A stretch of DNA of 64,000 nucleotides from Bacilli bacterium (lineage in GTDB: Bacteria; Bacillota_I; Bacilli_A; RFN20; DUOF01), in contig JBGVCT010000016.1 of assembly GCA_045118975.1 (NCBI GenBank), positions 28,199 to 92,198 on the forward strand, written 5' to 3'. The notes below the pieces were generated by a model. The model had not been told where the DNA came from and ran no database searches. It saw nothing but the letters and a program-made list of their open reading frames with translations. The position numbers and the translations under genes were made by a program. This document shows positions 1 through 64,000 of this stretch, in pieces; positions within the stretch are counted from its first letter, which is position 1; every line of letters begins with the position of its first letter.

Positions 1-1808
1 TTTCTGCCCTAACAAGTGCAATATATAGTGCTAGACAATTAATTGTTCACTATTCAGATTACAAATCATTTGATGATTTAGAAACTATTTCTAAGAACAT
101 TTTAGAAAAGTTTAATAAGGCATATCCAGCAGAAAAGGCTTATTTTGATAAACTATTAAAATTCCAAAATACAGGCGAACATAATGTTGTCATTAAAAAG
201 AGTAGTGATGTAGTATATGATGAATTCACTAAATCTTATTTGTTTAAAAAAGGTGATATTTCCATTTCAGTAAGTGCAAGTAAAGTTACTGTTATTAAAG
301 ATTTTAAAAAGAGAAAAGATTTAGCTTATATTGTTAATTGTGATAGCAATATGAATTATTTCTATGTAAATCCTGATTATGAAATGGAATATGTACAACT
401 AAAGGCGCCAAAAGAGTTACAAGATTTCTTTGTTAAGAACTTTAAGCCTCTTGCTATTGATTATTTAGGACACAAAGAGATGGCTAGAGATATACTTGAA
501 CATTTCTTTTCTGGAAGTTATAGCACAATTAAAACGCGTAATGTGCCTGGGAAAAATGAAAAAGAATTTTATACAGATACAAGTAAACTTTTAAGCGATT
601 TCTTTGATGAGGGTGTTGTTTATAAAGAGTTTTTAAATGGAAGATCATATATCAATAGAGGGGCTCCTGAAATTAGATATGATGACTATAGCGCTATTAA
701 AAATCAGGTTAGCGAATCATTGCTTGCTAATGTTTCAGAAAGAGATTTCTTCTTTATTAGAAAGAGTGAGGCAATGCTTAATGATATTGAAGATAGTATA
801 AGAAAATATGGACCATCTTTAGATTCAGAATTGCTTTCTAAAATGAAAATTTCTATGCTTATTAATTTTGTCGATCAAAGTGTAAAGAATTTATCTAATT
901 CGTTTATTCATGCACATCCTGATTTTGAAAAACTATATATAAGATTATTGGATTATAGAAATTTCTTTGCTCATAATATTTATCAATTAAAACCAGATTT
1001 GGGGACTAGAATTCTTGATGAGTTTATGGATGTATCTAAAGGATTTGTAGGAATTATATCTTCATTAAACATTGAAAAAATAACTAAACCTTTAGAAAAA
1101 GAAGAGAAAAGTTTCTTGGCTTTAGAAAAAGATCCTAAAAACTTTATAAACTTCAAATATGAACAATTTATTAGAGTGGATCCAGTAACCTATATTGGAG
1201 ATAAATTATATTACTCTACTAGAGGTAGTGAATATGAAAGGGTTATTGGTTTAATTCCTACTGATAAGCATGGAGATTATAGAGCTGCTTATTATGAAAA
1301 AAAAGAAGATACTTTTGTTGCTAAGACAATAAAAGGACAAGGTGGCAAAAAGAAAAAAGTATTTGTGACTCAAACAAATCTTTCAACTGGTGAAGATTTG
1401 ATGATGGATACTAATATAAGAGATTTATTATATATTAATGCGGCATATGCTCACAAATGTGGGGAACCAGAAGTATTAAAGAATCTTAGAAAAACTAGTA
1501 AGAAAATTATTGTATTTAGACCAAGTGAAGATAATAATTTCACAACTCACGCGGCTAGTTTAAATCATCTTATTTCTAACTATTATCAACAAAGATATTT
1601 GCCATATGAACTTGCAAGAAGAACACAAATTAACTTTGCATTAACAGAAAATAATGAAGGATATTTTGAAATTTTAGATTTAGATGGTAATGTTATAGCT
1701 GAAGTTGTTGATGAAAAATTATTTAGAAAATATGAGATGAAAAAAGATAGTAATCAAGTATTTACAGTTAGTACTATCCCATATGATTTTTCTAAGAAAA
1801 GAGGGTAA
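1..1808 (+). CDS. hypothetical protein, 5'-partial. The reading frame is open from base 3, so the track's TTG start at 240 is probably internal.
   Basis: The frame of ORF 240..1808 has no stop codon back to the window start. No recognisable catalytic motifs. Confidence 0.5.
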   Translation, partial: SALTSAIYSARQLIVHYSDYKSFDDLETISKNILEKFNKAYPAEKAYFDKLLKFQNTGEHNVVIKKSSDVVYDEFTKSYLFKKGDISISVSASKVTVIKDFKKRKDLAYIVNCDSNMNYFYVNPDYEMEYVQLKAPKELQDFFVKNFKPLAIDYLGHKEMARDILEHFFSGSYSTIKTRNVPGKNEKEFYTDTSKLLSDFFDEGVVYKEFLNGRSYINRGAPEIRYDDYSAIKNQVSESLLANVSERDFFFIRKSEAMLNDIEDSIRKYGPSLDSELLSKMKISMLINFVDQSVKNLSNSFIHAHPDFEKLYIRLLDYRNFFAHNIYQLKPDLGTRILDEFMDVSKGFVGIISSLNIEKITKPLEKEEKSFLALEKDPKNFINFKYEQFIRVDPVTYIGDKLYYSTRGSEYERVIGLIPTDKHGDYRAAYYEKKEDTFVAKTIKGQGGKKKKVFVTQTNLSTGEDLMMDTNIRDLLYINAAYAHKCGEPEVLKNLRKTSKKIIVFRPSEDNNFTTHAASLNHLISNYYQQRYLPYELARRTQINFALTENNEGYFEILDLDGNVIAEVVDEKLFRKYEMKKDSNQVFTVSTIPYDFSKKRG

Positions 1809-1811
1809 TGT

Positions 1812-2054
1812 ATGAATAAAACATTAATATCGCTATTAAAAATATATAACATCAATAAGGTTCTTGTTAGAAATGATGATATGGTTGATATTGTTATTTT
1901 AAATAGAGACAGAGTATTAAGTTTAAATGACTGGATCAATTTAAATATTGGGCTTAAATTAATGTATGGCAAGGAAGTTAATTATTTAAGTAAACAAGAT
2001 GCTATGTATATTTATAAGGATTTATCTTCATTTGAGGAGGTAAGTTATGAGTAG
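1812..2054 (+). CDS. hypothetical small protein (80 aa)
   Basis: ATG preceded by AGAGGG RBS. Stop overlaps the next gene start (translational coupling). Confidence 0.4.
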   Translation: MNKTLISLLKIYNINKVLVRNDDMVDIVILNRDRVLSLNDWINLNIGLKLMYGKEVNYLSKQDAMYIYKDLSSFEEVSYE

Positions 2055-2376
2055 TATTGTTAATTTATATGTATATATGAATGCTAGCAATGAACTAGTG
2101 AAAAAGCTTGATAAAGTGAGTATTGATGAGTTTGTTAAAAGTGAAGATATGATTAGTGCGTATTTAGCTATATTTAAGGATCTAGTTAAGTATTTATTAT
2201 CATTAGAAGATATGTTTAATATTGCAGATGAACTTACAACTTTGAAAAAAGAAATATATGAAATAGATTCATTTGTAATGAATTCATATAAGATGGTAAA
2301 TGCTAATATGTTATATGATTTCTTCATGTTGGATTATAGAAGATTATTTAAAATAGTTAGTGAACTTGTAAAATAA
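2047..2376 (+). CDS. hypothetical small protein (109 aa)
   Basis: Strong GAGGAGG RBS 7 nt upstream of ATG. Followed by a rho-independent terminator. Confidence 0.45.
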   Translation: MSSIVNLYVYMNASNELVKKLDKVSIDEFVKSEDMISAYLAIFKDLVKYLLSLEDMFNIADELTTLKKEIYEIDSFVMNSYKMVNANMLYDFFMLDYRRLFKIVSELVK

Positions 2377-2398
2377 GGGGATATATCCCCTTTTTTTC
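2377..2398 (+). terminator. rho-independent terminator
   Basis: GGGGATATATCCCC hairpin followed by T7 directly after the stop codon. Confidence 0.7.
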
Positions 2399-2438
2399 AT
2401 ATATTTATTTTTAAATCATAAACTTAATTGGTGATATT

Positions 2439-2645
2439 ATGTTTGAATATAGTAATAATGTTTTGATCATTAGTGGCTTTAAAGATATTAAATATATTGA
2501 TGATAATAAAATAGAGGTTGTTTATGCTCGTAAAAGGATTATTGTTTTGGGAAAAATGTTAAAAGCAAGTAATCTTCTTGATTGTAGTCTAGAGCTAAGA
2601 GGGATTATAGAGAGCATTAATCAGGAGTATTTTGATAATGATTAG
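2439..2645 (+). CDS. yqfC: YqfC/YabP-family sporulation protein (68 aa)
   Basis: Small beta-rich protein with the YabP/YqfC-like pattern (ISGFKDIKYIDDNKIEV...LELRGII). Located upstream of ybeY as in Bacillus. Confidence 0.45.
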   Translation: MFEYSNNVLIISGFKDIKYIDDNKIEVVYARKRIIVLGKMLKASNLLDCSLELRGIIESINQEYFDND

Positions 2646-3555
2646 TTATGATATCTATTTATTTCATTATTCTTCATTATCTACACTTTTAAAAGTTATG
2701 AATTATTTTAATATTCCAGTTAAAAAATATTATGAATATGGCAAAGATTATTATCTTAAAATACCAAGAAAATATAGAAGATTAGTAAAAGATAAATTTG
2801 TGGAAGTTCATATTGTAGATGGTGTGGGAGTTATTAATTTTATAGAGAGATTAATGCTTAAACCTATAACTCTTGTTTCTTTAATTTTGTCTATTTTTTT
2901 ATTTATGAATTTATCATCAAGACTATATGATATAAGTTTTAATGGGGATTATCCTTATATTGAAAAGGAAATTGTTAATAGTTTAAAAGAATATGAATTA
3001 TATAAGTGGGGATATTTTGTTGATGAAGAGAAATTAGATGATATTGAGGGGTTATTGAAAGAAAAATATAATAATGATTTAGAATCTTTAGATTTATATA
3101 AAAGGGGAAATAAATTAATTGTTAATTATAAAAAAAGAAGAAAGATAAATGATTTAGAAGAAAATAAAGGGAGTTTATATGCAAGTAAAGATGGGGTTAT
3201 TGCTTCATTTGATGTTATAAAAGGTGTCAAGGTAGTAAAGGTTAATGATTTTGTTAGAAAAGGAGATTTACTTGTTAGTGAGATAGTTATAAATAATAAA
3301 GATGAGGGTGTTAGTGTTGGGGGAAGAGGGAGTGTATATGCTTACACTTACTATTTTATTGAAGTGAATGATACTTATAAAAAAAGCGATGAAGTAGAGG
3401 TATATTCAACGCTTTTAGATAAGGCTAGAAAAGAGGTTTCTAAAAATATCAATAGTGATAGAGAGTATATAAAAGAGGAAAATGTTTTAGTGTGTGATTT
3501 AAGCAACCAATATTTAAAAATTTATTATGTTTTATATGAAGATATTACAATTTAG
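2632..3555 (+). CDS. yqfD: YqfD-like stage IV sporulation protein (307 aa) with a central TM helix
   Basis: Overlaps the yqfC-like stop. Hydrophobic helix LKPITLVSLILSIFLFMNL. Synteny with yqfC-yqfD of Bacillus. Confidence 0.4.
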   Translation: MIMISYDIYLFHYSSLSTLLKVMNYFNIPVKKYYEYGKDYYLKIPRKYRRLVKDKFVEVHIVDGVGVINFIERLMLKPITLVSLILSIFLFMNLSSRLYDISFNGDYPYIEKEIVNSLKEYELYKWGYFVDEEKLDDIEGLLKEKYNNDLESLDLYKRGNKLIVNYKKRRKINDLEENKGSLYASKDGVIASFDVIKGVKVVKVNDFVRKGDLLVSEIVINNKDEGVSVGGRGSVYAYTYYFIEVNDTYKKSDEVEVYSTLLDKARKEVSKNINSDREYIKEENVLVCDLSNQYLKIYYVLYEDITI

Positions 3556-4474
3556 AGTAATATCTTTTTATTTTGTTTATAAATGGGAGGGTTATGATAA
3601 CTCCTAGTAAGTTGAATAGGATATTGATTATAGCGATTGATATAGCAGGTGTAGCGTTTGTGATATCTATAACTAGATTTATAAGTGTGGTGAATGGAAA
3701 AATAAAAATAGAAAAAATGATGGTTGTTAAAATATTAAATGTTATTGAAAAGTGAGAGAGTTTTTTTGCTTCTTTATTGCTTGAAAAGAAGGTTATTAGG
3801 GCATCAAAACTTGTGCCAATATTTGCTCCAAATATTAAAGGTATTGCCTGAATTGGGGTAATTATAGATGAGGTGGCAAATATTTGTAAAAGTGCTACAA
3901 ATAGGCTAGAAGATTGTAAGGCTATAGTTATAAGTGTTCCTATTAAAATACTTAAAAAGAAGTTATCTGTGGCGCGTTTTATATAAAGTGGAATAATTGG
4001 GCTATCTTTTAATGAAATTAAAGAAAAAGAGATTAAAAACACAGAAAAAAATAGTAATGAAACATAGAAAGTTGTTTTTGAAATATTAGCTATTTTGGGG
4101 TTTTTTGAATTAGAAAAGATAAATGATATAAGAAGGAAAAAAGGAGATATTTTTTCTAAGTTAAGACCAATAAAAAAAGAGGATATAGTGGTGGCAATAT
4201 TACTTCCAAGAACTATTCCTATACTTTGATTAAATGATAGAATATTTGAATTTATTAAAGTTATGGTAAGCATAATAAGTGCTGAACTGGATTGAATAAT
4301 TAATGTAGAAAAGAATCCTGTAAATAGGGATTTTTGAAAAGATGAAGTCAACTTTTTTAGGCTGTTTTGTATTTTAAAAAGAGAAGATTTTATAAGGCTT
4401 TTTGATAAGGATTCTAAAGAAAATACAAATAAGGATAGACCACCAAGTAATAGAGTAATATTCACATGTTTCAC
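3545..4474 (-). CDS. Na/Pi-cotransporter family membrane protein (short form, 309 aa)
   Basis: Polytopic membrane protein with a GANIGTSFDA motif like the GANIGTT signature of the Na_Pi_cotrans family. The PhoU-like C-terminal domain of full-length NptA is absent. Confidence 0.5.
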   Translation of the reverse strand: MKHVNITLLLGGLSLFVFSLESLSKSLIKSSLFKIQNSLKKLTSSFQKSLFTGFFSTLIIQSSSALIMLTITLINSNILSFNQSIGIVLGSNIATTISSFFIGLNLEKISPFFLLISFIFSNSKNPKIANISKTTFYVSLLFFSVFLISFSLISLKDSPIIPLYIKRATDNFFLSILIGTLITIALQSSSLFVALLQIFATSSIITPIQAIPLIFGANIGTSFDALITFFSSNKEAKKLSHFSITFNILTTIIFSIFIFPFTTLINLVIDITNATPAISIAIINILFNLLGVIITLPFINKIKRYYSKL

Positions 4475-4539
4475 CAGTTAATTATACTTATTAAGGGATT
4501 TTTTTAGACTAATAGTAATGGTATTTTAGAGGTGATATT

Positions 4540-4911
4540 ATGATTAATTTTTATTATTTGATTAATTTCTTAGAATGTGGGCACTTTTGTATTAAATATT
4601 ATTTGAAAAAGGATAAGAAAAAAGTGAAGAATGTTTATGATAAAACAATGATGTCGCTTAGGCTTGTGAGGAATGTTTTGAAGGAATACTATGGGGATGT
4701 TATTTGGTATAAAAATGTGAATCTAGATGAAGTGAATTTTAGGTGTATAAGTTTAATTAAAGTTGGTAAAAAGGGGCTTCATTATGTGGTTATTGAAAAG
4801 GTAAGAGATGGCTATGTTTATTTTTATGATCCTCTGTTTATCTTTTTAAGAAAGATGAAAAAGGAAAGGTTTAAGGAAAAATGGAGTAATTTAGTGTGTA
4901 AATGTTATTAA
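4540..4911 (+). CDS. stand-alone papain-like peptidase C39-like domain protein (123 aa)
   Basis: Cys in LECGHFCIKYYL and His in HYVVIEKVRDGYVYFYDP resemble the catalytic Cys/His context of C39 bacteriocin-processing peptidases. Confidence 0.35.
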   Translation: MINFYYLINFLECGHFCIKYYLKKDKKKVKNVYDKTMMSLRLVRNVLKEYYGDVIWYKNVNLDEVNFRCISLIKVGKKGLHYVVIEKVRDGYVYFYDPLFIFLRKMKKERFKEKWSNLVCKCY

Positions 4912-4938
4912 AAATAGTAATTGTTAACATAGTTAACA

Positions 4939-4966
4939 TTTACATATTTTTCTTGTGTGGTATAAT
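4939..4966 (+). promoter_or_regulatory. sigma-A type promoter for ybeY
   Basis: -35 TTTACA at 4939-4944, 16-nt spacer, then extended -10 TGG-TATAAT at 4958-4966. Two GTTAAC palindromes lie just upstream at 4922-4938. Confidence 0.4.
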
Positions 4967-4983
4967 ATCATTGGGTGTTTGTC

Positions 4984-5460
4984 ATGAATAAAATTGATAT
5001 TATTAACAAAGTTAAAGGATTAGATATAAAAGGTTATCGTAAAGATTTCAAAGAAATCTTAAAGGAAACTATTCGAGTTTTGGAAATAGAAAATGATGTT
5101 TCACTTAGTTTGACTATTTGTCTTAGTGATTATATTCATGGGTTAAACAAAGAATATAGAAATATAGATAGAGAAACAGATGTCTTATCATTTGCAATTG
5201 AAGATGGTATGGATGAGGATGATATTTTGGATATGATTGATTTTGCAGGAGTTAGAGAAATTGGCGATATCATAATCAATCTTGATAGAGTGAAGTCTCA
5301 AGCTAGTGAGTATGGTCATAGCGAGAGAAGGGAAATGTGTTTTTTATTCACTCATGGGTTATTACATCTTTTAGGCTATGATCACATGGAAAAAGAAGAT
5401 GAAGAAGAAATGTTTGGGTTACAAAATGTTATTTTAGGTAATCTTGAGATAAATAGATAG
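4984..5460 (+). CDS. ybeY: rRNA maturation endoribonuclease YbeY
   Basis: HGLLHLLGYDH zinc-binding signature. The start may be GTG at 4975 or ATG at 4984. Confidence 0.85.
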   Translation: MNKIDIINKVKGLDIKGYRKDFKEILKETIRVLEIENDVSLSLTICLSDYIHGLNKEYRNIDRETDVLSFAIEDGMDEDDILDMIDFAGVREIGDIIINLDRVKSQASEYGHSERREMCFLFTHGLLHLLGYDHMEKEDEEEMFGLQNVILGNLEINR

Positions 5461-5470
5461 GAGAATTGAA

Positions 5471-5881
5471 ATGAAGCAAGAATTAAAAGAAAAAATGTTA
5501 AGAGAAGCAGTTTTAGTTAAAGTTAATTCATATTCGCCATATTCTAAATTTAGAGTAGGAGCTTGCGTTGCTACTAAGAGTGGAGAATTAATTTGTGGAG
5601 TAAATGTTGAATCTGCTTCTTATCCATGCGGGATATGTGCTGAAAGAAGTGCTCTTAGTGCGGCATATTCAAAAGGATATAAAAAAGATGATATAGTTGC
5701 TATTGCAATAAGTGGAGATAGTAAAGAGTTTATTAGTCCATGTGGGATGTGTAGACAAGTTATAAGTGAACTTATGCCATCTAATGCAACTGTTTATCTT
5801 TTGAATTCTAAGCAAGAAGTAAAAGAGGTAAAGGTAAAACAATTATTGCCATTTGCTTTTACTCTAAAGGAGGATAAATAA
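5471..5881 (+). CDS. cdd: cytidine deaminase
   Basis: PCGICAERSAL and PCGMCRQ zinc-ligand motifs (CAE / PCxxC). 136 aa. Confidence 0.85.
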   Translation: MKQELKEKMLREAVLVKVNSYSPYSKFRVGACVATKSGELICGVNVESASYPCGICAERSALSAAYSKGYKKDDIVAIAISGDSKEFISPCGMCRQVISELMPSNATVYLLNSKQEVKEVKVKQLLPFAFTLKEDK

Positions 5882-6768
5882 TGTTTAAGTCAGGATTTGT
5901 TGCAATCGTTGGAAAACCTAATGCAGGCAAATCTACTTTAATGAATAACATTATTAAGCATAAAATTGCTATTACCTCACCTAAGGCACAGACAACTAGA
6001 AATAAGATTGAAGGAATTTACAATGATGAGAGAATGCAAGTAATATTTATCGATACTCCAGGTATTCATAAAAGTACTACTAAGTTAGGTGTTGAGTTAA
6101 ACAAAATGGCATTTTCTTCGACTAGAGATGTAGAGCTTACACTTCTTATTGTAGATGCTTCAAAAAGATGTGATGAGTTAGATGATAAGGTTTTAGAAAA
6201 ACTTAAAACTGTTAAATCACCAATTGTCCTAGTTTTAAATAAGATAGATGTGCTTAATAAAGAACAACTTATAAAGAAAACATTAGAGTGGAATAAGAAG
6301 GGGGATTTTGCTGCCATTGTTCCAATTAGTGCTTTGAAGAGTGATAATGTTGAAGAATTAAAAAATGTTATTTATGAATATTTGCCTGAGGGACCAATGT
6401 ATTATGATAGCGATGCAATCTGCTCTTATCCAGAAAGGTTCCTAGTTAGTGAATTAATAAGAGAGAAGATTTTATTCTTTACTCAAGAAGAAATTCCTCA
6501 TTCAGTTGCTGTTGTAACTGATTCGATGAAGAAAAAGGGAGACACTTATATAGTTAATGCTACTATTATTGTTGATAGAGATTCTAAAAAAGGAATCATT
6601 ATTGGAAAAGGCGGAAGCATGCTTAAAAAGATAGGTGTTGCTGCAAGAGCTACAATTGAAGATTTATTGGGATATAAAATTTATTTAGAATTATTTGTTC
6701 GTGTTGAAAAGGATTGGAAGAATTCTAATAGATATCTTAAAGAATTTGGATATAAAAATGAGGATTAA
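5881..6768 (+). CDS. era: GTPase Era
   Basis: GKPNAGKSTLMN P-loop, DTPG, NKID motifs and a C-terminal KH domain. Typical cdd-era-recO order. Confidence 0.9.
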   Translation: MFKSGFVAIVGKPNAGKSTLMNNIIKHKIAITSPKAQTTRNKIEGIYNDERMQVIFIDTPGIHKSTTKLGVELNKMAFSSTRDVELTLLIVDASKRCDELDDKVLEKLKTVKSPIVLVLNKIDVLNKEQLIKKTLEWNKKGDFAAIVPISALKSDNVEELKNVIYEYLPEGPMYYDSDAICSYPERFLVSELIREKILFFTQEEIPHSVAVVTDSMKKKGDTYIVNATIIVDRDSKKGIIIGKGGSMLKKIGVAARATIEDLLGYKIYLELFVRVEKDWKNSNRYLKEFGYKNED

Positions 6769-6771
6769 GAT

Positions 6772-7491
6772 ATGAAGAATAAGTTTTGTGGATATGTTAT
6801 AGATAGTGTGGATTATAAAGATAATGATTCAATTGTTACTATTTTGTGTGAAGATGGTCTTGTTTCTTTAAAGGCAAGAGGGGCAAAGAAGATAACTTCA
6901 AAGATGAATTCAGTGTTATTTAATTATGCATATAGTGAATTTGAAGTTAATAAGAGTGAAAAGAGTGGGTATCTTACTCTTTTGGATGGTACTTTACTTA
7001 ATTATCCTAACTTTGTAATTAATAGTTTAGATTATTTAACTATTATGGGAATTGTTAGTGAGGGAATTAATAAATGTAAAGACAATGAAAATCTATATAC
7101 TTCATTTAAAGATTGTTTGTCTTTAATGGAAAATGGAGTAAATAGTAAGGTTCTTATAGTGGCATTTTTAAACTTTATGTTAGAGAGTGAAGGTGCTAAG
7201 TATGAGGGAGATAAGTGTGTATCTTGTTTAGATAAAAAAGTTAGTTCTTTCTCATTTGAGATGGGTGGCTTTTTGTGTAATAAGTGTAGTCATATTAGTG
7301 AAGATGTTTCTTATTTAAAAACAATGAGAATATTAACTAAGATTAATTTAAAAAATGCTTTAAAAATAACTGAAACTAATGCAAATTATGATATTTATAT
7401 TGGACATGCATTTGAGTCATTAGAAAATAAGTGTGGTATATATTTTAAAGGAAAAGATTTTTTACTTAAAGTACTAAAAATGGAGGGTTAA
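6772..7491 (+). CDS. recO: DNA repair protein RecO
   Basis: Position after era. CxxC...CxxC zinc-finger pairs in the C-terminal half. Typical length of 239 aa. Confidence 0.7.
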
Positions 7492-7493
7492 AG

Positions 7494-8867
7494 ATGAGTG
7501 AATATAGTTTTGAAAAAGTAGTAAATCATGTAAAGGTTAGTGGATTTGTATATCCAGGTAGTGAGATTTATAATGGTCTTGCTAATGCTTGGGATTATGG
7601 ACCTTTAGGAGTTGAATTAAAGAACAATTTAAAGAAGTTATGGTGGAAGAAATTTGTACAAGAAAATCCTTATAATGTTGGTTTGGATAGTGCTATTTTA
7701 ATGAATCCAACAGTTTGGAAAGCTAGTGGACACCTTGCAACATTTAGCGATCCACTTATGGATTGTAAAAATTGTAAAACTAGACATAGAGCAGATAAGT
7801 TAGTTGAAGAGCATGATAGTAGTGTAAATGCTGGAGAAATGTCTGATGAAGATTTATTCAATTACATTAAAGACAATAAGATTGCTTGTCCTAATTGTGG
7901 TAGTCATGATTTTAGTGATATTCGTAAGTTTAATCTTATGTATAAGACATACCAAGGTGTATTAGAGGATGCAAAAAGTGTTGTTTATTTAAGACCTGAA
8001 ACAGCACAAGGTATCTTTGTTAACTTTAAAAATATTCAAAGAACAACTAGAAAGAAACTTCCTTTTGGTGTTGCTCAAATTGGTAAGAGTTTTAGAAATG
8101 AGATTACTCCTGGTAACTTCATTTTCAGAATTAGAGAGTTTGAACAAATGGAATTAGAATTCTTTTGCAAACCTGGTGAAGATTTGAAATGGTATGCTTA
8201 TTGGAAAGACTATTGTTTCAATTTTGTTAAGGCGCTAGGAGTAAAAGAAGAGAACTTAAGATTAAGAGAGCACTCTCCAGAAGAATTATGTTTCTATTCT
8301 AAGGGAACTTGTGATATTGAATATAAATTCCCATTTGGTTGGGGTGAGTTATGGGGTATTGCAGATAGAACAGATTATGACTTAACTCAACATACAAAGT
8401 TTAGTGGAACTAATTTAGATTATATTGATCCTAGTGATAATTCTAGATTTACTCCATATTGTGTAGAACCTAGTTTAGGTGCTGATAGATTGGCTCTTCT
8501 TGTTATGTGTGAAGCATATAGCGAAGAAGTGGTAAATGAAAATGATACTAGAATAGTTATGCATCTTCATCCAAATATTGCTCCATATAAGGCATGTATT
8601 TGTCCTTTAAGCAAGCAATTAAGCGATAAGGCTATGGAAGTATATAGTTTACTTGCTAAAGATTTCATGGTTGAATACGATGATGCAGGAAGTATTGGAA
8701 AAAGATATAGAAGACAAGATGCTATTGGAACTCCAATGTGTATCACTATCGATTTTGAAACTGAAAATGATGGTTCTGTAACTATTAGAGATAGAGATAC
8801 TATGGAACAAGTAAGAGTTAAAATAGAGGATTTAAAAGCTTATATTGAAGAAAAAATTAGATTATAA
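7494..8867 (+). CDS. glyQS: glycine--tRNA ligase (single-chain alpha2 type)
   Basis: Class II aaRS motifs ([31 protein letters not shown]). 457 aa, typical of dimeric GlyRS. Confidence 0.85.
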
Positions 8868-8878
8868 AAAGAAAGTAG

Positions 8879-10648
8879 GTGAAAAGGATGAGGCTTGATG
8901 ATAGAGTTATTGAAGAAATAAAAAACAAAGCCAATATTGTTGATGTTATTTCAAGATACATAAATGTCATTAAAAAAGGTAATAACTATCTAGCTATTTG
9001 TCCTTTTCATAATGATAGTAATCCAAGTATGAATATTAGCGAGAGTAAGCAAATATATAAGTGCTTCTCGTGTGGTGCTGGAGGTAATGTGTTTACCTTT
9101 GTCAGTGAATATGAAAAAGTTGGTTTTATTGAAGCGGTTAGTAAAGTTGCTAATATGATTGGATATGATTTATCAGGATATGAAATAGATACTCCAAAAG
9201 TTGATACAAAAAAAGATAAATTACTTAGATTGGTAAAAGATACAATGGAGTTCTATAATTACAATTTGCTTAACTCAGATAATGAGGGAATAAAGTATCT
9301 TAGTGAAAGAGGAATTACAATTGATGTCATTGATAACTTTAAGTTAGGATATGCCCCAAGTGATTCTAGTAAAACACTTAGGTATCTAACTAAAAAAGGT
9401 TATACAGTTGAAGAAATTGTGGAGGCTGGTATTGGTATAAATAATAATGGTTTCCTTGATAGATTTGCTTCAAGAGTAGTGTTCCCAATTACTGATTTAA
9501 ATGGCAATGTAGTGGCGTTTAGTGGTAGAAGAATTGATGATAGTAAAACAAGTAAATACATCAATAGTAATGAGAATATTTTGTTTAACAAGAGTGAATG
9601 TTTATATAACTTTTATGAGGCAAAAAATTATGTATTGCAAACAAAGAAAATATATATTGTAGAGGGCTTTATGGATACCATAGCTCTATACAAAGCAAAT
9701 GTAAAAAATGTGGTTGCTACAATGGGTGTAAATTTATCTAGCAAACACATAAGAGCAATTGAAAAACTTAATGCTGAAGTTATCTTTTCTCTAGATAGTG
9801 ATGAAGCGGGGCAAAGTTCAATGTTTAAGTTAGTAGAATCATTAAAAGAAGCCAATTTAAATGTTAGGGTTACTAATGTTAGTGAAAATGGTAAAGATTT
9901 AGATGAGATTTATAATTTAGAGGGTTCTAAGGGAGTTAATGAATTCATAAATAACACCATGACTATTCCTGAATTTAAGGTAAGTTATAAACTTGCTAGA
10001 ACAAATCTCAATAATTATATTGAGCGTAGTAATTTGATTAAATATGTTGCTGAAGTTGCAGATAAGGAAATAAGAAATAAAATTGAAAAAGAGAACTTTA
10101 TTATCATGGCTAGTAAAAAAATAGGCTGTGATAAGACCCTTATTAGTGAAAACGTTGACAACTTGAAAAGAAAAGTAGTAAAATCCTTAAGTGATATAGA
10201 AGCGAAAAATAATAACAAACGTTATTATAAGGCAGAAATAGAGATTATAAAGCAAATGCTACACAACAAGGATGCTACATATTATTACATCACATATCTA
10301 GGCTATTTACTTGATAACACTCATAGAAACATTGCTACATATATCGTGAACTACTATTACAGTGGAAAAGATTGGGATGGTAAAAAAATCTTAGATTCAA
10401 TAGTTGAAGTTGATATCAAAGAGGCGGCTAGCAAGATCTTTAATGATGATGGGTTGGCTAAGAAATTTGAAAAAAGCGTGTTTGATGTAATTAAAGTGCA
10501 GCAACCTTTAGAGATTCAACTTAATGATCTTATAAAACAAAGAGAAGAAACGATGGATTTAAGAGAAAAAGCTATGATTACTAGGGAAATAGGTAAAGTA
10601 AAGAAACAACTTAGTGATAGTAAAAGAGCTTCAAAGGAGGACAATTAA
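8879..10648 (+). CDS. dnaG: DNA primase
   Basis: Zinc-ribbon [11 protein letters not shown]...[13 protein letters not shown] followed by TOPRIM-type residues (EGFMD, DSDEAG). Upstream of sigA. Confidence 0.9.
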
Positions 10649-11877
10649 TGGCAAAAGAAATTAATGAAGAATTAGATGAGATAACTCTTGAGGGCGTTAG
10701 AAAAGAGTTAGAAAAAAATGCCAAGAAAAGTGGAAATTTCTTAACTTATGAAGAAATTGTTGAGGCAGTAGGACCATTAGATTTAGATGAAAAAGAATTA
10801 GAAGATTTTGTAAATTATTTCAAAAACAAGAAAATTGAAGTGGTTGTAGAAAATGATTCTAGTGATGATTTAGATGATATTGATATTAGTGATATCGATC
10901 TAGAGAATTTTAATGAAGATGATGTTATAGAAGATGAAGATGATATTTTCCTTGATGAAGATTTATTGAAAACAGAGGAAGATGCCTTAAAGGATATCGA
11001 TATTAGTAATGACATTATCATCACAGGAAATGTTAAAATTAATGACCCTGTTAAAATGTATCTTAGAGAAATTGGTAAAGTTCCTCTTTTGACTAAAGAA
11101 AGAGAAGTTTACTTGTCAAATAGAATTATTGCAGGAGATGAGGCTGCTAAGCAAGAACTTGTACAGGCTAACCTTAGACTTGTAGTAAGTATTGCTAAGA
11201 AATATTTAGGTAGAGGTATGTTATTCTTGGACTTGATTCAAGAAGGTAACTTAGGTCTTATAAAAGCTAGTGAAAAGTTTGATCCTACTAAAGGATTTAA
11301 ATTCTCAACCTATGCTACTTGGTGGATAAGACAAGCAATAACTAGAGCAATTGCCGATCAAGCAAGAACAATAAGAATTCCAGTACATATGGTTGAAACA
11401 ATCAATAAGATGACTAGAGTTCAAAGACAATTAGTTCAAAAATTAGGTAGAGAACCATCACCTGAGGAAGTTGCTAAGGAAATGGGTAATGGAATGACTG
11501 GAGACAGAGTTAGAGAAATTCAAAAATTATCTTTAGAACCATTATCAATGGAGAAACCAATTGGTGAAGAAGAAGATAGCCATGTTGGAGATTTCGTTGA
11601 AGATAAAGATACATTATCTCCAGATGATTATGCTAGTAATGAATTATTAAAAGATGAATTATATAGCATTATGAAAGATTTAACAGATAGAGAAGAAAGA
11701 GTTTTAAGACTTAGATATGGTTTAGATGATGGACGTCCTTGTACACTTGAAGAAGTTGGTAGAGAATTTGGTGTAACAAGAGAGAGAATTCGTCAAATAG
11801 AAGCTAAGGCATTAAGAAAACTTAGACATCCAACAAGAGCAAGAAGGTTAGGTGATTACCATGAATCAACAGATTAA
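10648..11877 (+). CDS. sigA: RNA polymerase primary sigma factor
   Basis: Region 2 [27 protein letters not shown]. Region 4 [30 protein letters not shown]. Acidic N-terminal region. Confidence 0.92.
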
Positions 11878-12541
11878 ACTATCAGACAGATTAACAGCAA
11901 TATATGATATGGTGTCTTTCAATAATGTAGTTGCTGATATTGGAAGTGACCATGCTTTATTACCAATAGCATTAGTTAGTAGTGGTAAAGTTACTAGAGC
12001 ATATGCAGTTGAGGTAAATGAAGGGCCTTATGATATGACTGTAAAAAATATTGCTAAGTATAATGTAGAGAATTATATTACTCCAATGTTAAGTGATGGT
12101 ATTAGTGAATTAGAAGTCGATGTTAATACTATTACTATTTGCGGTATGGGAGGAAATCTAATTGTAGATATCCTAGATTCTAATAAGGATAAATTAGAGC
12201 ATGTAAATGAACTTATTTTACAACCTAATAATAATGAAGAGACTGTACGTATTTGGTTAGTAAACAATGGATTTGATATTGATAAGGAAGTTATCGTATT
12301 TGAAGATGGAGTTTACTATGAAGTTATTAAAGGTGTAAAAAGAGAAATTGCAAGAAGATATACTAAAGAAGAATTATATTTTGGACCTATTTTATTAGCT
12401 AATAAGGGTGAAAACTTTAATAATAAATGGGTTAAATATAGAGATTATTTGAAGAGCGTATTATCTAAAATTGAAAATAAAGAATTATCTAATTACAAAA
12501 TGCTAAGTGGATTAGTTAATTTAATTGAAAAGAATTTATAA
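11861..12541 (+). CDS. trmK: tRNA (adenine22-N1)-methyltransferase TrmK
   Basis: [14 protein letters not shown] and LILQPN motifs match B. subtilis YqfN/TrmK. Immediately downstream of sigA. Start ATG at 11861, overlapping the sigA end. Confidence 0.8.
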
Positions 12542-12567
12542 GAAGCGTTTTTGCGCTTCTTTTTTTG
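12542..12567 (+). terminator. rho-independent terminator after trmK
   Basis: AGAAGCG-TTTT-TGCGCTTCT hairpin followed by T6. Confidence 0.65.
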
Positions 12568-12596
12568 TGCTAAATTATAATTAAGAGGTGGATTGT

Positions 12597-13706
12597 ATGA
12601 AAAAAAAGATTGCTAAAAGAATACTTTTATCTTTGGCTTCAATATTACTTGTCTTTGTTATTACTGTTGGATGTTATTTAGAATATGTAATACTTCAATA
12701 CTATAGAATTGAGGATAGAGGCGTACTTGAAATTAATGATAAAAATGAGAATGTATTAGCATATGGTGATACATTAACTATAACAACTTATAATATTGGA
12801 TTTGGGGCATATAGTAGAGATTACTCATTCTTTATGGATTCAGGATATATGAAGGATGGTACTTATGTTAGTGGTAAGTATGCTAAAGCTAGAAATGAAG
12901 GTGTTGTGAAAACAAACACCAATGGTGCTATTAATTCTTTAACTAATACAGAAAGTGATTTTATTTTCCTTCAAGAAGTAGATGTGGATGCAACTAGAAG
13001 TTATGGTATTAATCAATATGAAATGTTAATGGATAAATTTAATACTTATGATTCTGCATATGCTTCAAATTTCCACAGTGCTTATTTACTTTATCCATTC
13101 AATGATTTTATTGGGAAAACTGAGGCTGGTATTGTAACTATGTCTAAATATGATATAGAAAGTAGTGTTAGACACTCACTTCCAATTGATAATTCTTTCC
13201 CTACTAGATTTTTTGATTTAGATAGATGCTTTAGTGTTACTCGAGTTAAAGTTAATAATGGTAAGGAATTAGTGTTAATTAATGTACATTTAAGTGCTTA
13301 TGATGAGGGTGGGCTAATTAGAAAGGCTCAAATGGGAGTATTAAATGAAATATTAAAAGAAGAAAAAGAAAAAGGCAACTATGTTGTGGCTGGTGGAGAT
13401 TTTAATCATGATATAGTTGGCTCTATCAATACTTTTAAAACAGAGCAAAAAGTTCCTGAATGGGTTTACGCTTTAAATGATGATGATTTAGAGAGTGGAT
13501 ATAAGTTTGTTAGTGATACAGATACTCCAACTTGTAGAAGCACAGATATGCCATATACTAAAGATGTTAACTATACAGTAGTAATTGATGGATTCATTGT
13601 TAGCGATAATATTGAAGTTATTAGTGCAGATGTTAGTGTTGGTGATGATAATTTGTTCTTACACAGTGATCATAATCCAGTAACTATGAAATTTAAGCTT
13701 AAATAA
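12597..13706 (+). CDS. endonuclease/exonuclease/phosphatase (EEP) family protein with N-terminal TM anchor
   Basis: FLQEVD, HLSAYDEGG, GGDFNHD and SDHNPV motifs of the EEP superfamily. AAGAGGTGG RBS before ATG at 12597. Confidence 0.65.
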   Translation: MKKKIAKRILLSLASILLVFVITVGCYLEYVILQYYRIEDRGVLEINDKNENVLAYGDTLTITTYNIGFGAYSRDYSFFMDSGYMKDGTYVSGKYAKARNEGVVKTNTNGAINSLTNTESDFIFLQEVDVDATRSYGINQYEMLMDKFNTYDSAYASNFHSAYLLYPFNDFIGKTEAGIVTMSKYDIESSVRHSLPIDNSFPTRFFDLDRCFSVTRVKVNNGKELVLINVHLSAYDEGGLIRKAQMGVLNEILKEEKEKGNYVVAGGDFNHDIVGSINTFKTEQKVPEWVYALNDDDLESGYKFVSDTDTPTCRSTDMPYTKDVNYTVVIDGFIVSDNIEVISADVSVGDDNLFLHSDHNPVTMKFKLK

Positions 13707-14046
13707 AAAAAGGTTTATAAGGAGAAGTAACATTTATATTGGTGTTAGTCTCCTTTTTTTTGACCTCTTTTGCTTCCACATTTATAACCCTGGTGTTGTC
13801 TGGAGTTTGTAAATTAGTGGTAGCTTTTTTGCTTCTTTTTAATAATTTACTTGCATTAGTGAAAAAACTTTTAGATGTTGACACAAGTGGCTTTACTTGA
13901 GTATATATGGGAATAATTTGATTTATTGTAGATACTGTTTTTTCTAGTCCAGTTATAATGGAACCAAAAGAAAATTTTGAGGTTTTAATTAAACTACTAG
14001 ATAGATTTCTTGTTATATAGGGATTTAGAAAAGGTGAGTTAAACAT
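13699..14046 (-). CDS. hypothetical small protein (115 aa), convergent with the EEP gene
   Basis: Strong AAGGAGA RBS 7 nt upstream of the ATG on the minus strand. Ser/Thr-rich sequence. Confidence 0.4.
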   Translation of the reverse strand: MFNSPFLNPYITRNLSSSLIKTSKFSFGSIITGLEKTVSTINQIIPIYTQVKPLVSTSKSFFTNASKLLKRSKKATTNLQTPDNTRVINVEAKEVKKKETNTNINVTSPYKPFFI

Positions 14047-14159
14047 TTAATCGTCTCCTTATTAATTTAATATGCACTAAATTAATAAATGACACTAACA
14101 AGTTTTTATTCTGTTGATTAATTTATTATAAAATAATAAAATACTTGTGTGGTGATAGT

Positions 14160-15521
14160 ATGGAAATAAAAAATATTAATGCAAAGTCATTTGTTATAGA
14201 CACACTTATTAAGACAAAGGGATATAAAGAACTAACTGAAGTTCAAAAAAGAGTTATACCTTTAGCATTAGATAATAAAAATGTGATTGGTAAGAGTGCT
14301 ACAGGTAGTGGTAAAACTGATGCTTTTTTAGTTCCTGTATTTAATAAAATTGATGTAAGTGATGATTCTTTACAAGCAATTATTATTGCTCCAACACGTG
14401 AACTTTGCGCTCAAATTTATCAAAATGCAATGGATTATGTTAGTAATAATGAGGGAATAAGAGTTAAGTTATTTACTGGTGGATTTGAAAGAAAGAAAGA
14501 TTTAACTAGTGGTAATGCTCATTTAGTTATTGGAACTCCAGCAAGACTTAAAGATGTTCTTGTTAGTAATGGCTTGTTTGATGTAAGCAAAGTAAAGACT
14601 ATTGTTTTAGATGAGATAGATATGATCTTTGAAATGAAGTTTTTAGAGGATATAGATGTGGTTATGTCTCTTTTAAGTAAGGATGTTCAAACTCTTGCTT
14701 TTAGTGCTACTATAAATGGTCAACTTAAGCATTTTATAAGTAAATATATGCAATCAAAAGAGATTATTGAGATTGGAAAAAGGAAAGAAAGTAGTGCTAC
14801 TATAGTACATAATTGTATTCCTTTAAGAGGAAAGAGTAGGATTGAGGGGTTATTAAGTTTAGTTAGTAATATTAATCCATATTTCTGTCTTATATTTGTA
14901 ACTAAAAAAGAAGATATAGAATCTTATTTTAAAGCTTTAAGGGAAAAAGGATACAATGTAGGATTACTTCATGGTGATTTAGATAGTAGAAGCAGAAGAC
15001 AAGTAATGCGTAAGATTGAAAACTTTGAGTATCAATATGTCGTATGTAGTGATATTGCCTCTCGTGGTATTGATATTGAGGGAGTAAGCCATGTTATAAA
15101 CGTTGATTTCCCAATTCACTTAGAGTATTACTATCACAGAGTTGGTAGAAGTGGTAGAGCAAATGAAACTGGTGAAGCTTATTCTTTATATGATGAGAAG
15201 GATTTAAAGACTATAAGATTATTGATTGAAAAAGGACTAGAGGTTAATAATGTTGAATATAAAAATGGTGCTTTAAAAACACTTGCACCATTTGTAAAAG
15301 AAAAAAAAGCTAAAAAGGTTGATGAGACTCTAGAAAAAGAAATTAAAAGAATTGTTAACCAAAATAAGGGTAAGAATAAGAGAGTTACTCCTGGCTATAA
15401 AAAGAAGATGAAAGAACAAATTGATAAGGCTAAAAGAAAAAGAAAAAGAGAGATTATTAAAGCTGATATTAAAAAACGTCAAAGGGAAAGAGCAATTCAA
15501 AGGACTAAAGGAGAATTTTAA
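14160..15521 (+). CDS. cshB: DEAD-box ATP-dependent RNA helicase (CshB-like), with a lysine-rich C-terminal tail
   Basis: Q-motif, GKSATGSGKT, DEID (DEAD variant), SAT, HRVGRSGR. Followed by nfo as in the Bacillus yqfR-yqfS arrangement. Confidence 0.8.
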   Translation: MEIKNINAKSFVIDTLIKTKGYKELTEVQKRVIPLALDNKNVIGKSATGSGKTDAFLVPVFNKIDVSDDSLQAIIIAPTRELCAQIYQNAMDYVSNNEGIRVKLFTGGFERKKDLTSGNAHLVIGTPARLKDVLVSNGLFDVSKVKTIVLDEIDMIFEMKFLEDIDVVMSLLSKDVQTLAFSATINGQLKHFISKYMQSKEIIEIGKRKESSATIVHNCIPLRGKSRIEGLLSLVSNINPYFCLIFVTKKEDIESYFKALREKGYNVGLLHGDLDSRSRRQVMRKIENFEYQYVVCSDIASRGIDIEGVSHVINVDFPIHLEYYYHRVGRSGRANETGEAYSLYDEKDLKTIRLLIEKGLEVNNVEYKNGALKTLAPFVKEKKAKKVDETLEKEIKRIVNQNKGKNKRVTPGYKKKMKEQIDKAKRKRKREIIKADIKKRQRERAIQRTKGEF

Positions 15522-16381
15522 TGAAAGAATTAATTATAGGTAGCCATGTAAATATGTCTGGTAGTGAGCTTTTAGTTGGTAGTGTTAAAAGTGCACTTAG
15601 TTTTAATGCTAATACATTTATGTTTTATACTGGTGCTCCTCAAAATACATTTAGAAAACCAGTTGAGTCTTTAAGGGTAGAAGAGGCTAAAAAGTTAATG
15701 GAAGAGAATGGTATCGATATTAAGAATTTAGTAGTGCATGCTCCCTACATTATAAACCTAGGAAATTTAAAAGATGAAAATACTTTTTCTCTTGCTAAAA
15801 GTGTATTAAAAGATGAATTATATAGAACTAATTATATTGGTGTTAAATATCTTGTTTTACATCCAGGTGCACATTTGAATTTTGGAGTAGAGGAAGGTTT
15901 AAATAGAATAGTTGAAGGTTTAAATGAAGTATTAGAAAATGATAATAGCGATGTCACTATTTTACTTGAGACTATGTCTGGTAAGGGTAGCGAACTTGGT
16001 AAAACTTTTGAAGAGTTAAAGTATATTATTGATCACACAAACAAAAAAGAAAGACTAGGAGTATGTTTAGATACTTGTCATATATTTGATGGTGGATATG
16101 ATATTGTTAATGATTTAGATGGTGTATTAAAACATTTTGATGAGGTTATTGGTTTAGATTTGTTAAAAGTTATCCATGTTAATGATTCTAAAAATGTTTT
16201 TGCAAGTCATAAAGATAGACATGCAAATTTAGGAGATGGAAATATAGGATTTGAAACTCTAGCTAAGGTTGTATGGCATCCTTTACTTGAGGGGAAAATA
16301 AAGATTTTAGAGACTCCATATATTGATGATTTGCCTCCATATAAAGAGGAAATAGCAAGATTAAGAGAATATAATAAGTAA
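15521..16381 (+). CDS. nfo: endonuclease IV (deoxyribonuclease IV)
   Basis: TIM-barrel AP endonuclease pattern with conserved His/Asp/Glu metal ligands (LHPG, ETM, CLDTCH). 286 aa. Confidence 0.85.
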   Translation: MKELIIGSHVNMSGSELLVGSVKSALSFNANTFMFYTGAPQNTFRKPVESLRVEEAKKLMEENGIDIKNLVVHAPYIINLGNLKDENTFSLAKSVLKDELYRTNYIGVKYLVLHPGAHLNFGVEEGLNRIVEGLNEVLENDNSDVTILLETMSGKGSELGKTFEELKYIIDHTNKKERLGVCLDTCHIFDGGYDIVNDLDGVLKHFDEVIGLDLLKVIHVNDSKNVFASHKDRHANLGDGNIGFETLAKVVWHPLLEGKIKILETPYIDDLPPYKEEIARLREYNK

Positions 16382-16657
16382 TTTATTTACTAATTGTTCG
16401 CACTTGCTTGCAATAGTTGTAGATGAAATAGTAGCAAGATTATTAAGAAGATAAATCTTGCTATTTTCATTTGCAAAAGAAGTGTAATTAGCTTTTAAAA
16501 AAGGTAGTACTATAGCCATTTCTTTGTAAGTGAAGTCAATGCAAAATTGTTTTGATATGAGTATGGCTTTTTCAATACTTAAATTTTTAATATAACTATT
16601 TATTAATAGTTGAATCATATAATCACCTTCATAACTATATGATTTTATTTTTAACAT
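16361..16657 (-). CDS. hypothetical small protein. The ATG at 16657 with AAAGGG RBS is preferred over the longer track ORF.
   Basis: ORF on minus strand between nfo and the next + gene. Could be spurious in AT-rich DNA. Confidence 0.25.
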   Translation of the reverse strand: MLKIKSYSYEGDYMIQLLINSYIKNLSIEKAILISKQFCIDFTYKEMAIVLPFLKANYTSFANENSKIYLLNNLATISSTTIASKCEQLVNKLLIIFS

Positions 16658-16730
16658 TATACCCTTTCTTAATTGAGATATAAGATATTTGCATGATAGA
16701 ATATAAGTGTAAAGTAGGGGTGAAGTATTT

Positions 16731-17357
16731 ATGAAGAAAGAAGAGTCTTTACAAAATGCATTCATAGATATGAGTTCTGAATTTTATGTTAATCATAGAA
16801 AAATTTGTCGTGAGATCACGACTATTTTTAATGATGAAATAGTTCATTTTAAGCAACTTTTATTAGCTTTTAATGATGAACATGCATGCTTGCAACCTGA
16901 GCAAATAGATGGAGTAGTTCAAAAAGTAAAAGAAATATTTAATAATTCAAGAGTCATACTTGTTGAGGATTATGAAGTTAAGTTTTCAGAGAATGTTGAA
17001 GAGTTAACTCGTTCTATGTATGACTTTTTTGTTAAAAAACTAAATAATAAGAATCCTAAAAATCCTTCAAGAGAGATTAATGAAAGATTAAAAGAGATGT
17101 GTAAATTTGATTGCTTTTTAATTGAGGATAGGATTGAAGATGATTTAATTGATTTTGCAGGGGATTTTGGATATAGATATATTAATAGTGAAGCTGCACA
17201 TGAAGACTTTAATAGAATTATAAGAAGTGTTAAATATTCACTTATATGTGACCTTAAAAAAGCAATAGCATCATCCATTGATGATAAGGAGAATATAACA
17301 AGTAGATATAACACTATTTATAAAGAAATTTTGAATCCTGAAAAATTAGCTAGATAA
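16731..17357 (+). CDS. hypothetical protein (208 aa)
   Basis: Clean ORF followed by a strong terminator. No recognisable motif. Confidence 0.45.
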   Translation: MKKEESLQNAFIDMSSEFYVNHRKICREITTIFNDEIVHFKQLLLAFNDEHACLQPEQIDGVVQKVKEIFNNSRVILVEDYEVKFSENVEELTRSMYDFFVKKLNNKNPKNPSREINERLKEMCKFDCFLIEDRIEDDLIDFAGDFGYRYINSEAAHEDFNRIIRSVKYSLICDLKKAIASSIDDKENITSRYNTIYKEILNPEKLAR

Positions 17358-17382
17358 GACTCAAAACTGAGTCTTTTTTTTA
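17357..17382 (+). terminator. rho-independent terminator
   Basis: AGACTCAAAACTGAGTCT hairpin followed by T8. Confidence 0.75.
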
Positions 17383-17463
17383 GAAAAATAAAAAAATATA
17401 TTTAGACTAGATATTTTATAAAAAGTATGCTATTATACGAGCGTTGTAATTGGAGGTGTAATT

Positions 17464-17613
17464 ATGAGAGAAAATATAATATATCGTTGTAATGAATGTG
17501 GTGAAGAAAATTATATAGGTACAAAAGATAAAAAGAAGCACCCAGATAGAGTAGAAATTCAAAAATATTGTAAGCGTTGTCAAAAGAAAACAGCTCATAA
17601 AGAAAAGAAATAG
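17464..17613 (+). CDS. rpmG: 50S ribosomal protein L33 (49 aa). Below the ORF-track size cutoff.
   Basis: Translation MRENIIYRCNECGEENYIGTKDKKKHPDRVEIQKYCKRCQKKTAHKEKK carries the zinc-ribbon CxxC...CxxC typical of L33. GGAGG RBS at 17452-17456. Terminator follows. Confidence 0.85.
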   Translation: MRENIIYRCNECGEENYIGTKDKKKHPDRVEIQKYCKRCQKKTAHKEKK

Positions 17614-17635
17614 TCCTTTTTTGGACTTTTTTTAT
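17612..17635 (+). terminator. rho-independent terminator after rpmG
   Basis: AGTCC-TTTTTT-GGACT hairpin followed by T7. Confidence 0.6.
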
Positions 17636-17670
17636 TACCTTGAATGTTATAATAGGCAAGGAGGGATTTT

Positions 17671-18279
17671 ATGGAAGTTAAGATATTTAAATCAGGGTTA
17701 CTACAAACTAATACATATCTTGTTATCAAAGAAGATAATTGTTTAGTTATTGATCCAGCATTTGCTTATGATAAAATAACTCAATATGTTGATAAGCATA
17801 AACTTAGGATGCTTGGTGTATTATTAACTCATGGACATTTTGACCATATAGCAGATGCCTCAGATATTGCGAATAAATATAATTGTAAAATATACATTGG
17901 TAAAAAAGATTTAGATATGATTTTTGACTCTACCTTAAATGGTTCTAAAAAGTATTTAAGAAAAGATATAGTTATCCCATCTTCTAGAGTTGCGGCTTTT
18001 GATAAGGAAATAATAATGAGGTTAGATAACTTGCTTGTAGATGTTTTATTTACTCCAGGGCATAGCAAAGGATCTTGTTGTTATAGGATTGGAAATGAAC
18101 TATTTAGTGGAGATACCTTGCTTGAGGATGGTTTTGGTAGAGTTGATTTATATGGTGGTAGCCAAGATGAACTTGATAAGAGTTTAAAATATATTTTTAG
18201 TTTAAATAATGATACAATTGTTTTTCCAGGACATGGTGATGACACTACAATTGGGGAAGAAAGACAAAGGTATATATAA
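17671..18279 (+). CDS. MBL-fold metallo-hydrolase (glyoxalase II-like)
   Basis: THGHFDHI metal-binding motif plus downstream PGH and GH/D ligands. 202 aa. Confidence 0.75.
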   Translation: MEVKIFKSGLLQTNTYLVIKEDNCLVIDPAFAYDKITQYVDKHKLRMLGVLLTHGHFDHIADASDIANKYNCKIYIGKKDLDMIFDSTLNGSKKYLRKDIVIPSSRVAAFDKEIIMRLDNLLVDVLFTPGHSKGSCCYRIGNELFSGDTLLEDGFGRVDLYGGSQDELDKSLKYIFSLNNDTIVFPGHGDDTTIGEERQRYI

Positions 18280-18304
18280 TATATAAAAGTAAATACTATT
18301 ATTA

Positions 18305-18670
18305 GTGATGAATATGAAAAACATAATTTATGTGTTGCTAGTAATAGTATTTTTTAATTGCTCTTTTTTAACTCTTTATTATCTTAAGATATTTTCTAAT
18401 TTAGGATTAAATAATTTATTTTTAATAAATATTGGTGTTTTGTTTGTTAGTTATTTATATTCGCTTATTTACTATAGATTTTTCTTGCTCAAATTTAACT
18501 TTATTTTTATTTCTTTTGTTGGGGGAATTTTGGGTTTGGTATCTCTTTTGTTTTTTAAAAACATGAATTTAGAAGAAACTTTGTTTATAGTTACATTTTC
18601 TTCCTTTGCTCTTACCTTTTTAAGCTATAGCATTTATTTTGAAAATAAAAAAGAGCTTGTGTTTAAATAG
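18305..18670 (+). CDS. hypothetical small integral membrane protein
   Basis: Three to four hydrophobic helices. No motif. Confidence 0.35.
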   Translation: MMNMKNIIYVLLVIVFFNCSFLTLYYLKIFSNLGLNNLFLINIGVLFVSYLYSLIYYRFFLLKFNFIFISFVGGILGLVSLLFFKNMNLEETLFIVTFSSFALTFLSYSIYFENKKELVFK

Positions 18671-18698
18671 AAAAAATTAGTAAAGAATATAAATAGAG

Positions 18699-19109
18699 GT
18701 GATATTTATCAAAAATAATCCAATTAATAGTTTACTTGATATTTCTTTAGATAACATTGCTAGAATGGTGGATATAAATAAGGTGATAGGGACTCCAATG
18801 AGGGTTGGGGAAGATGATGTTGTTATTCCGGTTTCTAGAGTTGTTTTTGGCTTTGGTGCTGGTGGTAGTGAATTTAGCACAAAAAGCGCTAGTAAAGCTT
18901 ATGATTTAGAACTTAGTGAGGAACTATTTCCTTTTGGTGGAGGAAGTGGAGGGGGAATTAATATTGCACCTGTTGCTTTTTTACATATAAAGAAAGGGAA
19001 TATGGAAATATTGAATATTAATAAAGATTCTTCCATTTTAGATAAGATGTTTGAAATAGGTAAAGATTTATTAATAAATGAACCTGGTTTAGATAGTAAA
19101 AAGAAATAA
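18699..19109 (+). CDS. ytfJ: YtfJ/GerW-family sporulation protein
   Basis: GFGAGGSEF...GGGSGGGINIAPVAFL glycine-rich signature of the YtfJ/GerW family. Confidence 0.6.
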   Translation: MIFIKNNPINSLLDISLDNIARMVDINKVIGTPMRVGEDDVVIPVSRVVFGFGAGGSEFSTKSASKAYDLELSEELFPFGGGSGGGINIAPVAFLHIKKGNMEILNINKDSSILDKMFEIGKDLLINEPGLDSKKK

Positions 19110-19167
19110 ACATTCTTGAATATTTATCTCATATTAATTAAAATGTATAGGTAAATATTTAGGGGGA

Positions 19168-20361
19168 ATGAAAATGACAAAAATAATGGCTGTTAATGCA
19201 GGAAGTTCGTCTTTAAAATTCCAATTATTTGCTATGCCAGAAGAGAATGTTTTAGTATCTGGAGTAGTTGAAAGAATCGGATTTGAAGATGCATATTTTA
19301 CTATCAAGGTAAATGGAGAAAAAAATAAAAGTGTATTACCAATTAAAGATCATAAGCAAGCTGTAGAAATGTTACTTGCTGCTTTAATTGATTATAAAAT
19401 AGTTGAAACTTTAGATGAGATTAAGGGTGTTGGACACAGAGTAGTAAATGGTGGAGACTTATTCCCTGAATCAATTAAAGTTGAAGGCGATGTAATTGCT
19501 AGATTAGAGACTATCAATGATTTAGCACCTTTACATAACCCACCTGCAATTGTAGGTTATAGAGCATTTGCTAGTGCTTTACCAGAGGCTGGACATGTAC
19601 TAGTATTTGATACATCTTTCTATGTAAATATGCCAGAAGTATCATATATTTATCCAGTACCATATGAATGGTATACAGAATACTCAGTAAGAAAGTATGG
19701 AGCTCATGGTACTAACCATAAGTTTATCGCTAAAGAAGCTAGAAATTTCTTAAATCTTGGTGAAGATGCTAAGATTATTACTTGTCATATTGGTAATGGT
19801 GCTTCAATTAGTGCTATTAAAGGAGATAAGTGTATAGATACATCTATGGGATTAACTCCATTAGCTGGTGTTATGATGGGTACTAGAAGTGGAGATATTG
19901 ATCCTGCTGTTATTAAATACATTTGTGAACAAACAGGTAAGAGTGTAGCTGAGGTAACTAATGATTTAAATAAGAAATCAGGATTACTTGGTGTAAGTGG
20001 TGTTAGTAGTGACTCTAGAGATGTAGAAAATGCTGCTAATGAGGGAAATAAGAGAGCAATTTTAGCTCAACAGCTTCAAATTAAGACAATTCTAGATTAC
20101 ATTGGTAGTTATTATGTAAGACTAGGAGGATGCGATGCAATTGTATTCTCTGCAGGACTTGGAGAAAATAATATTGCTATGAGAAAGGCAATTTGTGAAA
20201 ATCTTAATGCTTCATTAGGAGTAGTTGTTGATGATGAAAGAAATAATGTAAGAGGAGAAACTAGAGTAATTAGTGCCGATGAATCTAAAGTTAAGGTTAT
20301 GATAATTCCTGCTAATGAAGAGTTGGTAATTGCTAGAGACACTGCTAGATTATTAGGCTAA
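19168..20361 (+). CDS. ackA: acetate kinase
   Basis: N-terminal AVNAGSSSLKFQLF signature. Full-length at 397 aa. Confidence 0.9.
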   Translation: MKMTKIMAVNAGSSSLKFQLFAMPEENVLVSGVVERIGFEDAYFTIKVNGEKNKSVLPIKDHKQAVEMLLAALIDYKIVETLDEIKGVGHRVVNGGDLFPESIKVEGDVIARLETINDLAPLHNPPAIVGYRAFASALPEAGHVLVFDTSFYVNMPEVSYIYPVPYEWYTEYSVRKYGAHGTNHKFIAKEARNFLNLGEDAKIITCHIGNGASISAIKGDKCIDTSMGLTPLAGVMMGTRSGDIDPAVIKYICEQTGKSVAEVTNDLNKKSGLLGVSGVSSDSRDVENAANEGNKRAILAQQLQIKTILDYIGSYYVRLGGCDAIVFSAGLGENNIAMRKAICENLNASLGVVVDDERNNVRGETRVISADESKVKVMIIPANEELVIARDTARLLG

Positions 20362-20365
20362 TAGT

Positions 20366-21316
20366 ATGGATAAGTCTATAAAACAAATTTTAAATAAAAT
20401 TAAAGAATTTGATACTATTGTTATTGCAAGACATAAAAACAGTGATATGGATGCTTTAGGGGCACAATTTGCACTTAAAGAGTGGATTAAAATAAATTTT
20501 GCAAATAAGAATGTATATTGTATAGGCGAGAATCATCAAAAATATACCACTAAGGGGTTTATACCTCTTAGTGATACATTTGATGGTAATGGCCCTTTTT
20601 TAGGTATTTGCTTAGATGTTAATACTATTGATAGAGTGGCCGGAGAAGAAGTATTCAAAAATGCTAATTATAAGATATGTATAGATCATCATCATTATAG
20701 TGAGAATAACGAATTTGATTTAGTATACATCGATGATAAAAGTAGTGCATGTTGTGAAATTCTTGCTGATATTTTAATTTCATATAAAAAGAAGATGACC
20801 TCTTTAATATGTAAATATTTATATGCAGGATTATCATCAGATAGTGGAAATTTTTATTATCCTAGCACAACTCCTAAAACCCTTGAATTAGCGTCTAAAC
20901 TAATGAAAATAGGGGATTTTAACCCATATAATGAAATACATATGATAGTGGGTATGAGAACATTAAAAGATTTAGAAATAACAAATTATCTTTTTTCTAA
21001 GATAGTGTTAGATAAAGATGGTTTTGCTTATTTTGAAAATAGTTTAAAGGATTTAGAGAATTTAGCAGTTACTGCAAGTTTTGCAAATGAAAAAATTGCT
21101 GAATTTAATAAAGTAGAAGAGATTAAAATCTTTTTAGCTGCTAGTGAATGTGAGGATCATACATTTAGATGCTCTTTGCGTAGTAAGAATATTTCTATAG
21201 TAGAAATAGCAAGAAAATATGGTGGTGGGGGACATAATTTCGCTTCTGGCATCAAATCTGTATCAAAAGAAAATCTAGAAAAAATGAAGCTAGAATTGAT
21301 AAATTTAACGAAATAA
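20366..21316 (+). CDS. nrnA: DHH-family phosphoesterase (NrnA-like nanoRNase / pAp phosphatase)
   Basis: ARHKNSDMDALGA, DHHH and GGGGH (DHHA1) motifs. Confidence 0.75.
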   Translation: MDKSIKQILNKIKEFDTIVIARHKNSDMDALGAQFALKEWIKINFANKNVYCIGENHQKYTTKGFIPLSDTFDGNGPFLGICLDVNTIDRVAGEEVFKNANYKICIDHHHYSENNEFDLVYIDDKSSACCEILADILISYKKKMTSLICKYLYAGLSSDSGNFYYPSTTPKTLELASKLMKIGDFNPYNEIHMIVGMRTLKDLEITNYLFSKIVLDKDGFAYFENSLKDLENLAVTASFANEKIAEFNKVEEIKIFLAASECEDHTFRCSLRSKNISIVEIARKYGGGGHNFASGIKSVSKENLEKMKLELINLTK

Positions 21317-21379
21317 AAAATTAAATTTTGCAATGAAAAAAAATATTAAAAAAAGTATAAAAAAAATTGATATTCTGTG

Positions 21380-21408
21380 TTGACATGGGTACTTTTTAAT
21401 GATAGAAT
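21380..21408 (+). promoter_or_regulatory. promoter of the tRNA cluster
   Basis: -35 TTGACA at 21380-21385, 17-nt spacer, -10 TAGAAT at 21403-21408, about 20 nt before the first tRNA. Confidence 0.6.
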
Positions 21409-21428
21409 ACAAGAGCATTGCAAAAAAT

Positions 21429-21505
<77 letters not shown>

Positions 21506-21525
21506 TTAAATTTGTAAATGTATTT

Positions 21526-21601
21526 GCCAAGTTAGCTCAGTCGGTAGAGCAATCGGCTGTTAACCGATCGGTCGTAGGTTCGAGTCCTATACTTGGCGCC
21601 A
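21526..21601 (+). tRNA. tRNA-Asn (anticodon GTT)
   Basis: Acceptor GCCAAGT/ACTTGGC, anticodon loop CTGTTAA, T-loop GGTTCGAGTCC, CCA end. Confidence 0.85.
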
Positions 21602-21606
21602 CTATT

Positions 21607-21683
21607 GGCCTTTTGGAGAAGCGGCTTAACTCACATCCCTTTCACGGATGCATTCACGGGTTCGAATCCCGTAAAGGTCACCA
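21607..21683 (+). tRNA. tRNA-Glu (anticodon TTC)
   Basis: Closely resembles Firmicutes tRNA-Glu (GGCC..TGG..AAGCGG..CCCTTTCACGG..CACGGGTTCGAATCCCGT..GGTCACCA). Confidence 0.85.
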
Positions 21684-21691
21684 TATTTAGT

Positions 21692-21767
<76 letters not shown>

Positions 21768-21777
21768 TTTTATTTAA

Positions 21778-21860
21778 GGGGCTATGGCGGAACTGGTAGA
21801 CGCGCCAGACTTAGAATCTGGTGAGAGATCGTGGGAGTTCGAGTCTCCCTAGCCCCACCA
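21778..21860 (+). tRNA. tRNA-Leu (anticodon TAG), class II with long variable arm. Its 3' end is the integration site of the island.
   Basis: Acceptor GGGGCTA/TAGCCCC, anticodon stem-loop CCAGA-CTTAGAA-TCTGG, extra arm, T-loop GGAGTTCGAGTCTCCC, CCA. Confidence 0.85.
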
Positions 21861-21861
21861 A
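21845..21861 (+). repeat. attL core: 17-bp direct repeat CTCCCTAGCCCCACCAA (3' end of tRNA-Leu)
   Basis: Identical 17-mer recurs at 35150-35166. Confidence 0.8.
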
Positions 21862-21874
21862 TATCTTAAAAAAT

Positions 21875-21907
21875 GCGATTGGAATTGACTTTTCAATCGT
21901 TTTTTTA
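21875..21907 (+). terminator. rho-independent terminator downstream of tRNA-Leu (island-borne copy)
   Basis: GCGATTGGAATTGAC-TTTT-CAATCG hairpin followed by T8. Confidence 0.6.
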
Positions 21908-21910
21908 TGC

Positions 21911-21975
21911 TCGTGAGAACACTTTGAGAACACTTTTTTAAAAAATGTTTTTTTGTGAGAACATTTTGGAATATT
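21911..21975 (+). repeat. cluster of GAGAACAYTTT direct repeats just inside attL (putative integrase/excisionase arm-type sites)
   Basis: GTGAGAACACTTTGAGAACACTTTTTT ... GTGAGAACATTTTGG. The same motif pair recurs at 35016-35047 just inside attR. Confidence 0.45.
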
Positions 21976-22069
21976 TTATGAGACTTTTATAAGTCTCTTT
22001 TTCTATGACATAATTCGACAAATTTCGGGAAAATCGAACGCTTTTGATAAAAATAAAAAAGATGATATG

Positions 22070-23167
22070 CTAGTTCATCATATCATCTAATCTATTTACT
22101 ATTTCTTGTTGGTTAGTTGGGAATAAGTGAGAATAAACATCTAATGTAGTAGAAACATCTTGGTGACCTAATCTTTCAGATATAAATATAGGTGTTATTC
22201 CCATATTAATAAGTAAACTTGCATGAGAGTGTCTGAAGTCATGAATTCTTATTTGTTTAACTCCAGCTTCTTTACATTTCTTGTTTTTATATCTTTCAAG
22301 AGATGTTTCACTTATTGGTTTGATACCACCAAAGACAAAATATTGTTCTGTTAAACCAGGGAAACTCTTTTCTTGCCATATTCTATATTCATTTAGTATC
22401 AATAATAGTTTTTGTGGTAAATCAATAGTTCTAACTCCTTTAGATGTCTTAGGTGCTGTCAGGGTGTATGTGGTGTTATTTTCTTTATGTTTTTGTGTTA
22501 TGGTTTTTGTTATTCTGATATATTTGCTAAATCTATTAATATCTTCCCATGTTAGAGCTAAAGCTTCGCCTTTTCTCATTCCTGTGTAGTAAAGCAAGTT
22601 GAACAAAGTGTATTGTAAAATATCACCTTCACAGCATTTGATAAAATTATTGAACTCTTCTGGAGTCCATATAAGCATTATATTTTTAACTACTGAAGTG
22701 TTTTTTATATATCCAACAGCTTTTACAGGGTTATAGTTGATGTTATAGAATTTATCGGCATATTCGTATATATCTTTAAGTAGCCCTGTGATTTTATTTA
22801 CTCTTCCTATTGTAACGTTAGAACGTTTAATTGCATTTTGCCAATTTAAAACGTCATTGTTTGTGATCCTTTGAGGATATTTTTCTCCAAAGTAACCACG
22901 AATGTATTTGTCGATAACAATTTTTTTGCCATATATGGTAGCTATTTTGTATTTGTTTTCTATAAATTTTAAATATTCGTCGCACAGTTGATTCATTGTA
23001 ACTCGTTTTAAAGATTCTAATTCATATTCTACTTGTGCTTCAGCTTGCTGTGCTTCTTTCTTTGTTTTGAAACCTCTTTTTGCAAGAAATACATTTTTAC
23101 CACTTGCATCTTTCACTCGTTTTCTGTAATACCATGTATTTCTTTTCTCATCTTTGTGGACTGACAT
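22070..23167 (-). CDS. int: site-specific tyrosine integrase
   Basis: C-terminal catalytic domain with R...HDFRHSHAS...LGHQDVSTTLDVYSHL (R-H-R-Y signature). Adjacent to the tRNA att site. Confidence 0.88.
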   Translation of the reverse strand: MSVHKDEKRNTWYYRKRVKDASGKNVFLAKRGFKTKKEAQQAEAQVEYELESLKRVTMNQLCDEYLKFIENKYKIATIYGKKIVIDKYIRGYFGEKYPQRITNNDVLNWQNAIKRSNVTIGRVNKITGLLKDIYEYADKFYNINYNPVKAVGYIKNTSVVKNIMLIWTPEEFNNFIKCCEGDILQYTLFNLLYYTGMRKGEALALTWEDINRFSKYIRITKTITQKHKENNTTYTLTAPKTSKGVRTIDLPQKLLLILNEYRIWQEKSFPGLTEQYFVFGGIKPISETSLERYKNKKCKEAGVKQIRIHDFRHSHASLLINMGITPIFISERLGHQDVSTTLDVYSHLFPTNQQEIVNRLDDMMN

Positions 23168-23318
23168 AATAATCGCTCCTTTCTATTGAATGTGTATTTT
23201 CTTGTATTAATCGAAGAAAATTGATAGAATAAGAGCATGGAAAAAGGTCTAGATGATTGCTGGTCATATAAGATTAATTATCCATGCGGCAAGTAGGGTG
23301 GTAGCTACTTGCTTTTTT

Positions 23319-23981
23319 TTATTTATTTTCTTCTTTTAGTTTTCTAATGAACTCGATATCATCTTCATTCATTAGAAGTGTATCTTCTTCAGAATTCATT
23401 AATGATTTTAGATAATCTGTTCCAAACATTGTCTCTTTTAAGCGTTGTTCGATATTTAACTCTTCAACTTCATTAAGACTTAATGCTTTTACGTAGTCTA
23501 ATAAACTCAAGAGTTGAGAGTAAATCATTGTTTTTGTTGGTGCATCAACTTTCTTAAAGTTTAGGTAGTTCTTTATATTATAAGTTAGGTCAAGAATGTC
23601 ATCTTCGATTTCTTTCATTGCTCCTAACGAATTATAAGGTCGTCCTAACCTTAAGAAATCTCCGCCTTCAAGTGCAACAAAGAATGTGTATGGTAGATCT
23701 AATGCACAAATGATTTTACTTAAATCATCTGTAGACATTCTTCTTTGTCTTGAAAGCCATAGTGTCATGGTAGAGGGAGATACTCCAACTTTCTTAGCTA
23801 AATCCTTTTTAGACATGTCTCTGATTTTCATGGCAATATTAATTCTTTCTATAACGAATTCGATAAATCCATCTTCTTGCCCCATACCAGTAGCGTCTAA
23901 CAACATTGCTTGTCTATCAACGTGAGTTAGAATAGCAGAACAAATTAGCTTCTTTTCATCACCTTTATAAAAGTAATCCAT
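23319..23981 (-). CDS. XRE-family HTH transcriptional regulator (cI-like island repressor). Start at the ATG with GGAGG RBS is preferred.
   Basis: HTH MSKKDLAKKVGVSPSTMTLWLSRQRR. Divergent from a small HTH gene. The ORF track's longer N-terminus lacks an RBS. Confidence 0.7.
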   Translation of the reverse strand: MDYFYKGDEKKLICSAILTHVDRQAMLLDATGMGQEDGFIEFVIERINIAMKIRDMSKKDLAKKVGVSPSTMTLWLSRQRRMSTDDLSKIICALDLPYTFFVALEGGDFLRLGRPYNSLGAMKEIEDDILDLTYNIKNYLNFKKVDAPTKTMIYSQLLSLLDYVKALSLNEVEELNIEQRLKETMFGTDYLKSLMNSEEDTLLMNEDDIEFIRKLKEENK

Positions 23982-24208
23982 ATTATACCTCCTGACATTT
24001 TTTACTATATCATGGAATTTTAAAAAAATAAATAGTTTTTTGAGAAAATATTTACAAGTAGTAAAAAACAAGATAAATTTATATGCAAGAAAGGAGGAAT
24101 TATTTTCTGTGCGTAAAGAAATGATACAAAATGAGACACCTGATTGATTGACATTATATATGAAAATGGTAAATAATCAGAATCAGGAAAGGGGAGAATT
24201 GATGTTAT

Positions 24209-24496
24209 ATGACCAGCAATCAAGAAAAAGAGAAGATTATTCTAAAAAGTAGTTTGACAAGAAAGGATATTATAGTTTTAACGGGATTAAACTATAAGGC
24301 AGTAACTAAGATATTCTTAAATATGAGAGAATCTATTTTAAAGAAACTTAGAAAAGATGATCCTGACTTTGAGTTCTACAATGTAAAGTATATTCCTACC
24401 ACGTATGCTTTACCTTACTTGAAGAAGTATGGAGTAGAAAGAGAAGTTATCTTGCTAAATGCTGACAGAGAAAGAAGTATTGTTATTGAACAATAG
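24209..24496 (+). CDS. small HTH protein (Cro/excisionase-like candidate)
   Basis: Predicted HTH LTGLNYKAVTKIF. Divergent from the repressor gene, with a TTGACA -35 in the intergenic region. Confidence 0.35.
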   Translation: MTSNQEKEKIILKSSLTRKDIIVLTGLNYKAVTKIFLNMRESILKKLRKDDPDFEFYNVKYIPTTYALPYLKKYGVEREVILLNADRERSIVIEQ

Positions 24497-25427
24497 ATTG
24501 AAGGAATCTTTAGACTATTTTCGACATAGAACAGATTTATATGAAACGCCTGAGATGGAACTTGCAATAAGTAACAAAGGATTTAATGTGTATGGGATAT
24601 ACTGTCTTTTGTGTGAAAAATCTAGTAGAAATATAAATAAACCTTTAATTTTAGATGACGATATGATGCATCTGTTAGCAAGAAAAGTGGGAATGTTGGT
24701 TGCAGAATTTAAAGAAAATGTAGAGGAACTAATCAAAAGGAATTTGTTTGATCAAAAAAGTTATTATGAAACTAGGGCAATAACTAATGGAATAATAGAA
24801 GAAGGTAAAGAAATAACTAAAAACAAACGAGCTTCAAAGCGTGGCGATTCCAAAAAGGAATTCCATTTTGATAAAATAGAACGCCAAACTAGCAAAACGT
24901 TTAATAATAGTAAAAGTAATATAAATAGTAATAGTAAGAATGATAGTAATAGTAACAGTAATAGTGAAATTAATATTTATAGTTATAGTAATATTGATAG
25001 TGAAACGGGGAATCCTATCAATATAACTGATAATGAGAATAATGAAGATTCATCGCTATTTGTTAATGGCGTTTTAATTGCTGATGCTAATGATCTTTAT
25101 AGAATCGTAGAAGAACTAATGGAAGCTAATATGAATGCAGGTATTAAAAATAGTATTGATTCATATATAGAAGAAAATGTTATTGCTTTAGCTAGGGCAT
25201 TAGAGAATTGTCAGAATTCTAAAACGCAAGCGATATCTTTTAATTATATCAAGAAGGCATATTCACAAGAAAAGTTAAAATTATGTTCAAAAAGTCTAAT
25301 TTTGTCGAATGATGTCGAAATCGAAAATGTAGAAGATGAAGTAGAAGAATTAGAACGTTTAAAAGAAGAAAGACGAAAACGTAAACTATTGCATGATGAA
25401 AATGATGATGAAAACAACTTTGATTAA
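24459..25427 (+). CDS. DUF4373 (Lin1244/Lin1753-like) N-terminal domain protein with an Asn/Ser-rich low-complexity linker. Phage replication-initiation associated.
   Basis: LDYFRHRTDLYETPEMELAISNKGFNVYGIYCLLCEKSSRN resembles the DUF4373 signature. Central NSNS repeats. Acidic C-terminus. Confidence 0.4.
   Translation: MLTEKEVLLLNNRLKESLDYFRHRTDLYETPEMELAISNKGFNVYGIYCLLCEKSSRNINKPLILDDDMMHLLARKVGMLVAEFKENVEELIKRNLFDQKSYYETRAITNGIIEEGKEITKNKRASKRGDSKKEFHFDKIERQTSKTFNNSKSNINSNSKNDSNSNSNSEINIYSYSNIDSETGNPINITDNENNEDSSLFVNGVLIADANDLYRIVEELMEANMNAGIKNSIDSYIEENVIALARALENCQNSKTQAISFNYIKKAYSQEKLKLCSKSLILSNDVEIENVEDEVEELERLKEERRKRKLLHDENDDENNFD
24895..25010 (+). repeat. AAT/AGT-rich simple-sequence tract encoding the (N/S)n linker
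   Basis: Near-tandem AATAGTAAT / AGTAATAGT units. Confidence 0.6.
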
Positions 25428-25450
25428 TAAAATTCTTTAAATTTTGAATA

Positions 25451-25492
25451 AAAGGGCTTTGGAGTATAAATTGCTTTGAAAGCTCTTTTTTG
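25451..25492 (+). terminator. probable rho-independent terminator after the DUF4373 gene
   Basis: Imperfect stem GGGCTTT/AAAGCTC with an 18-nt loop followed by T6. Confidence 0.35.
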
Positions 25493-25610
25493 TTTGGTGG
25501 TGAAGATAAAAACGCACAAATAGAAAGCAATGTAATTTATATCCTCACCGTAGGTGATGTGTGCAAAAATAATTAAATTGGTGTAGTTTTTTAATTAGCT
25601 TCTCGGTGGT

Positions 25611-25639
25611 TTTACTTTTACTCAATATTATGCTATAAT
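25611..25639 (+). promoter_or_regulatory. candidate promoter of the three-gene operon
   Basis: -35 TTTACT, 17-nt spacer, -10 TATAAT at 25634-25639. Confidence 0.4.
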
Positions 25640-25657
25640 ATTGTCCGTTATAAGGTC

Positions 25658-28474
25658 GTGAGTGTAGTGAATGAAGAAAATGGAATTTATTTAGTAATCA
25701 TAATTGCTGTAATAATTCTTTTGGGGTGGGGTTATAGTCATTACAGAGAACTATATAATACTCCATTACCTACTCGTTCATCTAAAAGAAAGGTTAAATA
25801 TAATTCTAAATCTAGTGTGTATGAAAAATTGTTTATAGATGAATATAATGTTTATATAGATTTGTTAAATAATATTGATTACTATGAGAAATCTATAAGT
25901 GCCATGTCTAAAAAAATAAAAGGATGTTATTTTTTTGATAAAGAACTATATTATGCACTGAAAAAGAGAAGAGAAGAATACAAAGGAAAACACATTAACT
26001 ATTTAAATCGTTTGAAATCATTTTCGATAACTAATATGTTTGTTCCAATCGGAAGTGATCAATACAACATATTCATTAAAATGTATTTTCCAAATAATGC
26101 TAATTCAAACTTTTTCCTTCATGAATTTTTTAATAGGAAATATCATTATATTGAATACAATGGTGCTTATATTGTCTTTTATGAAGAAATGATTTTTCAC
26201 ATCAATACTGAGAAAAATACATTAAGATGTTATCGCTATGATGAAGTTAATCTTGACTATTATGATAGTTTTGTAAAGAGAGTATCTGTAAAGAAAAATG
26301 AAGAAATCATAGGAGAAACATGGCTTCATGCTAGAAAAGACGGAAGTCCTGATAGACGATATAGTCAAAATTATAGAATGTATAAAGTTTTGAAAGTAAA
26401 AGTGTATATGATGAATTATGAAACTGACTTGGCATTCTACAACAAGAAAGATTTACAAGAATTTAAATCATTTATTACTTCTATAAAAAGATTAGAAAAA
26501 AATTATCGACATGATACAGAAAGTAATAGAAATTCTAATTCCGATAAAATTGCTACTAACATTAAAGAAGAAAATATTATCTATCAGACTACGCTTTTTG
26601 ATGTAGATATAGAAAAAACTATAGATGAAGTAGATACTTCAAGTTTAATAATAGATGTTGAACCTATTTCTGAAACCACTTCAATGGTCAGTGATTTTAT
26701 AGAAAACATTATTTCTGAGCAAAAGTGCATTGAATGGTGTTTTCACGATGTTTTTGGATTGGGACAAGTACAAAATAATGAAAAAGAAATATTGACAATA
26801 GAATTTTTAGGAGGAACAACTAGAAAAATAGCTCAAACATATGCTGGGTTAAAACATGTTAAAAGTTCTGTTGGAAATAGCTGTATCATTAAAACTGAAA
26901 AATATGGTTATGGTGTGATTATCGAAAATAGGGAAGATGGAGTTATAATAGCAGAGTTTAAAGATAAAAAACATGTTATATCAGGTCCAAATAGTTCATA
27001 TGAGATTATAGATGTTGCAACATTAAGTGAATCAACTAAAGTACCTAATGAACAAATTATATCTGAAGCTGAAGCAAAAGAAGAAGTAAAAGAAAGTAAG
27101 CAAGTTACTATCGGAACTCTTGTCACACAAATGAAATATGGAAAAGGTGTTATATACAAAATAGAAGATGCTTCATATACTATTGTTTTTGATTCAGGAA
27201 TCGAAAAGAAAGTATCAAAAAGTTCATGCAGTGTATTGGAATACTTTGATAAAGAAAAATATGATTCAAAATTAGAAAAATTAAAAAGATTTGATTATGT
27301 ATCTATGAAAAATATAGGCTATGGAATTATAGTTGATTTTAACTCTGACACAATTACAATAGCCTGGAAAAATAAAACAGTTGAAAAATATAATATTCTA
27401 GTTACATGTTTACTTACTAGAGTTGTATCTGAAAGAAAAATAGAGTTGTTGAATTTAAGCATTGGCGATTATTTGTATAGTAAAAAATATGGCTATGGAA
27501 GAATTGTGGAGTTTATAGTAGATAAGATAAAACTCAAATTTTATGATGTTCCTAAAGAGATTCTTGTAGGAATGGAGTATCTGCAAATACCATCACTACA
27601 ACAACTTGAACAATTTAAATCAGAACTTAGACAGTCAAGCCTATCAAGAGATCTTACTTTTTTTACAAGATTGGATAAAAAATATTATTCGTATAAAGAA
27701 GCTCTTGACATATATACAGAATACTTTAGTTCTAAAAAATCAAAAGAAAAAAGTATGGTTATTAGCACATATAAAAAAGCAGGATTCAATCTGGTCAAAG
27801 ATTTCTTTGTATATTGCGGATATTTAAAACTAGAGGATTGTATTTATGAAGAAATTATTTCTACAAAAATTTATAAATATGATTATTCTATTGAGAGTGA
27901 TACATATAATTATATCTTAGATAAGATGTGTAAGTCATATTATTGTTTGAAGTATGATGATGGAGTGTATTTCACGTTTAGCAAGTATGGCGAATTCGGG
28001 TTTAATTTCTATGAACTTTTAAGTTTTATTGGAAAATTATTGGATTTTATAAAAGAACATAAATTTGTTTCAATTGTTTACTTGAAAAATAACTACGAAG
28101 GCTATTTGCCAGACGAAGGATTGTTACTGGCTATAATAAATTCTATTAGCATGATAAAATCGAGAAAAATGGGAAATTCATATATTTATCATTTGAAAGA
28201 CGGTCAAACAGTAAAGAAAGATTTGATGTATAAATTTATAGTAGAAGAATTTAATTGTATAAATAGTAAAAGTTGTGATATATATGATTTTATGGAGCAT
28301 TTAAATATAAAATACGAATTTGAATTTGAATATTCTACATTTGTTTTATTGTTAAATGAATTAGAAGATACTAATATTTATTATAGTGAAGATACAGAAA
28401 AAATATATAGCACTAAAGAAGAGTTTTATTTGGAGGTTTATGGAAATGGAAACGAAGAAAATAATAGCAATTAA
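25658..28474 (+). CDS. membrane-anchored 938-aa protein with four C-terminal Tudor-like KYGYG repeats (candidate defence component A). GTG start at 25658 or 25667.
   Basis: N-terminal TM helix IYLVIIIAVIILLGWGY. Repeats KYGYGVIIEN / KYGKGVIYKI / NIGYGIIVDF / KYGYGRIVEF spaced 60-75 aa. Stop overlaps the next gene. Confidence 0.5.
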   Translation: MSVVNEENGIYLVIIIAVIILLGWGYSHYRELYNTPLPTRSSKRKVKYNSKSSVYEKLFIDEYNVYIDLLNNIDYYEKSISAMSKKIKGCYFFDKELYYALKKRREEYKGKHINYLNRLKSFSITNMFVPIGSDQYNIFIKMYFPNNANSNFFLHEFFNRKYHYIEYNGAYIVFYEEMIFHINTEKNTLRCYRYDEVNLDYYDSFVKRVSVKKNEEIIGETWLHARKDGSPDRRYSQNYRMYKVLKVKVYMMNYETDLAFYNKKDLQEFKSFITSIKRLEKNYRHDTESNRNSNSDKIATNIKEENIIYQTTLFDVDIEKTIDEVDTSSLIIDVEPISETTSMVSDFIENIISEQKCIEWCFHDVFGLGQVQNNEKEILTIEFLGGTTRKIAQTYAGLKHVKSSVGNSCIIKTEKYGYGVIIENREDGVIIAEFKDKKHVISGPNSSYEIIDVATLSESTKVPNEQIISEAEAKEEVKESKQVTIGTLVTQMKYGKGVIYKIEDASYTIVFDSGIEKKVSKSSCSVLEYFDKEKYDSKLEKLKRFDYVSMKNIGYGIIVDFNSDTITIAWKNKTVEKYNILVTCLLTRVVSERKIELLNLSIGDYLYSKKYGYGRIVEFIVDKIKLKFYDVPKEILVGMEYLQIPSLQQLEQFKSELRQSSLSRDLTFFTRLDKKYYSYKEALDIYTEYFSSKKSKEKSMVISTYKKAGFNLVKDFFVYCGYLKLEDCIYEEIISTKIYKYDYSIESDTYNYILDKMCKSYYCLKYDDGVYFTFSKYGEFGFNFYELLSFIGKLLDFIKEHKFVSIVYLKNNYEGYLPDEGLLLAIINSISMIKSRKMGNSYIYHLKDGQTVKKDLMYKFIVEEFNCINSKSCDIYDFMEHLNIKYEFEFEYSTFVLLLNELEDTNIYYSEDTEKIYSTKEEFYLEVYGNGNEENNSN

Positions 28475-29654
28475 TACAGGAAGAAAAGAAAAAATGGTTA
28501 TAGGCGGGCACACTGTATTAGAAGATGTATATAAGGTCGATATTTCTACTTTATATTACAATGATGAAAATGGTAGAATAGCAACTTTTATTGCAGAATA
28601 TAAATCCAAAAGTGATGTTGCTATAAACGAGCTTTCATTTGATGAATATAATGAAACTATAATGCAATTTATCAAAGACTCTAGTAACAAAGATAAATAT
28701 AAAACTACTAAGGAAGATATAAAGAAAAACGGGCAATTGAGAATTGGTATCATTTTAGATGATGGTAGAGTAATTGACGGAAACAGACGTTTTACTTGTT
28801 TACGTGAATTATATAACGAAACCGGGGATGAAAGATATCAATATTTCGAATGCGTTATTTTAAAAGTACCTACAACTCTAAATGATAAAAAAATGATTAA
28901 ATCATTAGAATTGAAATATCAATTTGGAGAAGATGCTAGAGTAGATTATAATGCCATTGATAAATTAGTTGATGTATATAATCTTTTAGTGGGACCAAGT
29001 AGAATTTTTTCAATAAAAGAATATCGTGATCGTGTAAATAATCAAATCAAAGAAACTGATATAAAAAGAATGATGGTTAAAGCTGAAGTTATGTATGATT
29101 ATTTGGACTTTATAGGTATGAAAGAAAGATACGATATTGCTAGAGACTATAAATTAGATGGTCCAATTCAAGAAATAGCAGCACTAAAGTCTTCTTTATC
29201 AGACTTTGAGTGGAGCGAAGTAAGGCCAATTATGTATAAAGCCATGAAAGATGCAACTGGTGATAGAACAAGAGAAGTTCGTAGTCTAATAAAGGTATAT
29301 AAAAATAGTCCGTCAGAATTTGAAAAGATAAGAAATAATTTCTTAAATATCGAATTTAAGCAAGAACAAATCAAACATTCACAAGCAGAAGCAACCGAAG
29401 TTGTAACTAAAAAAGAAGAATTATCAGATTTAAAAGCAGAATATAAAGAACTTGTTAAGGATAGTATAGCTAAAACAGGAATAGATATGGCTAGAAAAAA
29501 ACAAAATGAGTTATTAAAAGGTGTAGTTAAGAAAATGTCTGAAATAGATAAAATATCGTTAAGACACTTACCTGAAGACTTGAAAAAAGAATTCATGCAA
29601 TATTTAAGTCAGTTAGAAATGGAAATTGCAATTTGTAAGAAGGAAATAGAATAA
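28440..29654 (+). CDS. ParB/DndB(DGQHR)-like N-terminal domain protein with DGNRR motif and a coiled-coil C-terminal half (candidate defence component B)
   Basis: VDISTLYYNDENGR ... LRIGIILDDGRVIDGNRRFTCLREL matches ParB-N/sulfiredoxin-fold boxes. Start ATG at 28440 with GGAGG RBS (track ORF starts upstream within the previous gene). Confidence 0.55.
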   Translation: MEMETKKIIAINTGRKEKMVIGGHTVLEDVYKVDISTLYYNDENGRIATFIAEYKSKSDVAINELSFDEYNETIMQFIKDSSNKDKYKTTKEDIKKNGQLRIGIILDDGRVIDGNRRFTCLRELYNETGDERYQYFECVILKVPTTLNDKKMIKSLELKYQFGEDARVDYNAIDKLVDVYNLLVGPSRIFSIKEYRDRVNNQIKETDIKRMMVKAEVMYDYLDFIGMKERYDIARDYKLDGPIQEIAALKSSLSDFEWSEVRPIMYKAMKDATGDRTREVRSLIKVYKNSPSEFEKIRNNFLNIEFKQEQIKHSQAEATEVVTKKEELSDLKAEYKELVKDSIAKTGIDMARKKQNELLKGVVKKMSEIDKISLRHLPEDLKKEFMQYLSQLEMEIAICKKEIE

Positions 29655-32227
29655 TGTTAGAGAAAGTTCATTTCAAATCATTATACAATTCTAAACAAGA
29701 TGATGTTATAAATGATTTTTATATTCCCGCATTATCTCAATCTAATGGTTATGACAGAATAAGCGCGTATTTTGATTCTAAAATTTTAAGAATGTATGCG
29801 GCGGGTCTAGAAAATATAAAAGATGGCGGGCGTGTTAGATTTATTTTTTCATGTGACCTTGATGAAGAAGATTATAACTTAATGAAGCAAGGATATGATT
29901 TAAGAGAAAAAATAAATTCAAAGTTACTTAATTCTATTTCAGATGAAGATGTTAATATTGATGTTTCAAATTTGGCGTATCTTATAGCTATTGGCGTAGT
30001 AGATATTAAGATTGCTTTTACTACTAAAGGAATTTTTCATGATAAATATGGGGTCTTTTCTGATTCTGAAGGAAACAAAGTATATTTTAGGGGATCGAAT
30101 AACGAAACTCTAGCTTCAATTATGTATAATTATGAAAGTTTTGAGACGTCTTGCTCATGGAATTGTGATGCGCGTGAAGAATTGAAAATTGACAATGCTG
30201 TTAGAACCTTTGAAGCTATATGGAATGATGAATTTCCAGAACTATATGTAATTCCGCTACCTGAATGTGTGAAAGAAAAACTTATAGGATATTCTTCTAA
30301 AGAAATATCTTCAATATATTATAAAAAAGAAAATTGTGCAATTTTTGATGTTGATGAACAATATCATTATACGTTGAATAATTTTTTAGATAACAAGTCG
30401 TTACTGGATACTCAAAGTAGTTTGTATAAGTATATTATACATCCTTATGTTGATTCTTACATTTCATATTCTGATACATATGTATTGAAGAATATTGGTT
30501 ATATGCAATTGAATAAACTGATTGTAGAAGTTAAAAAATATGCTTCACAATTAGGTTTTGATGTATACGTTGCTCCAAGACTAAGAAGGTTAATGTATGA
30601 AAGAGATATTTATATTGATAAGCGAAAAGACTTGGGAATTGCTATTAAACATAGAGACCCAAATTTAAATGAAGATTTCGAAAAATTTAAAAATATTATT
30701 AGTCAAGAGATGGTTAGAGAACTTCGTGAACCACAACAATGGGATGCTTATCATATAGCTAAAATGGTAAAATCTGCAAACTTTTCTGTTCCGGGAGCTG
30801 GTAAAACAACAATTGTATATGGTGCCTATGCCTATTTGGCAGCTATCAATAAAATTGATAAAATAGTTATGATTGGGCCTAAAAACTCATTTAGAGCATG
30901 GAAACAAGAATTTGTAGCAAACTTTGGTAATAAAAAAGAATTAAATGTATTAGATATACAAGCTAATAATGAACTTGACAAGAAATCTATGCTTAAGTAT
31001 CAATCAGATGATAAAAATTTAATTTTAGTTAATTATGAAAGCGTGCAAGGTGTGCTAGAAGAATTAACTTCGGCAATAAACGATAAAACATTGTTGGTAT
31101 TTGATGAAATTCATCGAATTAAATCTGTTAAGGGAAAAAGAGCAGAAGCTTGCCTTCGTTTAGCTAATAAAGCTAATTATAAAGTTGCTTTAACGGGAAC
31201 TCCATTACCAAATGGGTATGATGATATATATAACATGCTAAATATATTATTTTGCGATGAGTATAGTACATTTTTCGGATTTAAAGTTAACTATTTAAGA
31301 GAAGCTAGGTCTATATCTGCTTCACAAGATGCAATAAACAAGAAAATATTTCCGTTTTTTTGTAGAACTACGAAGAATGATTTACAAGTTCCGCCACCAT
31401 GCCAAGATGATACAGTTACTGGATATCTAGAAATGAATGATATTGAAGAAGAAATATTTTCTATAATTTATCGAGAATATTCATATAACACATTGATTTT
31501 ATATGTTCGTTTAACGCAGGCATCTTCTAATCCTGCATTATTGCTTAAATCAGTAGATAAAAATGATTTAGCTGATTTTGATGGGGATTGCGATGAAGAT
31601 GATTATGGTTTGTGGGATGAAATAGAGAAAGAAGATCATAAATTATCGAAAAAGGATTATGATTTTATCTTTAATAATATGACAACAAGAAAAATAGATA
31701 GATGTTGTGAGATAATTGAAGATAGGGTTCGCAATGGTGAAACTGTAGTAGCTTGGGGAATTTATATTGATAGTTTGAATTTGGTTTATGATAAATTGAC
31801 TTCAAAGGGAGTGAAAGCTGTAATAATAAGCGGAGCAACTCCTCAAGAAGTTCGCGATGAATATATTAATATGTTTTGTAATAAGGAAATAGATGTTTTG
31901 ATAACTAATCCACATACTTTAGCTGAGTCTGTTTCTTTGCATAAAACATGCCACTTTGCTATATATTTTGAGTATGATTTTAATTTAACTCATATGGTGC
32001 AATCTAGAGATAGAATTCACAGATTGGGGTTACCTGAAGGTCAAAAAACAGAATATTGTTATATGACGCTAAACTCAAAAACTAGTGAATATAATACTAT
32101 TGATGTAAAGATTTATGAAAGACTAAAAGAAAAAGAAAGAATAATGTTAGAGGCAGTTGAAAACAACGACATTGCTGTCGTTGAAGATGATTATATGGAT
32201 AATATTAATTTTATTTTACGTCGTTAA
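29654..32227 (+). CDS. PLD-like (HKD) nuclease domain fused to SNF2-family helicase (candidate defence component C)
   Basis: N-terminal HDKYGVFSD...GSNNET (HKD-like). SNF2 motifs PGAGKTT (I), LVFDEIHR (II), ALTGTPLPNGYDD (III), QSRDRIHRLG (VI). Start overlaps the upstream stop (TAATG). Confidence 0.75.
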   Translation: MLEKVHFKSLYNSKQDDVINDFYIPALSQSNGYDRISAYFDSKILRMYAAGLENIKDGGRVRFIFSCDLDEEDYNLMKQGYDLREKINSKLLNSISDEDVNIDVSNLAYLIAIGVVDIKIAFTTKGIFHDKYGVFSDSEGNKVYFRGSNNETLASIMYNYESFETSCSWNCDAREELKIDNAVRTFEAIWNDEFPELYVIPLPECVKEKLIGYSSKEISSIYYKKENCAIFDVDEQYHYTLNNFLDNKSLLDTQSSLYKYIIHPYVDSYISYSDTYVLKNIGYMQLNKLIVEVKKYASQLGFDVYVAPRLRRLMYERDIYIDKRKDLGIAIKHRDPNLNEDFEKFKNIISQEMVRELREPQQWDAYHIAKMVKSANFSVPGAGKTTIVYGAYAYLAAINKIDKIVMIGPKNSFRAWKQEFVANFGNKKELNVLDIQANNELDKKSMLKYQSDDKNLILVNYESVQGVLEELTSAINDKTLLVFDEIHRIKSVKGKRAEACLRLANKANYKVALTGTPLPNGYDDIYNMLNILFCDEYSTFFGFKVNYLREARSISASQDAINKKIFPFFCRTTKNDLQVPPPCQDDTVTGYLEMNDIEEEIFSIIYREYSYNTLILYVRLTQASSNPALLLKSVDKNDLADFDGDCDEDDYGLWDEIEKEDHKLSKKDYDFIFNNMTTRKIDRCCEIIEDRVRNGETVVAWGIYIDSLNLVYDKLTSKGVKAVIISGATPQEVRDEYINMFCNKEIDVLITNPHTLAESVSLHKTCHFAIYFEYDFNLTHMVQSRDRIHRLGLPEGQKTEYCYMTLNSKTSEYNTIDVKIYERLKEKERIMLEAVENNDIAVVEDDYMDNINFILRR

Positions 32228-33608
32228 TAATGGACAAAATAAATGATCTATCCAACCAGAAACAGTGTTTAGTATAATATGCTAAACCTGTTTTTTTATC
32301 TGGAACTGGTAAAATGTATCCACCACCACTTTTGTCTATACCAGTAGAGTCATGTGGTCTAACGTGACAAATGTGATTAAATGTACTTCCTGGGAAGTTA
32401 GTAAAATATTTTCCTGCTGAATATGAATTTACTATATCACCAGATTTGATAATTTTTTGAGTGTATTCCCATGTTTCTTTTACTTCTTTATCAAGTATTT
32501 CTAAAGGCATGTTCCAAAATTTAATTTTATCTAGATAGTAAACGCCATTTTTCTTCTTGAAAACAACAAACATATATTTAGTTGTATCAAATTTTTCTCT
32601 TAATTCAGAGGATTCCCACGTTTGCTCTGCAATATCTATATATTTAAATGTAGGAAAAGACATATGCTCTTTAATTTTGCCATTTTCTTCAATTCTAATT
32701 GTTTTTAATTCTAGATTTGCTTTTCTAAATTCATCGGTATTATTGATGTGACCGTTGAAACCTAACATTGCGCCAGTTAATACATTAAATCTGCTTTTTA
32801 GGGCAGGATTATTAGGTATGCCAAATTTTTCAAATAACTCGACTTCAGACATACCATAGTAAGGTTTTAATTTTTGATCCATAATTGCTTCAAATGTTGA
32901 ATTTTTAAGTTCTTCAAAAGAAACTATAGATTTACATTTTTCTCCAATAAGATTTTTATTTATTATTGTATTGATATATGAAGGCTTTAAGCAGTATGCT
33001 CTTTGTTTGGCTAATTTATCTGAAGCAGGTTGTTTTCTATAACTGCTTGCAGCATCTTTTCCTTTGGTGCAAGCGCCTAAATACATTGTGTCTGCTTCTG
33101 ACAAAGTATCAGCTAGTCCGTTATTAATTTTATCTACTATTAATTGCCAATCGTATTTTATTATTTCTAAATCTTCTTGAGAAAATGAATGAAGAATTGA
33201 ATCGATAAGATAAAAGTCGAAATCCTCTTTTTCTTCGTATAAATAAAACATTAATAATAGAGACATGTTTTTCTTCCAAAAAGTGCTATCTTCAAATGGG
33301 ATATTATATTCCAACATATAGTCAATGATATTAAGAACAAGTCTTTCTTTAGCTACATACTCATTATTTTTTAGTTTTTTTAGACCAGTTACTTTTAATT
33401 CTACGCCTAAATCAGCAAAATCAGCTTCAGGGCGAGAATTAGGAGGATAGTGAAAGACTCCTTCTTCAATAATTTGACCAATAACACCTTTATTGTTTTT
33501 TGCTAATGAGCGGTTATTAATATTGTATTCTGATATTCTATGACCACTTGTTTGCTTAGCAATTTCAAGTAGTTCGTTTGCTGAACTATATTTTGGTATT
33601 GTATTCAT
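32211..33608 (-). CDS. Sau3AI-like type II restriction endonuclease (tandem MutH/Sau3AI-fold domains, probable GATC specificity)
   Basis: Long collinear similarity to Sau3AI: GVELK..KKLKN..KERLVLNII, DYEIIKYDWQLI, LGACTKG, KQPASDKLAKQRAY and C-terminal ICHVRPH. Confidence 0.8.
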   Translation of the reverse strand: MNTIPKYSSANELLEIAKQTSGHRISEYNINNRSLAKNNKGVIGQIIEEGVFHYPPNSRPEADFADLGVELKVTGLKKLKNNEYVAKERLVLNIIDYMLEYNIPFEDSTFWKKNMSLLLMFYLYEEKEDFDFYLIDSILHSFSQEDLEIIKYDWQLIVDKINNGLADTLSEADTMYLGACTKGKDAASSYRKQPASDKLAKQRAYCLKPSYINTIINKNLIGEKCKSIVSFEELKNSTFEAIMDQKLKPYYGMSEVELFEKFGIPNNPALKSRFNVLTGAMLGFNGHINNTDEFRKANLELKTIRIEENGKIKEHMSFPTFKYIDIAEQTWESSELREKFDTTKYMFVVFKKKNGVYYLDKIKFWNMPLEILDKEVKETWEYTQKIIKSGDIVNSYSAGKYFTNFPGSTFNHICHVRPHDSTGIDKSGGGYILPVPDKKTGLAYYTKHCFWLDRSFILSIINDVK

Positions 33609-33746
33609 GTTATATCGCCTTCTTTATAGAAAAATTATAGCAAATAAAAATAAAGGGCACATTTATTTTAGAGATATTTCAAAAAAAACTTGATCAAGAC
33701 AGAAGTTTGTGATATGATTATAGTGTTTTGAAAGAGGTGAATCCGA

Positions 33747-34991
33747 GTGAATAAAAGTGTAGTTGAATTATTTGCTGGTGTAGGTGGTTTTAGAGTAGGA
33801 CTTAATAAAATCAAAAATATAGATAACAATGGTAAAGCAGTAGAAAATGGTGATTGGGATTTTGTGTGGGCTAATCAATGGGAACCTGCAACAAGAACTC
33901 AAGATGCTTTTGATTGTTATATAAAAAGATTTGGTAAAGATAGTTGTTCTAATGAAGATATAACTACTGTTATTAAAGAAAACATTCCTGACCATACATT
34001 ATTAACTGGTGGATTCCCTTGCCAAGATTACTCTGTTGCTAGAACAAAATCTGGCGAAAAAGGAATTGAAGGTAAAAAAGGTGTTTTATGGTGGCAAATC
34101 AATGACATCTTATTAGCTAAAAAGCCTCCATTTGTTTTATTAGAAAATGTAGATAGACTAATAAAAGCTCCTGCTAGACAAAGAGGTAGAGATTTTGGAA
34201 TTATTTTAAGATGTTTAAATGATGCTGGTTACTGTGTTGAATGGAGAGTAATTAATGCTGCAGAATATGGACATCCTCAAAAGAGAAGAAGAACATATAT
34301 ATTTGCATATAACAAAAATACAAACTATTACACTCAACAATGTAATGTGACTCCAGAAGAAATCTTATTAAATAAAGGTATGTTTGCTAAATCATTTCCT
34401 GTATCTAAGTTAGCTACTAAAGTTAGCCAAACAGATTTAAGTTCTAATTCATATAATGATTTAGTAGATATGACAGCAGAATTTAAATTCAACTTTGAAA
34501 ATAGTGGATACTTATGTGATGGTATTGTATATACAGCTAAAACTCAACCTGTATTGGAAGATCCAATCACATTATTCCAAATTAGAGAACAAGACAGCGT
34601 TGATGCAAAATATCAATTAACGAAGAATATAGATAAGTTCATATATTTAAAAGGAAGTAAAAAAATACCTAGAGTATCTAAAACTGGTATGGAATATAAT
34701 TATTCTGAAGGCAAAATGTCTTTCCCAGATAGATTAGATATGCCAGGTAGAACAATGCTTACAAGTGAAGGAACAGTAAATAGAAGTTCTCATGTAATAA
34801 GCGACTTACAAACTGGTATGTTAAGAATTATTACTCCAAAAGAAGCAGAAAGACTTAACCAATTCCCAGATAACTGGACTAATTCAGGAATGACAGATTC
34901 AAAGAGATACTTCATGATGGGAAATGCATTAGTTTGTGGCGTAATTGAAAAAATTGGTAATCAATTAAATGAAATTATAGACTGCGAATAA
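33747..34991 (+). CDS. DNA (cytosine-5)-methyltransferase, cognate of the Sau3AI-like endonuclease
   Basis: Motif I ELFAGVGGF, motif IV GGFPCQDYS, motif VI LLENV, motif VIII QKRRR. Confidence 0.9.
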   Translation: MNKSVVELFAGVGGFRVGLNKIKNIDNNGKAVENGDWDFVWANQWEPATRTQDAFDCYIKRFGKDSCSNEDITTVIKENIPDHTLLTGGFPCQDYSVARTKSGEKGIEGKKGVLWWQINDILLAKKPPFVLLENVDRLIKAPARQRGRDFGIILRCLNDAGYCVEWRVINAAEYGHPQKRRRTYIFAYNKNTNYYTQQCNVTPEEILLNKGMFAKSFPVSKLATKVSQTDLSSNSYNDLVDMTAEFKFNFENSGYLCDGIVYTAKTQPVLEDPITLFQIREQDSVDAKYQLTKNIDKFIYLKGSKKIPRVSKTGMEYNYSEGKMSFPDRLDMPGRTMLTSEGTVNRSSHVISDLQTGMLRIITPKEAERLNQFPDNWTNSGMTDSKRYFMMGNALVCGVIEKIGNQLNEIIDCE

Positions 34992-35015
34992 TTATATAAT
35001 TTTTATGGATGTTTT

Positions 35016-35047
35016 GTGAGAACATTTTGAGAACACTTTTTGGAAAA
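35016..35047 (+). repeat. GAGAACAYTTT direct repeats just inside attR (match the 21911-21975 cluster)
   Basis: GTGAGAACATTTTGAGAACACTTTTTGG. Confidence 0.45.
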
Positions 35048-35149
35048 TTGATTCTAAGCAATACTAAATTGGTGCGAAAAATAGTGAAAAATGACTAAAA
35101 ATATGGTGTTTTTACTATAAAAACCGAGTGTTTGCATACAATCATATGC

Positions 35150-35166
35150 CTCCCTAGCCCCACCAA
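35150..35166 (+). repeat. attR core: second copy of CTCCCTAGCCCCACCAA
   Basis: Exact 17-mer match to the tRNA-Leu 3' end at 21845-21861, not part of a complete tRNA here. Confidence 0.8.
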
Positions 35167-35178
35167 GTGTGTCGTATG

Positions 35179-35208
35179 CGAACACCTTATCCAGGTGTTC
35201 GTTTTTTA
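35179..35208 (+). terminator. rho-independent terminator (probable original tRNA-cluster terminator displaced by island insertion)
   Basis: CGAACACC-TTATCCAG-GTGTTCG hairpin followed by T6, 12 nt after attR. Confidence 0.6.
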
Positions 35209-35237
35209 ATACAAAATCTTCATCAACTCCATTACAA

Positions 35238-35265
35238 AGAATACATGAACAGTATTCTTTTTTTG
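35238..35265 (+). terminator. second hairpin-T-run terminator
   Basis: AGAATAC-ATGAAC-AGTATTCT hairpin followed by T6. Confidence 0.5.
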
Positions 35266-35311
35266 TTTTATTAATATTCTGTTATAATAATATAAATTGG
35301 TGGTGAATTAG

Positions 35312-36772
35312 GTGAAAAAAGTAAATTTATTTGATATTTCTAAACTGCATGATAACAAAGCTATCAGTGAGATATATGTAAGATATTTGGCTGACTTTCC
35401 AGATGAAAAACAATATAGACACGAAGAAATTAAATATATAAATGAATTATTGAAAATACTTAATATAGAAACTGAAGAAGTAGAAGATTTTTATTATGGT
35501 TATGAAGTTCCACAATTAAATAAGGAGTTTGATTTACTTAAGGTTACAAAAGAGTCTGTATTAAACATAGAACTAAAAGGAACCGTGGATGATGAGTTGA
35601 AAATACTAGAACAGTTGAAGAAAAACTTGCACTATTTAAAACTTCTAAATAGAAAATGCTATCAGTTCACCTATTTATCTAAAGAACAAAAATTGTTCAA
35701 ATTGAATAAAAACAAACTAGAGGTCATAGATTTTGATGAATTGTATGAAGTAATTAAATCAATATCTCAAGAGGACATTGACGAAGTTTACTTAGATGAA
35801 TATTATAAACCAAATGTTATTTTGGTTTCTCCACTTAATAATCCTAAAAGATTTATAAGTAATTCATACTTACTAACTGAAAATCAGGAAAATATAAAAA
35901 AAGAAATAATTAATGATTTAGAAATTAATAACAAGAAATATTACGCTATTCATGGGAATGCAGGAACTGGAAAAACATTACTACTATATGATATTGGGAA
36001 AACACTTTCTGAAAATAAAAATATTCTTCTTATCCATTCTGGTATTATTTGTAAAGGACATAGCTTTTTGAATAAAAATATGGAAAAATTTAAGATAATT
36101 TCAGCAAAAGATTTAAAGTACAAAGATTTAAGAAATGTTGATGTTTTGCTTGTTGACGAAGCTCACAGATTGTATAGAGAAGATTTAGAAAAAATAATAA
36201 AATGGGTAAATAAGAAAGTTTACTCTTGTATTTTTTCTTTTGATGGAAAGCAAGTCTTATCTTATAGTGAAGAACGAAGGCAAACAACAGAAAATATAAA
36301 ATTCATATGCAAAGGAAGATTACACAAATTAACAAATAAAATTAGAACAAATAAAGAAATTTCCTTATTTGTACAATGTTTATTTGATTTGAGTAAGTAT
36401 AGGGATGAATACAAATTTGCTAACGTTAAAATTGTTTATGAGCCAGACAAACTTAAAGCGGTTGAAAGGGCAAAGAATGCTTTGGGTTACACATATATAT
36501 CATATACAGGTTCTTTTTATAATCATGATATAGACTACCAATTTTCTCAACATAATACTCACAATGTCATTGGTCAAGAATTCGATAGGGTATGTATGAT
36601 CATGGGAAATGAATTTTATTATAAAAACAATAAATTAAAAGGATATACTCATCCCACTCCGGACTATATTTATACTCAATTGTTATATCAAGGATTAACG
36701 AGAGCTCAAACTGGTGTGCTTTTAATAATAACTGATATTGAGCTTTTGAAAAGCATATTAAACCTGATTTAG
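35312..36772 (+). CDS. NERD/PD-(D/E)xK-like N-terminal domain fused to an SF1 (DUF2075-like) P-loop ATPase/helicase. Nhi-like candidate defence nuclease-helicase.
   Basis: N-terminal FDLLKV...VLNIELKG (D...E-x-K). Walker A HGNAGTGKT, Walker B LLVDEAHRL, motif VI-like GLTRAQTGVLLI. GTG start with GGTGGTGA RBS and a TATAAT at 35287. Confidence 0.55.
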   Translation: MKKVNLFDISKLHDNKAISEIYVRYLADFPDEKQYRHEEIKYINELLKILNIETEEVEDFYYGYEVPQLNKEFDLLKVTKESVLNIELKGTVDDELKILEQLKKNLHYLKLLNRKCYQFTYLSKEQKLFKLNKNKLEVIDFDELYEVIKSISQEDIDEVYLDEYYKPNVILVSPLNNPKRFISNSYLLTENQENIKKEIINDLEINNKKYYAIHGNAGTGKTLLLYDIGKTLSENKNILLIHSGIICKGHSFLNKNMEKFKIISAKDLKYKDLRNVDVLLVDEAHRLYREDLEKIIKWVNKKVYSCIFSFDGKQVLSYSEERRQTTENIKFICKGRLHKLTNKIRTNKEISLFVQCLFDLSKYRDEYKFANVKIVYEPDKLKAVERAKNALGYTYISYTGSFYNHDIDYQFSQHNTHNVIGQEFDRVCMIMGNEFYYKNNKLKGYTHPTPDYIYTQLLYQGLTRAQTGVLLIITDIELLKSILNLI

Positions 36773-36821
36773 AAAGAAAAAGTTGAATTTTATTAGATTT
36801 GTAATGAATGGAGGAAAATAA

Positions 36822-38066
36822 ATGAAGGTATCCAGCGCAATAAGTGAAGTATTAAACGTATTGAAAATCCCTAATGAAGAAAGAAGACTACTTCATGATA
36901 TTTATATAATTAAATATAGTGATAATATTAAATCGGAAAAAGATTATGATAAATTAAGAAATAATCCAGAATATCATCTTGTTGGTAGAGAAAAAATACG
37001 AAAGTATAACTCGGCATTTGAGCACTTATATAATTCTTTAGGTCTTGAGGTGGCAGGACTATCATCAAATGAATTTAGAAAGAAAATTGAGCAATTACTA
37101 TTTTTTGACAATTTTACTGAGGAAAAAATTAGAGAAAAATTGAAAAGTATACCTCTGCAACACTATCATTGTGTAGATAAAATATATGGGATAAACATAG
37201 AAAATGATATGCTAGTATTAGGAAAATACACATTATTAAATCCTATTTATATATCTCATTACTTAAAAGAAAAAATAGAAGCAAAAAACCATCACTATAT
37301 AGATGATTTTATAGATACAGAAGAAAATGCAGATAAATTCATATACGTTATTTGTGATTATTCAGGTAAAGGCGTTGATTTACCAAGGGAAAAATTTGAT
37401 ATGGATTTAGCGACCTTTATAAATATTCTTAGATATATGATTCGAATAAAAAATTCAAGACTTAACATAGATTTAAGTGCATATAATCCAAGGCAGCTAA
37501 ATAAATTTCAATTTTCTGATGAGGGTAGTATCTATAGTAGTTTTAAGATAGATAGAAAAGATGTGACAATTACATTGTATGAAGACTATATTACAGATAT
37601 TGATTTGGGTTTTAATAAAATTTGGGAAATAACTAATAAAGATAACAAAAATGATTTTGAAAATAGAATTATGCTTGCTATAGATTGGGTTGGACAGTCT
37701 CTTCAAGAAAATAATGATGATATGTCAATATGTAAACTTGCTTTTGCATTTGAGTCATTATTTCATGTGCAAAAAGATAATATGATAAGCCCAAGTATTC
37801 AATATAGTATTGCAGAGAGTGTCGCTTTCCTAATTGGAAAAACGCCTGAAGAAAGGATAAATATAAAAAAAAGATTTAAGGAATTTTATTCTCATAGATC
37901 TTCAATTGTTCATGGTGGAAGTTCTAAAAAGAAGAGTGATTATGACTATTTCTTGTCATTATTAATAGGGTCCATTTCGTATTTATTGACTGATGAAAAT
38001 TTTGCGAATTGTAAAAACGGAGAAGATATATCCAATATTCTTGATATGAACTTTAAGTTTAAATAA
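36822..38066 (+). CDS. hypothetical protein with C-terminal HEPN-like helical domain (Rx4HGG motif)
   Basis: C-terminal helices ending in FYSHRSSIVHGGSS (R-x4-H, the HEPN RNase signature). Co-directional, 50 nt after the upstream gene. Confidence 0.4.
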   Translation: MKVSSAISEVLNVLKIPNEERRLLHDIYIIKYSDNIKSEKDYDKLRNNPEYHLVGREKIRKYNSAFEHLYNSLGLEVAGLSSNEFRKKIEQLLFFDNFTEEKIREKLKSIPLQHYHCVDKIYGINIENDMLVLGKYTLLNPIYISHYLKEKIEAKNHHYIDDFIDTEENADKFIYVICDYSGKGVDLPREKFDMDLATFINILRYMIRIKNSRLNIDLSAYNPRQLNKFQFSDEGSIYSSFKIDRKDVTITLYEDYITDIDLGFNKIWEITNKDNKNDFENRIMLAIDWVGQSLQENNDDMSICKLAFAFESLFHVQKDNMISPSIQYSIAESVAFLIGKTPEERINIKKRFKEFYSHRSSIVHGGSSKKKSDYDYFLSLLIGSISYLLTDENFANCKNGEDISNILDMNFKFK

Positions 38067-38374
38067 AAATTGAGAGCTTTATTTAGCTAAATAAAGTTTA
38101 AAATAGAAATAATAACCTTTTAAATATAACAGTTCGTTTTCTATATTTTGAGTTCCACCATATCTAAATAATTACTCTGATACAATCGTGTATTGGAGTT
38201 TTTTTATACCAATTCATAGTAAAATAGGAAAGGTTTGGATGTTTCAAGTGTATTTGTCCTTAAGTAATGTTTAAATGATGCAGTTGTAAGGACTCTAATA
38301 TAGCGAGGTTTAGTTTAAGTATCATTATCTGTATTATGTAGGCGCGTAATGGATCAAGATCAAAAAAACAAGCA

Positions 38375-38402
38375 AAAAAGGCATCCGAAGATGCCTTTTT
38401 TG
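38375..38402. terminator. bidirectional rho-independent terminator
   Basis: GGCATCCGAAGATGCC hairpin flanked by an A-run upstream and a T-run downstream. Confidence 0.65.
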
Positions 38403-38540
38403 AAAACCTCCACAGTCTATTACACGAGCAATAGATAGCTTTGAATACACACATATATTACTTAATTTTACACTATTTGTCAAATATAAGTTATAATAAT
38501 GTGTACAATATATAGTATGAACTGTTGTTGTAAATTTATA

Positions 38541-39386
38541 CTAAATCATAAAATATATTTTTAAATTTTCTTTTATCTTTTGAATTTCCTCTTCAGTTAA
38601 TTCAATAGTTAGTTGGGTGTTTTTATCAATCAAAGGTTTTACAAAACGTTTAATACTGATTCGTTTTCCGTCATTTAATTTAATAATATTTGTTTTTCCG
38701 TCAATAATTTTTTTAATATTATAATAGTAATTCTTTTTTGGGATTTTGCTAGTTATTGGAAAAACAAAATATGAACTATCTTCTTTATTTTCTGTATTAA
38801 CGTGTTCCTTCCAAACTAAGACAGGTCTTAATTTGTTTATTTCAGAACCTACGTTATTTCCAATATAAGCAAAGTAAATTCTATATTGTACAATATCAAG
38901 TTTAGATTTGTATTTTGAAAATTTAATATCTTCTTTTGTAATGGCCCATTCTAGATATTTAAGCATTTGCTCTGTTAGTGTTATATCATTCAATTTTCCA
39001 TCAATGAGATTGCTGCCTATGGTTGTATTACACTTTGTACCAAAGTCTATCAATAATTTATCTACTATTGATTTGGTGACTAAATCAAATTCATATGGTG
39101 TAGCTATTACTTCTTTTCCTTTTAAATGAAGTTGACGTTGCATTTGATGTTTGTTTATTTTTTCATATGTTCCAAGTATGTAAACTTTATTTAAATTGTT
39201 TATAGTAATATATTTAGAAGTTGATTCAGGTTCAACTAATTTTGCCATTAAGACAAAAGGTTTAACATCAGTATCTCCAAGATAAATTCCTATTTGTTCT
39301 TCACCATTTTCGTCTAGATATGAATATATATTTTTAGGAAATAATTGTACTTTCATTTTTGTCACCTCTAATATTAAGTATATCAT
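38541..39386 (-). CDS. MazF/PemK-like toxin domain (C-terminal ~120 aa) fused to an unknown ~160-aa N-terminal domain
   Basis: C-terminal region IYFAYIGNNVGSEINKLRPVLVW...YFVFPITSK...IIKLNDGKRISIKRF aligns with the MazF G-SEQ-G-RP-VV and downstream motifs. Confidence 0.5.
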   Translation of the reverse strand: MIYLILEVTKMKVQLFPKNIYSYLDENGEEQIGIYLGDTDVKPFVLMAKLVEPESTSKYITINNLNKVYILGTYEKINKHQMQRQLHLKGKEVIATPYEFDLVTKSIVDKLLIDFGTKCNTTIGSNLIDGKLNDITLTEQMLKYLEWAITKEDIKFSKYKSKLDIVQYRIYFAYIGNNVGSEINKLRPVLVWKEHVNTENKEDSSYFVFPITSKIPKKNYYYNIKKIIDGKTNIIKLNDGKRISIKRFVKPLIDKNTQLTIELTEEEIQKIKENLKIYFMI

Positions 39387-39474
39387 ATATTCCTTGTTTT
39401 TTTAATAAATAATATGGCTTATAATATGTTGCTTTGATATGATTTAGATAACATTAAACAGAGGATAGGTTAAT

Positions 39475-39786
39475 ATGGTAGGCAAATATAAAGTTATTAC
39501 ATTATGTGGAAGTACTAAATTTAAGGAAGAGTTTTTAAGAGAACAAAAAAGACTAACGTTAGAAGGCAATATAGTAGTTTCAGTAGGCTTGTTTGGTCAT
39601 AGTGGTGACAACGAAGTTTGGAGTGAAGGAACTAAAGAAATGTTAGATGATATGCATAAAAGAAAAATAGATATGGCGGATGAAATATTTGTTATAAATA
39701 AAGATGGATATGTTGGTAGTAGTACTAAATCGGAGATAGAATACGCAATTAAAACAAACAAAAAAGTTGTTTATATGGAAAATTGA
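39475..39786 (+). CDS. hypothetical small protein (103 aa), possible Rossmann/SLOG-like nucleotide-binding mini-domain
   Basis: Pattern KVITLCGSTKF...LEGNIVVSVG resembles the glycine/serine-rich first strand-loop of LOG/SLOG-type folds. Weak. Confidence 0.35.
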   Translation: MVGKYKVITLCGSTKFKEEFLREQKRLTLEGNIVVSVGLFGHSGDNEVWSEGTKEMLDDMHKRKIDMADEIFVINKDGYVGSSTKSEIEYAIKTNKKVVYMEN

Positions 39787-39956
39787 TCTTATAACGATTA
39801 CTTAAAGCGAATTATTAAAGGGGGATAAAGAAAAATAAGCAAAAAAGGCGAGGCTTCAAAAAGTGTATGCACAACCAAATGTAAAGCATAAGTTGGATAC
39901 AATAGTGTTCAACTTTTTTTGCTTATATAAATGGTTGTGCTATTATAATTAAGGAG

Positions 39957-40586
39957 ATGATTGGTGTGAAAAACAAGCTAGTTACCAAAGAAGCTCATAA
40001 TGCGATAGCAGAAAAGTATTATGAATTATATAAAGATGATATATCAGATTTGAAATATTTTGATTTATTTTTAGAATGTTGTAAATCTAAAATTTTGGAT
40101 TTAGGATGTGGTATGGGACATTATTCAAATTATATGTATAATAAAGGATTTGATGTTGTGGGTATTGATTTTTCACAAAATATGATAAATATAGCAAAAA
40201 AAGATAATCCAAACATTAATTTTATTGTTTCAGATATTTGTGATTTAGATGTGATAAAAAATCAAAAATTTGATGGAGTTGTCATAGCGTATGTTTTACA
40301 ACATTTATCTAAAGAAGAAGTTTTAGATTTATTTGTACAAATAAATAATATAGTTAATGATAATTCTAAACTATTAATATTTTTAAGAGAAGGTAATGGT
40401 ATTGTTGAGGAAGTAGAACCCATTGATACAAGATATAAATATGTAATAAACGAATATTCTAAAGGGGAAATAAGCGAAATTTTAATAAAAAATGGGTGGA
40501 AGATAAATTTAATAGATACAAAAGAATATATAGAAGACCCTAACTCTCTTGCTCCCAATACCTTGGTTATATTGGCGGAAAAATAG
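39957..40586 (+). CDS. class I SAM-dependent methyltransferase
   Basis: Motif I ILDLGCGMGHYS. Motif II DGVVIAYVLQHL. Confidence 0.7.
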   Translation: MIGVKNKLVTKEAHNAIAEKYYELYKDDISDLKYFDLFLECCKSKILDLGCGMGHYSNYMYNKGFDVVGIDFSQNMINIAKKDNPNINFIVSDICDLDVIKNQKFDGVVIAYVLQHLSKEEVLDLFVQINNIVNDNSKLLIFLREGNGIVEEVEPIDTRYKYVINEYSKGEISEILIKNGWKINLIDTKEYIEDPNSLAPNTLVILAEK

Positions 40587-40629
40587 CCTTTTATTTATGT
40601 GTTGATTTTTAGTAAGAGCAAATAAAATT

Positions 40630-41607
40630 GTGGGTATTTGTGATATATTGTATATGGATGGTGGTTGTAGTATGGTTATGAAAGATTCTAATTTTATCGA
40701 GTCATTGAAGAATTTAGATAAAGAAAAATTAGCAATGATACCAAAGGCGGATTTACATAATCATGCTGTTTTTTCTTGTGGGAGAGACTACTTGGCTATG
40801 AATAATGTTGATATTCCTTTAGATCAAAGAGTTAATAATATTAGTGATTTAATAAATTTTGCTAGAAAATATATTAAACCCCTACAAAATAATAAAGAAG
40901 GATTATATGTATTGTTAAATGGAACTTTCAAAAAATGCTTAGAAACTGGTGTAACTATAGTTGATACAAATATTGACTATAAAATATGTATTCAAGTGTT
41001 TGATAACAATGTTAGTGAGTTTGTGAATTTCCTTAAATATTTTACATATGAAAACTTAAAGGTTCATTGGATAATTGATATTAGTAGGGATAGTTATTTG
41101 CAAGAATATGAAGAAATCATTATTGAATTAATTAAAACAGGTTTTTTCTATGGAATAGATTTAACTTCAACAGAAAATTGTCTACCTAATATAATGTTTA
41201 AAAATATTTATGAATTGGCAAATAAAAGCGGGTTAATAACAAAAGTTCATTGTGGTGAACAATTGGGAGCAGATTATATAAAAGAGTGCATCAATGATTT
41301 TAATCCTAAGCAAATTCAACATGGTATACGTATTGTGGAAAGTGAAGATGTAATGAAATTAGCAAAATCAAAAGGGATAGTATTCAATGTGTGTCCTACA
41401 AGTAATCTTGTTTTAAATTATGCGAAAAGTTTAAAGGAACATCCAATATCTTATATGGTATATTATGGATTGAATGTTACTATAGGAACAGATGATATTT
41501 TATTATTTGAAAGTGATATAAATGATGAATATATAAAATTATATGAGAATAAGGTATTAACTGCAGAACAGTTGGATAAGATACGCGAGTTCTCTTTAAG
41601 GGTATAA
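40630..41607 (+). CDS. adenosine/adenine deaminase-like amidohydrolase
   Basis: ADLHNHAV (metal-binding HxH), VHCGEQ (HAGE-like), GTDDIL (C-terminal Asp ligand). True start probably the internal Met (MVMKDSNF). Confidence 0.55.
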   Translation: MGICDILYMDGGCSMVMKDSNFIESLKNLDKEKLAMIPKADLHNHAVFSCGRDYLAMNNVDIPLDQRVNNISDLINFARKYIKPLQNNKEGLYVLLNGTFKKCLETGVTIVDTNIDYKICIQVFDNNVSEFVNFLKYFTYENLKVHWIIDISRDSYLQEYEEIIIELIKTGFFYGIDLTSTENCLPNIMFKNIYELANKSGLITKVHCGEQLGADYIKECINDFNPKQIQHGIRIVESEDVMKLAKSKGIVFNVCPTSNLVLNYAKSLKEHPISYMVYYGLNVTIGTDDILLFESDINDEYIKLYENKVLTAEQLDKIREFSLRV

Positions 41608-41740
41608 TGATATATAGTATCGCTATATTTTGCTTTGTTTAATTTTTGTGTTTGAAAAATAGTCTCGGTTATTGCAATGATAAAATGCGCGAGGTATAAT
41701 AAGTATGAAAAGTATAATTTGTTATACTATAGGAGGCTAT

Positions 41741-41938
41741 ATGAAAGATAAGTTTGTGGGAATTGCAAGAGTTGGAGAAAAAGGACAAATAGTAATACCT
41801 AAAGAGGCTAGAGATATGTTTGGAATTAAGCCAGGGGATTGTGTTGTGGTACTATGTGATAAAAAGAAAGGAATGGCACTAGTTAAATCTGAAGCATTAG
41901 AGGATGTTATAGATAAAGTAATGCCTGAAATTGATTAG
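41741..41938 (+). CDS. AbrB/MazE/SpoVT-family DNA-binding protein (65 aa)
   Basis: GIARVGEKGQIVIPKEARDMFGIKPGDCVVV looped-hinge-helix signature. AGGAGG RBS before ATG at 41741. Confidence 0.65.
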   Translation: MKDKFVGIARVGEKGQIVIPKEARDMFGIKPGDCVVVLCDKKKGMALVKSEALEDVIDKVMPEID

Positions 41939-42662
41939 TATGTATTCTATTGAGGTAAGTAAGCTAACTAAAAAGTTTAAAGAAAAAGTTGCAGTAAATG
42001 AGATGGATTTGCAAATTAAGCAAGGTGAATTATTTGCTCTTCTTGGAACTAATGGTGCTGGTAAGACAACAACAATTAAGATGTTAACAGGATTAATATT
42101 GCCTACATCTGGAAATATTAAAATAGAAAATATGGATATGAAAAAAGATATATTTAAAATCAAAGAAATTTTAAATGTATCACCGCAAGAAACTGCTATT
42201 GCTCCTAATTTGACTGTTAAGGAGAATTTAGAGTTTATGGCGGGAGTATATCAAATAGATAATAAGGATATGAAAATCAAAGAACTTGTTAAACAATTTA
42301 AATTGGATGAGATATTAAATAAAAAGGCTAAAACTTTGTCTGGTGGATGGCAAAGGAGATTATCAATTGCAATTAGTTTAATTAATGATCCAAAAATATT
42401 ATTTTTAGATGAACCAACATTAGGTTTAGATGTAATATCAAGAAAAGAGTTATGGGATATAATTAGTAATTTGAAAGGTAAGATTACAATTATTTTAACT
42501 ACTCATTATATGGAAGAAGCAGAGAGTTTGGCTGATAGAGTTGGTATAATGTCAAATAGTAATCTAGTTGATGTAGGGACAGTTGAAGAATTGATTAAGA
42601 AAACTAATAAAAAGAATTTCGAAGATGCTTTTGTATCGATTGCAACTGGAGGTAAATTATAA
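41931..42662 (+). CDS. ABC transporter ATP-binding protein
   Basis: Walker A GTNGAGKTTT, signature LSGGWQRR, Walker B ILFLDEPT. Confidence 0.85.
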   Translation: MISMYSIEVSKLTKKFKEKVAVNEMDLQIKQGELFALLGTNGAGKTTTIKMLTGLILPTSGNIKIENMDMKKDIFKIKEILNVSPQETAIAPNLTVKENLEFMAGVYQIDNKDMKIKELVKQFKLDEILNKKAKTLSGGWQRRLSIAISLINDPKILFLDEPTLGLDVISRKELWDIISNLKGKITIILTTHYMEEAESLADRVGIMSNSNLVDVGTVEELIKKTNKKNFEDAFVSIATGGKL

Positions 42663-43393
42663 TGAGGATGTTAAATTTTGCTAAAAGAAACTTTAAAGAG
42701 TTAATAAGGGATCCATTGAGTTTAATATTTGAGATTGTTTTACCTATATTCTTATTGTTTATATTTCAACAGATCAATATTCCAGGAGAATCTTATAAAT
42801 TAGAAAATTTCACTCCAAGTATTATAGTGTTTGGTTTATCATTTATAACACTATTTACTGCAACCTTAGTTTCTAAAGACAGGAGTTCATCTTTACTTAT
42901 AAGACTAGGAACTTCTCCGATGAAATCAAGTGATTATATTTTGGGATATATAATATCTTTGATACCAATAATTATTATTCAGAATATATTGTTCTTTTTG
43001 GTTGCTATTATATTGGGATTTAACTTCACTGTTAATATATTATACACAATCCTTATATCATTGATTGTTTCTATTGTTTTTATTGCTCTTGGTATATTAA
43101 TTGGAAGTTTAGTAAGTGAAAAAGCTACTGGAGGAATTGGAAGTATAATAGTTCAATTAGTTTGTTTTACAAGTGGAATGTATTTTTCAAAGGATTTAAT
43201 TGGTAAGGAATTTGCTACTGTTTGCGAAATATTACCTTTTGAGAGTTGTTTGAATATAATTAAAGGGATATTGAATAATAATTTATCAATTATATCAATA
43301 CAAAACATAATTGTCTTTTCAATATATACAATAGGTGTATTAGTTTTATCTATTATTATTTTTAAAAAGAAGATGTTTAGTGATAACAAATAA
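42662..43393 (+). CDS. ABC-2 type transporter permease
   Basis: Six predicted TM helices. Start overlaps the ATPase stop. Confidence 0.65.
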   Translation: MRMLNFAKRNFKELIRDPLSLIFEIVLPIFLLFIFQQINIPGESYKLENFTPSIIVFGLSFITLFTATLVSKDRSSSLLIRLGTSPMKSSDYILGYIISLIPIIIIQNILFFLVAIILGFNFTVNILYTILISLIVSIVFIALGILIGSLVSEKATGGIGSIIVQLVCFTSGMYFSKDLIGKEFATVCEILPFESCLNIIKGILNNNLSIISIQNIIVFSIYTIGVLVLSIIIFKKKMFSDNK

Positions 43394-43446
43394 TTATTAA
43401 AATATAGTTTTATGTTCATGCTAGTGTTTTTATAAAATAAAAAAAA

Positions 43447-43467
43447 TCCCTAAAAATTGACTAGGGA
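43447..43467. other. palindromic hairpin flanked by A-runs on both sides
   Basis: TCCCTAAAAATTGACTAGGGA stem-loop. Not a canonical + strand terminator because no T-run follows. Confidence 0.3.
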
Positions 43468-43628
43468 TGCTAAAAAAATTGGCGAAAAATTATAAGTTTT
43501 CAAAAAGTGTATGTAGAACTATTTTATAAAAAATGTGAAGGTGTTTATTTTTTAATATAATGTTTATGCAATGGAGTTTGTAATTATAATTAGTTATAAT
43601 GAAATCATAGATAGAAGAGGTGTTTTAT

Positions 43629-43952
43629 ATGGAAAAGATATACAACAAATTAGTTAGAGATAACATTCCTGAGATAATAAAAAAAGATAATAGTGTTCCT
43701 GTTACAAGAATTTTAAGTGATGAGGAATATAAGGTTGAATTAGAAAAAAAATTATATGAAGAATATAATGAGGTTTTAAATGCAAAGCAACCAGATGAAA
43801 GAATAGAGGAACTGGCTGATATGTTAGAAATTATATCTTCTTTAGCAAAACTAGAAAATAAATCTCTAGATGATGTGATGGAAGTTATGAATCATAAAAA
43901 TGCTAAACGTGGTGGGTTTGAAAAAAAGATTTTTTTAGAAAAGGTAATTTAA
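43629..43952 (+). CDS. MazG-like nucleotide pyrophosphohydrolase family protein
   Basis: N-terminal KLVRDNIPEII and EELADMLE (EExxD/E metal-binding helix) typical of small all-alpha MazG-like NTP pyrophosphatases. Confidence 0.5.
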   Translation: MEKIYNKLVRDNIPEIIKKDNSVPVTRILSDEEYKVELEKKLYEEYNEVLNAKQPDERIEELADMLEIISSLAKLENKSLDDVMEVMNHKNAKRGGFEKKIFLEKVI

Positions 43953-44058
43953 AAAGATTAGTAATGAATGGAAAAAATCTTTGCCTGTAATAATCGAGGC
44001 AAGATTAAAAGAAATGAAAACAAAAAAGAAAGAAACCGCTAATAAAAGATAAAATTTA

Positions 44059-44086
44059 ACCTCCCAATAAGATGGGAGGTTTTTTA
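44059..44086 (+). terminator. rho-independent terminator
   Basis: ACCTCCCA-ATAAGA-TGGGAGGT hairpin followed by T5. Confidence 0.7.
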
Positions 44087-44271
44087 TTTATAAAATATAT
44101 TATTCTAAGTAGAAACAATAAATGCCTTCTACATTATAAAAAAGTTAATCATTTATTAAGGTTTGCTATATTGGATAAAAATTTTTAAAATCGACACTTT
44201 TTATAATTTTTGTTGTTCAATTTAGATTCATATAAATTTTATACTTAAATTATACAAGGGAGGTATTTAAT

Positions 44272-44625
44272 ATGAATACGGATAAGATTTATGCTGAAAA
44301 GATCGCTAGTGAGTATGCTCCTAAGAGCACTAGCAAAGTAATGGCATTAAAGAAGTTAGATAAGCTTGCTAAAAGAAATGCATTAATATTTGCATATACT
44401 TTTGGAGTTGTATCTAGTTTAGTTATGGGAGCAGGAATGAGTTTGGCTATGGGAGTAATTGGTGGAAATACATTTACTAGTGTTTTAGTAGGTATTATCA
44501 TTGGATTAGTTGGAATAGCAGGCGTTAGTGTTAACTATCCTATTTATAAAGTTTTACTAAATAGAGGTAAAAATAAGTACGGTAGTGATATTATAAGATT
44601 AGCTAAAGAAATTAGTGAAGAATAA
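44272..44625 (+). CDS. small membrane protein (two TM helices)
   Basis: Hydrophobic stretches. Directly upstream of a TetR regulator. Confidence 0.4.
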   Translation: MNTDKIYAEKIASEYAPKSTSKVMALKKLDKLAKRNALIFAYTFGVVSSLVMGAGMSLAMGVIGGNTFTSVLVGIIIGLVGIAGVSVNYPIYKVLLNRGKNKYGSDIIRLAKEISEE

Positions 44626-44630
44626 GGGAA

Positions 44631-45230
44631 GTGATGAGCGTGAATAAATCAGAGAGTAAATATTTTAATACGGCTTTACTTATGGATGAAGCGCTTTTAA
44701 TTCTTTTAGAAAAGAAGGATTTTGAATTTATTAGTGTAAAAGAGATTTGTGATAAGGCGGGAGTTAATAGATCTACTTTTTATCTTCATTATGAGAATAT
44801 GGATGATTTATTGAAAGAAACAATAGAACTTATTAATAGAAAATTTAATGAATCTTTTGGTAAAAAGATAGTTAATTTAAATGTTTCTAGTAGAGAAGAG
44901 TTGTTTTTTATAAAAGATGAATATTTGATTCCATATTTGAATCTTATAAAAAAGCATAAAAAAGTATTTAAATTAATTCATGAAAAGCCATATTTATTTA
45001 ATAACGAATCGGAGAAGAATAATTTATATAATTCTTTATTTAATAAAATATTGGGGATGTATGGAGTTAAGGAGGAAGATAGGGAATATATTTTTTCCTA
45101 TTATACTCAAGGAACATTAGCAATTATTTTAAAGTGGGTAGAGAAGGATTGTTTAGATGATATTGAGAAAATCTCTAAAATAATTATAGAGGTGATTAAT
45201 TACAAGAATGAAGATAATAGAAATAGCTAA
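44631..45230 (+). CDS. TetR/AcrR-family transcriptional regulator
   Basis: N-terminal HTH SVKEICDKAGVNRSTFYLHYENMDDLL. Confidence 0.7.
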   Translation: MMSVNKSESKYFNTALLMDEALLILLEKKDFEFISVKEICDKAGVNRSTFYLHYENMDDLLKETIELINRKFNESFGKKIVNLNVSSREELFFIKDEYLIPYLNLIKKHKKVFKLIHEKPYLFNNESEKNNLYNSLFNKILGMYGVKEEDREYIFSYYTQGTLAIILKWVEKDCLDDIEKISKIIIEVINYKNEDNRNS

Positions 45231-46152
45231 TTATTATAGAAATTTATCGTTTAAAGAAAGAACTATATTGGGCACTAAATTTTCTATATTACTCAATTTG
45301 TTATTAGGGATAGGAAAGATATTCTTATCCTTCTTTTTTAGTATTTTCTTTTTAGTTGCAGGAATAGTGAATATTTTCATTATGCTTACTAAACTAGAGT
45401 GTTATTTGGGAGTTAAATATCCAGATAAGAAAACATTTGAATATAGGAATAAGTGTGTTGGTATATTTCTTCTTATTGCAGGATTAGAATATTCAATATA
45501 TATGGCTAGAATGGTATTTACTGATACAAGTGTTATGAGCTATGACATGATTTTGGGAATAATTATTGCCTGTGTATCATTTGTCGAACTTGCTATTGCT
45601 ATTATAGGGTGTTTTAAATCTTATGGTAAAGGGCACTATTATAGAAATATCAAATTAACCAGTTTGTGTAGCGCGCTTACTGCAATTGTATTAACTGAAG
45701 TAGCTCTTACTTCATTTGCTAGTGAAACAGATCTTAGAGTAATAAATGGGATTGTTGGGATGATAGTAGGAGTCATCATTGTTTTAATATCTATCTATGT
45801 TTTTATCTCTCCTAGAATTAGTATTGTAGATAGAGAACATAATGTGTATAAGATAAAAGAAAATGTAGAACCAATAAAAGAAAAAGAAATCAGAATTAAA
45901 TTAACTAATAGTAAGTTTTATAGAGATTATGTTTATGTCGCTAAAGTAGAAAAAGATATCATTGATGGACATATAATTCAAGAAAAAAGTCCAATATGGA
46001 GTTGGAATATATATGTTTTAATTTTAGTGTGTGTTTTATCAGAAATACTTATATTTCCTTATGCGATTGGTGCGCTAGTATATCATTTTAAGTGTAGGAA
46101 TATTATTGATAAATTAGATAATAAAATGTTGATGTTAGGATATGAAAAATAA
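45208..46152 (+). CDS. hypothetical integral membrane protein
   Basis: Multiple TM helices. Overlaps the tetR stop. Confidence 0.45.
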   Translation: MKIIEIANYYRNLSFKERTILGTKFSILLNLLLGIGKIFLSFFFSIFFLVAGIVNIFIMLTKLECYLGVKYPDKKTFEYRNKCVGIFLLIAGLEYSIYMARMVFTDTSVMSYDMILGIIIACVSFVELAIAIIGCFKSYGKGHYYRNIKLTSLCSALTAIVLTEVALTSFASETDLRVINGIVGMIVGVIIVLISIYVFISPRISIVDREHNVYKIKENVEPIKEKEIRIKLTNSKFYRDYVYVAKVEKDIIDGHIIQEKSPIWSWNIYVLILVCVLSEILIFPYAIGALVYHFKCRNIIDKLDNKMLMLGYEK

Positions 46153-46229
46153 TTATAAATAATACAAAAATTAAATAGATATAAAAAAATAGTTTGGCAT
46201 TCATTTAGTCAAACTTTTTTTCTTTCAAT

Positions 46230-46922
46230 TTGATTTTTAAAAAAGAAGATTATGGTATAATTGATTTTGGTGATAGTATGATTTTTTATGGAAAAATTGC
46301 TCTATTTGATTTTGATGGAACATTAGTGGATTCAATGCCTGTGTGGGGAGAAAAGATGTTTAGACTTCTTAGAATGCAAGGGATAACTCCTCCAGGGGGT
46401 TTACTTAGAACTATAACTCCTCTAGGAGATGCAGGAACACTAAACTATTATCAAAATAATTTTGCACTTACCATGACAAAAGAAGAAATGATACAAGAAA
46501 TGGATAATTATGCTTTGCCTAAATACGCTAATGAGATTCCATTAAAAGAAAATGTATTAAACTATTTACAAATTTTAAAAGAAAATGGAGTAAAGTTATA
46601 TATTTTAACTGCTAGTCCGCATAAAGCTTTTGAACCATGTTTACAAAGATTAGGAATTTTAGATATGTTTGAAAAGTGCTGGTGTTGTGATGACTTTAAT
46701 ATGGTTAAAAGTGATGTTAATATCTACTTAGAAGTTGCTAAAACAATTGGAGTTAATCCTGAAGATATAACTTTTTTTGACGATAATAAAGTTGCAATTG
46801 AAACTGCTAATAAGGCAGGATTACATACAATTGCTGTATATGATGATAGTTCTAGTAATGATAAAGAAGATATGAAAAAAGTGGCTGATTACTATTCTAA
46901 TGAGTATGCAGATTTAATTTAA
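46230..46922 (+). CDS. HAD-family hydrolase
   Basis: Motif I ALFDFDGTLVDS. C-terminal FFDDN motif IV. Confidence 0.7.
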   Translation: MIFKKEDYGIIDFGDSMIFYGKIALFDFDGTLVDSMPVWGEKMFRLLRMQGITPPGGLLRTITPLGDAGTLNYYQNNFALTMTKEEMIQEMDNYALPKYANEIPLKENVLNYLQILKENGVKLYILTASPHKAFEPCLQRLGILDMFEKCWCCDDFNMVKSDVNIYLEVAKTIGVNPEDITFFDDNKVAIETANKAGLHTIAVYDDSSSNDKEDMKKVADYYSNEYADLI

Positions 46923-46958
46923 TAATTAATAATAAAGGAAATTATGGGGGATATTTAT

Positions 46959-47975
46959 ATGAAAAAATATGCAATATATGGAGCAGGTTCTTTAGGAACT
47001 GTATTAGGAGCTTATATTAGTAAAAATGGTATTGAAGTGGATTTAATTAATAGAAATGTAGCACATGTTAAAGCATTAAATGAAAAAGGTGCTAGAATTG
47101 AGGGAACTGTTGATTTAACTGTACCTGTTAAAGCACTTACAGTGGAAGAGATGAGTGATAAATATGATGTTATTTTGCTTTTGACTAAGCAATTACAAAA
47201 TAAAGAAGTTGTTACAAAGCTAAAGAATCATTTAACAGATGATGGAGTAATTGTTACTCTTCAAAATGGCTTACCTGAACCATTAATCGCAGAAATAGTT
47301 GGTGCCAACCATACAATGGGATGTGTAGTAGAGTGGGGTGCCACTTTAAAAGAACCTGGAGTATGTGTTTTAACAAGTGATCCATCATCACTTTCTTTCC
47401 ATATGGGAAAAATGGATGGTATTAGTGATGAGCAATTCAAGATGGTTAAAGAACTTTTAGAAAATATGTGTCCAGTACATGAAGAAGAGAACCTACTTGG
47501 AGCTCGTTGGTCTAAGTTGCTTATTAATGCAACCTTCTCAGGACTAGGTACAGTAGTTGGTGGAGTATTTGGTGATGTTAGTGAAAATAAAGAAGCTAGA
47601 AAAGTGGCTATTCGTTGTATGAAGGAAGTTATTGATGTTGGTACTAGTACAGGAATAACTTTTGCTCCAGTTCAAGGAAAAAACATTACTAAGTTATTTT
47701 ATTACAAGAATGCGTTTAAAAGATTTATTGCTACTCTTTTGATTCCTATTGCTATGAAAAAGCATAGAAACATTGAACCATCTATGTTACAAGATATTAA
47801 AAAGAGCAAGCCTTGTGAAGTTGATGCTATAAATGGTATGGTTGTAGAGTTTGGTAAGAAGAATGGAGTAGCAACTCCAATTAATAGTAAAATTGTTGAG
47901 ATTATTAAGAAAATAGAGGCAGGAGAATTAAAGCCAGAGGCTAGTAACATAGAACTTTTTAAAGATCTATTATAA
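46959..47975 (+). CDS. 2-dehydropantoate 2-reductase (ApbA/PanE family)
   Basis: N-terminal Rossmann IYGAGSLGTVLGA. Conserved K (LLTKQ) and N/S residues of the ketopantoate reductase family. Confidence 0.65.
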   Translation: MKKYAIYGAGSLGTVLGAYISKNGIEVDLINRNVAHVKALNEKGARIEGTVDLTVPVKALTVEEMSDKYDVILLLTKQLQNKEVVTKLKNHLTDDGVIVTLQNGLPEPLIAEIVGANHTMGCVVEWGATLKEPGVCVLTSDPSSLSFHMGKMDGISDEQFKMVKELLENMCPVHEEENLLGARWSKLLINATFSGLGTVVGGVFGDVSENKEARKVAIRCMKEVIDVGTSTGITFAPVQGKNITKLFYYKNAFKRFIATLLIPIAMKKHRNIEPSMLQDIKKSKPCEVDAINGMVVEFGKKNGVATPINSKIVEIIKKIEAGELKPEASNIELFKDLL

Positions 47976-48054
47976 AAAAGCATCAATATAATTGTTGTTG
48001 AAAATGGGCGTGTTATACTTGGGGTATAATTATTTATTATTTGGAGGGTAATGT

Positions 48055-48654
48055 ATGAAGGAAGACTTAAAATGTAATGGTTGCGGTGGTCAACTTGCTA
48101 AAATAGAAAATGAAGAGAATACTTATGTGTGTTTACATTGTGGTAATAAGATGGTTATTGCTGAAGATGTAAATAATAATAACTATAATGTTACTAATCA
48201 TGTTACAAATCATATCTATGGAAACGTTGTTTCTGAAGCAGATGATAGGGACAAGGTAGATTTAATGGCTAATGTTGAAGCTATGATTAAAATGGAAGAA
48301 TATCAAAAAGCATATAAAATGTTACTTTCAGTCTCTGAAAAAGAGCCAGGGAATACAATCGTATGGTGGTTGCTTTCTAAAACTGCTATGTCTGCTGCTA
48401 TTAGACAATTTAGAAGAGGAGAAACAAGCAATCACACTTATACAAGAGATTATAAACGTCACTATGAGAAATATTGCTTATTAGCAGGTGATAAAAAAGA
48501 TCCTAATATAGAAAAAGAATACAAAGAATTAGAAGAAACTTTATTGAAATATCTTAATAGAGAAATAAAATATAGCTCAACGGCTTTAAAAATTATGTTA
48601 GGCATTATTGTAGTAGCGGTGGTTGCTGCAATAGGTATATCATTGATTTTTTAA
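48055..48654 (+). CDS. zinc-ribbon protein with C-terminal TM tail anchor
   Basis: CNGCGG...CLHCGN zinc ribbon. Terminal helix LKIMLGIIVVAVVAAIGISLIF. Confidence 0.4.
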   Translation: MKEDLKCNGCGGQLAKIENEENTYVCLHCGNKMVIAEDVNNNNYNVTNHVTNHIYGNVVSEADDRDKVDLMANVEAMIKMEEYQKAYKMLLSVSEKEPGNTIVWWLLSKTAMSAAIRQFRRGETSNHTYTRDYKRHYEKYCLLAGDKKDPNIEKEYKELEETLLKYLNREIKYSSTALKIMLGIIVVAVVAAIGISLIF

Positions 48655-48950
48655 GATTTATTATAATTGATTTTAGGCATTATCTTTTTATAAAAAAGAT
48701 AGTGCTTTTTATTTTTTGTTGGATTTTCCTTAAAGTGCACTAAAAGCTCATTTTGTTGACAAATTTACTCTAAATTGGTATTCTCTTCCTTGCGCGGCAA
48801 TAAAAAAAGGTAAAAGTTGAGCTTTTTACCTAATAAAAAAGGAGTAACTATTTATAAAGATTTATATTAAATGATTAATTAAATTATTTAAAACTTGTAT
48901 GTAGTGATAGGGGAGTATTACTTATTACAAGTTATAAAGGGGAAAAATTT

Positions 48951-50555
48951 ATGAAAAATTACGAAGAAGAATTAGAAACGCTAATTAGAGCGGGCGCTAA
49001 GGTTGTAGAAATTGCATCTTTTGAGTGGGAAAGGGTGCATGGATTTACTAACTATGTAAGTGAGATATTAGGAATTGCTTGGTATTCATGGAGTAGTGTT
49101 TCAGGGCTTAGAATTTGGGAACAAGGAAAGTTAAAAGTTATTAATCCTGATTGTACTACCCTAGCGGCTGTATTGGAATATTATTTAAATAATGAAAGTG
49201 ATATGCTACTTGTATTAGAGGATTTTCATCCATATAGTGAGGTGGGATATCCAGTAAATGTAAGATATATAAGAGAAATGATGAGACCACAAAATTATTC
49301 TGGTAGCTATAAAAAAGCTATTATTTTAAGTGCGCCTAGTAAGTTTGTACCAGAAGAGTTATCTAAAGAATTACCGGTTATTGAGGTTGAATTACCTGAT
49401 AGAAGTATTATTGAGGTAATTGCTCATACTGTTGTAGAAGAGTATAGTGATTATTGTATTGAGAGTGAGATAACTCCTAAACTTTTAGAGTCTGCTCTTG
49501 GTCTTACTGTAATGGAGGCAAGATTAGCATTTGCTAAAGCTATTATTACAAATAGAAAATTAACTGATGAGGAGATCCCTTTAATAATTAGCGAAAAAGA
49601 GCAAATTATTAAAAAGAGTGGTCTTTTAGAGTATTTCCATCCAAAAGAATATTTAACTAATGTTGGTGGTTTAGAAAATTTAAAGGATTGGATAAGAAAA
49701 AGAGGTAATGCATATAGTGATGATGCTAGGGCTTATGGATTAAATACTCCTAGAGGTGTATTACTGCTTGGAGTTCCTGGTTGTGGTAAGTCATTAACTG
49801 CTAAAGCAATAGCAAATGAGTGGCAATTTCCTCTTTTGAGATTTGATTTGGGCAAGGTGTTCAGTGGATTTGTTGGTGAGTCGGAAAGAAATATAAGATA
49901 TGCTCTAGATGTTGCTAAAACTATTTCGCCATGTGTTTTATGGATAGATGAAATTGAAAAGGGTTTAAGTGGGACTCAAAGTAGTGGTAAGGCTGATGGT
50001 GGTACTAGTGCTAGAGTATTTGGAACTTTATTAACTTGGATGCAAGAAAAAGAGGATCCTGTATTTGTAGTGGCTACTGCCAATGATATAAGTTCATTGC
50101 CGCCAGAGTTACTAAGAAAAGGAAGATTTGATGAAATCTTTTTTGTTGATTTACCTACTGCAATGGAAAGAGAAAATATTTTTAGGATACATTTAGAAAA
50201 TAAAAATAGAGACATCAAAACTTTAAAATTGGATATTAATAAATTAGTGAAAAATACAGAGGGATTCTCTGGTGCTGAGATTGAAGAAGTTATAAATGAA
50301 GCATTATTTAATGCTTATGCAAATGGTCAAGATGATTTAAAAATGGAAAATTTAATGGAGTGTATATATACTACCTCTCCCTTATCAAAAACAATGGCAG
50401 AGACTATTTCTAATTTGAGAAAATGGGCTAAAGAGAGAGCTAGACTTGCAAGTGATGGTATTCCAGAGAAAGTAATGGATTTAGGAGTAGATGTACCAAG
50501 ATTGCATCAAGAGTGTAAGAATCCATTTGTTAAGAGGGAAGATTATGATAAATAG
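48951..50555 (+). CDS. AAA+ ATPase (classic AAA clade) with ~250-aa N-terminal domain of unknown function
   Basis: Walker A GVPGCGKSL, Walker B VLWIDEIE, second region of homology TANDISSLPPELLRKGRFDE. Confidence 0.75.
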   Translation: MKNYEEELETLIRAGAKVVEIASFEWERVHGFTNYVSEILGIAWYSWSSVSGLRIWEQGKLKVINPDCTTLAAVLEYYLNNESDMLLVLEDFHPYSEVGYPVNVRYIREMMRPQNYSGSYKKAIILSAPSKFVPEELSKELPVIEVELPDRSIIEVIAHTVVEEYSDYCIESEITPKLLESALGLTVMEARLAFAKAIITNRKLTDEEIPLIISEKEQIIKKSGLLEYFHPKEYLTNVGGLENLKDWIRKRGNAYSDDARAYGLNTPRGVLLLGVPGCGKSLTAKAIANEWQFPLLRFDLGKVFSGFVGESERNIRYALDVAKTISPCVLWIDEIEKGLSGTQSSGKADGGTSARVFGTLLTWMQEKEDPVFVVATANDISSLPPELLRKGRFDEIFFVDLPTAMERENIFRIHLENKNRDIKTLKLDINKLVKNTEGFSGAEIEEVINEALFNAYANGQDDLKMENLMECIYTTSPLSKTMAETISNLRKWAKERARLASDGIPEKVMDLGVDVPRLHQECKNPFVKREDYDK

Positions 50556-52389
50556 TAAGGTTATAAAGGTTATAAAAGAGAATTCCTTTAATCAAGGGTG
50601 GACACTTTTTGATAAGTGGGAATTTTCAGTGAGTAAAAATCATTTATTTCAAGAATATTCACTTGCTTCATTAATTGAACTTATAAATGGTGCTAGTGTT
50701 ATTAATCTTATATTGAAAGAAGCTTGTTTAGATGAAAATTTAGTTATAGCGTTAAATAGAGTTAGTCTAAATGTCAAAGTGAATGTGATATCTAGAAATG
50801 AAGAAATTGTTTCTACATATCCTGATTTAAAAATAGATAACTTAAGGATTGATGATAATTTAGATTTCAATTACATTGGAGTTATTGGTAAAGAAAATAA
50901 AAATTTTATATTATTTGATAAGTATGTAGAAACTAATGATTTGATTAATAAGATATATTTTAATCATGAAGATATAAAAGAAGATTATTCTTTTTTTACT
51001 CAGGTGGCTAGGCTTATTATTGTGGATAAAAAAGGCGAAAGAGATTATTCACAATTAATTATGGAGGCAAATAAGGAAAAGATAGAGTGTATATATGTTG
51101 TAGATCCTAAATACTACAATAAAGATATCTTTTATTATGCTTTAACAAATAAACTGGATTTAGTATTAGCGGATGTTTTAAAAGAGGGAATAATACTTCA
51201 AAATAAGAATGCTACATTATCTTGTTTAATAAAGACAAATAGTGGTAAATATACTACTTATCCTCTAGATGCTATGGACTCTTTTGTTAGAAATACTTAC
51301 AAATGTTTATTTTGTGATGATAATGCTAATATTGATAATATGCTTGATAGAGTATATTGTGTATCTAATGGAACAATTGAAAATTTTAGTTTGACGGATA
51401 CAAAGGTTGTTTTTTGTGATGTTAAATTGAATTCAATTAGTGATTTTGTAAGTGAGAATTTTGATGATTCAATAAGTGAGGAACATAATAATTACTCTAA
51501 TAAGGCATATAAGGTGGAATATCAATTTAATCTTATTCCTCCAACATTTGATAATACTTATAGTTTATCTAGTATTTATGATGAAGTGCATGAGTTAAAA
51601 AAAGAATGGGATGAAGTACAAACTCTTAAAGTGGATGAAATTAAAAGAGATTATGATGAAATCATGGAAGAGGATGTAGGTTTAATTGAGTTTATTGATA
51701 GTGGTGTCAAATTTGATGAAACATTAACAGGCATTATTGATGAGTGTAGGTATGAGGGATATTATAAATTAGTTAATAATGCTAAAGCTTTATTTGAAAA
51801 CTATAAGCGTTCATTACTTGTTAGATGTAAGGACATGTTTAATGCTGTTAATAAAGAAAACTTGAATTCTAAGTTTGATAAATTTGATGAAGAAATTGAA
51901 GGATATAAAAATACTATTCAAGAGAAAAGAACCCTTATATTAGAAGGGATAGATGTAAATAGTAATAAAAGAAGTGTAGAGATATTAGAAAAGAAAGTGT
52001 CAGATTTATTAAGACTTAAAGCTAGCTTTGAAAGTAAGGCTAATACTATAAGAGATGATAAAGGGTTAGAAGTGTTTTTGGACAAGTGTAATGAAATTAT
52101 CAATAATGATAAGCAAATACAATCTATTTCAGATATTGTCAAAACAAAAGAGATTTCTAAAATGGCTAAGTTAAAGGCATTTATAGATAGTTATTTGTAT
52201 TCAATAAATGCCTATATTGTAAATTGTCTTAATATTATAGATAGATTAAGAGATTTACATCTTCCTGAAAATTATCCTGTATATGAAAAGAATGGTGAAA
52301 GATATATTGTTATTGATGATTTATATGAATATTATGACACTAAATGTTTGAGGGAAGAGTTTAACTTGAAGTGTATAGCAAGGAGATAG
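50545..52389 (+). CDS. hypothetical protein (614 aa), translationally coupled to the AAA+ ATPase
   Basis: ATG at 50545 with AGAGGGAAG RBS, overlapping the upstream stop by 11 nt. No recognisable motif. No glycyl-radical signature. Confidence 0.4.
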   Translation: MINSKVIKVIKENSFNQGWTLFDKWEFSVSKNHLFQEYSLASLIELINGASVINLILKEACLDENLVIALNRVSLNVKVNVISRNEEIVSTYPDLKIDNLRIDDNLDFNYIGVIGKENKNFILFDKYVETNDLINKIYFNHEDIKEDYSFFTQVARLIIVDKKGERDYSQLIMEANKEKIECIYVVDPKYYNKDIFYYALTNKLDLVLADVLKEGIILQNKNATLSCLIKTNSGKYTTYPLDAMDSFVRNTYKCLFCDDNANIDNMLDRVYCVSNGTIENFSLTDTKVVFCDVKLNSISDFVSENFDDSISEEHNNYSNKAYKVEYQFNLIPPTFDNTYSLSSIYDEVHELKKEWDEVQTLKVDEIKRDYDEIMEEDVGLIEFIDSGVKFDETLTGIIDECRYEGYYKLVNNAKALFENYKRSLLVRCKDMFNAVNKENLNSKFDKFDEEIEGYKNTIQEKRTLILEGIDVNSNKRSVEILEKKVSDLLRLKASFESKANTIRDDKGLEVFLDKCNEIINNDKQIQSISDIVKTKEISKMAKLKAFIDSYLYSINAYIVNCLNIIDRLRDLHLPENYPVYEKNGERYIVIDDLYEYYDTKCLREEFNLKCIARR

Positions 52390-52392
52390 TTT

Positions 52393-53133
52393 ATGAGTTG
52401 TGAGATTAGTGTGAAATCATTTAATCCTTTAGAGATTAAGGTAGATGGTTTTACTAGAGATGATGTTATTAATTTAGAAGGGGCAATTATATGTGCCCTA
52501 AATCAAAAATTAGATAGATTAAGTGTTTTAACAAGAGGGTGTAATGTTTATTCTAGTGATGGTAATATTTTAATTAATGATGCCTATAATACTTCTTCTT
52601 GTCTACTTTCTTTATTAGAGACTTTAGGGTTCGATGTAAGAGAGATAGAGTGTGAGTTAAAAGGAAAAAATTATATAGTAAGTGATAAGCTTCTTTCTAG
52701 TTTAAGAAGTTTTGGCAACGATTATAAATTTAACCATAAGATTATAAATTGCGCTCTAACTCCTAGTGTTAAAGAAATTATTTCAAATAATAAGTTTAAT
52801 GTTGATTTGGATCTTAGAGTTTTAGATATGATTTTGAATATCAAGCAAAATGGATGTTATATGGAACTTGCTAAGCAAGAAATTATAACAGATTATAAGG
52901 ATAATAAGTTTGTTAGTGAACTAAGGGGAGATATTATATCTTCTTCATTGAGTATAAATGAAGATTTATCTAACATTTTTAATGGGGTAAAGGAAAATTT
53001 AGTTAAGACTAATGAAATATTAAAAAACGCTACTGCTAGTATAATTGCCTATAGAGCTAAGCAAATGGGATACTCTATAAAAGAAGTTAGAAATGGTAAT
53101 AAGATAGAGTTAGAACTTGTGAGGTGTGAATAA
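52393..53133 (+). CDS. hypothetical protein (246 aa)
   Basis: Tightly packed in the same operon. Confidence 0.4.
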   Translation: MSCEISVKSFNPLEIKVDGFTRDDVINLEGAIICALNQKLDRLSVLTRGCNVYSSDGNILINDAYNTSSCLLSLLETLGFDVREIECELKGKNYIVSDKLLSSLRSFGNDYKFNHKIINCALTPSVKEIISNNKFNVDLDLRVLDMILNIKQNGCYMELAKQEIITDYKDNKFVSELRGDIISSSLSINEDLSNIFNGVKENLVKTNEILKNATASIIAYRAKQMGYSIKEVRNGNKIELELVRCE

Positions 53134-53336
53134 TGGGAGAAAAGAAAATTCTTATTAGTATAGATGAAAATGGTAATTGTGATGCTGAAACTTTTGGAAT
53201 ATATGGTAGCGAGTGTATAAGTGAGTTAGATAAGCTTTTAAAGGAATTATCACTACAAACTAAAACTAATAAAAAAGATGATTTTTATAAGGAAACAAAG
53301 CTTATTAATAATGGTGTAAGGATTAATAATCAATGA
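53133..53336 (+). CDS. hypothetical small protein (67 aa)
   Basis: Start overlaps the upstream stop. Stop overlaps the next start. Confidence 0.3.
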   Translation: MGEKKILISIDENGNCDAETFGIYGSECISELDKLLKELSLQTKTNKKDDFYKETKLINNGVRINNQ

Positions 53337-53902
53337 TTGGGATATATAAAATAAAGATAGTAAATAATGAGCATTTATATGGTAAGGGAAAGAGATTATT
53401 AATATTTTTAAAAGGGTGCTCTATTCATTGCAAGGGATGTATAAACAAACATCTTTGGTCATTTGAGGATGCAATATTTATGGATGAAAAAGAAATAGTT
53501 GCTCTTGCTATTAAAGAAAATGTAGAGGGTATTACTTTGCATGGGGGAGAACCTCTTGATCAGGCTAAATCTTTATATAATCTTGTTAAAATGGTTAAGG
53601 ATAACAAAATGAGTGTTATTTTATTTACTGGATATAAAAAGTTAGAGTTAGATAAAATACAAAAAAAGATTTGGGATATTTCAGATATTGTTATCTCTGG
53701 AAGATTTGTAATGAGTAAAAGAAATGTTTCTTTACAATTTAGGGGAAGTAGTAATCAAAGAGTGTATGTTCATAAGGGAATATATAAAGGGTATAGAATA
53801 AAAGATGATAAGACGGTTACTTTATTAACTTTAGATGAAAAAGGAAATTTAGATATTAATGGTTTTATAACTGGTGATATTTTGAAGATAATTGGTAATT
53901 AA
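53333..53902 (+). CDS. NrdG-like radical-SAM glycyl-radical-enzyme activase
   Basis: LLIFLKGCSIHCKGCINKHLW (Cx3Cx2C), GGEP, and RGSSNQRV, the hallmark of anaerobic RNR activase NrdG. No nrdD nearby. Confidence 0.7.
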   Translation: MIGIYKIKIVNNEHLYGKGKRLLIFLKGCSIHCKGCINKHLWSFEDAIFMDEKEIVALAIKENVEGITLHGGEPLDQAKSLYNLVKMVKDNKMSVILFTGYKKLELDKIQKKIWDISDIVISGRFVMSKRNVSLQFRGSSNQRVYVHKGIYKGYRIKDDKTVTLLTLDEKGNLDINGFITGDILKIIGN

Positions 53903-53996
53903 GGTAAGTGAGGAGACTTGCTTTTTATATTGAATTTATTGAGGCGAAAAATTGAAAATGGTAGAATTGTTGTATGCGTTTTGTTAGGAGAAAAAT

Positions 53997-54851
53997 ATGA
54001 AAGAATTAAAAGAAAATAGAGTGGCTAGTTTTATTGTTATAGCATTTGTATATATAATGGCAATTATTGCTGGTGTAATTACATATAGAGCATTAAATTT
54101 TTCTTGGTGGGTTTCACTTTTGATTGCAGATTTAGTGTCTACAACGTTAACATTTATATTTAGTTTGATCTTTAAAAATGCTTCAGTTTATGATCCTTAT
54201 TGGAGTGTTCAACCATTAGTTATATTAATAGCTTTTGCTTTTAGTGAAAACATTACTTCATATGGATTACTTTTATTAGTTGTAGTATCAATATGGGCTA
54301 TAAGATTAACTGCCAATTGGGCATATACATTTAAAAATCTTACTTGCCAAGATTGGCGATACACAATGCTAAATGAAACAACCGGAAAATTTTATCCTCT
54401 TATTAACTTTATTGGTATACATATGGTTCCTACTGTTATTGTGTATGCTTGTACTTTACCTGGAGTATATGCTCTTAGAGAGGGAATAAGCGCGAATGTA
54501 TTAAGTGTAGTATTTTTATGTCTTTCTCTTGTGGCAATTATTATTCAAGGTACTTCAGATATTCAAATGCATAAGTTTAGAAAACACAAAGATTCTACAT
54601 TTATACATACTGGTCTTTGGAAATATTCACGCCATCCAAATTATCTTGGAGAGATTCTAATGTGGTGGGGAATTGGTTTATCTGTTGTTAGCGCTAGTTA
54701 TGGCAATTATTATCTTCTTATTGGTGCTATAGCAAATACTATTTTATTTTTAACAGTGAGCATTCCAATGGCTGATAAAAGACAATCTCACAAAGAAGGT
54801 TTTGAAGAATACAAAAAGCAAACAAGAATGCTTTTGCCAATAAAAAAATAA
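53997..54851 (+). CDS. DUF1295 / ICMT-like membrane methyltransferase-reductase family protein
   Basis: YSRHPNYLGEILMWWG signature. Polytopic. Confidence 0.55.
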   Translation: MKELKENRVASFIVIAFVYIMAIIAGVITYRALNFSWWVSLLIADLVSTTLTFIFSLIFKNASVYDPYWSVQPLVILIAFAFSENITSYGLLLLVVVSIWAIRLTANWAYTFKNLTCQDWRYTMLNETTGKFYPLINFIGIHMVPTVIVYACTLPGVYALREGISANVLSVVFLCLSLVAIIIQGTSDIQMHKFRKHKDSTFIHTGLWKYSRHPNYLGEILMWWGIGLSVVSASYGNYYLLIGAIANTILFLTVSIPMADKRQSHKEGFEEYKKQTRMLLPIKK

Positions 54852-54947
54852 AGAAGATTCTAATTTTAATCATTTAAGCAAACTAAATGTTGAAGTGGTT
54901 TCTAGTAAACTAAAAAAACACAAATAAAAGATAATTATAAAAAGGTG

Positions 54948-55886
54948 CTACTTTGCACCTTTTTTATTTAATAAATAACAAATATTAAATCTATTAGTTA
55001 TGTCCTCTTTTGTTACTAACATGAATAATCCACCTTTAGGTATGTATTTATAAGTGAAGTTATTATCATCTAGATATTTGATACTTTTATCTAATAAATT
55101 TTTATATTCTTTTGATTTTTCTTTTAGCAATTCTTTTAAGTTGTTGTTTTTTAAATAATCTAAGACAACAAATTGAATAAATCCATTAGTACATAAATCT
55201 ATTTTCTTAATTAGATATAATTTATCTATTGTTTTTTTATTTGAAATGATATATCCAACGCTGAAACAAGGAGATATATATTTAGAGAAACTAGATATGT
55301 ATATTACATGGTTATTATCTAATTCATATAACTTTTTATATTGATTGTTTTCATATGATATAAGACTGTATGGATCATCTTCGATTACTATAATATTTTT
55401 ATCTTTTATGGCATCAATAAATTTCTCTCTTATATCATTATCCCAACTAATACCTGAAGGATTATTAAATGTGGGTATTACATATATCATTTTTGGATTA
55501 TATTTTTCTATCTTTAATTTTAAATCTTCAATATCTATCCCAATAGTATTTACTTTAACTCTAATAATATTTAATTTTTTTAAATGAAATATTTCTTCTG
55601 CTCCAAAATAAGTATTTTCCTCTATTAAAATAGTATCATTTTCCCTAAGCAAACCAGTAATAATTTGAAGCGATTGACTACTTGAATTTGTGATTAAAAC
55701 ATCATGATATGAAACACTATCAATATCTGTAAATTTTACTATTTCTTTACGTAACTCTTTAATCCCTTTACTTGATACATAATTGTAATCAAAGTTGCCA
55801 TTTATAACATTATTAATACTAGTATTTATAAGCTCTTTGTCGATAATATTATGTAATCCACTAGAGTAATCTATCTCTTCTTGCAT
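54948..55886 (-). CDS. PLP-dependent aminotransferase class I/II fold protein
   Basis: SFSKYISPCFSVGYI (PLP-binding lysine context). NPSG-like stretch NNPSGISW. Confidence 0.55.
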   Translation of the reverse strand: MQEEIDYSSGLHNIIDKELINTSINNVINGNFDYNYVSSKGIKELRKEIVKFTDIDSVSYHDVLITNSSSQSLQIITGLLRENDTILIEENTYFGAEEIFHLKKLNIIRVKVNTIGIDIEDLKLKIEKYNPKMIYVIPTFNNPSGISWDNDIREKFIDAIKDKNIIVIEDDPYSLISYENNQYKKLYELDNNHVIYISSFSKYISPCFSVGYIISNKKTIDKLYLIKKIDLCTNGFIQFVVLDYLKNNNLKELLKEKSKEYKNLLDKSIKYLDDNNFTYKYIPKGGLFMLVTKEDITNRFNICYLLNKKGAK

Positions 55887-56506
55887 ACATATACCCCACT
55901 TTTTCCATCTTCATATACTTCTATATCAAAATAAGGTAATAATATAGAAAAGAATCTCTCTCTAGATATATATTTGAATTTAGTGAAATGAGGTAAATGA
56001 TTTTCTTTTATTTGAAGGTGATATACTTCATTATCTACTAGATAGGATATTTCTACATATGACTCATTATCTAAAGTATATTCTTTAATTAATGGTGTTT
56101 TAGGAGGCTTGTTTGTAAACGTATTAAAAATGAATACACCATTTTTATTAAACATTTTTGAAAATAAAGACATATCGATATCATCTAGATAATAATTAAC
56201 AGCCTGCATACAAAATACTTTATCAAATTTCTCATTATTGCTCTTTATAAATTCATTTATATCTGAGTTATATACTTTAATCCCTAGTTTATCTAAATCA
56301 TCTGGAATCATATCTTTTTCTTTATCTAAATAACTTACATAATTACTATACTTACTTAGCTCTTTGGTGAGTCTTCCATTGCCTCCACATAAGTCTAATA
56401 TTTTATCATCTCTATTAATGTTTGCTTTATTTATTATGTGATCGCATCCTTTTAAAAAATATCTTTTATAGACACTTTCATATTCTTTGTAATGAGGGTA
56501 TTTCAT
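55871..56506 (-). CDS. class I SAM-dependent methyltransferase
   Basis: Motif I ILDLCGGNGRLT. Confidence 0.6.
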   Translation of the reverse strand: MKYPHYKEYESVYKRYFLKGCDHIINKANINRDDKILDLCGGNGRLTKELSKYSNYVSYLDKEKDMIPDDLDKLGIKVYNSDINEFIKSNNEKFDKVFCMQAVNYYLDDIDMSLFSKMFNKNGVFIFNTFTNKPPKTPLIKEYTLDNESYVEISYLVDNEVYHLQIKENHLPHFTKFKYISRERFFSILLPYFDIEVYEDGKSGVYVCKKR

Positions 56507-57171
56507 TTTATTAAATCTCCTTTCTTATTAAAAAGATAAAACACACCATGATTTTTAATGTTAAAAGATTTTGTGTTATCTCTTTTGCTATCTTTAATAG
56601 TGCCAGGGAAGGAATAATCAAAATATTGTAAAGTGTCATCGTATTCATGGTTTATATGAACAATTATTTCTACATTTTCATTTTCAAATAATGTTGCAAG
56701 TAATGGGGCATTAAGTGAAGCTTTTTTATTTTTTACACTTACGATGTTGTTTATGTGATCTACATAATTAACATAAGCGTAGTCGTTTAAGTTTTCTTTG
56801 CCTCTAGTGGTAGTTATAAAACCTTTATTTGATTTAATAGCTACAGTTCCAAATAGGTATCTTTCTCCATATATCTTGTTTGATAGTTTATCTTTAAATA
56901 AATCTATATAACTATAATATCTTTCTAGGTCTTTAAAGTTTATTTCACAAATGTTTTCTTTGATAGTGTGATAGTATTTATCATCTCTAGCATTAGTAAT
57001 GAATTCATCTATATCATTTATTTCTAATAAACTTTTTTCTTTTGTTAAACAATAATATTTGTTACTGTTCTTTAGTATTATGAATTGATATTTTTTCTCT
57101 AGTAATTCTTTATAGAAATGGTCTATACTTTCATTTAAATCTCTAATTTCTTGGACTAAATATTTAATCAT
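56503..57171 (-). CDS. hypothetical protein (222 aa)
   Basis: Coupled between the coaB and the methyltransferase genes. No motif. Confidence 0.4.
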   Translation of the reverse strand: MIKYLVQEIRDLNESIDHFYKELLEKKYQFIILKNSNKYYCLTKEKSLLEINDIDEFITNARDDKYYHTIKENICEINFKDLERYYSYIDLFKDKLSNKIYGERYLFGTVAIKSNKGFITTTRGKENLNDYAYVNYVDHINNIVSVKNKKASLNAPLLATLFENENVEIIVHINHEYDDTLQYFDYSFPGTIKDSKRDNTKSFNIKNHGVFYLFNKKGDLIK

Positions 57172-57883
57172 TGTTTAACATCTCCCTTACTAGAGAAAAT
57201 GCTATATTTTCTTTTGAATATATCTTTTTAAAATCATTTTTATTTTTAATGATATAACCAACATGATTACCGTTTCTAATCGAAGATAAGTCATTGGCTA
57301 ATACTAAATTACAATTATTTTTAACTTTTAAATCATGGGCTACATTTATTAAGGTTTCTTCATTTACATCATCTAGTAATTTGAATCCTACTAGGTATGT
57401 TAAAGGAGATATGTCTTTAATCATTTTTATAACCTTAGGGGTTCTTTTTAATTTGATTATTAAGTTATCTTCATAAGAAGATATTTTATTATCTCTATTA
57501 ATGATTAAAGAATCATAATTGTCATTTAAAAGAAAGTCTTTATATTTATCTTCATTTGTTACATAGTCAACTGTATAATCACTTACTGCCATTGAGTGAA
57601 TAAAGTAGTCAATTTTATTATTTGTTAATAGTTCTTTAGTTACATTTACTAAATCATTAGTGTCCATTATTTCTATTATCTCTACATTATCTTTTTTTGT
57701 TGGTTTTATGGATTTTTTATTACAAACATAATAAATTTTATATTCATCAGTTAGTGCATCACTAAATGCATCGCTAATCATGCTTCCAAGTTTTCCTGAA
57801 GAGGAATTAGTTATCTTTCTAACATTATCTATTCTTTCACTAGTACCTCCAGATGTTATCACTATCTTAATCATTTTTATCAC
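57164..57883 (-). CDS. coaB: phosphopantothenate--cysteine ligase (monofunctional)
   Basis: ITSGGTSERIDNVRKITNSSSGKLG signature. Confidence 0.75.
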   Translation of the reverse strand: MIKMIKIVITSGGTSERIDNVRKITNSSSGKLGSMISDAFSDALTDEYKIYYVCNKKSIKPTKKDNVEIIEIMDTNDLVNVTKELLTNNKIDYFIHSMAVSDYTVDYVTNEDKYKDFLLNDNYDSLIINRDNKISSYEDNLIIKLKRTPKVIKMIKDISPLTYLVGFKLLDDVNEETLINVAHDLKVKNNCNLVLANDLSSIRNGNHVGYIIKNKNDFKKIYSKENIAFSLVREMLNND

Positions 57884-58442
57884 CTCTTAATATATTTTCT
57901 AAATAGTTAATAATCGTTTCCTTTTTAGCTAATTTTCCTTTTCCTACATAACCACACGCTAAACTTCCTGTTTCTGGTTCAATGAATTTATATCCAAATT
58001 TTTTGAGTCTTGATATATTATCTTGAACTATAGGGTTTGAATACATATTATCGTTCATAGCGGGTGCTATAACTATTTGTGCTTTTGTTGCAAGTAGGGT
58101 GGTAGAAACTAAATCATCACCTAAACCGTATGAGAGTTTAGCAATCATATTTGCACTACATGGGGCAACTAAAACTAGATCTGAAGTTTGTGCAAGTTCT
58201 ATATGTATCACTTCTTTTTTATATTCATGATTAAACATATCACTATAGACTTTATTTTTTGATAATGTTTCTAGTGTTAATGGGGTAATAAATTTAGTGG
58301 CATTATTAGTCATAATAACATTAACATTAGCACCTTTATGCTTTAACACACTTATGATGTCACACACTTTATAGGCTGATATTCCTCCAGTAACGCAAAT
58401 TAAAATATTTTTATTTTTAAACATATAATCATCTCCTGACAC
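57867..58442 (-). CDS. coaC: phosphopantothenoylcysteine decarboxylase flavoprotein
   Basis: ILICVTGGISAYK flavin-binding N-terminus, PAMN, Cys in LACGYVGKG. Confidence 0.8.
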   Translation of the reverse strand: MSGDDYMFKNKNILICVTGGISAYKVCDIISVLKHKGANVNVIMTNNATKFITPLTLETLSKNKVYSDMFNHEYKKEVIHIELAQTSDLVLVAPCSANMIAKLSYGLGDDLVSTTLLATKAQIVIAPAMNDNMYSNPIVQDNISRLKKFGYKFIEPETGSLACGYVGKGKLAKKETIINYLENILRGDKND

Positions 58443-58513
58443 TTTGATTTTATGATTATGCCGTTGATAAGTAAAATATATATATGTTATGATGATTATA
58501 AGAGGTGCTTATA

Positions 58514-59404
58514 ATGGATATCGATTTAGATTTATATAAAATATTTTATACAGTAGCTAAACACAAACATATGACTAAAGCAAGTGAGGAGTTATATATT
58601 TCTCAACCAGCCATATCTCAAAGTATAAAAAAACTAGAGGAACAATTAGGAGGAACTTTATTCATCCGTAGTAATAAGGGAATGGAATTAACTGCAGAGG
58701 GTAAGATGTTTTATGAGCATATAAAAGGAGCAATGGAACTTATATCTAATGCTGAAAATGAATTTTCTTCATTTAAAGGATTAGAAAAAGGGGAAATAAA
58801 AATAGGATGTTCATCTACACTAACTAAACTTGTTCTTTTAGATTCAATTAAAGAGTTTCATAAGAAGTACCCTGGAGTAAATATAACTATCGTTAATGAT
58901 TTAACTAGTGATTTAATTAATAGTCTAAAACTTGGTAAACTTGATATTGTTATTTTTAATGAAAGTAATATAAAAGAGAGTAATTTATCATTAGTTAAGC
59001 TGAAGGAGTTAAAACAAGGTTTTATATATAACAAAGAGTATTTCAAGGATGATATAAAGTCGTTATCTGATTTGAATAATTATCCTTTGATACTTCAAAA
59101 AGAGGAATCTAATTCTAGAAAGTTATTAGATTATGTGGCTGGTAAAAATGACGTTAAACTAATTCCATCAATGGAAGTTGTGAGCCAAGACTTAATTGTG
59201 GAGTTTACTAATATAGGTTTAGGGATTGGTTTTTCTATTATTGACTTAGCAAAGAAGAATCATCCACACTTAGAAGAATTAAAAATAAATAATCAAATTC
59301 CTAATTTAAATGTTTACCTAGCAAGCAATAAGAATATATCACTTACCTTTGCTAGTAAAATGTTTATAAACTATTTAAATAAAACAATTGATGTGGTTAA
59401 ATGA
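58514..59404 (+). CDS. LysR-family transcriptional regulator
   Basis: N-terminal HTH ASEELYISQPAISQSIKKLEEQLG followed by a substrate-binding domain. Confidence 0.8.
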   Translation: MDIDLDLYKIFYTVAKHKHMTKASEELYISQPAISQSIKKLEEQLGGTLFIRSNKGMELTAEGKMFYEHIKGAMELISNAENEFSSFKGLEKGEIKIGCSSTLTKLVLLDSIKEFHKKYPGVNITIVNDLTSDLINSLKLGKLDIVIFNESNIKESNLSLVKLKELKQGFIYNKEYFKDDIKSLSDLNNYPLILQKEESNSRKLLDYVAGKNDVKLIPSMEVVSQDLIVEFTNIGLGIGFSIIDLAKKNHPHLEELKINNQIPNLNVYLASNKNISLTFASKMFINYLNKTIDVVK

Positions 59405-59419
59405 ATTTAGGTGATTTAA

Positions 59420-59875
59420 ATGAAATATTGTAGTAAATGTGGACATGAATTATTGGATGAAGCAATAGTATGTGTTCATTGTGGGTGTATGATAAGAAAT
59501 AATATAGGTAAAGAAAAGCAAACTATTGATGATCCTAGAAAAAGTTTAGCTATATTAAGCTTTATATATTGGATTATGCTAGTTATCATATTTATTTTAT
59601 TAGGTGCTTCTCTTGCTAATGGAACGGGTAAATTTTTTTGTAGCGATTATGCCCCATATGGTAATGTGTATTGTACTGGCGATGTGCCTTTTATTGCAAA
59701 TGAAGATACTTCGATTGCAGCAATGGTGTTTGCTTCTTTTTCTTTCGTGATGGCTATCGCAAATGTTGTTTGTGCTTGTGCGGGGCGTTATGCATTTAAA
59801 GAAAAACTATTTAGTGTGCTTAAAATTATAATTTCAATTGGTGTTATAATTTTGGTTGGAATCATGATTGGATAA
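59420..59875 (+). CDS. zinc-ribbon membrane protein
   Basis: CSKCGH...CVHCGC plus TM helices. Confidence 0.4.
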   Translation: MKYCSKCGHELLDEAIVCVHCGCMIRNNIGKEKQTIDDPRKSLAILSFIYWIMLVIIFILLGASLANGTGKFFCSDYAPYGNVYCTGDVPFIANEDTSIAAMVFASFSFVMAIANVVCACAGRYAFKEKLFSVLKIIISIGVIILVGIMIG

Positions 59876-59958
59876 AATAAGTCCCAATATATTGGGGCTT
59901 TTTTATAATAATACTAGAAGGTCAATAAAGATTAATATATAATGTTTTTTAGCGAGGG

Positions 59959-60492
59959 ATGTTTATGGCGACTGTATTTGGAGTAAGAGATATAAAAATG
60001 AAAGATGCAGCTTTTTGTATCGATATGTATAATTCTATTATTAATGATCAAAAGGATTTAGCTATTTTAGCTACATTAGCTTATGAGAAGTTACAAAAGG
60101 ATAATCCTGGTAAGTTTAATGGTAAAGATTTTTTACTTAAAGACTATGTAGAGAATATTAGAAAATTAGATGCTGAATTTAAAAAGTTTGTGGAGTTTGT
60201 AGAAAAGTATGAAAGCAAAAGATTTAGGATTAGAAGTAGTCGTAAAGTGGAAGATATACAAAGAGAAGTAGAAAACAAGATAACTGGGGATGCAATAAGC
60301 GAGGTAGAGGCATTAAAAAAATTGATGACAGAGACATTTACTAAAAATAAGATTAATTTTAGAAAACTAGCTCAAGCTTGCCAAGATCCTAACTATAAGA
60401 ATTTTGAAAGAGCAATTTTAAAGAATACTGAAATATTAACTACTTGGACAAAAAATAATGTAATAGCTAAGGCTAATAATGTAAAAGTTTGA
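59959..60492 (+). CDS. hypothetical protein (177 aa)
   Basis: No motif. Confidence 0.4.
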   Translation: MFMATVFGVRDIKMKDAAFCIDMYNSIINDQKDLAILATLAYEKLQKDNPGKFNGKDFLLKDYVENIRKLDAEFKKFVEFVEKYESKRFRIRSSRKVEDIQREVENKITGDAISEVEALKKLMTETFTKNKINFRKLAQACQDPNYKNFERAILKNTEILTTWTKNNVIAKANNVKV

Positions 60493-60539
60493 TTTATTAT
60501 CAAACTTTTTTGTTTATATAAATAAGAGTGATAGAATGA

Positions 60540-60992
60540 GTGTGTAAGGTGGTGAGTGATGTGAAGAGTATAACTATTGGTGAAAAATTTGATTCTAAAT
60601 ATGATTTTAGAGAAACGTGCTTTGGAATTGTAATTGTAGATAATAAACTTATGGTCGTAAAAAAAGGAGATCAATATTCTCTTGTCGGGGGAGGAATAGA
60701 ACCTGGAGAAAATTATTTAGAGTGCTTGAAAAGAGAATTCAAGGAAGAATCAGGTTACAGTGTTACTAGTGTAAAAGAACTTGTTTGTATTGATTGTTAT
60801 TGGCTTGCTGCAGGTAAGTATCCACTTTTATCTAGGGCTAATATATTCATAGTTAATATAGATGAAAATAATGGTGTTGATCCTAGTGAAGAGGGATGTG
60901 AAGTATCTTTTATTGAGATAAGTGAAGCAATTTCCTTATTACCTCTTCCATATCACAAAAAAGCTATTGAGTATTATTTAGAGGTGATGTAA
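60540..60992 (+). CDS. NUDIX hydrolase
   Basis: Nudix box GGGIEPGENYLECLKREFKEESG. Confidence 0.75.
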   Translation: MCKVVSDVKSITIGEKFDSKYDFRETCFGIVIVDNKLMVVKKGDQYSLVGGGIEPGENYLECLKREFKEESGYSVTSVKELVCIDCYWLAAGKYPLLSRANIFIVNIDENNGVDPSEEGCEVSFIEISEAISLLPLPYHKKAIEYYLEVM

Positions 60993-61459
60993 TGAGTATT
61001 TATATTTCATTAAATGGAAAAAAGAAATTAATAGATAGACTAGATATAATAGAGAAAGAAATAACTGAAACTTACCGATTAATGGGTGAGTCTACTAAGG
61101 TGGATAATGATTTAAGAGAGAATCCCGAGTATTTAGAGTTACAAACTAAAATATCATATAAATTGCCACTTGAAAGAAGCAAGGTGAAAGAAATTTTAAA
61201 TAATTCTTTAGTTATTGAAGAACAAGAATTTTATAAATCATTTAGTGGAGAAGTAGTTATTATAGGAAGTAAAGTAACGCTTATATATGATAGTGTTGAA
61301 GAAATTTATTATATTGTGGGTGAGGGAGAAGAAGATCCATTTAATAATATTATTTCCTATAAGTGTGATTTTGCTTCTAACTTAATTGGTAAGAGAATAA
61401 ATGAAGAATTTAAATATAAAAATGCTAATATTAAAATAGTTAAAATAGAGTTATGTTAA
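60992..61459 (+). CDS. hypothetical protein (155 aa)
   Basis: Overlaps the nudix stop. Confidence 0.4.
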   Translation: MSIYISLNGKKKLIDRLDIIEKEITETYRLMGESTKVDNDLRENPEYLELQTKISYKLPLERSKVKEILNNSLVIEEQEFYKSFSGEVVIIGSKVTLIYDSVEEIYYIVGEGEEDPFNNIISYKCDFASNLIGKRINEEFKYKNANIKIVKIELC

Positions 61460-61463
61460 AGGA

Positions 61464-62387
61464 GTGATTAATGTGAATTATAAAGAATTTGCTAGTATAC
61501 CTGGATATGATACTTGGATTAGTATTGAAAAGATTAATAAAGGATTTTCAGGAGAAGATAAATATTTGATTGTAGATACAAGTAATAATAAATATTTATT
61601 AAGGGTTGCTCCGATTGCCTCTTATGAAGAGAGAAAAGCTCAATATGATTTATTAGAAAAAATTGCTAAACTTAATATTAATGCTTCTAAACCTATATGT
61701 TTTGGTAAACTAAATGAAGAGAAAATATATACTGTATTAACTTATCTAGAGGGTGAAGATGCAGGAGTAGTTATTAAGGATATGTCTGATATGGAAGCAT
61801 ATAAGCTAGGAAAAGAAGCTGGAGTTATTCTTGCTAAATTACATACTTTAGATGTTGATGTAACTGGCAAGGAAAAGTGGATTGATAAGTTTAAATCTAA
61901 AATGGCTAGAAAATATAAGGCACTTAATGAATCTGGAGCTAAGATTGAAAATATAGAGCTTGTGATAGATTATGTAGAGAATAATTATCACTTATTAGAA
62001 AATAGACCTCTTACCTTTACTCATGGCGATTATCATGTGAATAATATGATTGCTTATAATGGTAAGATCGGGGTAATCGATTTTGAAAAAAATAAAATAG
62101 CAGATCCATATGATGATTTAAAACCATTTATTTGGAATGTGTTTGTTAGTGAATATTTTCAAACAGGGTTAATTAATGGATATTTTAGTGATAGTGTTCC
62201 TAGCGATTTCTTTCCTATTTTAAAGATGTATGCTGCAGAAAACTTTATTTCGTTTTTGCCATGGGCTTTAAAGATTGGAGGAGAAACACTTACTAATGCT
62301 TATAAGATTAATACCTCTACTATGGAGTGGTATGATAACTTTAAGTTAACTATTCCAACCTGGTATAAAGGCGTTATAAAGGAGTAA
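61464..62387 (+). CDS. aminoglycoside/choline-kinase-like phosphotransferase (APH family)
   Basis: Brenner motif HGDYHVNNMI and IDFE. Confidence 0.65.
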   Translation: MINVNYKEFASIPGYDTWISIEKINKGFSGEDKYLIVDTSNNKYLLRVAPIASYEERKAQYDLLEKIAKLNINASKPICFGKLNEEKIYTVLTYLEGEDAGVVIKDMSDMEAYKLGKEAGVILAKLHTLDVDVTGKEKWIDKFKSKMARKYKALNESGAKIENIELVIDYVENNYHLLENRPLTFTHGDYHVNNMIAYNGKIGVIDFEKNKIADPYDDLKPFIWNVFVSEYFQTGLINGYFSDSVPSDFFPILKMYAAENFISFLPWALKIGGETLTNAYKINTSTMEWYDNFKLTIPTWYKGVIKE

Positions 62388-62393
62388 GTAATT

Positions 62394-62912
62394 ATGGAGG
62401 AATTAGAATTAATCTTTCCTGATGAAAATTATCAAAGTGAAGTTGAATTGTTTAAACAAGTGCTTATAGATAATGGTTCTAGAATGGATGGGTGTGGATC
62501 TCTTAGAGTAGATGATTTTGCTACTTGGTTAAGTAAAAGTAGGGATTATAAAGAGGGTAAAAATATGCCTCCATTTATGAAACCATATATTCAATATATT
62601 TGTGTTAGAAAAGCTGATAATAAAGTGGTTGGAATGTTTCAAATAAGATATAAGGAAATTAGTCAAGTATTTGGAAACATTGGATATTGTGTTGCCTTTG
62701 ATGAAAGAAGAAAAGGTTATGGAAAAAAGATGTTAGCTTTAGGAATAATAAAGTGTAAAGAGTTAGGATTAGATAAGGTAATGGTTAATTGCCTAGTTGA
62801 TAATGTGGCATCTAGAAAGTGTATACTTGCTAATAATGGTGTCTTTCTTGATAAAATGTATGTTGAAGAAAAAAATTATGATATAGAAAGATATATAATA
62901 AATATAGACTAG
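62394..62912 (+). CDS. GNAT-family N-acetyltransferase
   Basis: Acetyl-CoA motif RRKGYGKKML. Confidence 0.6.
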   Translation: MEELELIFPDENYQSEVELFKQVLIDNGSRMDGCGSLRVDDFATWLSKSRDYKEGKNMPPFMKPYIQYICVRKADNKVVGMFQIRYKEISQVFGNIGYCVAFDERRKGYGKKMLALGIIKCKELGLDKVMVNCLVDNVASRKCILANNGVFLDKMYVEEKNYDIERYIINID

Positions 62913-62922
62913 GAGGGAAATA

Positions 62923-63453
62923 ATGTCATATATAATTTCACAAGTTTTTGTAATTATAAGTTATGCTCTTCTTGCTTTAACTTATTTGGCTAAAGATAGA
63001 AAAAAGATTTTGACAATGAGTTTTTTAGCTGTTTTAGCTAATGCAATTGCTTTTATTTTACTAGGTGCTTGGAGTGGCTTTGTTATGTCACTTGTGGCAA
63101 TGGGTAGAAATATTGTTTTCTTAATTAGAGGAAATGATAAAAAGATAAACTATGTAGACTATATTATATTGGGAATACTATATTTAATTATTGCTGTATC
63201 TTCTTATTTTACATATGTAGGACTATTTAGCTTATTCTCCGTGTTTGGAACAATGATATATACTTATTCAGCATGGCAAAAGAATCCAAAAGTGTATAAA
63301 CTTTTAGGTATTCCATCTAGTGTTTGTTGGATAATCTATAACATTTATGTGTCTTCAGTATTTGGGGCAATTTTAGAGAGTATTTTATTAATCTTTGAGG
63401 TAGTTGGAACAATAAAGGCATTAAAAGAGAAACCAAAATTACAAGAAAAATAA
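62923..63453 (+). CDS. hypothetical membrane protein
   Basis: Five to six TM helices. Confidence 0.4.
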   Translation: MSYIISQVFVIISYALLALTYLAKDRKKILTMSFLAVLANAIAFILLGAWSGFVMSLVAMGRNIVFLIRGNDKKINYVDYIILGILYLIIAVSSYFTYVGLFSLFSVFGTMIYTYSAWQKNPKVYKLLGIPSSVCWIIYNIYVSSVFGAILESILLIFEVVGTIKALKEKPKLQEK

Positions 63454-63498
63454 AAAAATTAATACTATGTATTAGGGTGGACAAACATTAAAAAGTGT

Positions 63499-63816
63499 TT
63501 GACACCCTTTTTTTACCATGTTAAAGTAAAAGTGCGTAGATGAGGACAAGTACCTTAATAAACTTGTACTAGTGAGTCAGGTATAGTGGAAACTGATTAC
63601 AAGAGTTTTGGGAAAGAACACCTCGGAGCTAACTAAGGAAAAGAGAAATCTTAGTAGACTAGTTCGGAAGCAAACCGTTATCACATTGCTATGCTTGATA
63701 GAGCAAAAAGGGATTACTAAAGAAAGAAAAACACATAGATGTTTAGTAATAATTAAGGTGGCACCGCGGATACCCGTATTCGTCCTTATTGTAGGGATGA
63801 TTACGGGTATTTTTAT
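63499..63816 (+). promoter_or_regulatory. T-box riboswitch leader (promoter, stem I, T-box sequence, intrinsic terminator)
   Basis: -35 TTGACA at 63499. GCGTAGATGAGG K-turn-like start. Conserved T-box AATTAAGGTGGCACCGCGG at 63751-63769. Terminator ACCCGTA...TACGGGT plus T5 at 63771-63816. Confidence 0.6.
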
Positions 63817-63841
63817 TACTAGAGAAAGCGGGGTATTTAAA

Positions 63842-64000
63842 ATGAAACTAGTAGAATTAAGTAAAGTAGTTGAAATGTATGAAAAGAAGGTGAAGAGCAA
63901 GGACCCATATTTTGGTTATTATTTTCTAGAAGAAAGTCTAGATATAAAACTACAAAGAGTAAGAGCGTTAAAAGAGGCGCTTGGGGATATTAAAATAAGA
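63842..64000 (+). CDS. T-box-regulated gene, 3'-partial (runs off window)
   Basis: ATG at 63842 after GAAAGCGGGG RBS. Translation MKLVELSKVVEMYEKK... open to the window end. Confidence 0.4.
   Translation, partial: MKLVELSKVVEMYEKKVKSKDPYFGYYFLEESLDIKLQRVRALKEALGDIKIR

Follow-up and report, generated by a model that had tools for sequence, protein, structure and literature searches.

A nuclease-helicase gene and a HEPN-domain gene side by side in a bacterial defense hotspot: probably two modules rather than one system

Introduction

Two genes that are read in the same direction and are separated by a few tens of base pairs raise the question of whether their products work together. Such a pair is found in the window, the 64,000-nucleotide stretch of a Bacilli bacterium contig analyzed here. 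The first gene codes for a nuclease-helicase (protein 1) and the second for a protein with a HEPN domain (protein 2). The initial annotation suggested that the two might constitute a variant two-component system, in which a nuclease-helicase immunity (Nhi)-like protein is combined with a HEPN RNase. The Nhi-like identity of protein 1 and the HEPN motif of protein 2 have withstood closer analysis, whereas the two-component system and the assignment of the nuclease to the NERD family have not. The pair probably represents two independent single-gene anti-phage modules, which are neighbors in a defense hotspot close to tRNA genes and are probably transcribed together.

Layout of the locus

The pair is positioned immediately outside a 13.1-kb integrative island, which carries an integrase gene and adjoins the tRNA-Leu gene of an Ile-Asn-Glu-Thr-Leu tRNA cluster (Table 1). 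The direct repeats that bracket the island (21913-21968 and 35012-35053) are imperfect: their core is identical at 18/18 positions, and a 38-nt copy agrees at 87%. The earlier placement of the pair just outside attR and close to a tRNA gene is thus confirmed. The cargo of the island includes a PbeA-like PLD+SNF2 protein and a Sau3AI-family restriction-modification (R-M) pair. The GC content is about 27% throughout, and there is no compositional break at the pair.

Both open reading frames were found exactly where the initial annotation had put them. Terminators had been assigned to positions 35238 and 38375 on either side of the pair. The second is a strong hairpin visible on both strands, and is probably a bidirectional terminator common to the convergent PemK-like gene. 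The first is weak and was not called by the consensus terminator scan. Two additional hairpins were found, one of which is predicted to insulate the pair from the Dcm methylase gene upstream, while the other follows protein 2. The spacer between the two genes contains neither a hairpin nor a called terminator (folding energy -2.5 kcal/mol, z +0.25; terminator scan). With a short spacer free of terminators and hairpins on the outer flanks only, the two co-directional genes have an operon arrangement at this locus and are probably co-transcribed.

Table 1. Features of the locus (positions are those of the window)
Feature	Position	Strand	Description
tRNA-Leu	21778-21860		beside the 13.1-kb island
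Tyrosine integrase	22070-23167	-	belongs to the 13.1-kb island
Right-hand direct repeat (attR-like)	35012-35053		of the 13.1-kb island; left boundary of the region holding the pair
Strong terminator-like hairpin with U-run	35178-35202	+	5' of protein 1; -15.2 kcal/mol, z -4.4; terminator scan
Weak A/U-rich hairpin with U7	35236-35266 (hairpin 35236-35260)	+	-7.4 kcal/mol, z -2.1; the site annotated at 35238
Protein 1 gene	35312-36772	+	GTG start, 486 aa
PD-(D/E)xK nuclease core, protein 1	35531-35578	+	D74 ... E87-L-K89, invariant in 8/8 sequences
Walker A / helicase motif I, protein 1	35954-35977	+	GNAGTGKT, residues 214-222; G215 and G218-T222 invariant (8 sequences)
Walker B / helicase motif II, protein 1	36152-36166	+	V281-D-E-A-H285; D282, E283 and A284 invariant (8 sequences)
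Motif VI-like block, protein 1	36689-36718	+	Q460-G-L-T-R-A-Q-T-G-V469
Spacer between the two genes	36773-36821	+	49 bp; GGAGG at 36810-36814, 7 nt before ATG
Protein 2 gene	36822-38066	+	ATG start, 414 aa
N-terminal ~272 residues, protein 2	36822-37637	+	helical subdomain and α/β 'mid' subdomain
C-terminal HEPN domain, protein 2	37647-38063	+	about residues 276-414
Rx4H catalytic-type motif, protein 2	37896-37913	+	R359-S-S-I-V-H364
Terminator-like hairpin with U7	38174-38199	+	-11.6 kcal/mol, z -3.6; 108 nt past the protein 2 stop codon
Strong hairpin flanked by A-run and U-run	38373-38402		-17.7 kcal/mol, z -6.1 on the + strand; scan call on the - strand; the site annotated at 38375

Protein 1 is an AbiO/Nhi-like nuclease-helicase

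Judged from its sequence, protein 1 is most likely a single polypeptide of the AbiO/Nhi type, combining a PD-(D/E)xK nuclease with an SF1B-type (DUF2075/Schlafen group 3) helicase. Two PADLOC profiles match it from end to end. Positions 1-466 (of 468) of the AbiO profile are aligned with residues 1-485 at an E-value of 1.2e-128, and the Nhi profile is matched over positions 1-468 (of 470) at 7.6e-126. The helicase domain also scores above the cut-offs of the Pfam families SLFN-g3_helicase (39.4 bits, cut-off 24) and PIF1 (28.5 bits, cut-off 25.9). The Nhi-like architecture that had been proposed for this protein is therefore borne out.

All of the motifs by which the protein was originally recognized - FDLL...IELKG, GNAGTGKT, VDEAH and TRAQTGV (residues 463-469) - are present. 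Protein 1 was aligned with seven full-length homologs from Clostridia-type genomes, to which it is 41-51% identical. The putative catalytic residues D74, E87 and K89 are the same in all eight sequences, which places the D...ExK signature within the FDLL...IELKG block. In the motif VI-like block Q460, G461 and T463 are invariant, and R464 is found in seven of the eight sequences. The 'NERD' label is not supported, and the generic PD-(D/E)xK reading alone holds up. NERD (PF08378) is absent from the 16 Pfam matches at E <= 0.1, and the PADLOC 'NERD+UvrD' model aligns with the Walker A region only (residues 207-242).

AbiO has been described as an N-terminal PD-(D/E)XK restriction-endonuclease-like fold followed by an SF1B helicase (PMC13064643), and mutation has demonstrated that the nuclease motif of Nhi is required for immunity (bioRxiv 10.1101/776245). 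Because of this published architecture, the profile matches and the invariant motifs, protein 1 is, as far as its sequence can tell, an ordinary member of a family that is already known. Genes of this family are often plasmid-borne, being found in 191 plasmid records and four phage records.

Protein 2 contains a HEPN domain with an invariant Rx4H motif

Protein 2 has no match in Pfam, PADLOC or NCBIfam. Its structure was predicted with AlphaFold2 at high confidence (pLDDT 94, pTM 0.91) when a 132-sequence alignment was used; a shallow alignment of five sequences had given a pLDDT of 51. A match to the Ska1 microtubule-binding domain (E = 7.5e-4), obtained with a five-sequence profile, disappeared with the 132-sequence profile and is considered spurious.

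[quoted passage not shown] The HEPN domain is a bundle of helices (residues 278-295, 299-314, 326-338, 342-363, 374-390 and 400-412) and carries an Rx4-6H motif, as expected for this superfamily, so that the original identification of the second protein as HEPN stands. The segment quoted in the initial annotation, FYSHRSSIVHGG, comprises residues 355-366. The Rx4H motif within it is genuine, but it had been placed at the very end of the protein, whereas the segment is 48 residues short of the C terminus. A chance occurrence can be dismissed, because R359 and H364 are invariant among 132 diverse members of the family, as are E311 (37752-37754) and Y356. These sequences are 17-36% identical to protein 2 and only about 20% identical to each other. 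S360 is invariant in a 62-sequence set. In the N-terminal region, for which no relative is known and which may be a sensor or regulatory part, G123 and G134 are near-invariant, and N201-I-L-R-Y205 forms a subfamily motif.

The protein 2 family is large and mobile

A word-indexed search with protein 2 as the sole query found five proteins. An exhaustive profile search was far deeper, yielding 4,072 representatives at E <= 1e-3, 322 of them at E <= 1e-30, where each count refers to clusters at 50% identity. Nearly all representatives are about 400 aa long and are matched over their full length. When the N-terminal region was the sole query, every protein returned by this search of limited sensitivity had the same ~400-aa architecture, so there is no sign that the domain has been shuffled onto other effectors.

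The family is a large and uncharacterized one, is carried as plasmid and prophage cargo, occurs in Bacillota and Pseudomonadota, and is missing from Pfam, NCBIfam and PADLOC. Relatives are solitary genes on plasmids of Priestia, Listeria and Cronobacter, the last of which also has a tail-fiber gene. In two P2-like prophage lineages the relative occupies the cargo end, beyond the genes for tail, lysis and Dam; one of these relatives has RloB+AAA_21 as its neighbor. Such cargo sites are the usual seats of defense genes. In two phage-like contigs the relative is situated between a phage SAM synthetase gene, with or without HNH, and the terminase gene. A PHROG phage protein family is matched by 13 of 62 family members. 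Not one of 50,697 phage genomes was matched by protein 2 in a tblastn search, although prophages and phage-like contigs do carry relatives. A search for loci of the close subfamily found nothing in viral contigs and retrieved four short metagenome contigs. The other loci are chromosomal or are short metagenome contigs, and some relatives are surrounded by housekeeping genes (P0003 context). Typically, the gene is solitary, often with flanking genes on the opposite strand. In locus L034 it is abutted by an open reading frame of 323 aa.

The two genes do not occur together elsewhere

If proteins 1 and 2 formed a system, their relatives could be expected to be neighbors in other genomes. The sample examined was modest, consisting of 14 independent loci on the Nhi side (10 genomic and four plasmid) and 19 independent loci on the protein 2 side, eight of which are contigs of less than 4 kb with little flanking DNA. 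Hidden Markov models (HMMs) of both families were run against every open reading frame of at least 60 aa in loci L001-L033, and gene tables were used for three other contexts. Neither approach detected the pair in any of the 14 Nhi loci or the 19 protein 2 loci. It was met only in the window and in two identical copies, L001 and L002, which come from two independent sequencing runs. The pair is intact in both, but they represent the same locus and not independent lineages.

The neighbors of the Nhi-like gene are different in all 14 loci, as would be expected for a single-gene system without a conserved partner. They include AlbA_2, DUF4832/4874, a type I R subunit, an IS30 transposase, DUF6173, DUF6291, Fe-ADH, SIMPL, DUF3967 and GIY-YIG, or a same-strand neighbor is absent. 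On the upstream side the loci have type I M/S subunits, DUF3800, PIN or SmpB. The proposal of a two-component Nhi and HEPN system is not supported, because the search in both directions revealed no cross-occurrence. A lineage-specific partnership may nevertheless exist, because protein 2 has no relatives of more than 37% identity outside this locus.

Alternative explanations

The layout of the pair is the main argument against two separate modules, since co-directional genes 49 bp apart with no terminator between them are what is expected of an operon with coupled functions. The two products might then form a system particular to this lineage, in which detection of phage DNA by the Nhi-like protein would switch on the HEPN RNase, or the RNase would serve as its backup, so that both DNA and RNA are targeted. 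The unstructured spacer with its own GGAGG, the hairpins on the outer flanks and the intact pair in both sequencing runs agree with this, and a few other Nhi-like genes have a gene of nuclease type directly downstream: L004 and L011 have AlbA_2 there, and in L033 a GIY-YIG gene overlaps the Nhi-like one. Such a system is nonetheless very unlikely given the complete lack of co-occurrence in the 14 Nhi and 19 protein 2 loci, the single lineage represented by the two copies and the solitary position of most protein 2 relatives. Moreover, Nhi and AbiO were each enough alone in published experiments (bioRxiv 10.1101/776245; PMC13064643). Adjacency and probable co-transcription are also what is expected of genes packed in a defense hotspot. 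The downstream nuclease-type genes permit a broader and quite improbable reading, according to which Nhi/AbiO-like helicase-nucleases are hubs with interchangeable effectors, HEPN here, AlbA_2/Schlafen-like in L004 and L011, and GIY-YIG in L033. If that were true, this locus would be the first in which a DNA-sensing Nhi is coupled to an RNA-cleaving HEPN effector.

Other alternatives concern protein 2 by itself. It could be an addiction or competition toxin of a mobile element, or an RNase encoded by phages for host takeover or superinfection exclusion, and have come to lie beside the Nhi gene by chance. Its relatives on phages, prophages and plasmids, the PHROG matches and the PemK/MazF-like gene next door are compatible with this origin, and HEPN domains are common as toxins of toxin-antitoxin systems (PMC3710099). 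A type II or type III toxin-antitoxin module was rejected, however, as neither a gene for an MNT-type or other small antitoxin nor a repeat RNA was found. The flanking intergenic DNA of the pair has no Rfam match above the gathering score and no tandem repeats, and the open reading frames in 38067-38540 are all short (21-64 aa), their translations being hydrophobic or of low complexity. In addition, the prophage positions are typical of defense cargo, with RloB+AAA_21 as a neighbor in one case. The toxin or phage RNase is therefore unlikely, and its superinfection-exclusion variant overlaps with the preferred explanation, since such exclusion, when exerted by a prophage, counts as anti-phage defense. 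The least probable alternative is that the HEPN domain is catalytically inactive, or binds a ligand or nucleotide, and has a regulatory or housekeeping role. MtlR is an example of such non-catalytic HEPN proteins, and some members of the family do reside among housekeeping genes. Against this, R359, H364, E311 and Y356 are preserved as an active-site signature at about 20% pairwise identity, and a patchy distribution tied to mobile elements is not what housekeeping genes usually show.

Two independent modules thus remain the preferred explanation of the pair. By analogy with Nhi of Staphylococcus epidermidis and lactococcal AbiO, the SF1B helicase of protein 1 would engage phage replication intermediates, and its N-terminal nuclease would degrade them, which would block the accumulation of phage DNA. 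Sensor and effector would be parts of one polypeptide, so that no partner would be needed. The HEPN domains of protein 2 are predicted to dimerize, with R359 and H364 creating a composite, metal-independent RNase site in which E311 and Y356 would be conserved auxiliaries. The N-terminal ~270 residues may keep this RNase off until a cue of infection is sensed. The activated protein would then cut tRNA or mRNA, leading to translation arrest and abortive infection. This sensor-plus-HEPN model of protein 2 is suggested by the invariant active site, the lack of an antitoxin gene or RNA, the distribution in mobile elements and defense hotspots, and the analogy to ApeA and DARNA.

For annotation, the analysis separates a known system, the AbiO/Nhi-like one, from its neighbor. 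It also serves as a warning that operon-like adjacency in defense islands is not evidence for a multi-component system. Its main value is that the protein 2 family is flagged as a testable new defense candidate. There is about an even chance that protein 2 founds a new and widespread family of single-protein HEPN abortive-infection systems, with a previously undescribed sensor fold and residing at plasmid and prophage cargo sites; this is far more probable than the hub with interchangeable effectors. A member with demonstrated activity against phage would constitute a new single-gene HEPN system. The sensor domain could then reveal a new infection cue, as did the studies of ApeA (deoxydinucleotides) and DARNA (SSB-bound ssDNA).

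Comparison with known systems

Protein 1 shares with AbiO of Lactococcus lactis and the Nhi family of S. epidermidis SERP2475 the order of an N-terminal PD-(D/E)xK nuclease and a DUF2075/SF1B helicase, with the catalytic residues kept. As in that family, it is encoded by a single gene without a conserved partner in a defense-island position. The genomic sequences most similar to it come without exception from Clostridia and relatives and are about 50% identical, compared to only 33-39% for the best plasmid-borne ones. SERP2475 has an additional C-terminal Glyas_Bleomycin-R-like domain, which was called poorly conserved (bioRxiv 10.1101/776245). Protein 1 stops directly past motif VI, leaving no space for this domain, and Pfam did not find it in protein 1.

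The HEPN family of protein 2 is uncharacterized but sizeable, and the protein belongs among the single-protein HEPN effectors. The structures closest to its catalytic domain are those of the minimal HEPN toxins (HepT/HEPN-MNT, SO_3166, AF0298 and YutE), at a sequence identity of 6-15%. These toxins are 120-150 aa long and have a separate MNT antitoxin, whereas protein 2 has a fused N-terminal region of 270 aa and no adjacent antitoxin. In AbiA, unlike protein 2, the HEPN domain is fused to a polymerase. DARNA (PD-T7-3) was rejected because its order is reversed, an N-terminal HEPN domain being followed by a C-terminal Pds5-like helical domain. The Pfam and PADLOC models of DARNA and of the lactococcal HEPN Abi proteins AbiV, AbiA (C-terminal domain), AbiD/F and AbiJ match neither protein 2 nor its relatives.

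ApeA is a single-protein HEPN abortive-infection system, a tRNA anticodon nuclease activated by deoxydinucleotides (bioRxiv 10.64898/2026.01.26.701840). Membership of protein 2 in the ApeA family was rejected, as there is no significant sequence, profile or structure match. The only sequence in the Protein Data Bank matched by the protein 2 family profile is Thr1ApeA (9hxl), at a non-significant E of 4.1, in three collinear micro-matches on the conserved motifs of the protein 2 family. Pfam HEPN_Apea is matched by one of 62 family members (at 0.0078), no ApeA N-terminal-domain family (ApeA-NTD1) is among the Pfam families reported for these 62, and PADLOC gives no ApeA match. Ec2ApeA, with a HEPN region that by itself spans residues 335-583, exceeds protein 2 in length by about 150 residues. 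The HEPN domain of protein 2 is compact and is not interrupted by large insertions. Nevertheless, ApeA is the closest functional analog of protein 2, with the same domain order and the same single-protein logic. The model topology and the sampled contexts make protein 2 a single, stand-alone polypeptide, which is an analogy to ApeA and not membership. In both proteins a non-catalytic N-terminal and middle region precedes a C-terminal HEPN domain with R-x4-H-G-G, and both are encoded by stand-alone genes in defense and R-M neighborhoods.

Genes adjoining the Nhi-like homologs

Some homologs of protein 1, the 486-aa AbiO/Nhi-like nuclease-helicase, are directly followed by a nuclease-type gene, an association that is recurrent, yet not conserved family-wide. 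In Gemmiger and Pseudoflavonifractor (L004 7536-8678 and L011 7537-8679; numbers after an L-number are those of the comparison locus) the gene encodes a 380-aa AlbA_2/Schlafen-like protein and lies 62 bp downstream. On a Rossellomorea plasmid (L033 2050-2517) it is a GIY-YIG gene that overlaps the stop codon of the Nhi gene. A gene for a DUF3800 protein is found directly upstream, at a distance of ~20 bp, in two of the ten genomic loci, and in L007 it is itself preceded by a PIN_12 protein. The Nhi-like gene occupies two ORFs in Pseudoflavonifractor capillosus ATCC 29799 (L011 5950-7474) and in a Treponema MAG (L012 4733-5879). Frameshifts or pseudogenes, or else misassembly, account for these splits.

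Relatives of the HEPN protein on phages and prophages

Among its non-identical relatives, the two nearest to protein 2, the 414-aa HEPN-domain protein, share 34-36% identity with it (regions L003 8353-11095 and L014 4576-7260). Both are placed between a phage-borne S-adenosylmethionine synthetase, directly upstream, and a large terminase downstream. In L014 the upstream region also contains an HNH gene, and a ParB_N-methyltransferase fusion gene is immediately 5' of the synthetase. In P2-like prophages of Pseudomonas ogarae and of a metagenome lineage, distant family members occupy the cargo end (L034 7001-11332; L035 and L036 7001-8215). A 323-aa ORF without a Pfam match begins 2 nt past the HEPN gene stop in L034, followed by an RloB and AAA_21 ATPase pair on the opposite strand. 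This ORF could be a lineage-specific partner.

Surroundings of the pair in the window

The gene to the right of the HEPN gene, with which it is convergent, encodes a protein that ends in a PemK/MazF toxin domain of 110 residues. The N-terminal region of ~160 residues matched no family and no separate antitoxin ORF is evident for this gene; the protein could be a MazF-type module of a fused or unconventional kind. Three co-directional genes come next, and could constitute a nucleoside-modifying cassette adjoining the defence genes.

Features of the window and of two comparison loci
Feature	Position	Strand	Match
Imperfect direct repeats bounding the island	21913-21968 and 35012-35053
Tyrosine integrase	22070-23167	-
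HTH repressor-like gene	23319-24071	-
938-aa ORF	25658-28474		Pfam: none
422-aa ORF	28386-29654		ddrB-ParB (weak)
PbeA-like PLD+SNF2 protein	29654-32227		PADLOC PbeA, 2e-67
Sau3AI-family type II restriction enzyme	32211-33608	-	NCBIfam, 9.6e-153
Dcm-type C5 methyltransferase	33747-34991	+
281-aa PemK/MazF-domain protein	38541-39386	-
103-aa protein	within 39475-41607		DUF4406, nucleoside deoxyribosyltransferase-like (weak)
209-aa SAM methyltransferase	within 39475-41607
325-aa adenosine-deaminase-family protein	within 39475-41607
DUF3800 genes upstream of Nhi-like genes	L007 5165-5971; L009 2046-2876

To the left of the pair is a 13.1-kb integrative island (21913-35053) that adjoins a tRNA-Leu gene. 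The divergent genes of a Sau3AI-family enzyme and a Dcm-type methyltransferase occupy its right end (32211-34991). The 938-aa ORF, the 422-aa ORF and the PbeA-like gene of the island cargo are consecutive and may represent a Pbe-like system.

Follow-up and report, generated by a model that had tools for sequence, protein, structure and literature searches.

The window analysed here, a stretch of 64,000 nucleotides, carries on its minus strand a gene for a 271-aa protein with two predicted MazF-like folds in tandem (38541..39356, from the ORF list and the sequence). Just 3' of its stop codon and on the same strand lies a small RNA gene of about 89 nt (38362..38450), which was delineated by alignments, fold energy, covariation and a terminator scan. 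The earlier note on this DNA had described a MazF domain with no MazE beside it, which was correct, and had overlooked the adjacent conserved small RNA gene. The toxin gene is the last cargo of a tRNA-adjacent defence island that also contains an integrase, a MutH/Sau3AI-like nuclease with a C5 methylase, an SNF2 helicase and AbiO/Nhi. A search by short-word blastn for att repeats bounding the island found none. Homologues elsewhere have AbiH or an Eco47II restriction-modification pair as neighbours, or stand at the end of a prophage with an ImmA peptidase gene on one side and the integrase on the other. The contexts of this family are variable, mobile and rich in defence genes, which fits accessory defence or addiction genes and not housekeeping RNA processing.

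The putative toxin and its domains

The ORF as first called spans 38541-39386 on the minus strand and codes for 281 aa. The start codon was assigned to the ATG at 39356, which is Met11 of this ORF, because all homologues are ~270 aa long and have the same beginning. A ribosome binding site, AGAGGTG, lies ahead of this ATG at about 39364-39370, and the gene ends with a TAG codon (38541-38543). A consensus scan gave a weak candidate promoter for the toxin gene, TTAAAA-17-TATACT with TG (39377..39405, minus strand, 9/12 matches), and an alignment of the regions upstream of homologous toxin genes displayed no conservation. It was found that the homologues form 22 clusters at 90% identity, all of them ~270 aa, conserved over the full length and carrying PF02452.

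The C-terminal PemK/MazF domain comprises residues 155-271 (~117 aa; 38544..38894, minus strand) as defined by Pfam, Foldseek and an alignment with EndoA. The Pfam family PF02452 (PemK_toxin) matches residues 169-278 of the 281-aa ORF with E=2.2e-7 and 31.5 bits, where the gathering cut-off is 23.1 bits, and the match covers profile positions 4-108 of 109; no other Pfam family scored above threshold. Foldseek against the PDB matched the domain model to MazF of B. subtilis, S. aureus and M. tuberculosis with TM 0.73-0.78 normalised to the target (0.73-0.76 for the B. subtilis and S. aureus structures), and the model has the SH3-like barrel and C-terminal helix of the MazF fold. The segment GSEINKLRPVLVW of the toxin aligns with GSEQGGVRPVLVI of B. 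subtilis EndoA, and FPITSK with AAITAQ. R177 (codon 38826-38828) and T202 (codon 38751-38753) align with R25 and T48 of B. subtilis MazF, the established catalytic residues of that enzyme. R177 never varies within the family, and every member has either Thr or Ser at position 202. The domain is highly basic, with a net charge of about +9 and a pI of 9.6 across the family. By sequence and by model this is a genuine member of the PemK/MazF family in which the catalytic Arg and Thr are both present. The claim of the earlier note for a MazF/PemK domain at the C-terminus is borne out by the profile score above cut-off, the structural matches and the residues at the catalytic positions, and the conserved catalytic residues, whose loss the note had named as evidence against its own claim, were checked and are both retained.

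The long N-terminal region that the note had seen joined to this domain is also real; its ~155 aa gave no sequence match in Pfam, NCBIfam, PADLOC or the PDB. Its folded part consists of residues 1-118 (39003..39356, minus strand; AF2 and Foldseek), modelled as seven beta-strands and one long helix, and it is devoid of the catalytic Arg-Pro or Thr/Ser motif. The AF2 model of residues 1-152 has pLDDT 88 and pTM 0.78, and its best Foldseek match is S. aureus MazF (4mzp_E, E 4.8e-4, TM 0.67 over 113 columns), with E. coli MazF, CcdB and CptN among the further top matches. This confident model shows a second MazF/CcdB-like fold that is degenerate in sequence. The note had proposed a fused antitoxin or a sensor for this region and had asked for a structure prediction; no sign of a known antitoxin or sensor was seen, and the predicted MazF/CcdB-like fold is neither of the two options offered. 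The domain is confined to the ~270-aa architecture, with 26 matches among 1.84 billion representatives. The linker, residues 119-154 (38895..39002, minus strand; from predicted secondary structure and invariant columns), is modelled as a short beta-hairpin and a helix (125-146), and its invariant residues are E129, W137 and K141. That it could act as a MazE-like intramolecular plug is only an idea.

The AF2 model of the whole protein has pLDDT 86 and pTM 0.58, so that the relative orientation of the two domains is only moderately confident as compared to the N-terminal part taken separately (pTM 0.58 versus 0.78). By these models the protein is a tandem of two MazF-type folds and probably a single-chain pseudo-dimer. 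Profile comparison of the N- and C-terminal halves by hhalign gave only a strand match of 7-8 residues (E 0.02), which does not establish an internal duplication as the origin of the tandem. The family has few members and a patchy distribution, with 22 clusters at 90% identity and 26 at 50%, and no homologue of the toxin was found in IMG/VR. Current annotation pipelines name the homologues "type II PemK/MazF family toxin" and PADLOC gives no match for the protein. The literature search brought up nothing relevant, either on MazF in tandem or fused form or on an RNA antitoxin for a PemK toxin.

A protein partner was searched for around the gene. In a Pfam scan of all ORFs of at least 40 aa between 38.2 and 39.8 kb, in any frame and including overlapping ones, no match was obtained, which speaks against a protein antitoxin nearby or in another frame, and no protein neighbour is common to the homologous loci. 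The absence of a MazE-type gene claimed in the note is confirmed by both results, and a canonical MazE overlapping in another frame, which the note had said would overturn its claim, was looked for and is absent. The note had also considered the 103-aa ORF at 39475-39786 as the candidate partner. This ORF exists and has a weak DUF4406 match (E=0.02), but neither it nor the 414-aa neighbour has a counterpart in any related locus. Its family is very large and strongly conserved, with at least 8000 homologues, of which the top 120 show 86-100% identity, and has no connection with the rare fusion family. In a related genome its homologue follows directly after a tRNA, which places it in the flank of the island. 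It is an unrelated, highly conserved gene just outside the defence island, and it was rejected as the partner for its absence at related loci, its large family and its flanking position.

The downstream small RNA gene

The small RNA consists, in order, of a 5' leader, hairpin 1 (38414-38440), a single-stranded GUGGAGG (38407-38413), UUUUCAAAAAAGG, a terminator stem and a U-tract; UUUUCAAAAAAGG leads into the terminator stem at 38373-38402, and the U-tract occupies 38362-38372. The single-stranded core reads GUGGAGG-UUUCAAAA. The promoter (38455..38483, minus strand) was found by a consensus scan with 10/12 matches and has a -35 TTGACA (38483-38478), a 17-nt spacer and a -10 TAATAT (38460-38455). 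The fold energy of the RNA is -27.3 kcal/mol (z = -5.1). Hairpin 1 is 98.4% paired across the alignment with compensatory changes at 4 pairs, and none of 500 shuffles was as good. A covariance model of the RNA finds one copy in the window at 79.7 bits, the next best hit being 19 bits. Rfam 15 searched over 34-44 kb of the window gave no family match for the small RNA; the matches seen were at chance level (STnc130, 30 bits against 55; Thr_leader, 24 bits against 55).

Among the distinct homologous loci with enough DNA, which include clades of ~35% protein identity, the small RNA follows the toxin gene on its 3' side, and in the same orientation, in 19 out of 19. The promoter, the hairpin, GGAGG-UUUCAAAA and the terminator are present in each, a few loci having a promoter-like sequence only. 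Nearly all loci preserve TTGACA, a spacing of exactly 17 nt and a -10 of the form TAnnnT, with a spacer of variable sequence; in one (L017) the -35 is TTGATA, and in L005/L016 the promoter pattern was not found by the scan. In divergent clades hairpin 1 has an entirely different sequence with its pairing still intact. Identity to the window copy is 67-86% for the RNA, against 54-77% for the toxin coding sequence, 42-61% for third codon positions and 48-63% for the upstream DNA; the small RNA is more conserved than the toxin coding sequence. The region is not coding, because its loop lengths vary by non-multiples of three, and reading frames across it are broken by indels. The best-conserved motif of the RNA is the GGAGG, which is complementary to the anti-SD of 16S rRNA and resembles a Shine-Dalgarno sequence. 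This could indicate another role for the RNA, in interaction with the ribosome or with mRNA.

At some loci (L007/L014 and L036) the small RNA is present in two copies. In addition, two orphan copies with promoter and terminator occur where the toxin gene is absent, one at L024 and one on an IMG/VR contig (L028), in which the RNA adjoins an FtsK-like gene, an orphan DNA methyltransferase and an invertase. These orphan copies parallel the phage-borne pseudo-ToxI (PMC5086642). Only the copy on L028 is on a mobile element, and this contig may not be a phage. An 88-aa phage ORF beside the orphan RNA was considered as a relative of the N-terminal domain and was rejected (hhalign probability 4.6%).

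No terminator lies between the toxin stop codon and the small RNA gene, and for this reason the toxin mRNA probably reads through into the small RNA, which is then probably its 3' UTR as well. A conserved box directly past the stop codon (38499..38520, minus strand) emerged from the alignment and the folds of the region from stop codon to terminator. It reads TCATACTATATATTGTACACAT in the window and GCATATAATAAT..TGTAAnCAC in most loci, and some of its bases are complementary to the small RNA's 5' end. The duplex energy of the box with this 5' end was better than that of shuffles in only 6 of 15 loci (mean z -1.5); by this count, an inverted repeat around the RNA promoter is only partly supported as a universal stem. 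A second promoter and a stem of the 3' UTR are both conceivable functions of the box.

Proposed protein-RNA module and alternative explanations

Judging from sequence, we see about an even chance that the locus is a type III-like protein-RNA toxin-antitoxin or abortive-infection module, a new variant outside the ToxIN, CptIN and TenpIN families. The partner, and antidote, of the putative toxin is probably the downstream small RNA. Because the small RNA gene is conserved in every homologous locus, an RNA is a likelier partner than an antitoxin fused to the toxin, and likelier too than a use of the fold outside toxin-antitoxin systems. In the proposed mechanism the C-terminal MazF copy, which keeps the catalytic Arg and Thr, would be the active one. 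The N-terminal copy, which has lost both, could be replacing the second MazF subunit in an intramolecular pseudo-dimer with one active site, since canonical MazF works only as a dimer. The ~89-nt RNA would be produced in excess over the weakly expressed toxin mRNA; such an excess is expected because its promoter is near-consensus and its own. The hairpin and the single-stranded GGAGG-UUUCAAAA core may occupy the protein's basic RNA groove in the manner of a pseudo-substrate and thereby keep the toxin inactive. Upon transcription shut-off or RNA degradation, for instance in phage infection, the freed toxin would cleave cellular or phage RNA.

A self-contained toxin or Abi protein, in which the N-terminal fold or the Trp-bearing linker helix inhibits the C-terminal nuclease in cis until triggered, would also account for the three invariant residues of the linker helix and for an N-terminal domain known only in fusion with the nuclease. 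The RNA would then only tune expression, for example by acting within the 3' UTR as an element for stability or processing, or by insulating transcription, and would neutralise nothing; its probable presence in the toxin mRNA and the pairing, in several loci, of sequence upstream of its promoter with its 5' end agree with such a role. However, this complementarity is significant in only 6 of the 15 loci, and the RNA is served by its own near-consensus promoter, which nearly all loci retain, persists complete without the toxin gene (L024, L028), is duplicated at some loci and exceeds protein-coding DNA in conservation, so we regard this explanation as unlikely. It also appears quite improbable that there is no toxin-antitoxin pair and that the protein is an RNA-binding or processing factor with a non-toxic MazF fold, for which the small RNA serves as substrate, cofactor or guide. 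Against this, the family is rare and patchy, its contexts are variable, mobile and defence-rich instead of conserved operons, and it retains the catalytic residues of a destructive RNase. The strict co-occurrence of gene and RNA would nevertheless suit such a factor, as would the single asymmetric RNA site given by the tandem architecture and the conserved single-stranded GGAGG complementary to the anti-SD, which would direct an RNA-protein particle to ribosomes or to particular mRNAs.

Control of a type I-like kind, in which the small RNA pairs with the toxin mRNA to block translation or promote decay, is suggested by the adjacency of the RNA to the toxin gene and by its pyrimidine-rich terminator strand, which on inspection is partly complementary to SD-like sequences. 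The RNA is not cis-antisense, since it shares a strand with the toxin gene and lies wholly outside it, and the 5' regions of the toxin genes are not conserved. Antisense pairing with the toxin translation-initiation region gave no signal, duplexes at 11 loci being no better than shuffles (mean z +0.18). The protein, moreover, is of 271 aa, soluble and nuclease-type, in contrast to small hydrophobic type I peptides. We hold such control to be very unlikely; it is already weakly refuted. An ordinary type II MazEF system with an overlooked antitoxin is hardly to be believed. An unannotated small ORF could be invoked, but small ORFs near the toxin have no antitoxin-like domain and indels break the reading frames across the downstream conserved region. 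The other candidate is the AbrB/MazE-family gene at 41705-41938, 2.3 kb off, which codes for a 77-aa PF04014 protein (E 1.8e-9). This gene overlaps that of an ABC-transporter ATPase by 8 nt, lies outside the island and has no equivalent beside any homologue, and it was rejected as the antitoxin. The comparative context largely refutes this explanation.

The protein-RNA module can be taken further in a reading which, as a whole, is tentative and rather doubtful. The locus would represent an undescribed toxin-antitoxin or Abi class, in which a single-chain MazF heterodimer, one half live and one dead, is neutralised one-to-one by an RNA from its own promoter. The hairpin and GGAGG-UUUCAAAA would mimic the target of the toxin, perhaps Shine-Dalgarno regions, so that its release would shut down translation initiation, and mobile elements would pick up the RNA gene without the toxin, to serve them as an anti-defence decoy, a step suggested by the orphan on L028.

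If the RNA is the antidote, the locus would be a new kind of protein-RNA toxin-antitoxin or phage-defence module, adding a compact unit of one gene and one RNA to the candidate phage-defence systems of gut Bacillota (Firmicutes). It should be noted here that the module is invisible to standard annotation because the protein is labelled "type II", PADLOC does not recognise it and the RNA belongs to no Rfam family. As a tool for RNA cleavage, too, a MazF monomer that has one active site and a matching RNA inhibitor could be of use.

Comparison with known systems

Canonical MazF is a homodimer of ~110-aa subunits, and its gene lies downstream of that for the MazE/PemI protein antitoxin. The present protein resembles type II MazF/PemK/Kid toxins (EndoA; B. 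subtilis 4MDX/4ME7, S. aureus 4MZP) in the Pfam score and the fold of its C-terminal domain and in the GSE..RP and I-T-S/A motifs of this domain, which bear the catalytic Arg and Thr. It is unlike them in its length of 271 aa in place of a ~110-aa homodimeric toxin, in its second, degenerate MazF-like fold, and in having no adjacent co-transcribed protein antitoxin (AbrB, RHH or similar) and a conserved RNA gene downstream. CcdB is a gyrase poison, a homodimer paired with the CcdA protein. It has an SH3-like barrel and a C-terminal helix, and the N-terminal domain matches it as well as MazF, but nothing at the locus suggests gyrase targeting. Type I toxins are small hydrophobic peptides; neither such a toxin nor an antisense RNA is found here.

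Type III systems (ToxIN, CptIN, TenpIN, AbiQ) combine an endoRNase of the MazF/Kid/CcdB superfamily with a non-coding RNA and are carried on mobile elements or in defence islands. The present locus is similar in that a cis-encoded non-coding RNA is conserved together with the toxin gene (19/19 loci). In the type III loci described, tandem repeats of 34-45 nt lie upstream of the toxin gene with a terminator in between, one promoter serves both and the toxin processes the array. At the loci studied here there is one RNA unit, or occasionally two, which follows the toxin gene and has its own promoter, and to our knowledge a downstream non-repeat RNA is unlike every type III system described. No intergenic tandem array of the ToxI kind was found in the window or in three homologous loci (L005, L007 and L009). 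The toxin is not in the ToxN/AbiQ, CptN or TenpN sequence families, as Pfam gives PemK_toxin only and PADLOC nothing. Type III toxins share the MazF/Kid fold and phages can carry mimics of antitoxin RNA (PMC5086642). CptN is among the structural matches of both toxin domains, at a distance (TM 0.47). A structured non-repeat RNA is also known from AbiF-RCd22 of Clostridioides difficile, where it neutralises AbiF in a system described as type III-like (PLoS Genet 2025, PMC12373285). AbiF belongs to the Abi_2/AbiD/F family, which is linked to Cas13, and its RNA has abiF motifs; no relationship in sequence or in Rfam was found between the abiF-motif RNA and the small RNA studied here.

Few bacterial toxins have been studied as thoroughly as MazF, and, as far as we know, it has always been described as a homodimer under the control of a protein antitoxin. 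Toxins under RNA control (type III) count as families of their own, whose likeness to MazF is structural only. If the proposed module is real, a PemK-family nuclease that is joined to an inactive version of its own fold and accompanied by a small RNA in place of MazE would link the type II and type III classes, and would point to one way in which control by a protein may have given way to control by RNA.

Two domains of the putative toxin

The toxin gene occupies window positions 38541-39356 on the minus strand and codes for a protein of 271 aa, as judged from the ORF list and from comparison with homologues. An upstream ATG opening a 281-aa ORF was rejected as the start, since all homologous clusters (22/22) are ~270 aa long and begin at the position of its Met11. 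Because of these homologous starts, and because AGAGGTG precedes the Met11 ATG at 39356, the shorter bounds were adopted.

The C-terminal part of the protein is a genuine MazF/PemK domain. Its profile score makes it a member of Pfam PF02452 (E 2.2e-7, nearly the whole profile covered), 31.5 bits exceeding the gathering score of 23.1 bits. An AlphaFold2 model of the full protein, built on a 22-sequence alignment, had a mean pLDDT of 86. Experimental MazF structures of B. subtilis, S. aureus, B. cereus and M. tuberculosis match its C-terminal domain with target-normalised TM values of 0.7-0.78. In the residue-level alignment with B. subtilis EndoA/MazF, GSEINKLRPVLVW pairs with GSEQGGVRPVLVI and FPITSK with AAITAQ. 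R177 and T202 are therefore at the positions of R25 and T48, the established catalytic residues of BsMazF. Throughout the 22-cluster alignment R177 does not vary, and residue 202 is either Thr or Ser. The profile, the structure matches and this alignment bear out the C-terminal MazF/PemK domain proposed in an earlier note on this DNA, and the loss of catalytic residues, which it had named as evidence to the contrary, is absent. The C-terminal copy is strongly basic, with a charge of about +9. Homologues are labelled "type II PemK/MazF family toxin" in databases.

Residues 1-155 gave no match when the full protein was compared with Pfam, NCBIfam, PADLOC and PHROGs; all 22 N-terminal segments had zero matches in Pfam, and the segment profile had none among PDB sequences. 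Structure prediction of this region, which the earlier note had suggested, gave a confident model when the part was modelled alone (pLDDT 88, pTM 0.78), with a predicted layout of seven beta-strands, a long helix and a second helix. The best Foldseek match in the PDB was S. aureus MazF 4mzp_E (E 4.8e-4, TM 0.67, 113 columns, 13% identity), and the next ones were to E. coli MazF, to CcdB from two species and to CptN, a type III toxin. These matches to MazF and CcdB lead us to regard the 271-aa protein, as modelled, as a tandem of two MazF/CcdB-type folds. The N-terminal copy has neither the Arg-Pro nor the Thr/Ser motif and is near neutral in charge. Profile comparison of the two halves gave a short strand match alone (E 0.02), and their origin by duplication is plausible, though unproven.

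The tandem-MazF family is rare. The N-terminal profile found 26 proteins among 1.84 billion representative proteins, all with the same ~270-aa architecture or fragments of it, and the domain was seen alone or in another fusion in none of the 26. A 1-kb contig (L035, 66-692) codes for a 208-aa protein, P0023, in which the family's N-terminal domain is followed by a hydrophobic, membrane-like C-terminus replacing the MazF domain, which could reflect recombination, a frameshift or chimeric assembly. The BFVD matches to the full-length model included several phage 'PemK-like' proteins of 226-266 aa, one of which (A0A4D5ZZC5, 246 aa) aligned over 260 columns at a TM of about 0.4, and phages may hold further long or tandem MazF-fold proteins.

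A conserved small RNA 3' of the toxin gene

A long intergenic gap lies 3' of the toxin gene in every homologous locus. Alignment of these gaps (A3) revealed a conserved same-strand element made up of a promoter, an ~85-nt RNA and a strong terminator. The promoter consists of TTGACA, a variable spacer of exactly 17 nt and TAnnnT, often with an extended -10 TG, and in the RNA a hairpin precedes single-stranded (Y)GUGGAGG-UUUCAAAAG. On the minus strand of the window the promoter lies at 38483-38455 and the RNA at about 38450-38362, with hairpin 1 at 38440-38414, GUGGAGG at 38413-38407 and the terminator stem at 38402-38373. The predicted fold of the window RNA has an energy of -27.3 kcal/mol (z = -5.1 relative to shuffles). 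Hairpin 1 has good support: over 16 sequences it is 98.4% paired, with compensatory changes in four pairs; one pair splits GC:8 / AU:6, and 0/500 shuffles were as good. The stem is TCTATT/AATAGA in most loci. In divergent loci its sequence is swapped outright with pairing kept, and the GGAGG core and terminator still follow: CCATG/CATGG in L013, CGTGT/ACACG in L029, CATGATTC/GAATCATG in L030, CGCGG/CCGTG and CACGG/CCGTG in L036, and CCAC/GTGG in L037. No Rfam family matches the RNA, and a conserved small protein in the element was ruled out by indels that are not multiples of three.

The element is present in all distinct toxin loci with enough 3' DNA (19/19). With the covariance model a single copy is detected in the 64-kb window, scoring 79.7 bits where the next best match has 19 bits, and related loci score 59-92 bits. 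The small RNA is better conserved than the toxin gene before it: compared with the window copy, the RNA is 67-86% identical, the CDS 54-77%, third codon positions 42-61% and upstream DNA 48-63%. The regions upstream of toxin genes are not alignable. Two RNA copies follow one toxin gene in L007 (2484-2565 and 2665-2747; the same in L014) and in L036 (about 1270-1345 and 1490-1560). Both L007 copies and the second L036 copy have their own promoter-like sequence, and the doubling looks like a dosage increase.

An RNA-only pattern scan of metagenome and viral collections gave nine loci, of which six were chance matches and three complete elements. One of the latter (L023) is toxin-linked. The other two are orphans. 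One (L024, 7372-7454, plus strand) has a helicase gene on one side and a Fic gene on the other; the second is on the 53-kb IMG/VR contig UViG_3300045988_125659 (L028, 5918-6000, minus strand), next to genes for an FtsK-like protein, an invertase and an orphan DNA methyltransferase. Both have the promoter, hairpin, GGAGG core and terminator, with the toxin gene absent nearby, and the L028 copy may be an anti-defence decoy or what is left of a lost module. No toxin homologues were found in IMG/VR.

Other features were observed around the RNA. Near-identical loops (GATACAATnGTGT) occur in two terminator-like hairpins (38157-38199 and 39874-39915), the short repeat AAGCAAAAAAGGC flanks the MazF/103-aa pair on both sides (38364-38382 and 39831-39849), and the RNA model has a weak match at 39837-39902 on the minus strand (17.8 bits, E 0.69); these could be chance or what remains of a second RNA copy. 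A conserved GCATATAAT-like box directly follows the stop codon (38499-38520, minus strand) and recurs at equivalent positions elsewhere. The RNA 5' end is complementary to a segment that lies upstream of the -35, significantly in 6/15 loci, and the arms covary in some loci. The box and the segment may represent a second promoter from which a longer RNA is made, or a stem within a read-through 3' UTR.

Genomic surroundings and the search for a protein partner

The neighbourhoods of homologues are entirely different from locus to locus. Among the neighbours are LRR proteins, NUDIX and phosphatase genes, a recombinase, RNase III, AbiH and an Eco47II restriction-modification pair, and one homologue lies at a prophage end between ImmA and integrase. 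Two loci in genome contigs (L015 and L019) belong to bins labelled Bacteroidales and Prevotella, all other loci being Bacillota or Mollicutes-like, which reflects either horizontal transfer or mis-binning. No homologues of the window's 103-aa and 414-aa neighbours were found in related loci, and the small and antisense ORFs around the toxin gene had zero matches in Pfam. The absence of an obvious antitoxin gene beside the MazF protein, as claimed in the earlier note, thus holds. The 103-aa ORF (39475-39786), which the note had raised as a possible partner, does not: besides being absent from related loci, it belongs to a huge, extraordinarily conserved family (at least 8000 homologues, the best 120 at 86-100% identity, in more than 100 clusters), and its homologue in another genome lies 200 bp after a tRNA. 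For all this conservation, its sole domain match is a weak one to DUF4406. The gene is the chromosomal flank of an island. A SAM methyltransferase and an adenosine-deaminase-family protein follow it, and the genes at 39475-41607 (plus strand) may form a small operon for nucleoside modification or salvage. At 41705-42662 (plus strand) the gene for a 77-aa AbrB/MazE-family protein (PF04014) and that for an ABC-transporter ATPase, whose start it overlaps by 8 nt, form a regulator–transporter pair; the 77-aa protein was rejected as antitoxin of the MazF fusion.

The tRNAs beside the island (Ile, Asn, Glu, Thr, Leu) form a cluster at 21429-21860. After it come an integrase, an HTH protein, a Lin1244-like protein, two large unknown proteins, an SNF2 helicase, a MutH/Sau3AI-like nuclease with a C5 methylase, AbiO/Nhi (PADLOC E 1e-128), a 414-aa unknown protein and the tandem-MazF gene, which by this order is therefore the last cargo of a ~17-kb tRNA-adjacent defence island. 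The region 21429-39470 looks like an integrative defence island; att repeats were looked for in it and none were found. Proteins of 938 aa and 422 aa with no known function adjoin the SNF2 helicase, and this cluster may be an undescribed system. The 414-aa ORF (36822-38066, plus strand), between AbiO/Nhi and the tandem-MazF gene, had zero matches in Pfam and PADLOC and matches phrog_28161 (E 1.9e-7). Near its C-terminus is an R-x4-H motif (RSSIVHGG) reminiscent of HEPN nucleases. It might act together with AbiO/Nhi as a second component, or be a defence gene of its own.

A proposed protein–RNA module

In the loci examined the toxin gene never occurs without the RNA, and the RNA occasionally occurs without the toxin gene. 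Judged from sequence, the RNA is autonomous and has a strong promoter; a few loci have it in duplicate, and one copy is on a mobile element. Such a pattern would be expected if the two were toxin and antitoxin. MazF and the type III toxins are related in structure. Phage evade ToxIN by means of a pseudo-ToxI RNA that they carry (PMC5086642); C. difficile AbiF is neutralised through direct binding by a structured, non-repeat RNA (PMC12373285). Because of this pattern and these precedents, a type III-like protein–RNA toxin–antitoxin module is proposed, in which the missing partner of the tandem-MazF protein is most likely the small RNA. The RNA would bind the basic groove of the protein as a pseudo-substrate, and loss of the labile RNA would free the nuclease. 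It is a speculation that the conserved GGAGG-UUUCAAAA core reports the target motif of the toxin. The earlier interpretation thus stands for a MazF domain without a MazE-type gene; the N-terminal region, which it had left as a fused antitoxin or sensor, is better read as a second MazF fold. The anatomy of the module is well supported, and its function is a proposal from sequence comparison.

The RNA could instead act by an antisense, type I-like mechanism. This is not supported, as the RNA is co-oriented with the toxin gene without overlapping it and its predicted pairing with translation-initiation regions is at shuffle level. It is possible that the protein is autoinhibited, the N-terminal domain or the Trp-bearing linker serving as an internal plug and the RNA regulating expression only. 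A non-toxic role of the protein in RNA processing is likewise possible.

The proposed protein–RNA module is not a type II MazEF system, since both a protein antitoxin and a ~110-aa toxin are missing from it. It also lies outside the described type III families, because there is no upstream tandem-repeat array and the toxin falls outside the ToxN, CptN and TenpN sequence families by Pfam and PADLOC, yet it may work like a type III system. Literature searches for a tandem or fused MazF, and for a PemK toxin paired with an RNA, found neither described. Protein–RNA toxin–antitoxin systems are a known kind, and the pairing of a tandem-MazF fold with a small RNA would be new among them.

Follow-up and report, generated by a model that had tools for sequence, protein, structure and literature searches.

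In cyanobacteria, genes for a DUF2997 protein, Ycf35 and the 4Fe-4S ferredoxin Fed7 form a conserved cluster (DUF2997–ycf35–fed7; PMC4284462), and Ycf46 is an AAA ATPase encoded in a stress operon (bioRxiv 10.1101/2025.07.21.665879). DUF2997 is mentioned only sparsely in the literature that we searched, and the simpler cassette of AAA ATPase, DUF1257 and DUF2997 genes itself has no known function. Among radical-SAM (rSAM) enzymes, the prokaryotic viperin (pVip) is the one established anti-phage effector; it is encoded by a single gene, is about 280 aa long and modifies nucleotides. Here we analyse a five-gene unit (genes A–E) within the window, the whole 64-kb stretch of DNA examined, in which an AAA+ ATPase, a DUF2997-family protein and an NrdG-like rSAM protein are encoded together with two private proteins. 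No paper describing this conserved module was found in the literature searched, and it has probably escaped description.

A unit of five coupled genes

The unit spans positions 48951–53902 of the plus strand and comprises five translationally coupled open reading frames (Table 1). Direct reading of the A/B junction shows an 11-nt overlap, with the gene A stop codon TAG at 50553–50555 and the gene B ATG at 50545 preceded by AGAGGGAAG. Genes B and C are separated by 3 nt, with AAGGAGA ahead of the gene C ATG at 52393, and the two remaining junctions overlap by 1 nt (C/D, TAATG at 53131–53135) and 4 nt (D/E, ATGA at 53333–53336). A sequence-only reading of this locus had described five coupled plus-strand genes with these coordinates and overlaps, and that description held.

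Judged from its sequence, a terminator-like hairpin that ends the upstream gene forms the 5′ boundary of the unit. Related loci show no conserved equivalent of this upstream gene (48055–48654, Zn-ribbon/membrane). A candidate promoter lies 3′ of the hairpin. This AT-rich region holds no more promoter-like sites than expected by chance (40 found versus 40.6 expected from shuffles), and the promoter is therefore plausible rather than demonstrated; the earlier claim of a promoter at this TTGACA thus held only in part. The window flanks carry housekeeping genes (ApbA, HAD, TetR, DUF1295 and aminotransferase), and no known defence gene was found adjoining the module in the window. In this lineage the module is chromosomal, without mobility genes nearby.

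Table 1 Features of the five-gene unit and its upstream region
Feature	Position	Strand	Description
Terminator-like hairpin	48675–48707	+	15-bp stem, then T-run; ends upstream gene
Candidate sigma-70-type promoter	48756–48784	+	TTGACA, 17-nt spacer, upstream TG (extended −10), TATTCT; 10/12 matches
Gene A	48951–50555	+	534-aa AAA+ ATPase
Gene B	50545–52389	+	614 aa counted from ATG at 50545; longest ORF begins 50491
Gene C	52393–53133	+	246-aa protein, small private family
Gene C R221-A-K-Q-M-G226-Y227 codons	53053–53073	+	Invariant-residue motif in 38-sequence alignment
Gene D	53133–53336	+	67-aa DUF2997-family protein
Gene E	53333–53902	+	189-aa NrdG-like radical-SAM protein

A discrete NrdG-like subfamily

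Gene E carries the NrdG hallmarks that had been recognized previously, GCSIHCKGC (C29-x3-C33-x2-C36), GGEP (as HGGEP) and RGSSNQRV, together with YGKGKR (YGPGKR in the family form). It matches Fer4_12 at 3e-34 and the phrog_626 'anaerobic RNR small subunit' at 3.8e-33, and its sole solved homologue is PFL-AE (2e-9). The protein is of the glycyl-radical-enzyme activase type, and no SPASM/twitch or RiPP-recognition domain was found in it. Its C-terminal tail of about 45 aa (residues ~145–189) is specific to the subfamily and absent from canonical NrdGs; over about 11 residues this tail resembles the N-terminal hairpin of DUF2997, a weak similarity that is individually non-significant.

Across 185,579 species genomes, eight loci encode proteins at least 51% identical to gene E over residues 1–187. 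The next-best relatives are canonical NrdGs, which are at most 41% identical and whose alignments end at residue 144–170. A cluster search returned 402 hits at E ≤ 1e-10, of which at least the best 120 are subfamily members, all at least 52% identical and mostly 183–203 aa long. Members of the subfamily were found only inside the five-gene module. Gene E therefore represents a discrete subfamily and not a stray nrdG.

One alternative is that gene E is an ordinary nrdG lying beside unrelated genes and activating an NrdD encoded elsewhere. In its favour, gene E shows every sequence hallmark of NrdG, its best matches among families are to NrdG models (phrog_626, and TIGR02491 at 110.6 bits) and the absence of NrdD covers the module loci only, the rest of the genome having been outside the search. 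Against it, the TIGR02491 score falls below the 126.1 cut-off, the subfamily is discrete and bears an extra tail, and the gene is strictly linked to genes A–D in 23 of 23 loci and moves with them on mobile elements. Furthermore, NrdD was found at none of the 23 module loci, the entire window included, whereas it lies within 10 kb of canonical nrdG in 68 of 72 cases. Motif and profile searches of the partner proteins A–D likewise found no canonical RVxG[FYW] motif and no Gly_radical domain, so that the orphan status assigned to the activase by the sequence-only reading held. The case that would have refuted that reading, a translocated nrdG beside independently conserved genes A–D, was not borne out. 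We consider this alternative largely refuted and very unlikely, whatever nrdD or nrdG genes the rest of the genome may hold. A module unrelated to ribonucleotide reduction is very likely, although this is inferred without activity data.

Partner proteins of the module

The gene A product comprises a family-specific N-domain (residues ~1–250), a classical AAA module (270–400) and a lid (427–470), upholding the earlier description of a classic-clade AAA ATPase with an N-domain of about 250 aa. It matches PF00004 (9e-33) and AAA_lid_3, with the Cdc48/p97 D2 domain as its nearest relative, and carries Walker A (GVPGCGKS), Walker B (VLWIDEIE) and pore-loop (GFVG) motifs. The family extends to phage and plasmids: gene A matches phrog_8638 at 2.7e-142, mycobacteriophage cluster 'AAA-ATPase' genes are 37% identical to the gene A family, and plasmid 'AAA family ATPase' genes are 36–49% identical to gene A across the full length, N-domain included.

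Gene D had been described as lacking recognizable motifs, a claim that failed. The protein belongs to the DUF2997 family, as shown by a match to PF11211 (7.5e-4; 19.8 bits, under the 24.1 cut-off), a BLASTP match to an annotated DUF2997 protein (4e-4) and an alignment with six annotated DUF2997 proteins that reveals conserved G-x-x-C and KKxE[FY][FY] motifs. Homologous loci also carry precomputed DUF2997 matches at this position. A RiPP-like pathway, in which gene D would be the precursor, gene E the modifying enzyme and the ATPase and large proteins the processing or export machinery, could be read from the small ORF translationally coupled directly 5′ of an rSAM gene and from its conserved Gly-x-x-Cys. 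Several observations make this very unlikely: gene E is a 189-aa activase-type enzyme without SPASM/twitch or RiPP-recognition domains, gene D is conserved from end to end, as a folded domain would be, DUF2997 exists without rSAM in cyanobacteria, and the module lacks a protease or transporter.

The gene C product, likewise described earlier as lacking recognizable motifs, belongs to a small private family. This family numbers 79 clusters among 1.84 billion representatives, and the protein's AlphaFold 2 (AF2) model (pLDDT 86), which contains two β-β-α-β-β units, gave no fold match in structure searches. Across 38 sequences, down to 17% identity, the only invariant residues besides M1 are A222, G226 and Y227; the G226-Y227 motif lies 20 residues from the C terminus, and G226 sits at a helix–strand junction in the model, not at a hairpin tip. 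Solely by inference, this glycine motif is one possible site of hydrogen abstraction.

No family match for gene B emerged from profile searches. Its AF2 model is of low confidence (pLDDT 50 overall, 75–88 over residues 40–110 and 150–220); residues ~40–250 are modelled as a tandem PLD-like fold in which the HKD motif is missing, with structure matches to PPK1, PLD, Zucchini and NucT (best E 2.7e-6). The earlier statement that this protein, too, lacks recognizable motifs thus fails for its N-terminal third, as far as such a model can be trusted. A wide alignment shows a conserved block at residues ~300–333 (DFxxExFDxSxxxxHNxY…YxFxLxPP), a long helical region at ~344–570 and a conserved C terminus (…L.C.ARR); one homologue search found six homologues.

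Rates of divergence differ widely among the genes. Across 18 module loci, mean pairwise identity is 86% for gene A (85% for its N-domain), 59% for gene E, 54.5% for gene D, 42% for gene C and 37% for gene B.

Relation to a simpler cassette

P. polymyxa pPPM1a carries a collinear cassette of AAA, DUF1257, DUF2997 and Fer4_12 rSAM genes, and its rSAM protein scores 113 bits against the gene E subfamily profile, in a match that takes in the tail. Plasmids of B. thuringiensis, B. licheniformis and P. urinalis also carry the four families, in the company of ThyX and helicase genes; these are phage-like Bacillus/Paenibacillus plasmids of 200–260 kb. The window module shares with this cassette the ATPase family, DUF2997, the tailed rSAM subfamily and the pPPM1a gene order, and differs in its additional 614-aa gene and in the private 246-aa protein that occupies the DUF1257 slot. 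This equivalence is positional; homology between gene C and DUF1257 was not detectable (hhalign probability <1%), and the DUF1257 proteins of the rSAM-containing Bacillus/Paenibacillus cassettes have no conserved counterpart of the gene C motif glycine. A link between the two arrangements is thus established, and the window module is very likely an expanded variant of a widespread, uncharacterized AAA–DUF1257–DUF2997–NrdG-like rSAM cassette.

On cyanobacterial plasmids, related ATPases adjoin DUF1257 and DUF2997 without rSAM, in one case together with Hsp70 and GrpE. The company of Hsp70 and GrpE points to proteostasis over immunity.

Distribution and genomic context

The sequence-only reading had suggested checking gene-neighbourhood conservation, and each of the 22 related loci recovered has genes A–E in the same order as the window. 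Since every related locus shares the order, the arrangement is not due to chance, and gene structure together with strict co-conservation shows A–E to be a genuine, self-contained accessory module. It is rare (8 of 185,579 species genomes), and its hosts comprise Bacilli, Clostridia, Christensenella, Anaerotignum and Caccovivens MAGs.

In Clostridia, the module is carried as cargo by integrative mobilizable elements or adjoins genes for restriction-modification, Abi, Fic and toxins. Individual loci neighbour AbiTii, Fic, RE_AlwI with a methyltransferase and IS66; PemK and a recombinase; a Schlafen-like helicase; HsdR; or ResIII/RE_endonuc, NOV_C and TnsA. Further contexts include relaxase, Mob, integrase and ParA genes, some loci have additional genes for DEDDh and RNase III nucleases, and an AAA–rSAM pair in Treponema lies inside a VgrG-effector array. 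The mobile or defence context of the module is thus shown, with the defence association resting on guilt by association and lacking a background control. These observations refine the earlier reading to an expanded cassette that contains a DUF2997 protein and travels as mobile-element or defence-island cargo.

Proposed role

The interpretation of A–E as a candidate new rSAM-dependent system is supported, with its activity and target inferred. That it is a new conflict or accessory system performing radical chemistry on a protein is a proposition for which the case is finely balanced; function and target are inferred, without experimental or expression evidence. Gene E, an activase-type rSAM, retains the cluster and SAM motifs and the substrate-peptide loop. 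From its family membership, it would reductively cleave SAM and abstract a backbone hydrogen from a module protein rather than from NrdD; putative targets are gene D, with its universally conserved G-x-x-C, and gene C, with its invariant G226-Y227. The N-domain of gene A is conserved as strongly as the rest of the ATPase and is the putative binding part, with the Cdc48-type unfoldase, whose Walker and pore-loop motifs are intact, predicted to remodel the complex. It may also recognize the DUF2997-type hairpin that recurs, by weak similarity, as the gene E tail. Genes B and C, because both evolve fast, would be specificity or effector parts. Rates and context together suggest that the module serves biological conflict in strictly anaerobic gut Firmicutes; the likeliest forms are defence against phages or mobile elements, or competition between elements. 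Against this reading stand the failure to identify a radical target, the housekeeping flanks in the window and the Hsp70–GrpE company of the rSAM-less cyanobacterial relatives.

It is possible instead that the module is a proteostasis or stress switch and not immune, the equivalent in anaerobes of the AAA/Ycf35 (DUF1257)/DUF2997 gene set of cyanobacteria and plastids. The unfoldase would then remodel a DUF1257/DUF2997-type assembly, with the Fe-S/rSAM protein supplying redox or radical input. The cyanobacterial plasmid ATPases and their single Hsp70–GrpE association, the DUF2997–ycf35–fed7 cluster and the housekeeping neighbours in the window favour this view, as does the stress-operon ATPase Ycf46, to which gene A-type ATPases are putatively linked. 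The extremely sparse and patchy distribution, the carriage on mobilizable elements and in restriction-modification/Abi/toxin neighbourhoods, the very fast evolution of two components and the nuclease add-ons argue against it.

Equally, the module might serve its carrier element or phage and not the host: it could maintain the element, exclude rival elements, counter defences or let the highly conserved ATPase remodel a host factor. This remains possible: the ATPase family is a phage family, the four-family set resides on phage-like plasmids, Mob/relaxase/integrase elements carry the module as their main cargo, and the near-invariant N-domain suggests a conserved host target. However, only 1 of 29 IMG/VR rSAM hits belongs to the subfamily (on an 11.7-kb contig), the window copy is chromosomal without nearby mobility genes, and fast evolution of genes B and C suits a defence sensor at least equally well.

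Comparison with known systems

NrdG and PFL-AE are homologues of gene E, which, like the activases of the NrdD–NrdG, PflB–PflA and GrcA pairs, retains CX3CX2C, GGE and the xGxGxR substrate loop, as well as the C-terminal RGSxNQ of NrdG; its small size is typical of protein-directed activases, and its hosts are strict anaerobes. Unlike those pairs, the module loci contain no glycyl-radical enzyme (NrdD, Gly_radical domain or RVxG[FYW]), and gene E scores below the NrdG cut-off, bears its extra tail, is mobile and is obligately linked to an AAA+ ATPase, DUF2997 and two private proteins.

With IetAS and the TRIP13/HORMA branch of CBASS, the module shares a classical-clade AAA+ ATPase in an operon and defence-island-like contexts. 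PADLOC IetA and TRIP13 models match the gene A AAA core at 2.8e-32 and 1.9e-6, and the NCBIfam IteA score, 101.8 bits, stays below the 510-bit cut-off; no PADLOC model matches gene B, C or D. These matches are, however, confined to the ATPase core, the N-domain is unrelated, and an IetS protease, a HORMA protein and a cyclase partner are all missing from the module. The resemblance to pVip lies in the presence of an rSAM enzyme within a putative conflict system. Gene E matches viperins at 23 bits, only over the core common to rSAM enzymes, and reaches 20.7 bits with NCBIfam viperin, whose cut-off is 180 bits. It differs from pVip in being of the activase type, with a protein as its expected substrate.

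A coupled and co-conserved five-gene module

The module consists of five + strand genes: gene A, encoding an AAA+ ATPase; genes B and C, encoding the proteins P614 and P246; gene D, encoding the DUF2997-like P67; and gene E, encoding a NrdG-like radical-SAM (rSAM) protein. Read directly, the junctions show that genes A and B overlap by 11 nt, B and C are separated by 3 nt, C and D overlap by 1 nt (TAATG) and D and E by 4 nt (ATGA), with a purine-rich ribosome-binding site at every junction. Together with the ORF listing, these junctions uphold the claim of the sequence-only reading that five + strand genes are coupled. That reading had also placed a promoter at TTGACA (48756); the sequence is present, and the promoter is no more than plausible, since promoter-like matches near the module are no denser than in shuffles (40 versus 40.6). 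No Rfam element was found in the 5′ leader, and a search for insertion scars around the module gave no convincing flanking direct repeats.

The zinc-ribbon gene immediately upstream was excluded as a member: a terminator lies between, and the gene is not kept beside the module elsewhere, the related locus L001 having different small zinc-ribbon genes in its place. The window has a G+C content of about 28%, and its nearest named relatives are uncultured 'Bacilli bacterium' MAGs. Elsewhere in it, five tRNA genes are clustered mid-window (21429-21857) and a T-box leader (109 bits) occupies the right end (63528-63790).

Coordinates of the module, its 5′ region and genes added at related loci (L numbers denote related loci, each in its own coordinates)
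Feature	Position	Strand	Length	Remark
Upstream gene	48055-48654		199 aa	N-terminal CxxC…CxxC zinc ribbon, C-terminal transmembrane helix
Terminator-like hairpin	48675-48707			Closes the gene upstream of the module
Promoter candidate	48756-48784			TTGACA-17-TG-TATTCT, downstream of the hairpin
Gene A	48951-50555	+	534 aa	ORF listing
Gene B	50545-52389	+	614 aa	ORF listing
Gene C	52393-53133	+	246 aa	ORF listing
Gene D	53133-53336	+	67 aa	ORF listing
Gene E	53333-53902	+	189 aa	ORF listing
Upstream extra genes, L007	1149-4278
Upstream extra genes, L012	1321-5252
Upstream extra genes, L095	2415-5606
Upstream extra genes, L102	2441-5603
Upstream extra genes, L136-L138				Upstream of the AAA gene
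Appended nuclease gene, L010	6141-7304
Appended nuclease gene, L017	10579-11667
Appended nuclease gene, L093	10752-11894
Appended nuclease gene, L012	10573-11073
Appended nuclease gene, L017	11683-12195
Appended nuclease gene, L137	10573-11070

Related loci were collected by gene-context look-ups with homologues of genes C and E and by scans of 185,579 species genomes and of IMG/VR, yielding 22 besides the window. Conservation of the five-gene neighbourhood, a check proposed in the sequence-only reading, was confirmed: wherever a locus extends far enough to reveal them, genes A-E are all present and identically ordered. The genes diverge at different rates. Across 18 non-identical loci, mean pairwise identity is 86% for gene A (85% in its N-domain; minimum 78%), 59% for gene E, 54.5% for gene D, 42% for gene C and 37% for gene B. 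The module occurs in only 8 of the 185,579 species genomes, although one variant appears in 288 assembly-index blocks. To look for a viral origin, IMG/VR was scanned with a single protein, without any match; the alignment scan of the same resource returned one member of the module-type rSAM subfamily among 29 matches.

A NrdG-like activase without NrdD

Gene E matches Fer4_12 (3e-34) and carries GCSIHCKGC, HGGEP and RGSSNQRV, motifs that are invariant in a 35-sequence alignment. Its best NCBIfam match is NrdG, without reaching the cut-off (TIGR02491, 110.6 bits versus 126.1); against PRK11121 it scores 83.7 versus 199. The sole solved homologue in a profile search is PFL-AE (3c8f, 1.8e-9 over residues 16-145), and gene E conserves CX3CX2C, the xGxGxR substrate loop, GGEP and RGSxNQ. 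It therefore meets the sequence criteria of the PFL-AE-like superfamily of glycyl-radical-enzyme activases; activity on any protein is inferred. Residues 14-19 (53372-53389) read YGKGKR in the window, a substitution in the putative substrate-binding loop, which is YGPGKR or a close variant, with the proline nearly invariant, in 33 of 34 aligned relatives.

Could gene E simply be a displaced nrdG? In the species genomes, 8 loci are ≥51% identical to gene E over residues 1-187; the next matches, for example Streptococcus NrdG, have ≤41% identity and end at residue 144-170, so the tail of about 45 residues is specific to the subfamily. Of 72 canonical nrdG genes, 68 have NrdD within 10 kb by tblastn with four NrdD queries taken from canonical loci, and the C-termini of these NrdD proteins contain RTCGYLG or RRITGY. 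With the same queries no NrdD was found at any of the 23 module loci, the whole 64-kb window among them; the search covered these loci only, and the rest of the window's genome was outside its scope. Within that limit, gene E is very likely not simply nrdG.

The tail of gene E resembles the N-terminal hairpin of DUF2997, consistently placed at residues 165-175. The match is short and not significant: no E-value is better than 0.02, and shuffled controls match too. The identification is unsupported statistically and remains a lead only. A 23-nt direct repeat, 83% identical, joins window positions 53161-53183 and 53832-53854 and encodes IDENGNCD in gene D and LDEKGNLD in the tail of gene E; it parallels the hairpin likeness and may reflect chance in AT-rich DNA.

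A Cdc48-like ATPase with a private N-domain

Gene A matches PF00004 (8.7e-33) and AAA_lid_3 (1.5e-10) in Pfam, and its best solved relatives are p97/Cdc48 D2 domains (down to 4e-61). Walker A (GVPGCGKS), Walker B (VLWIDEIE), pore loop (GFVGESE) and arginine fingers (RKGRFD) are all intact in the translation. By these sequence features it meets the criteria of a classical-clade AAA+ unfoldase (Cdc48/FtsH/PAN group); unfolding activity itself is inferred. Its scores fall far under the NCBIfam cut-offs for PAN, FtsH, CDC48 and IteA. No solved relative was found for the N-domain of about 250 residues, which marks the family (gene A matches phrog_8638 at 2.7e-142). Relatives of gene A include mycobacteriophage 'AAA-ATPase' genes (37% identity), plasmid 'AAA family ATPase' genes (36-49%, full length) and cyanobacterial plasmid ATPases (41%). 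Gene A may also resemble Ycf46, a cyanobacterial/plastid AAA ATPase.

Three partner proteins

Gene D belongs to DUF2997, as shown by Pfam, BLASTP and alignment. The window copy itself scores below threshold on PF11211 (19.8 bits, E 7.5e-4, against a gathering score of 24.1); the orthologue in the related locus L095 has a stronger, unmarked precomputed match (E ≤ 1e-5). BLASTP links gene D to PGAP-annotated DUF2997 at 4e-4, and it aligns full length with six such proteins, sharing GxxC and KKPE[FY] motifs.

Gene C belongs to a family that is both small and private: 1.84 billion representatives yield 79 clusters. The AF2 model of gene C, confident at a pLDDT of 86, shows two β-β-α-β-β units, a fold with no match in PDB or BFVD. 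Across 38 members, down to 17% identity, the sole invariant residues are M1, A222, G226 and Y227, and a motif [RK]A[KR]x[ML]GY lies 20 residues from the C-terminus. Membership of DUF1257 was rejected: Pfam scans of 9 and of 38 members at E ≤ 10 were negative, and hhalign gave a probability below 1% against single sequences and a five-sequence DUF1257 alignment in local, low-mact and global modes.

Six homologues of gene B were returned by word-indexed search, and a PDB profile search was empty. Its AF2 model is poor (mean pLDDT 50, reaching 65-88 only over residues ~40-250). On this low-confidence model, the better-modelled region resembles tandem PLD-fold domains (Foldseek matches to PPK1, PLD, PLD3, Zucchini, NucT and Tdp1, E 2.7e-6 to 1e-2). 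The catalytic HxK(x)4D (HKD) motif is missing, with no conserved His or Lys within residues 40-250 of a 14-sequence alignment; conservation is seen in a DFxxExFDxSxxxxHNxY…YxFxLxPP block, in a long helical region and at the C-terminus. A putative metal site (C254/C257/C272) was dropped, its cysteines being invariant among close relatives and not conserved in the wider family.

Of the remaining claims made from the sequence alone, a classic-clade AAA ATPase with an unknown N-domain of about 250 residues and the NrdG hallmarks of the 189-residue protein both held. The absence of recognisable motifs from genes B-D held in part, gene D being a DUF2997 protein and the N-terminal part of gene B PLD-like on a low-confidence model. 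The absence of a glycine-radical motif upstream of gene E held by Pfam, which finds no Gly_radical or NRDD domain in genes A-D, for gene C even at E ≤ 10; the gene C motif and the GxxC of gene D are noted as non-canonical. The refuting case, a translocated nrdG beside upstream genes conserved independently of it, failed because the subfamily is discrete and NrdD is absent from the module loci. The proposal of a new radical-SAM-dependent system held for architecture; its function is inferred only.

An expanded variant of an uncharacterised cassette

On the Paenibacillus polymyxa plasmid pPPM1a, genes for AAA, DUF1257, DUF2997 and a '4Fe-4S single cluster domain' protein are collinear with A-C-D-E, and this rSAM protein scores 113 bits against the subfamily profile over positions 14-184. 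The same four families lie within a few kb on phage-like plasmids of P. urinalis, B. thuringiensis and B. licheniformis. Gene order thus shows the window module to be an expanded variant of this cassette, with gene B added and gene C in the DUF1257 slot; homology of gene C to DUF1257 is not demonstrable, the ties being gene position and short local motifs only.

Cyanobacterial plasmids carry AAA, DUF1257 and DUF2997 without the rSAM gene, once with Hsp70/GrpE, and DUF2997–ycf35–fed7 is named in a review among conserved cyanobacterial clusters (PMC4284462). On the Pseudanabaena galeata plasmid pPg_01 (580-8737), genes for GrpE, Hsp70, DUF1257, an ATP-binding protein, DUF2997, a related AAA ATPase and a 734-aa unknown are co-directional. 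This cluster suggests a tie between the DUF1257/DUF2997 pair and a second chaperone system, and a role of the module in proteostasis remains a live rival to defence.

Partners also vary. Because no DUF1257/DUF2997 was found beside the related ATPase in mycobacteriophage Catdawg, Treponema, C. butyricum, Calditerrivibrio or Microcystis, the ATPase family has several partner sets. On Treponema succinifaciens pTRESU01 (54536-64068), a divergent AAA–rSAM pair sits in one cassette of a long VgrG/Pvc8-effector array that includes a polymorphic toxin; its rSAM protein has the same C-terminal tail as the subfamily, and ahead of the pair come two unknowns, of 621 aa and 285 aa, that bear no relation to genes B and C.

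Carriage on mobile elements

Some Clostridia-type copies travel on integrative mobilizable elements, with genes for Mob_Pre, MobL, relaxase, NikA, integrase and ParA on their flanks, and a role selfish to the element is a second live rival. Other Clostridia-type copies have as neighbours AbiTii, Fic and IS66 together with a type II restriction-modification pair at one locus; PemK and a recombinase at another; and, at others, a Schlafen-like helicase, HsdR, or ResIII/RE_endonuc with NOV_C and TnsA. The view of these surroundings as defence islands is an impression from neighbours, with no enrichment value behind it. In the window and its Bacilli-lineage relatives, the five core genes stand alone, chromosomal and among housekeeping neighbours.

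Directly upstream of gene A, Clostridia-type loci add genes for an HTH protein of ~80 aa, an unknown of ~310 aa and a protein of ~340-390 aa, the last accompanied by one to three paralogues (104-150 aa) that have in common an FN3-like domain (…VYW..AA.Y.V.L…VERN..YHSF…VEAEDRNGK); the window lacks this set. In some loci the rSAM gene is followed at once by a gene for a DEDDh exonuclease (RNase T-like) or for a protein with a mini RNase III domain; these may be nuclease effectors. In two Bacilli-lineage loci, L002 (11625-13916) and L011 (14590-16939), a conserved set of genes comes after the module, encoding an unknown of 170-186 aa, a radical-SAM protein of 245 aa and two proteins like dCTP deaminase; this set, possibly a separate nucleotide-directed system, is absent from the window.

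Proposed function

Composition, coupling, co-conservation, independence from NrdD and mobility of the module are shown; every functional statement is an inference from sequence and gene context. From family membership, gene E would act as a protein-directed activase, cleaving SAM and taking a backbone hydrogen from a module-encoded protein, and gene A as an ATP-driven unfoldase that uses its conserved N-domain to remodel the complex. The universal GxxC of gene D and the invariant G226-Y227 of gene C are candidate radical sites. Neither is canonical, and we assign them only tentatively because, in Bacillus/Paenibacillus cassettes with an rSAM gene, the DUF1257 proteins do not conserve the glycine matching G226. 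Evolutionary rates and context suggest that genes B and C may be specificity or effector parts of a conflict system, and on the same inferred grounds defence is our leading reading.

A bolder form of the defence reading, which we consider unlikely and cannot exclude, is that this is the first protein-radical-based conflict system: the rSAM activase would leave a small protein that is not an enzyme, either the DUF2997 protein or the DUF1257 stand-in of 246 aa, with a stable backbone (glycyl) radical, and the Cdc48-like unfoldase would arm, reset or fire that protein against phages or rival elements under anoxia. If this is true, the DUF1257 (ycf35)/DUF2997/AAA set of cyanobacteria, plastids, plasmids and large phages would gain its first biochemical function. 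For decades these conserved genes have been called 'hypothetical' in cyanobacteria and plastids, and the module offers a tractable way into them.

Glycyl-radical activases are not known to occur except with a partner, a large catalytic glycyl-radical enzyme. The activase-type enzyme of this module is instead strictly tied to an unfoldase, a DUF2997 protein and two rapidly evolving unknowns, and mobile elements of gut anaerobes carry it. Should the inference hold, protein radical chemistry would have been recruited for a purpose outside metabolism; were the module a defence or competition system, it would represent a new biochemical principle in bacterial immunity, specific to anoxic habitats such as the gut.

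Comparison with known systems

No description of the module was found in the full-text literature searched. Defence and phage libraries (PADLOC, PHROGs, NCBIfam) return nothing for genes B, C and D except one weak PHROG match, and PADLOC has no model for any of the three. Gene A scores 101.8 bits on NCBIfam IteA_antiphage against a 510-bit cut-off, the PADLOC IetA match covers its ATPase core only, and the module, unlike IetAS, has no protease gene (the IetS partner). The PADLOC match to CBASS-type TRIP13 is likewise limited to the generic ATPase core and fails the curated cut-off. For pVip, PADLOC gives 23 bits on gene E over residues 26-122 only, and NCBIfam viperin_w_prok gives 20.7 against 180. 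With its function unproven, we judge the module categorically new in architecture.
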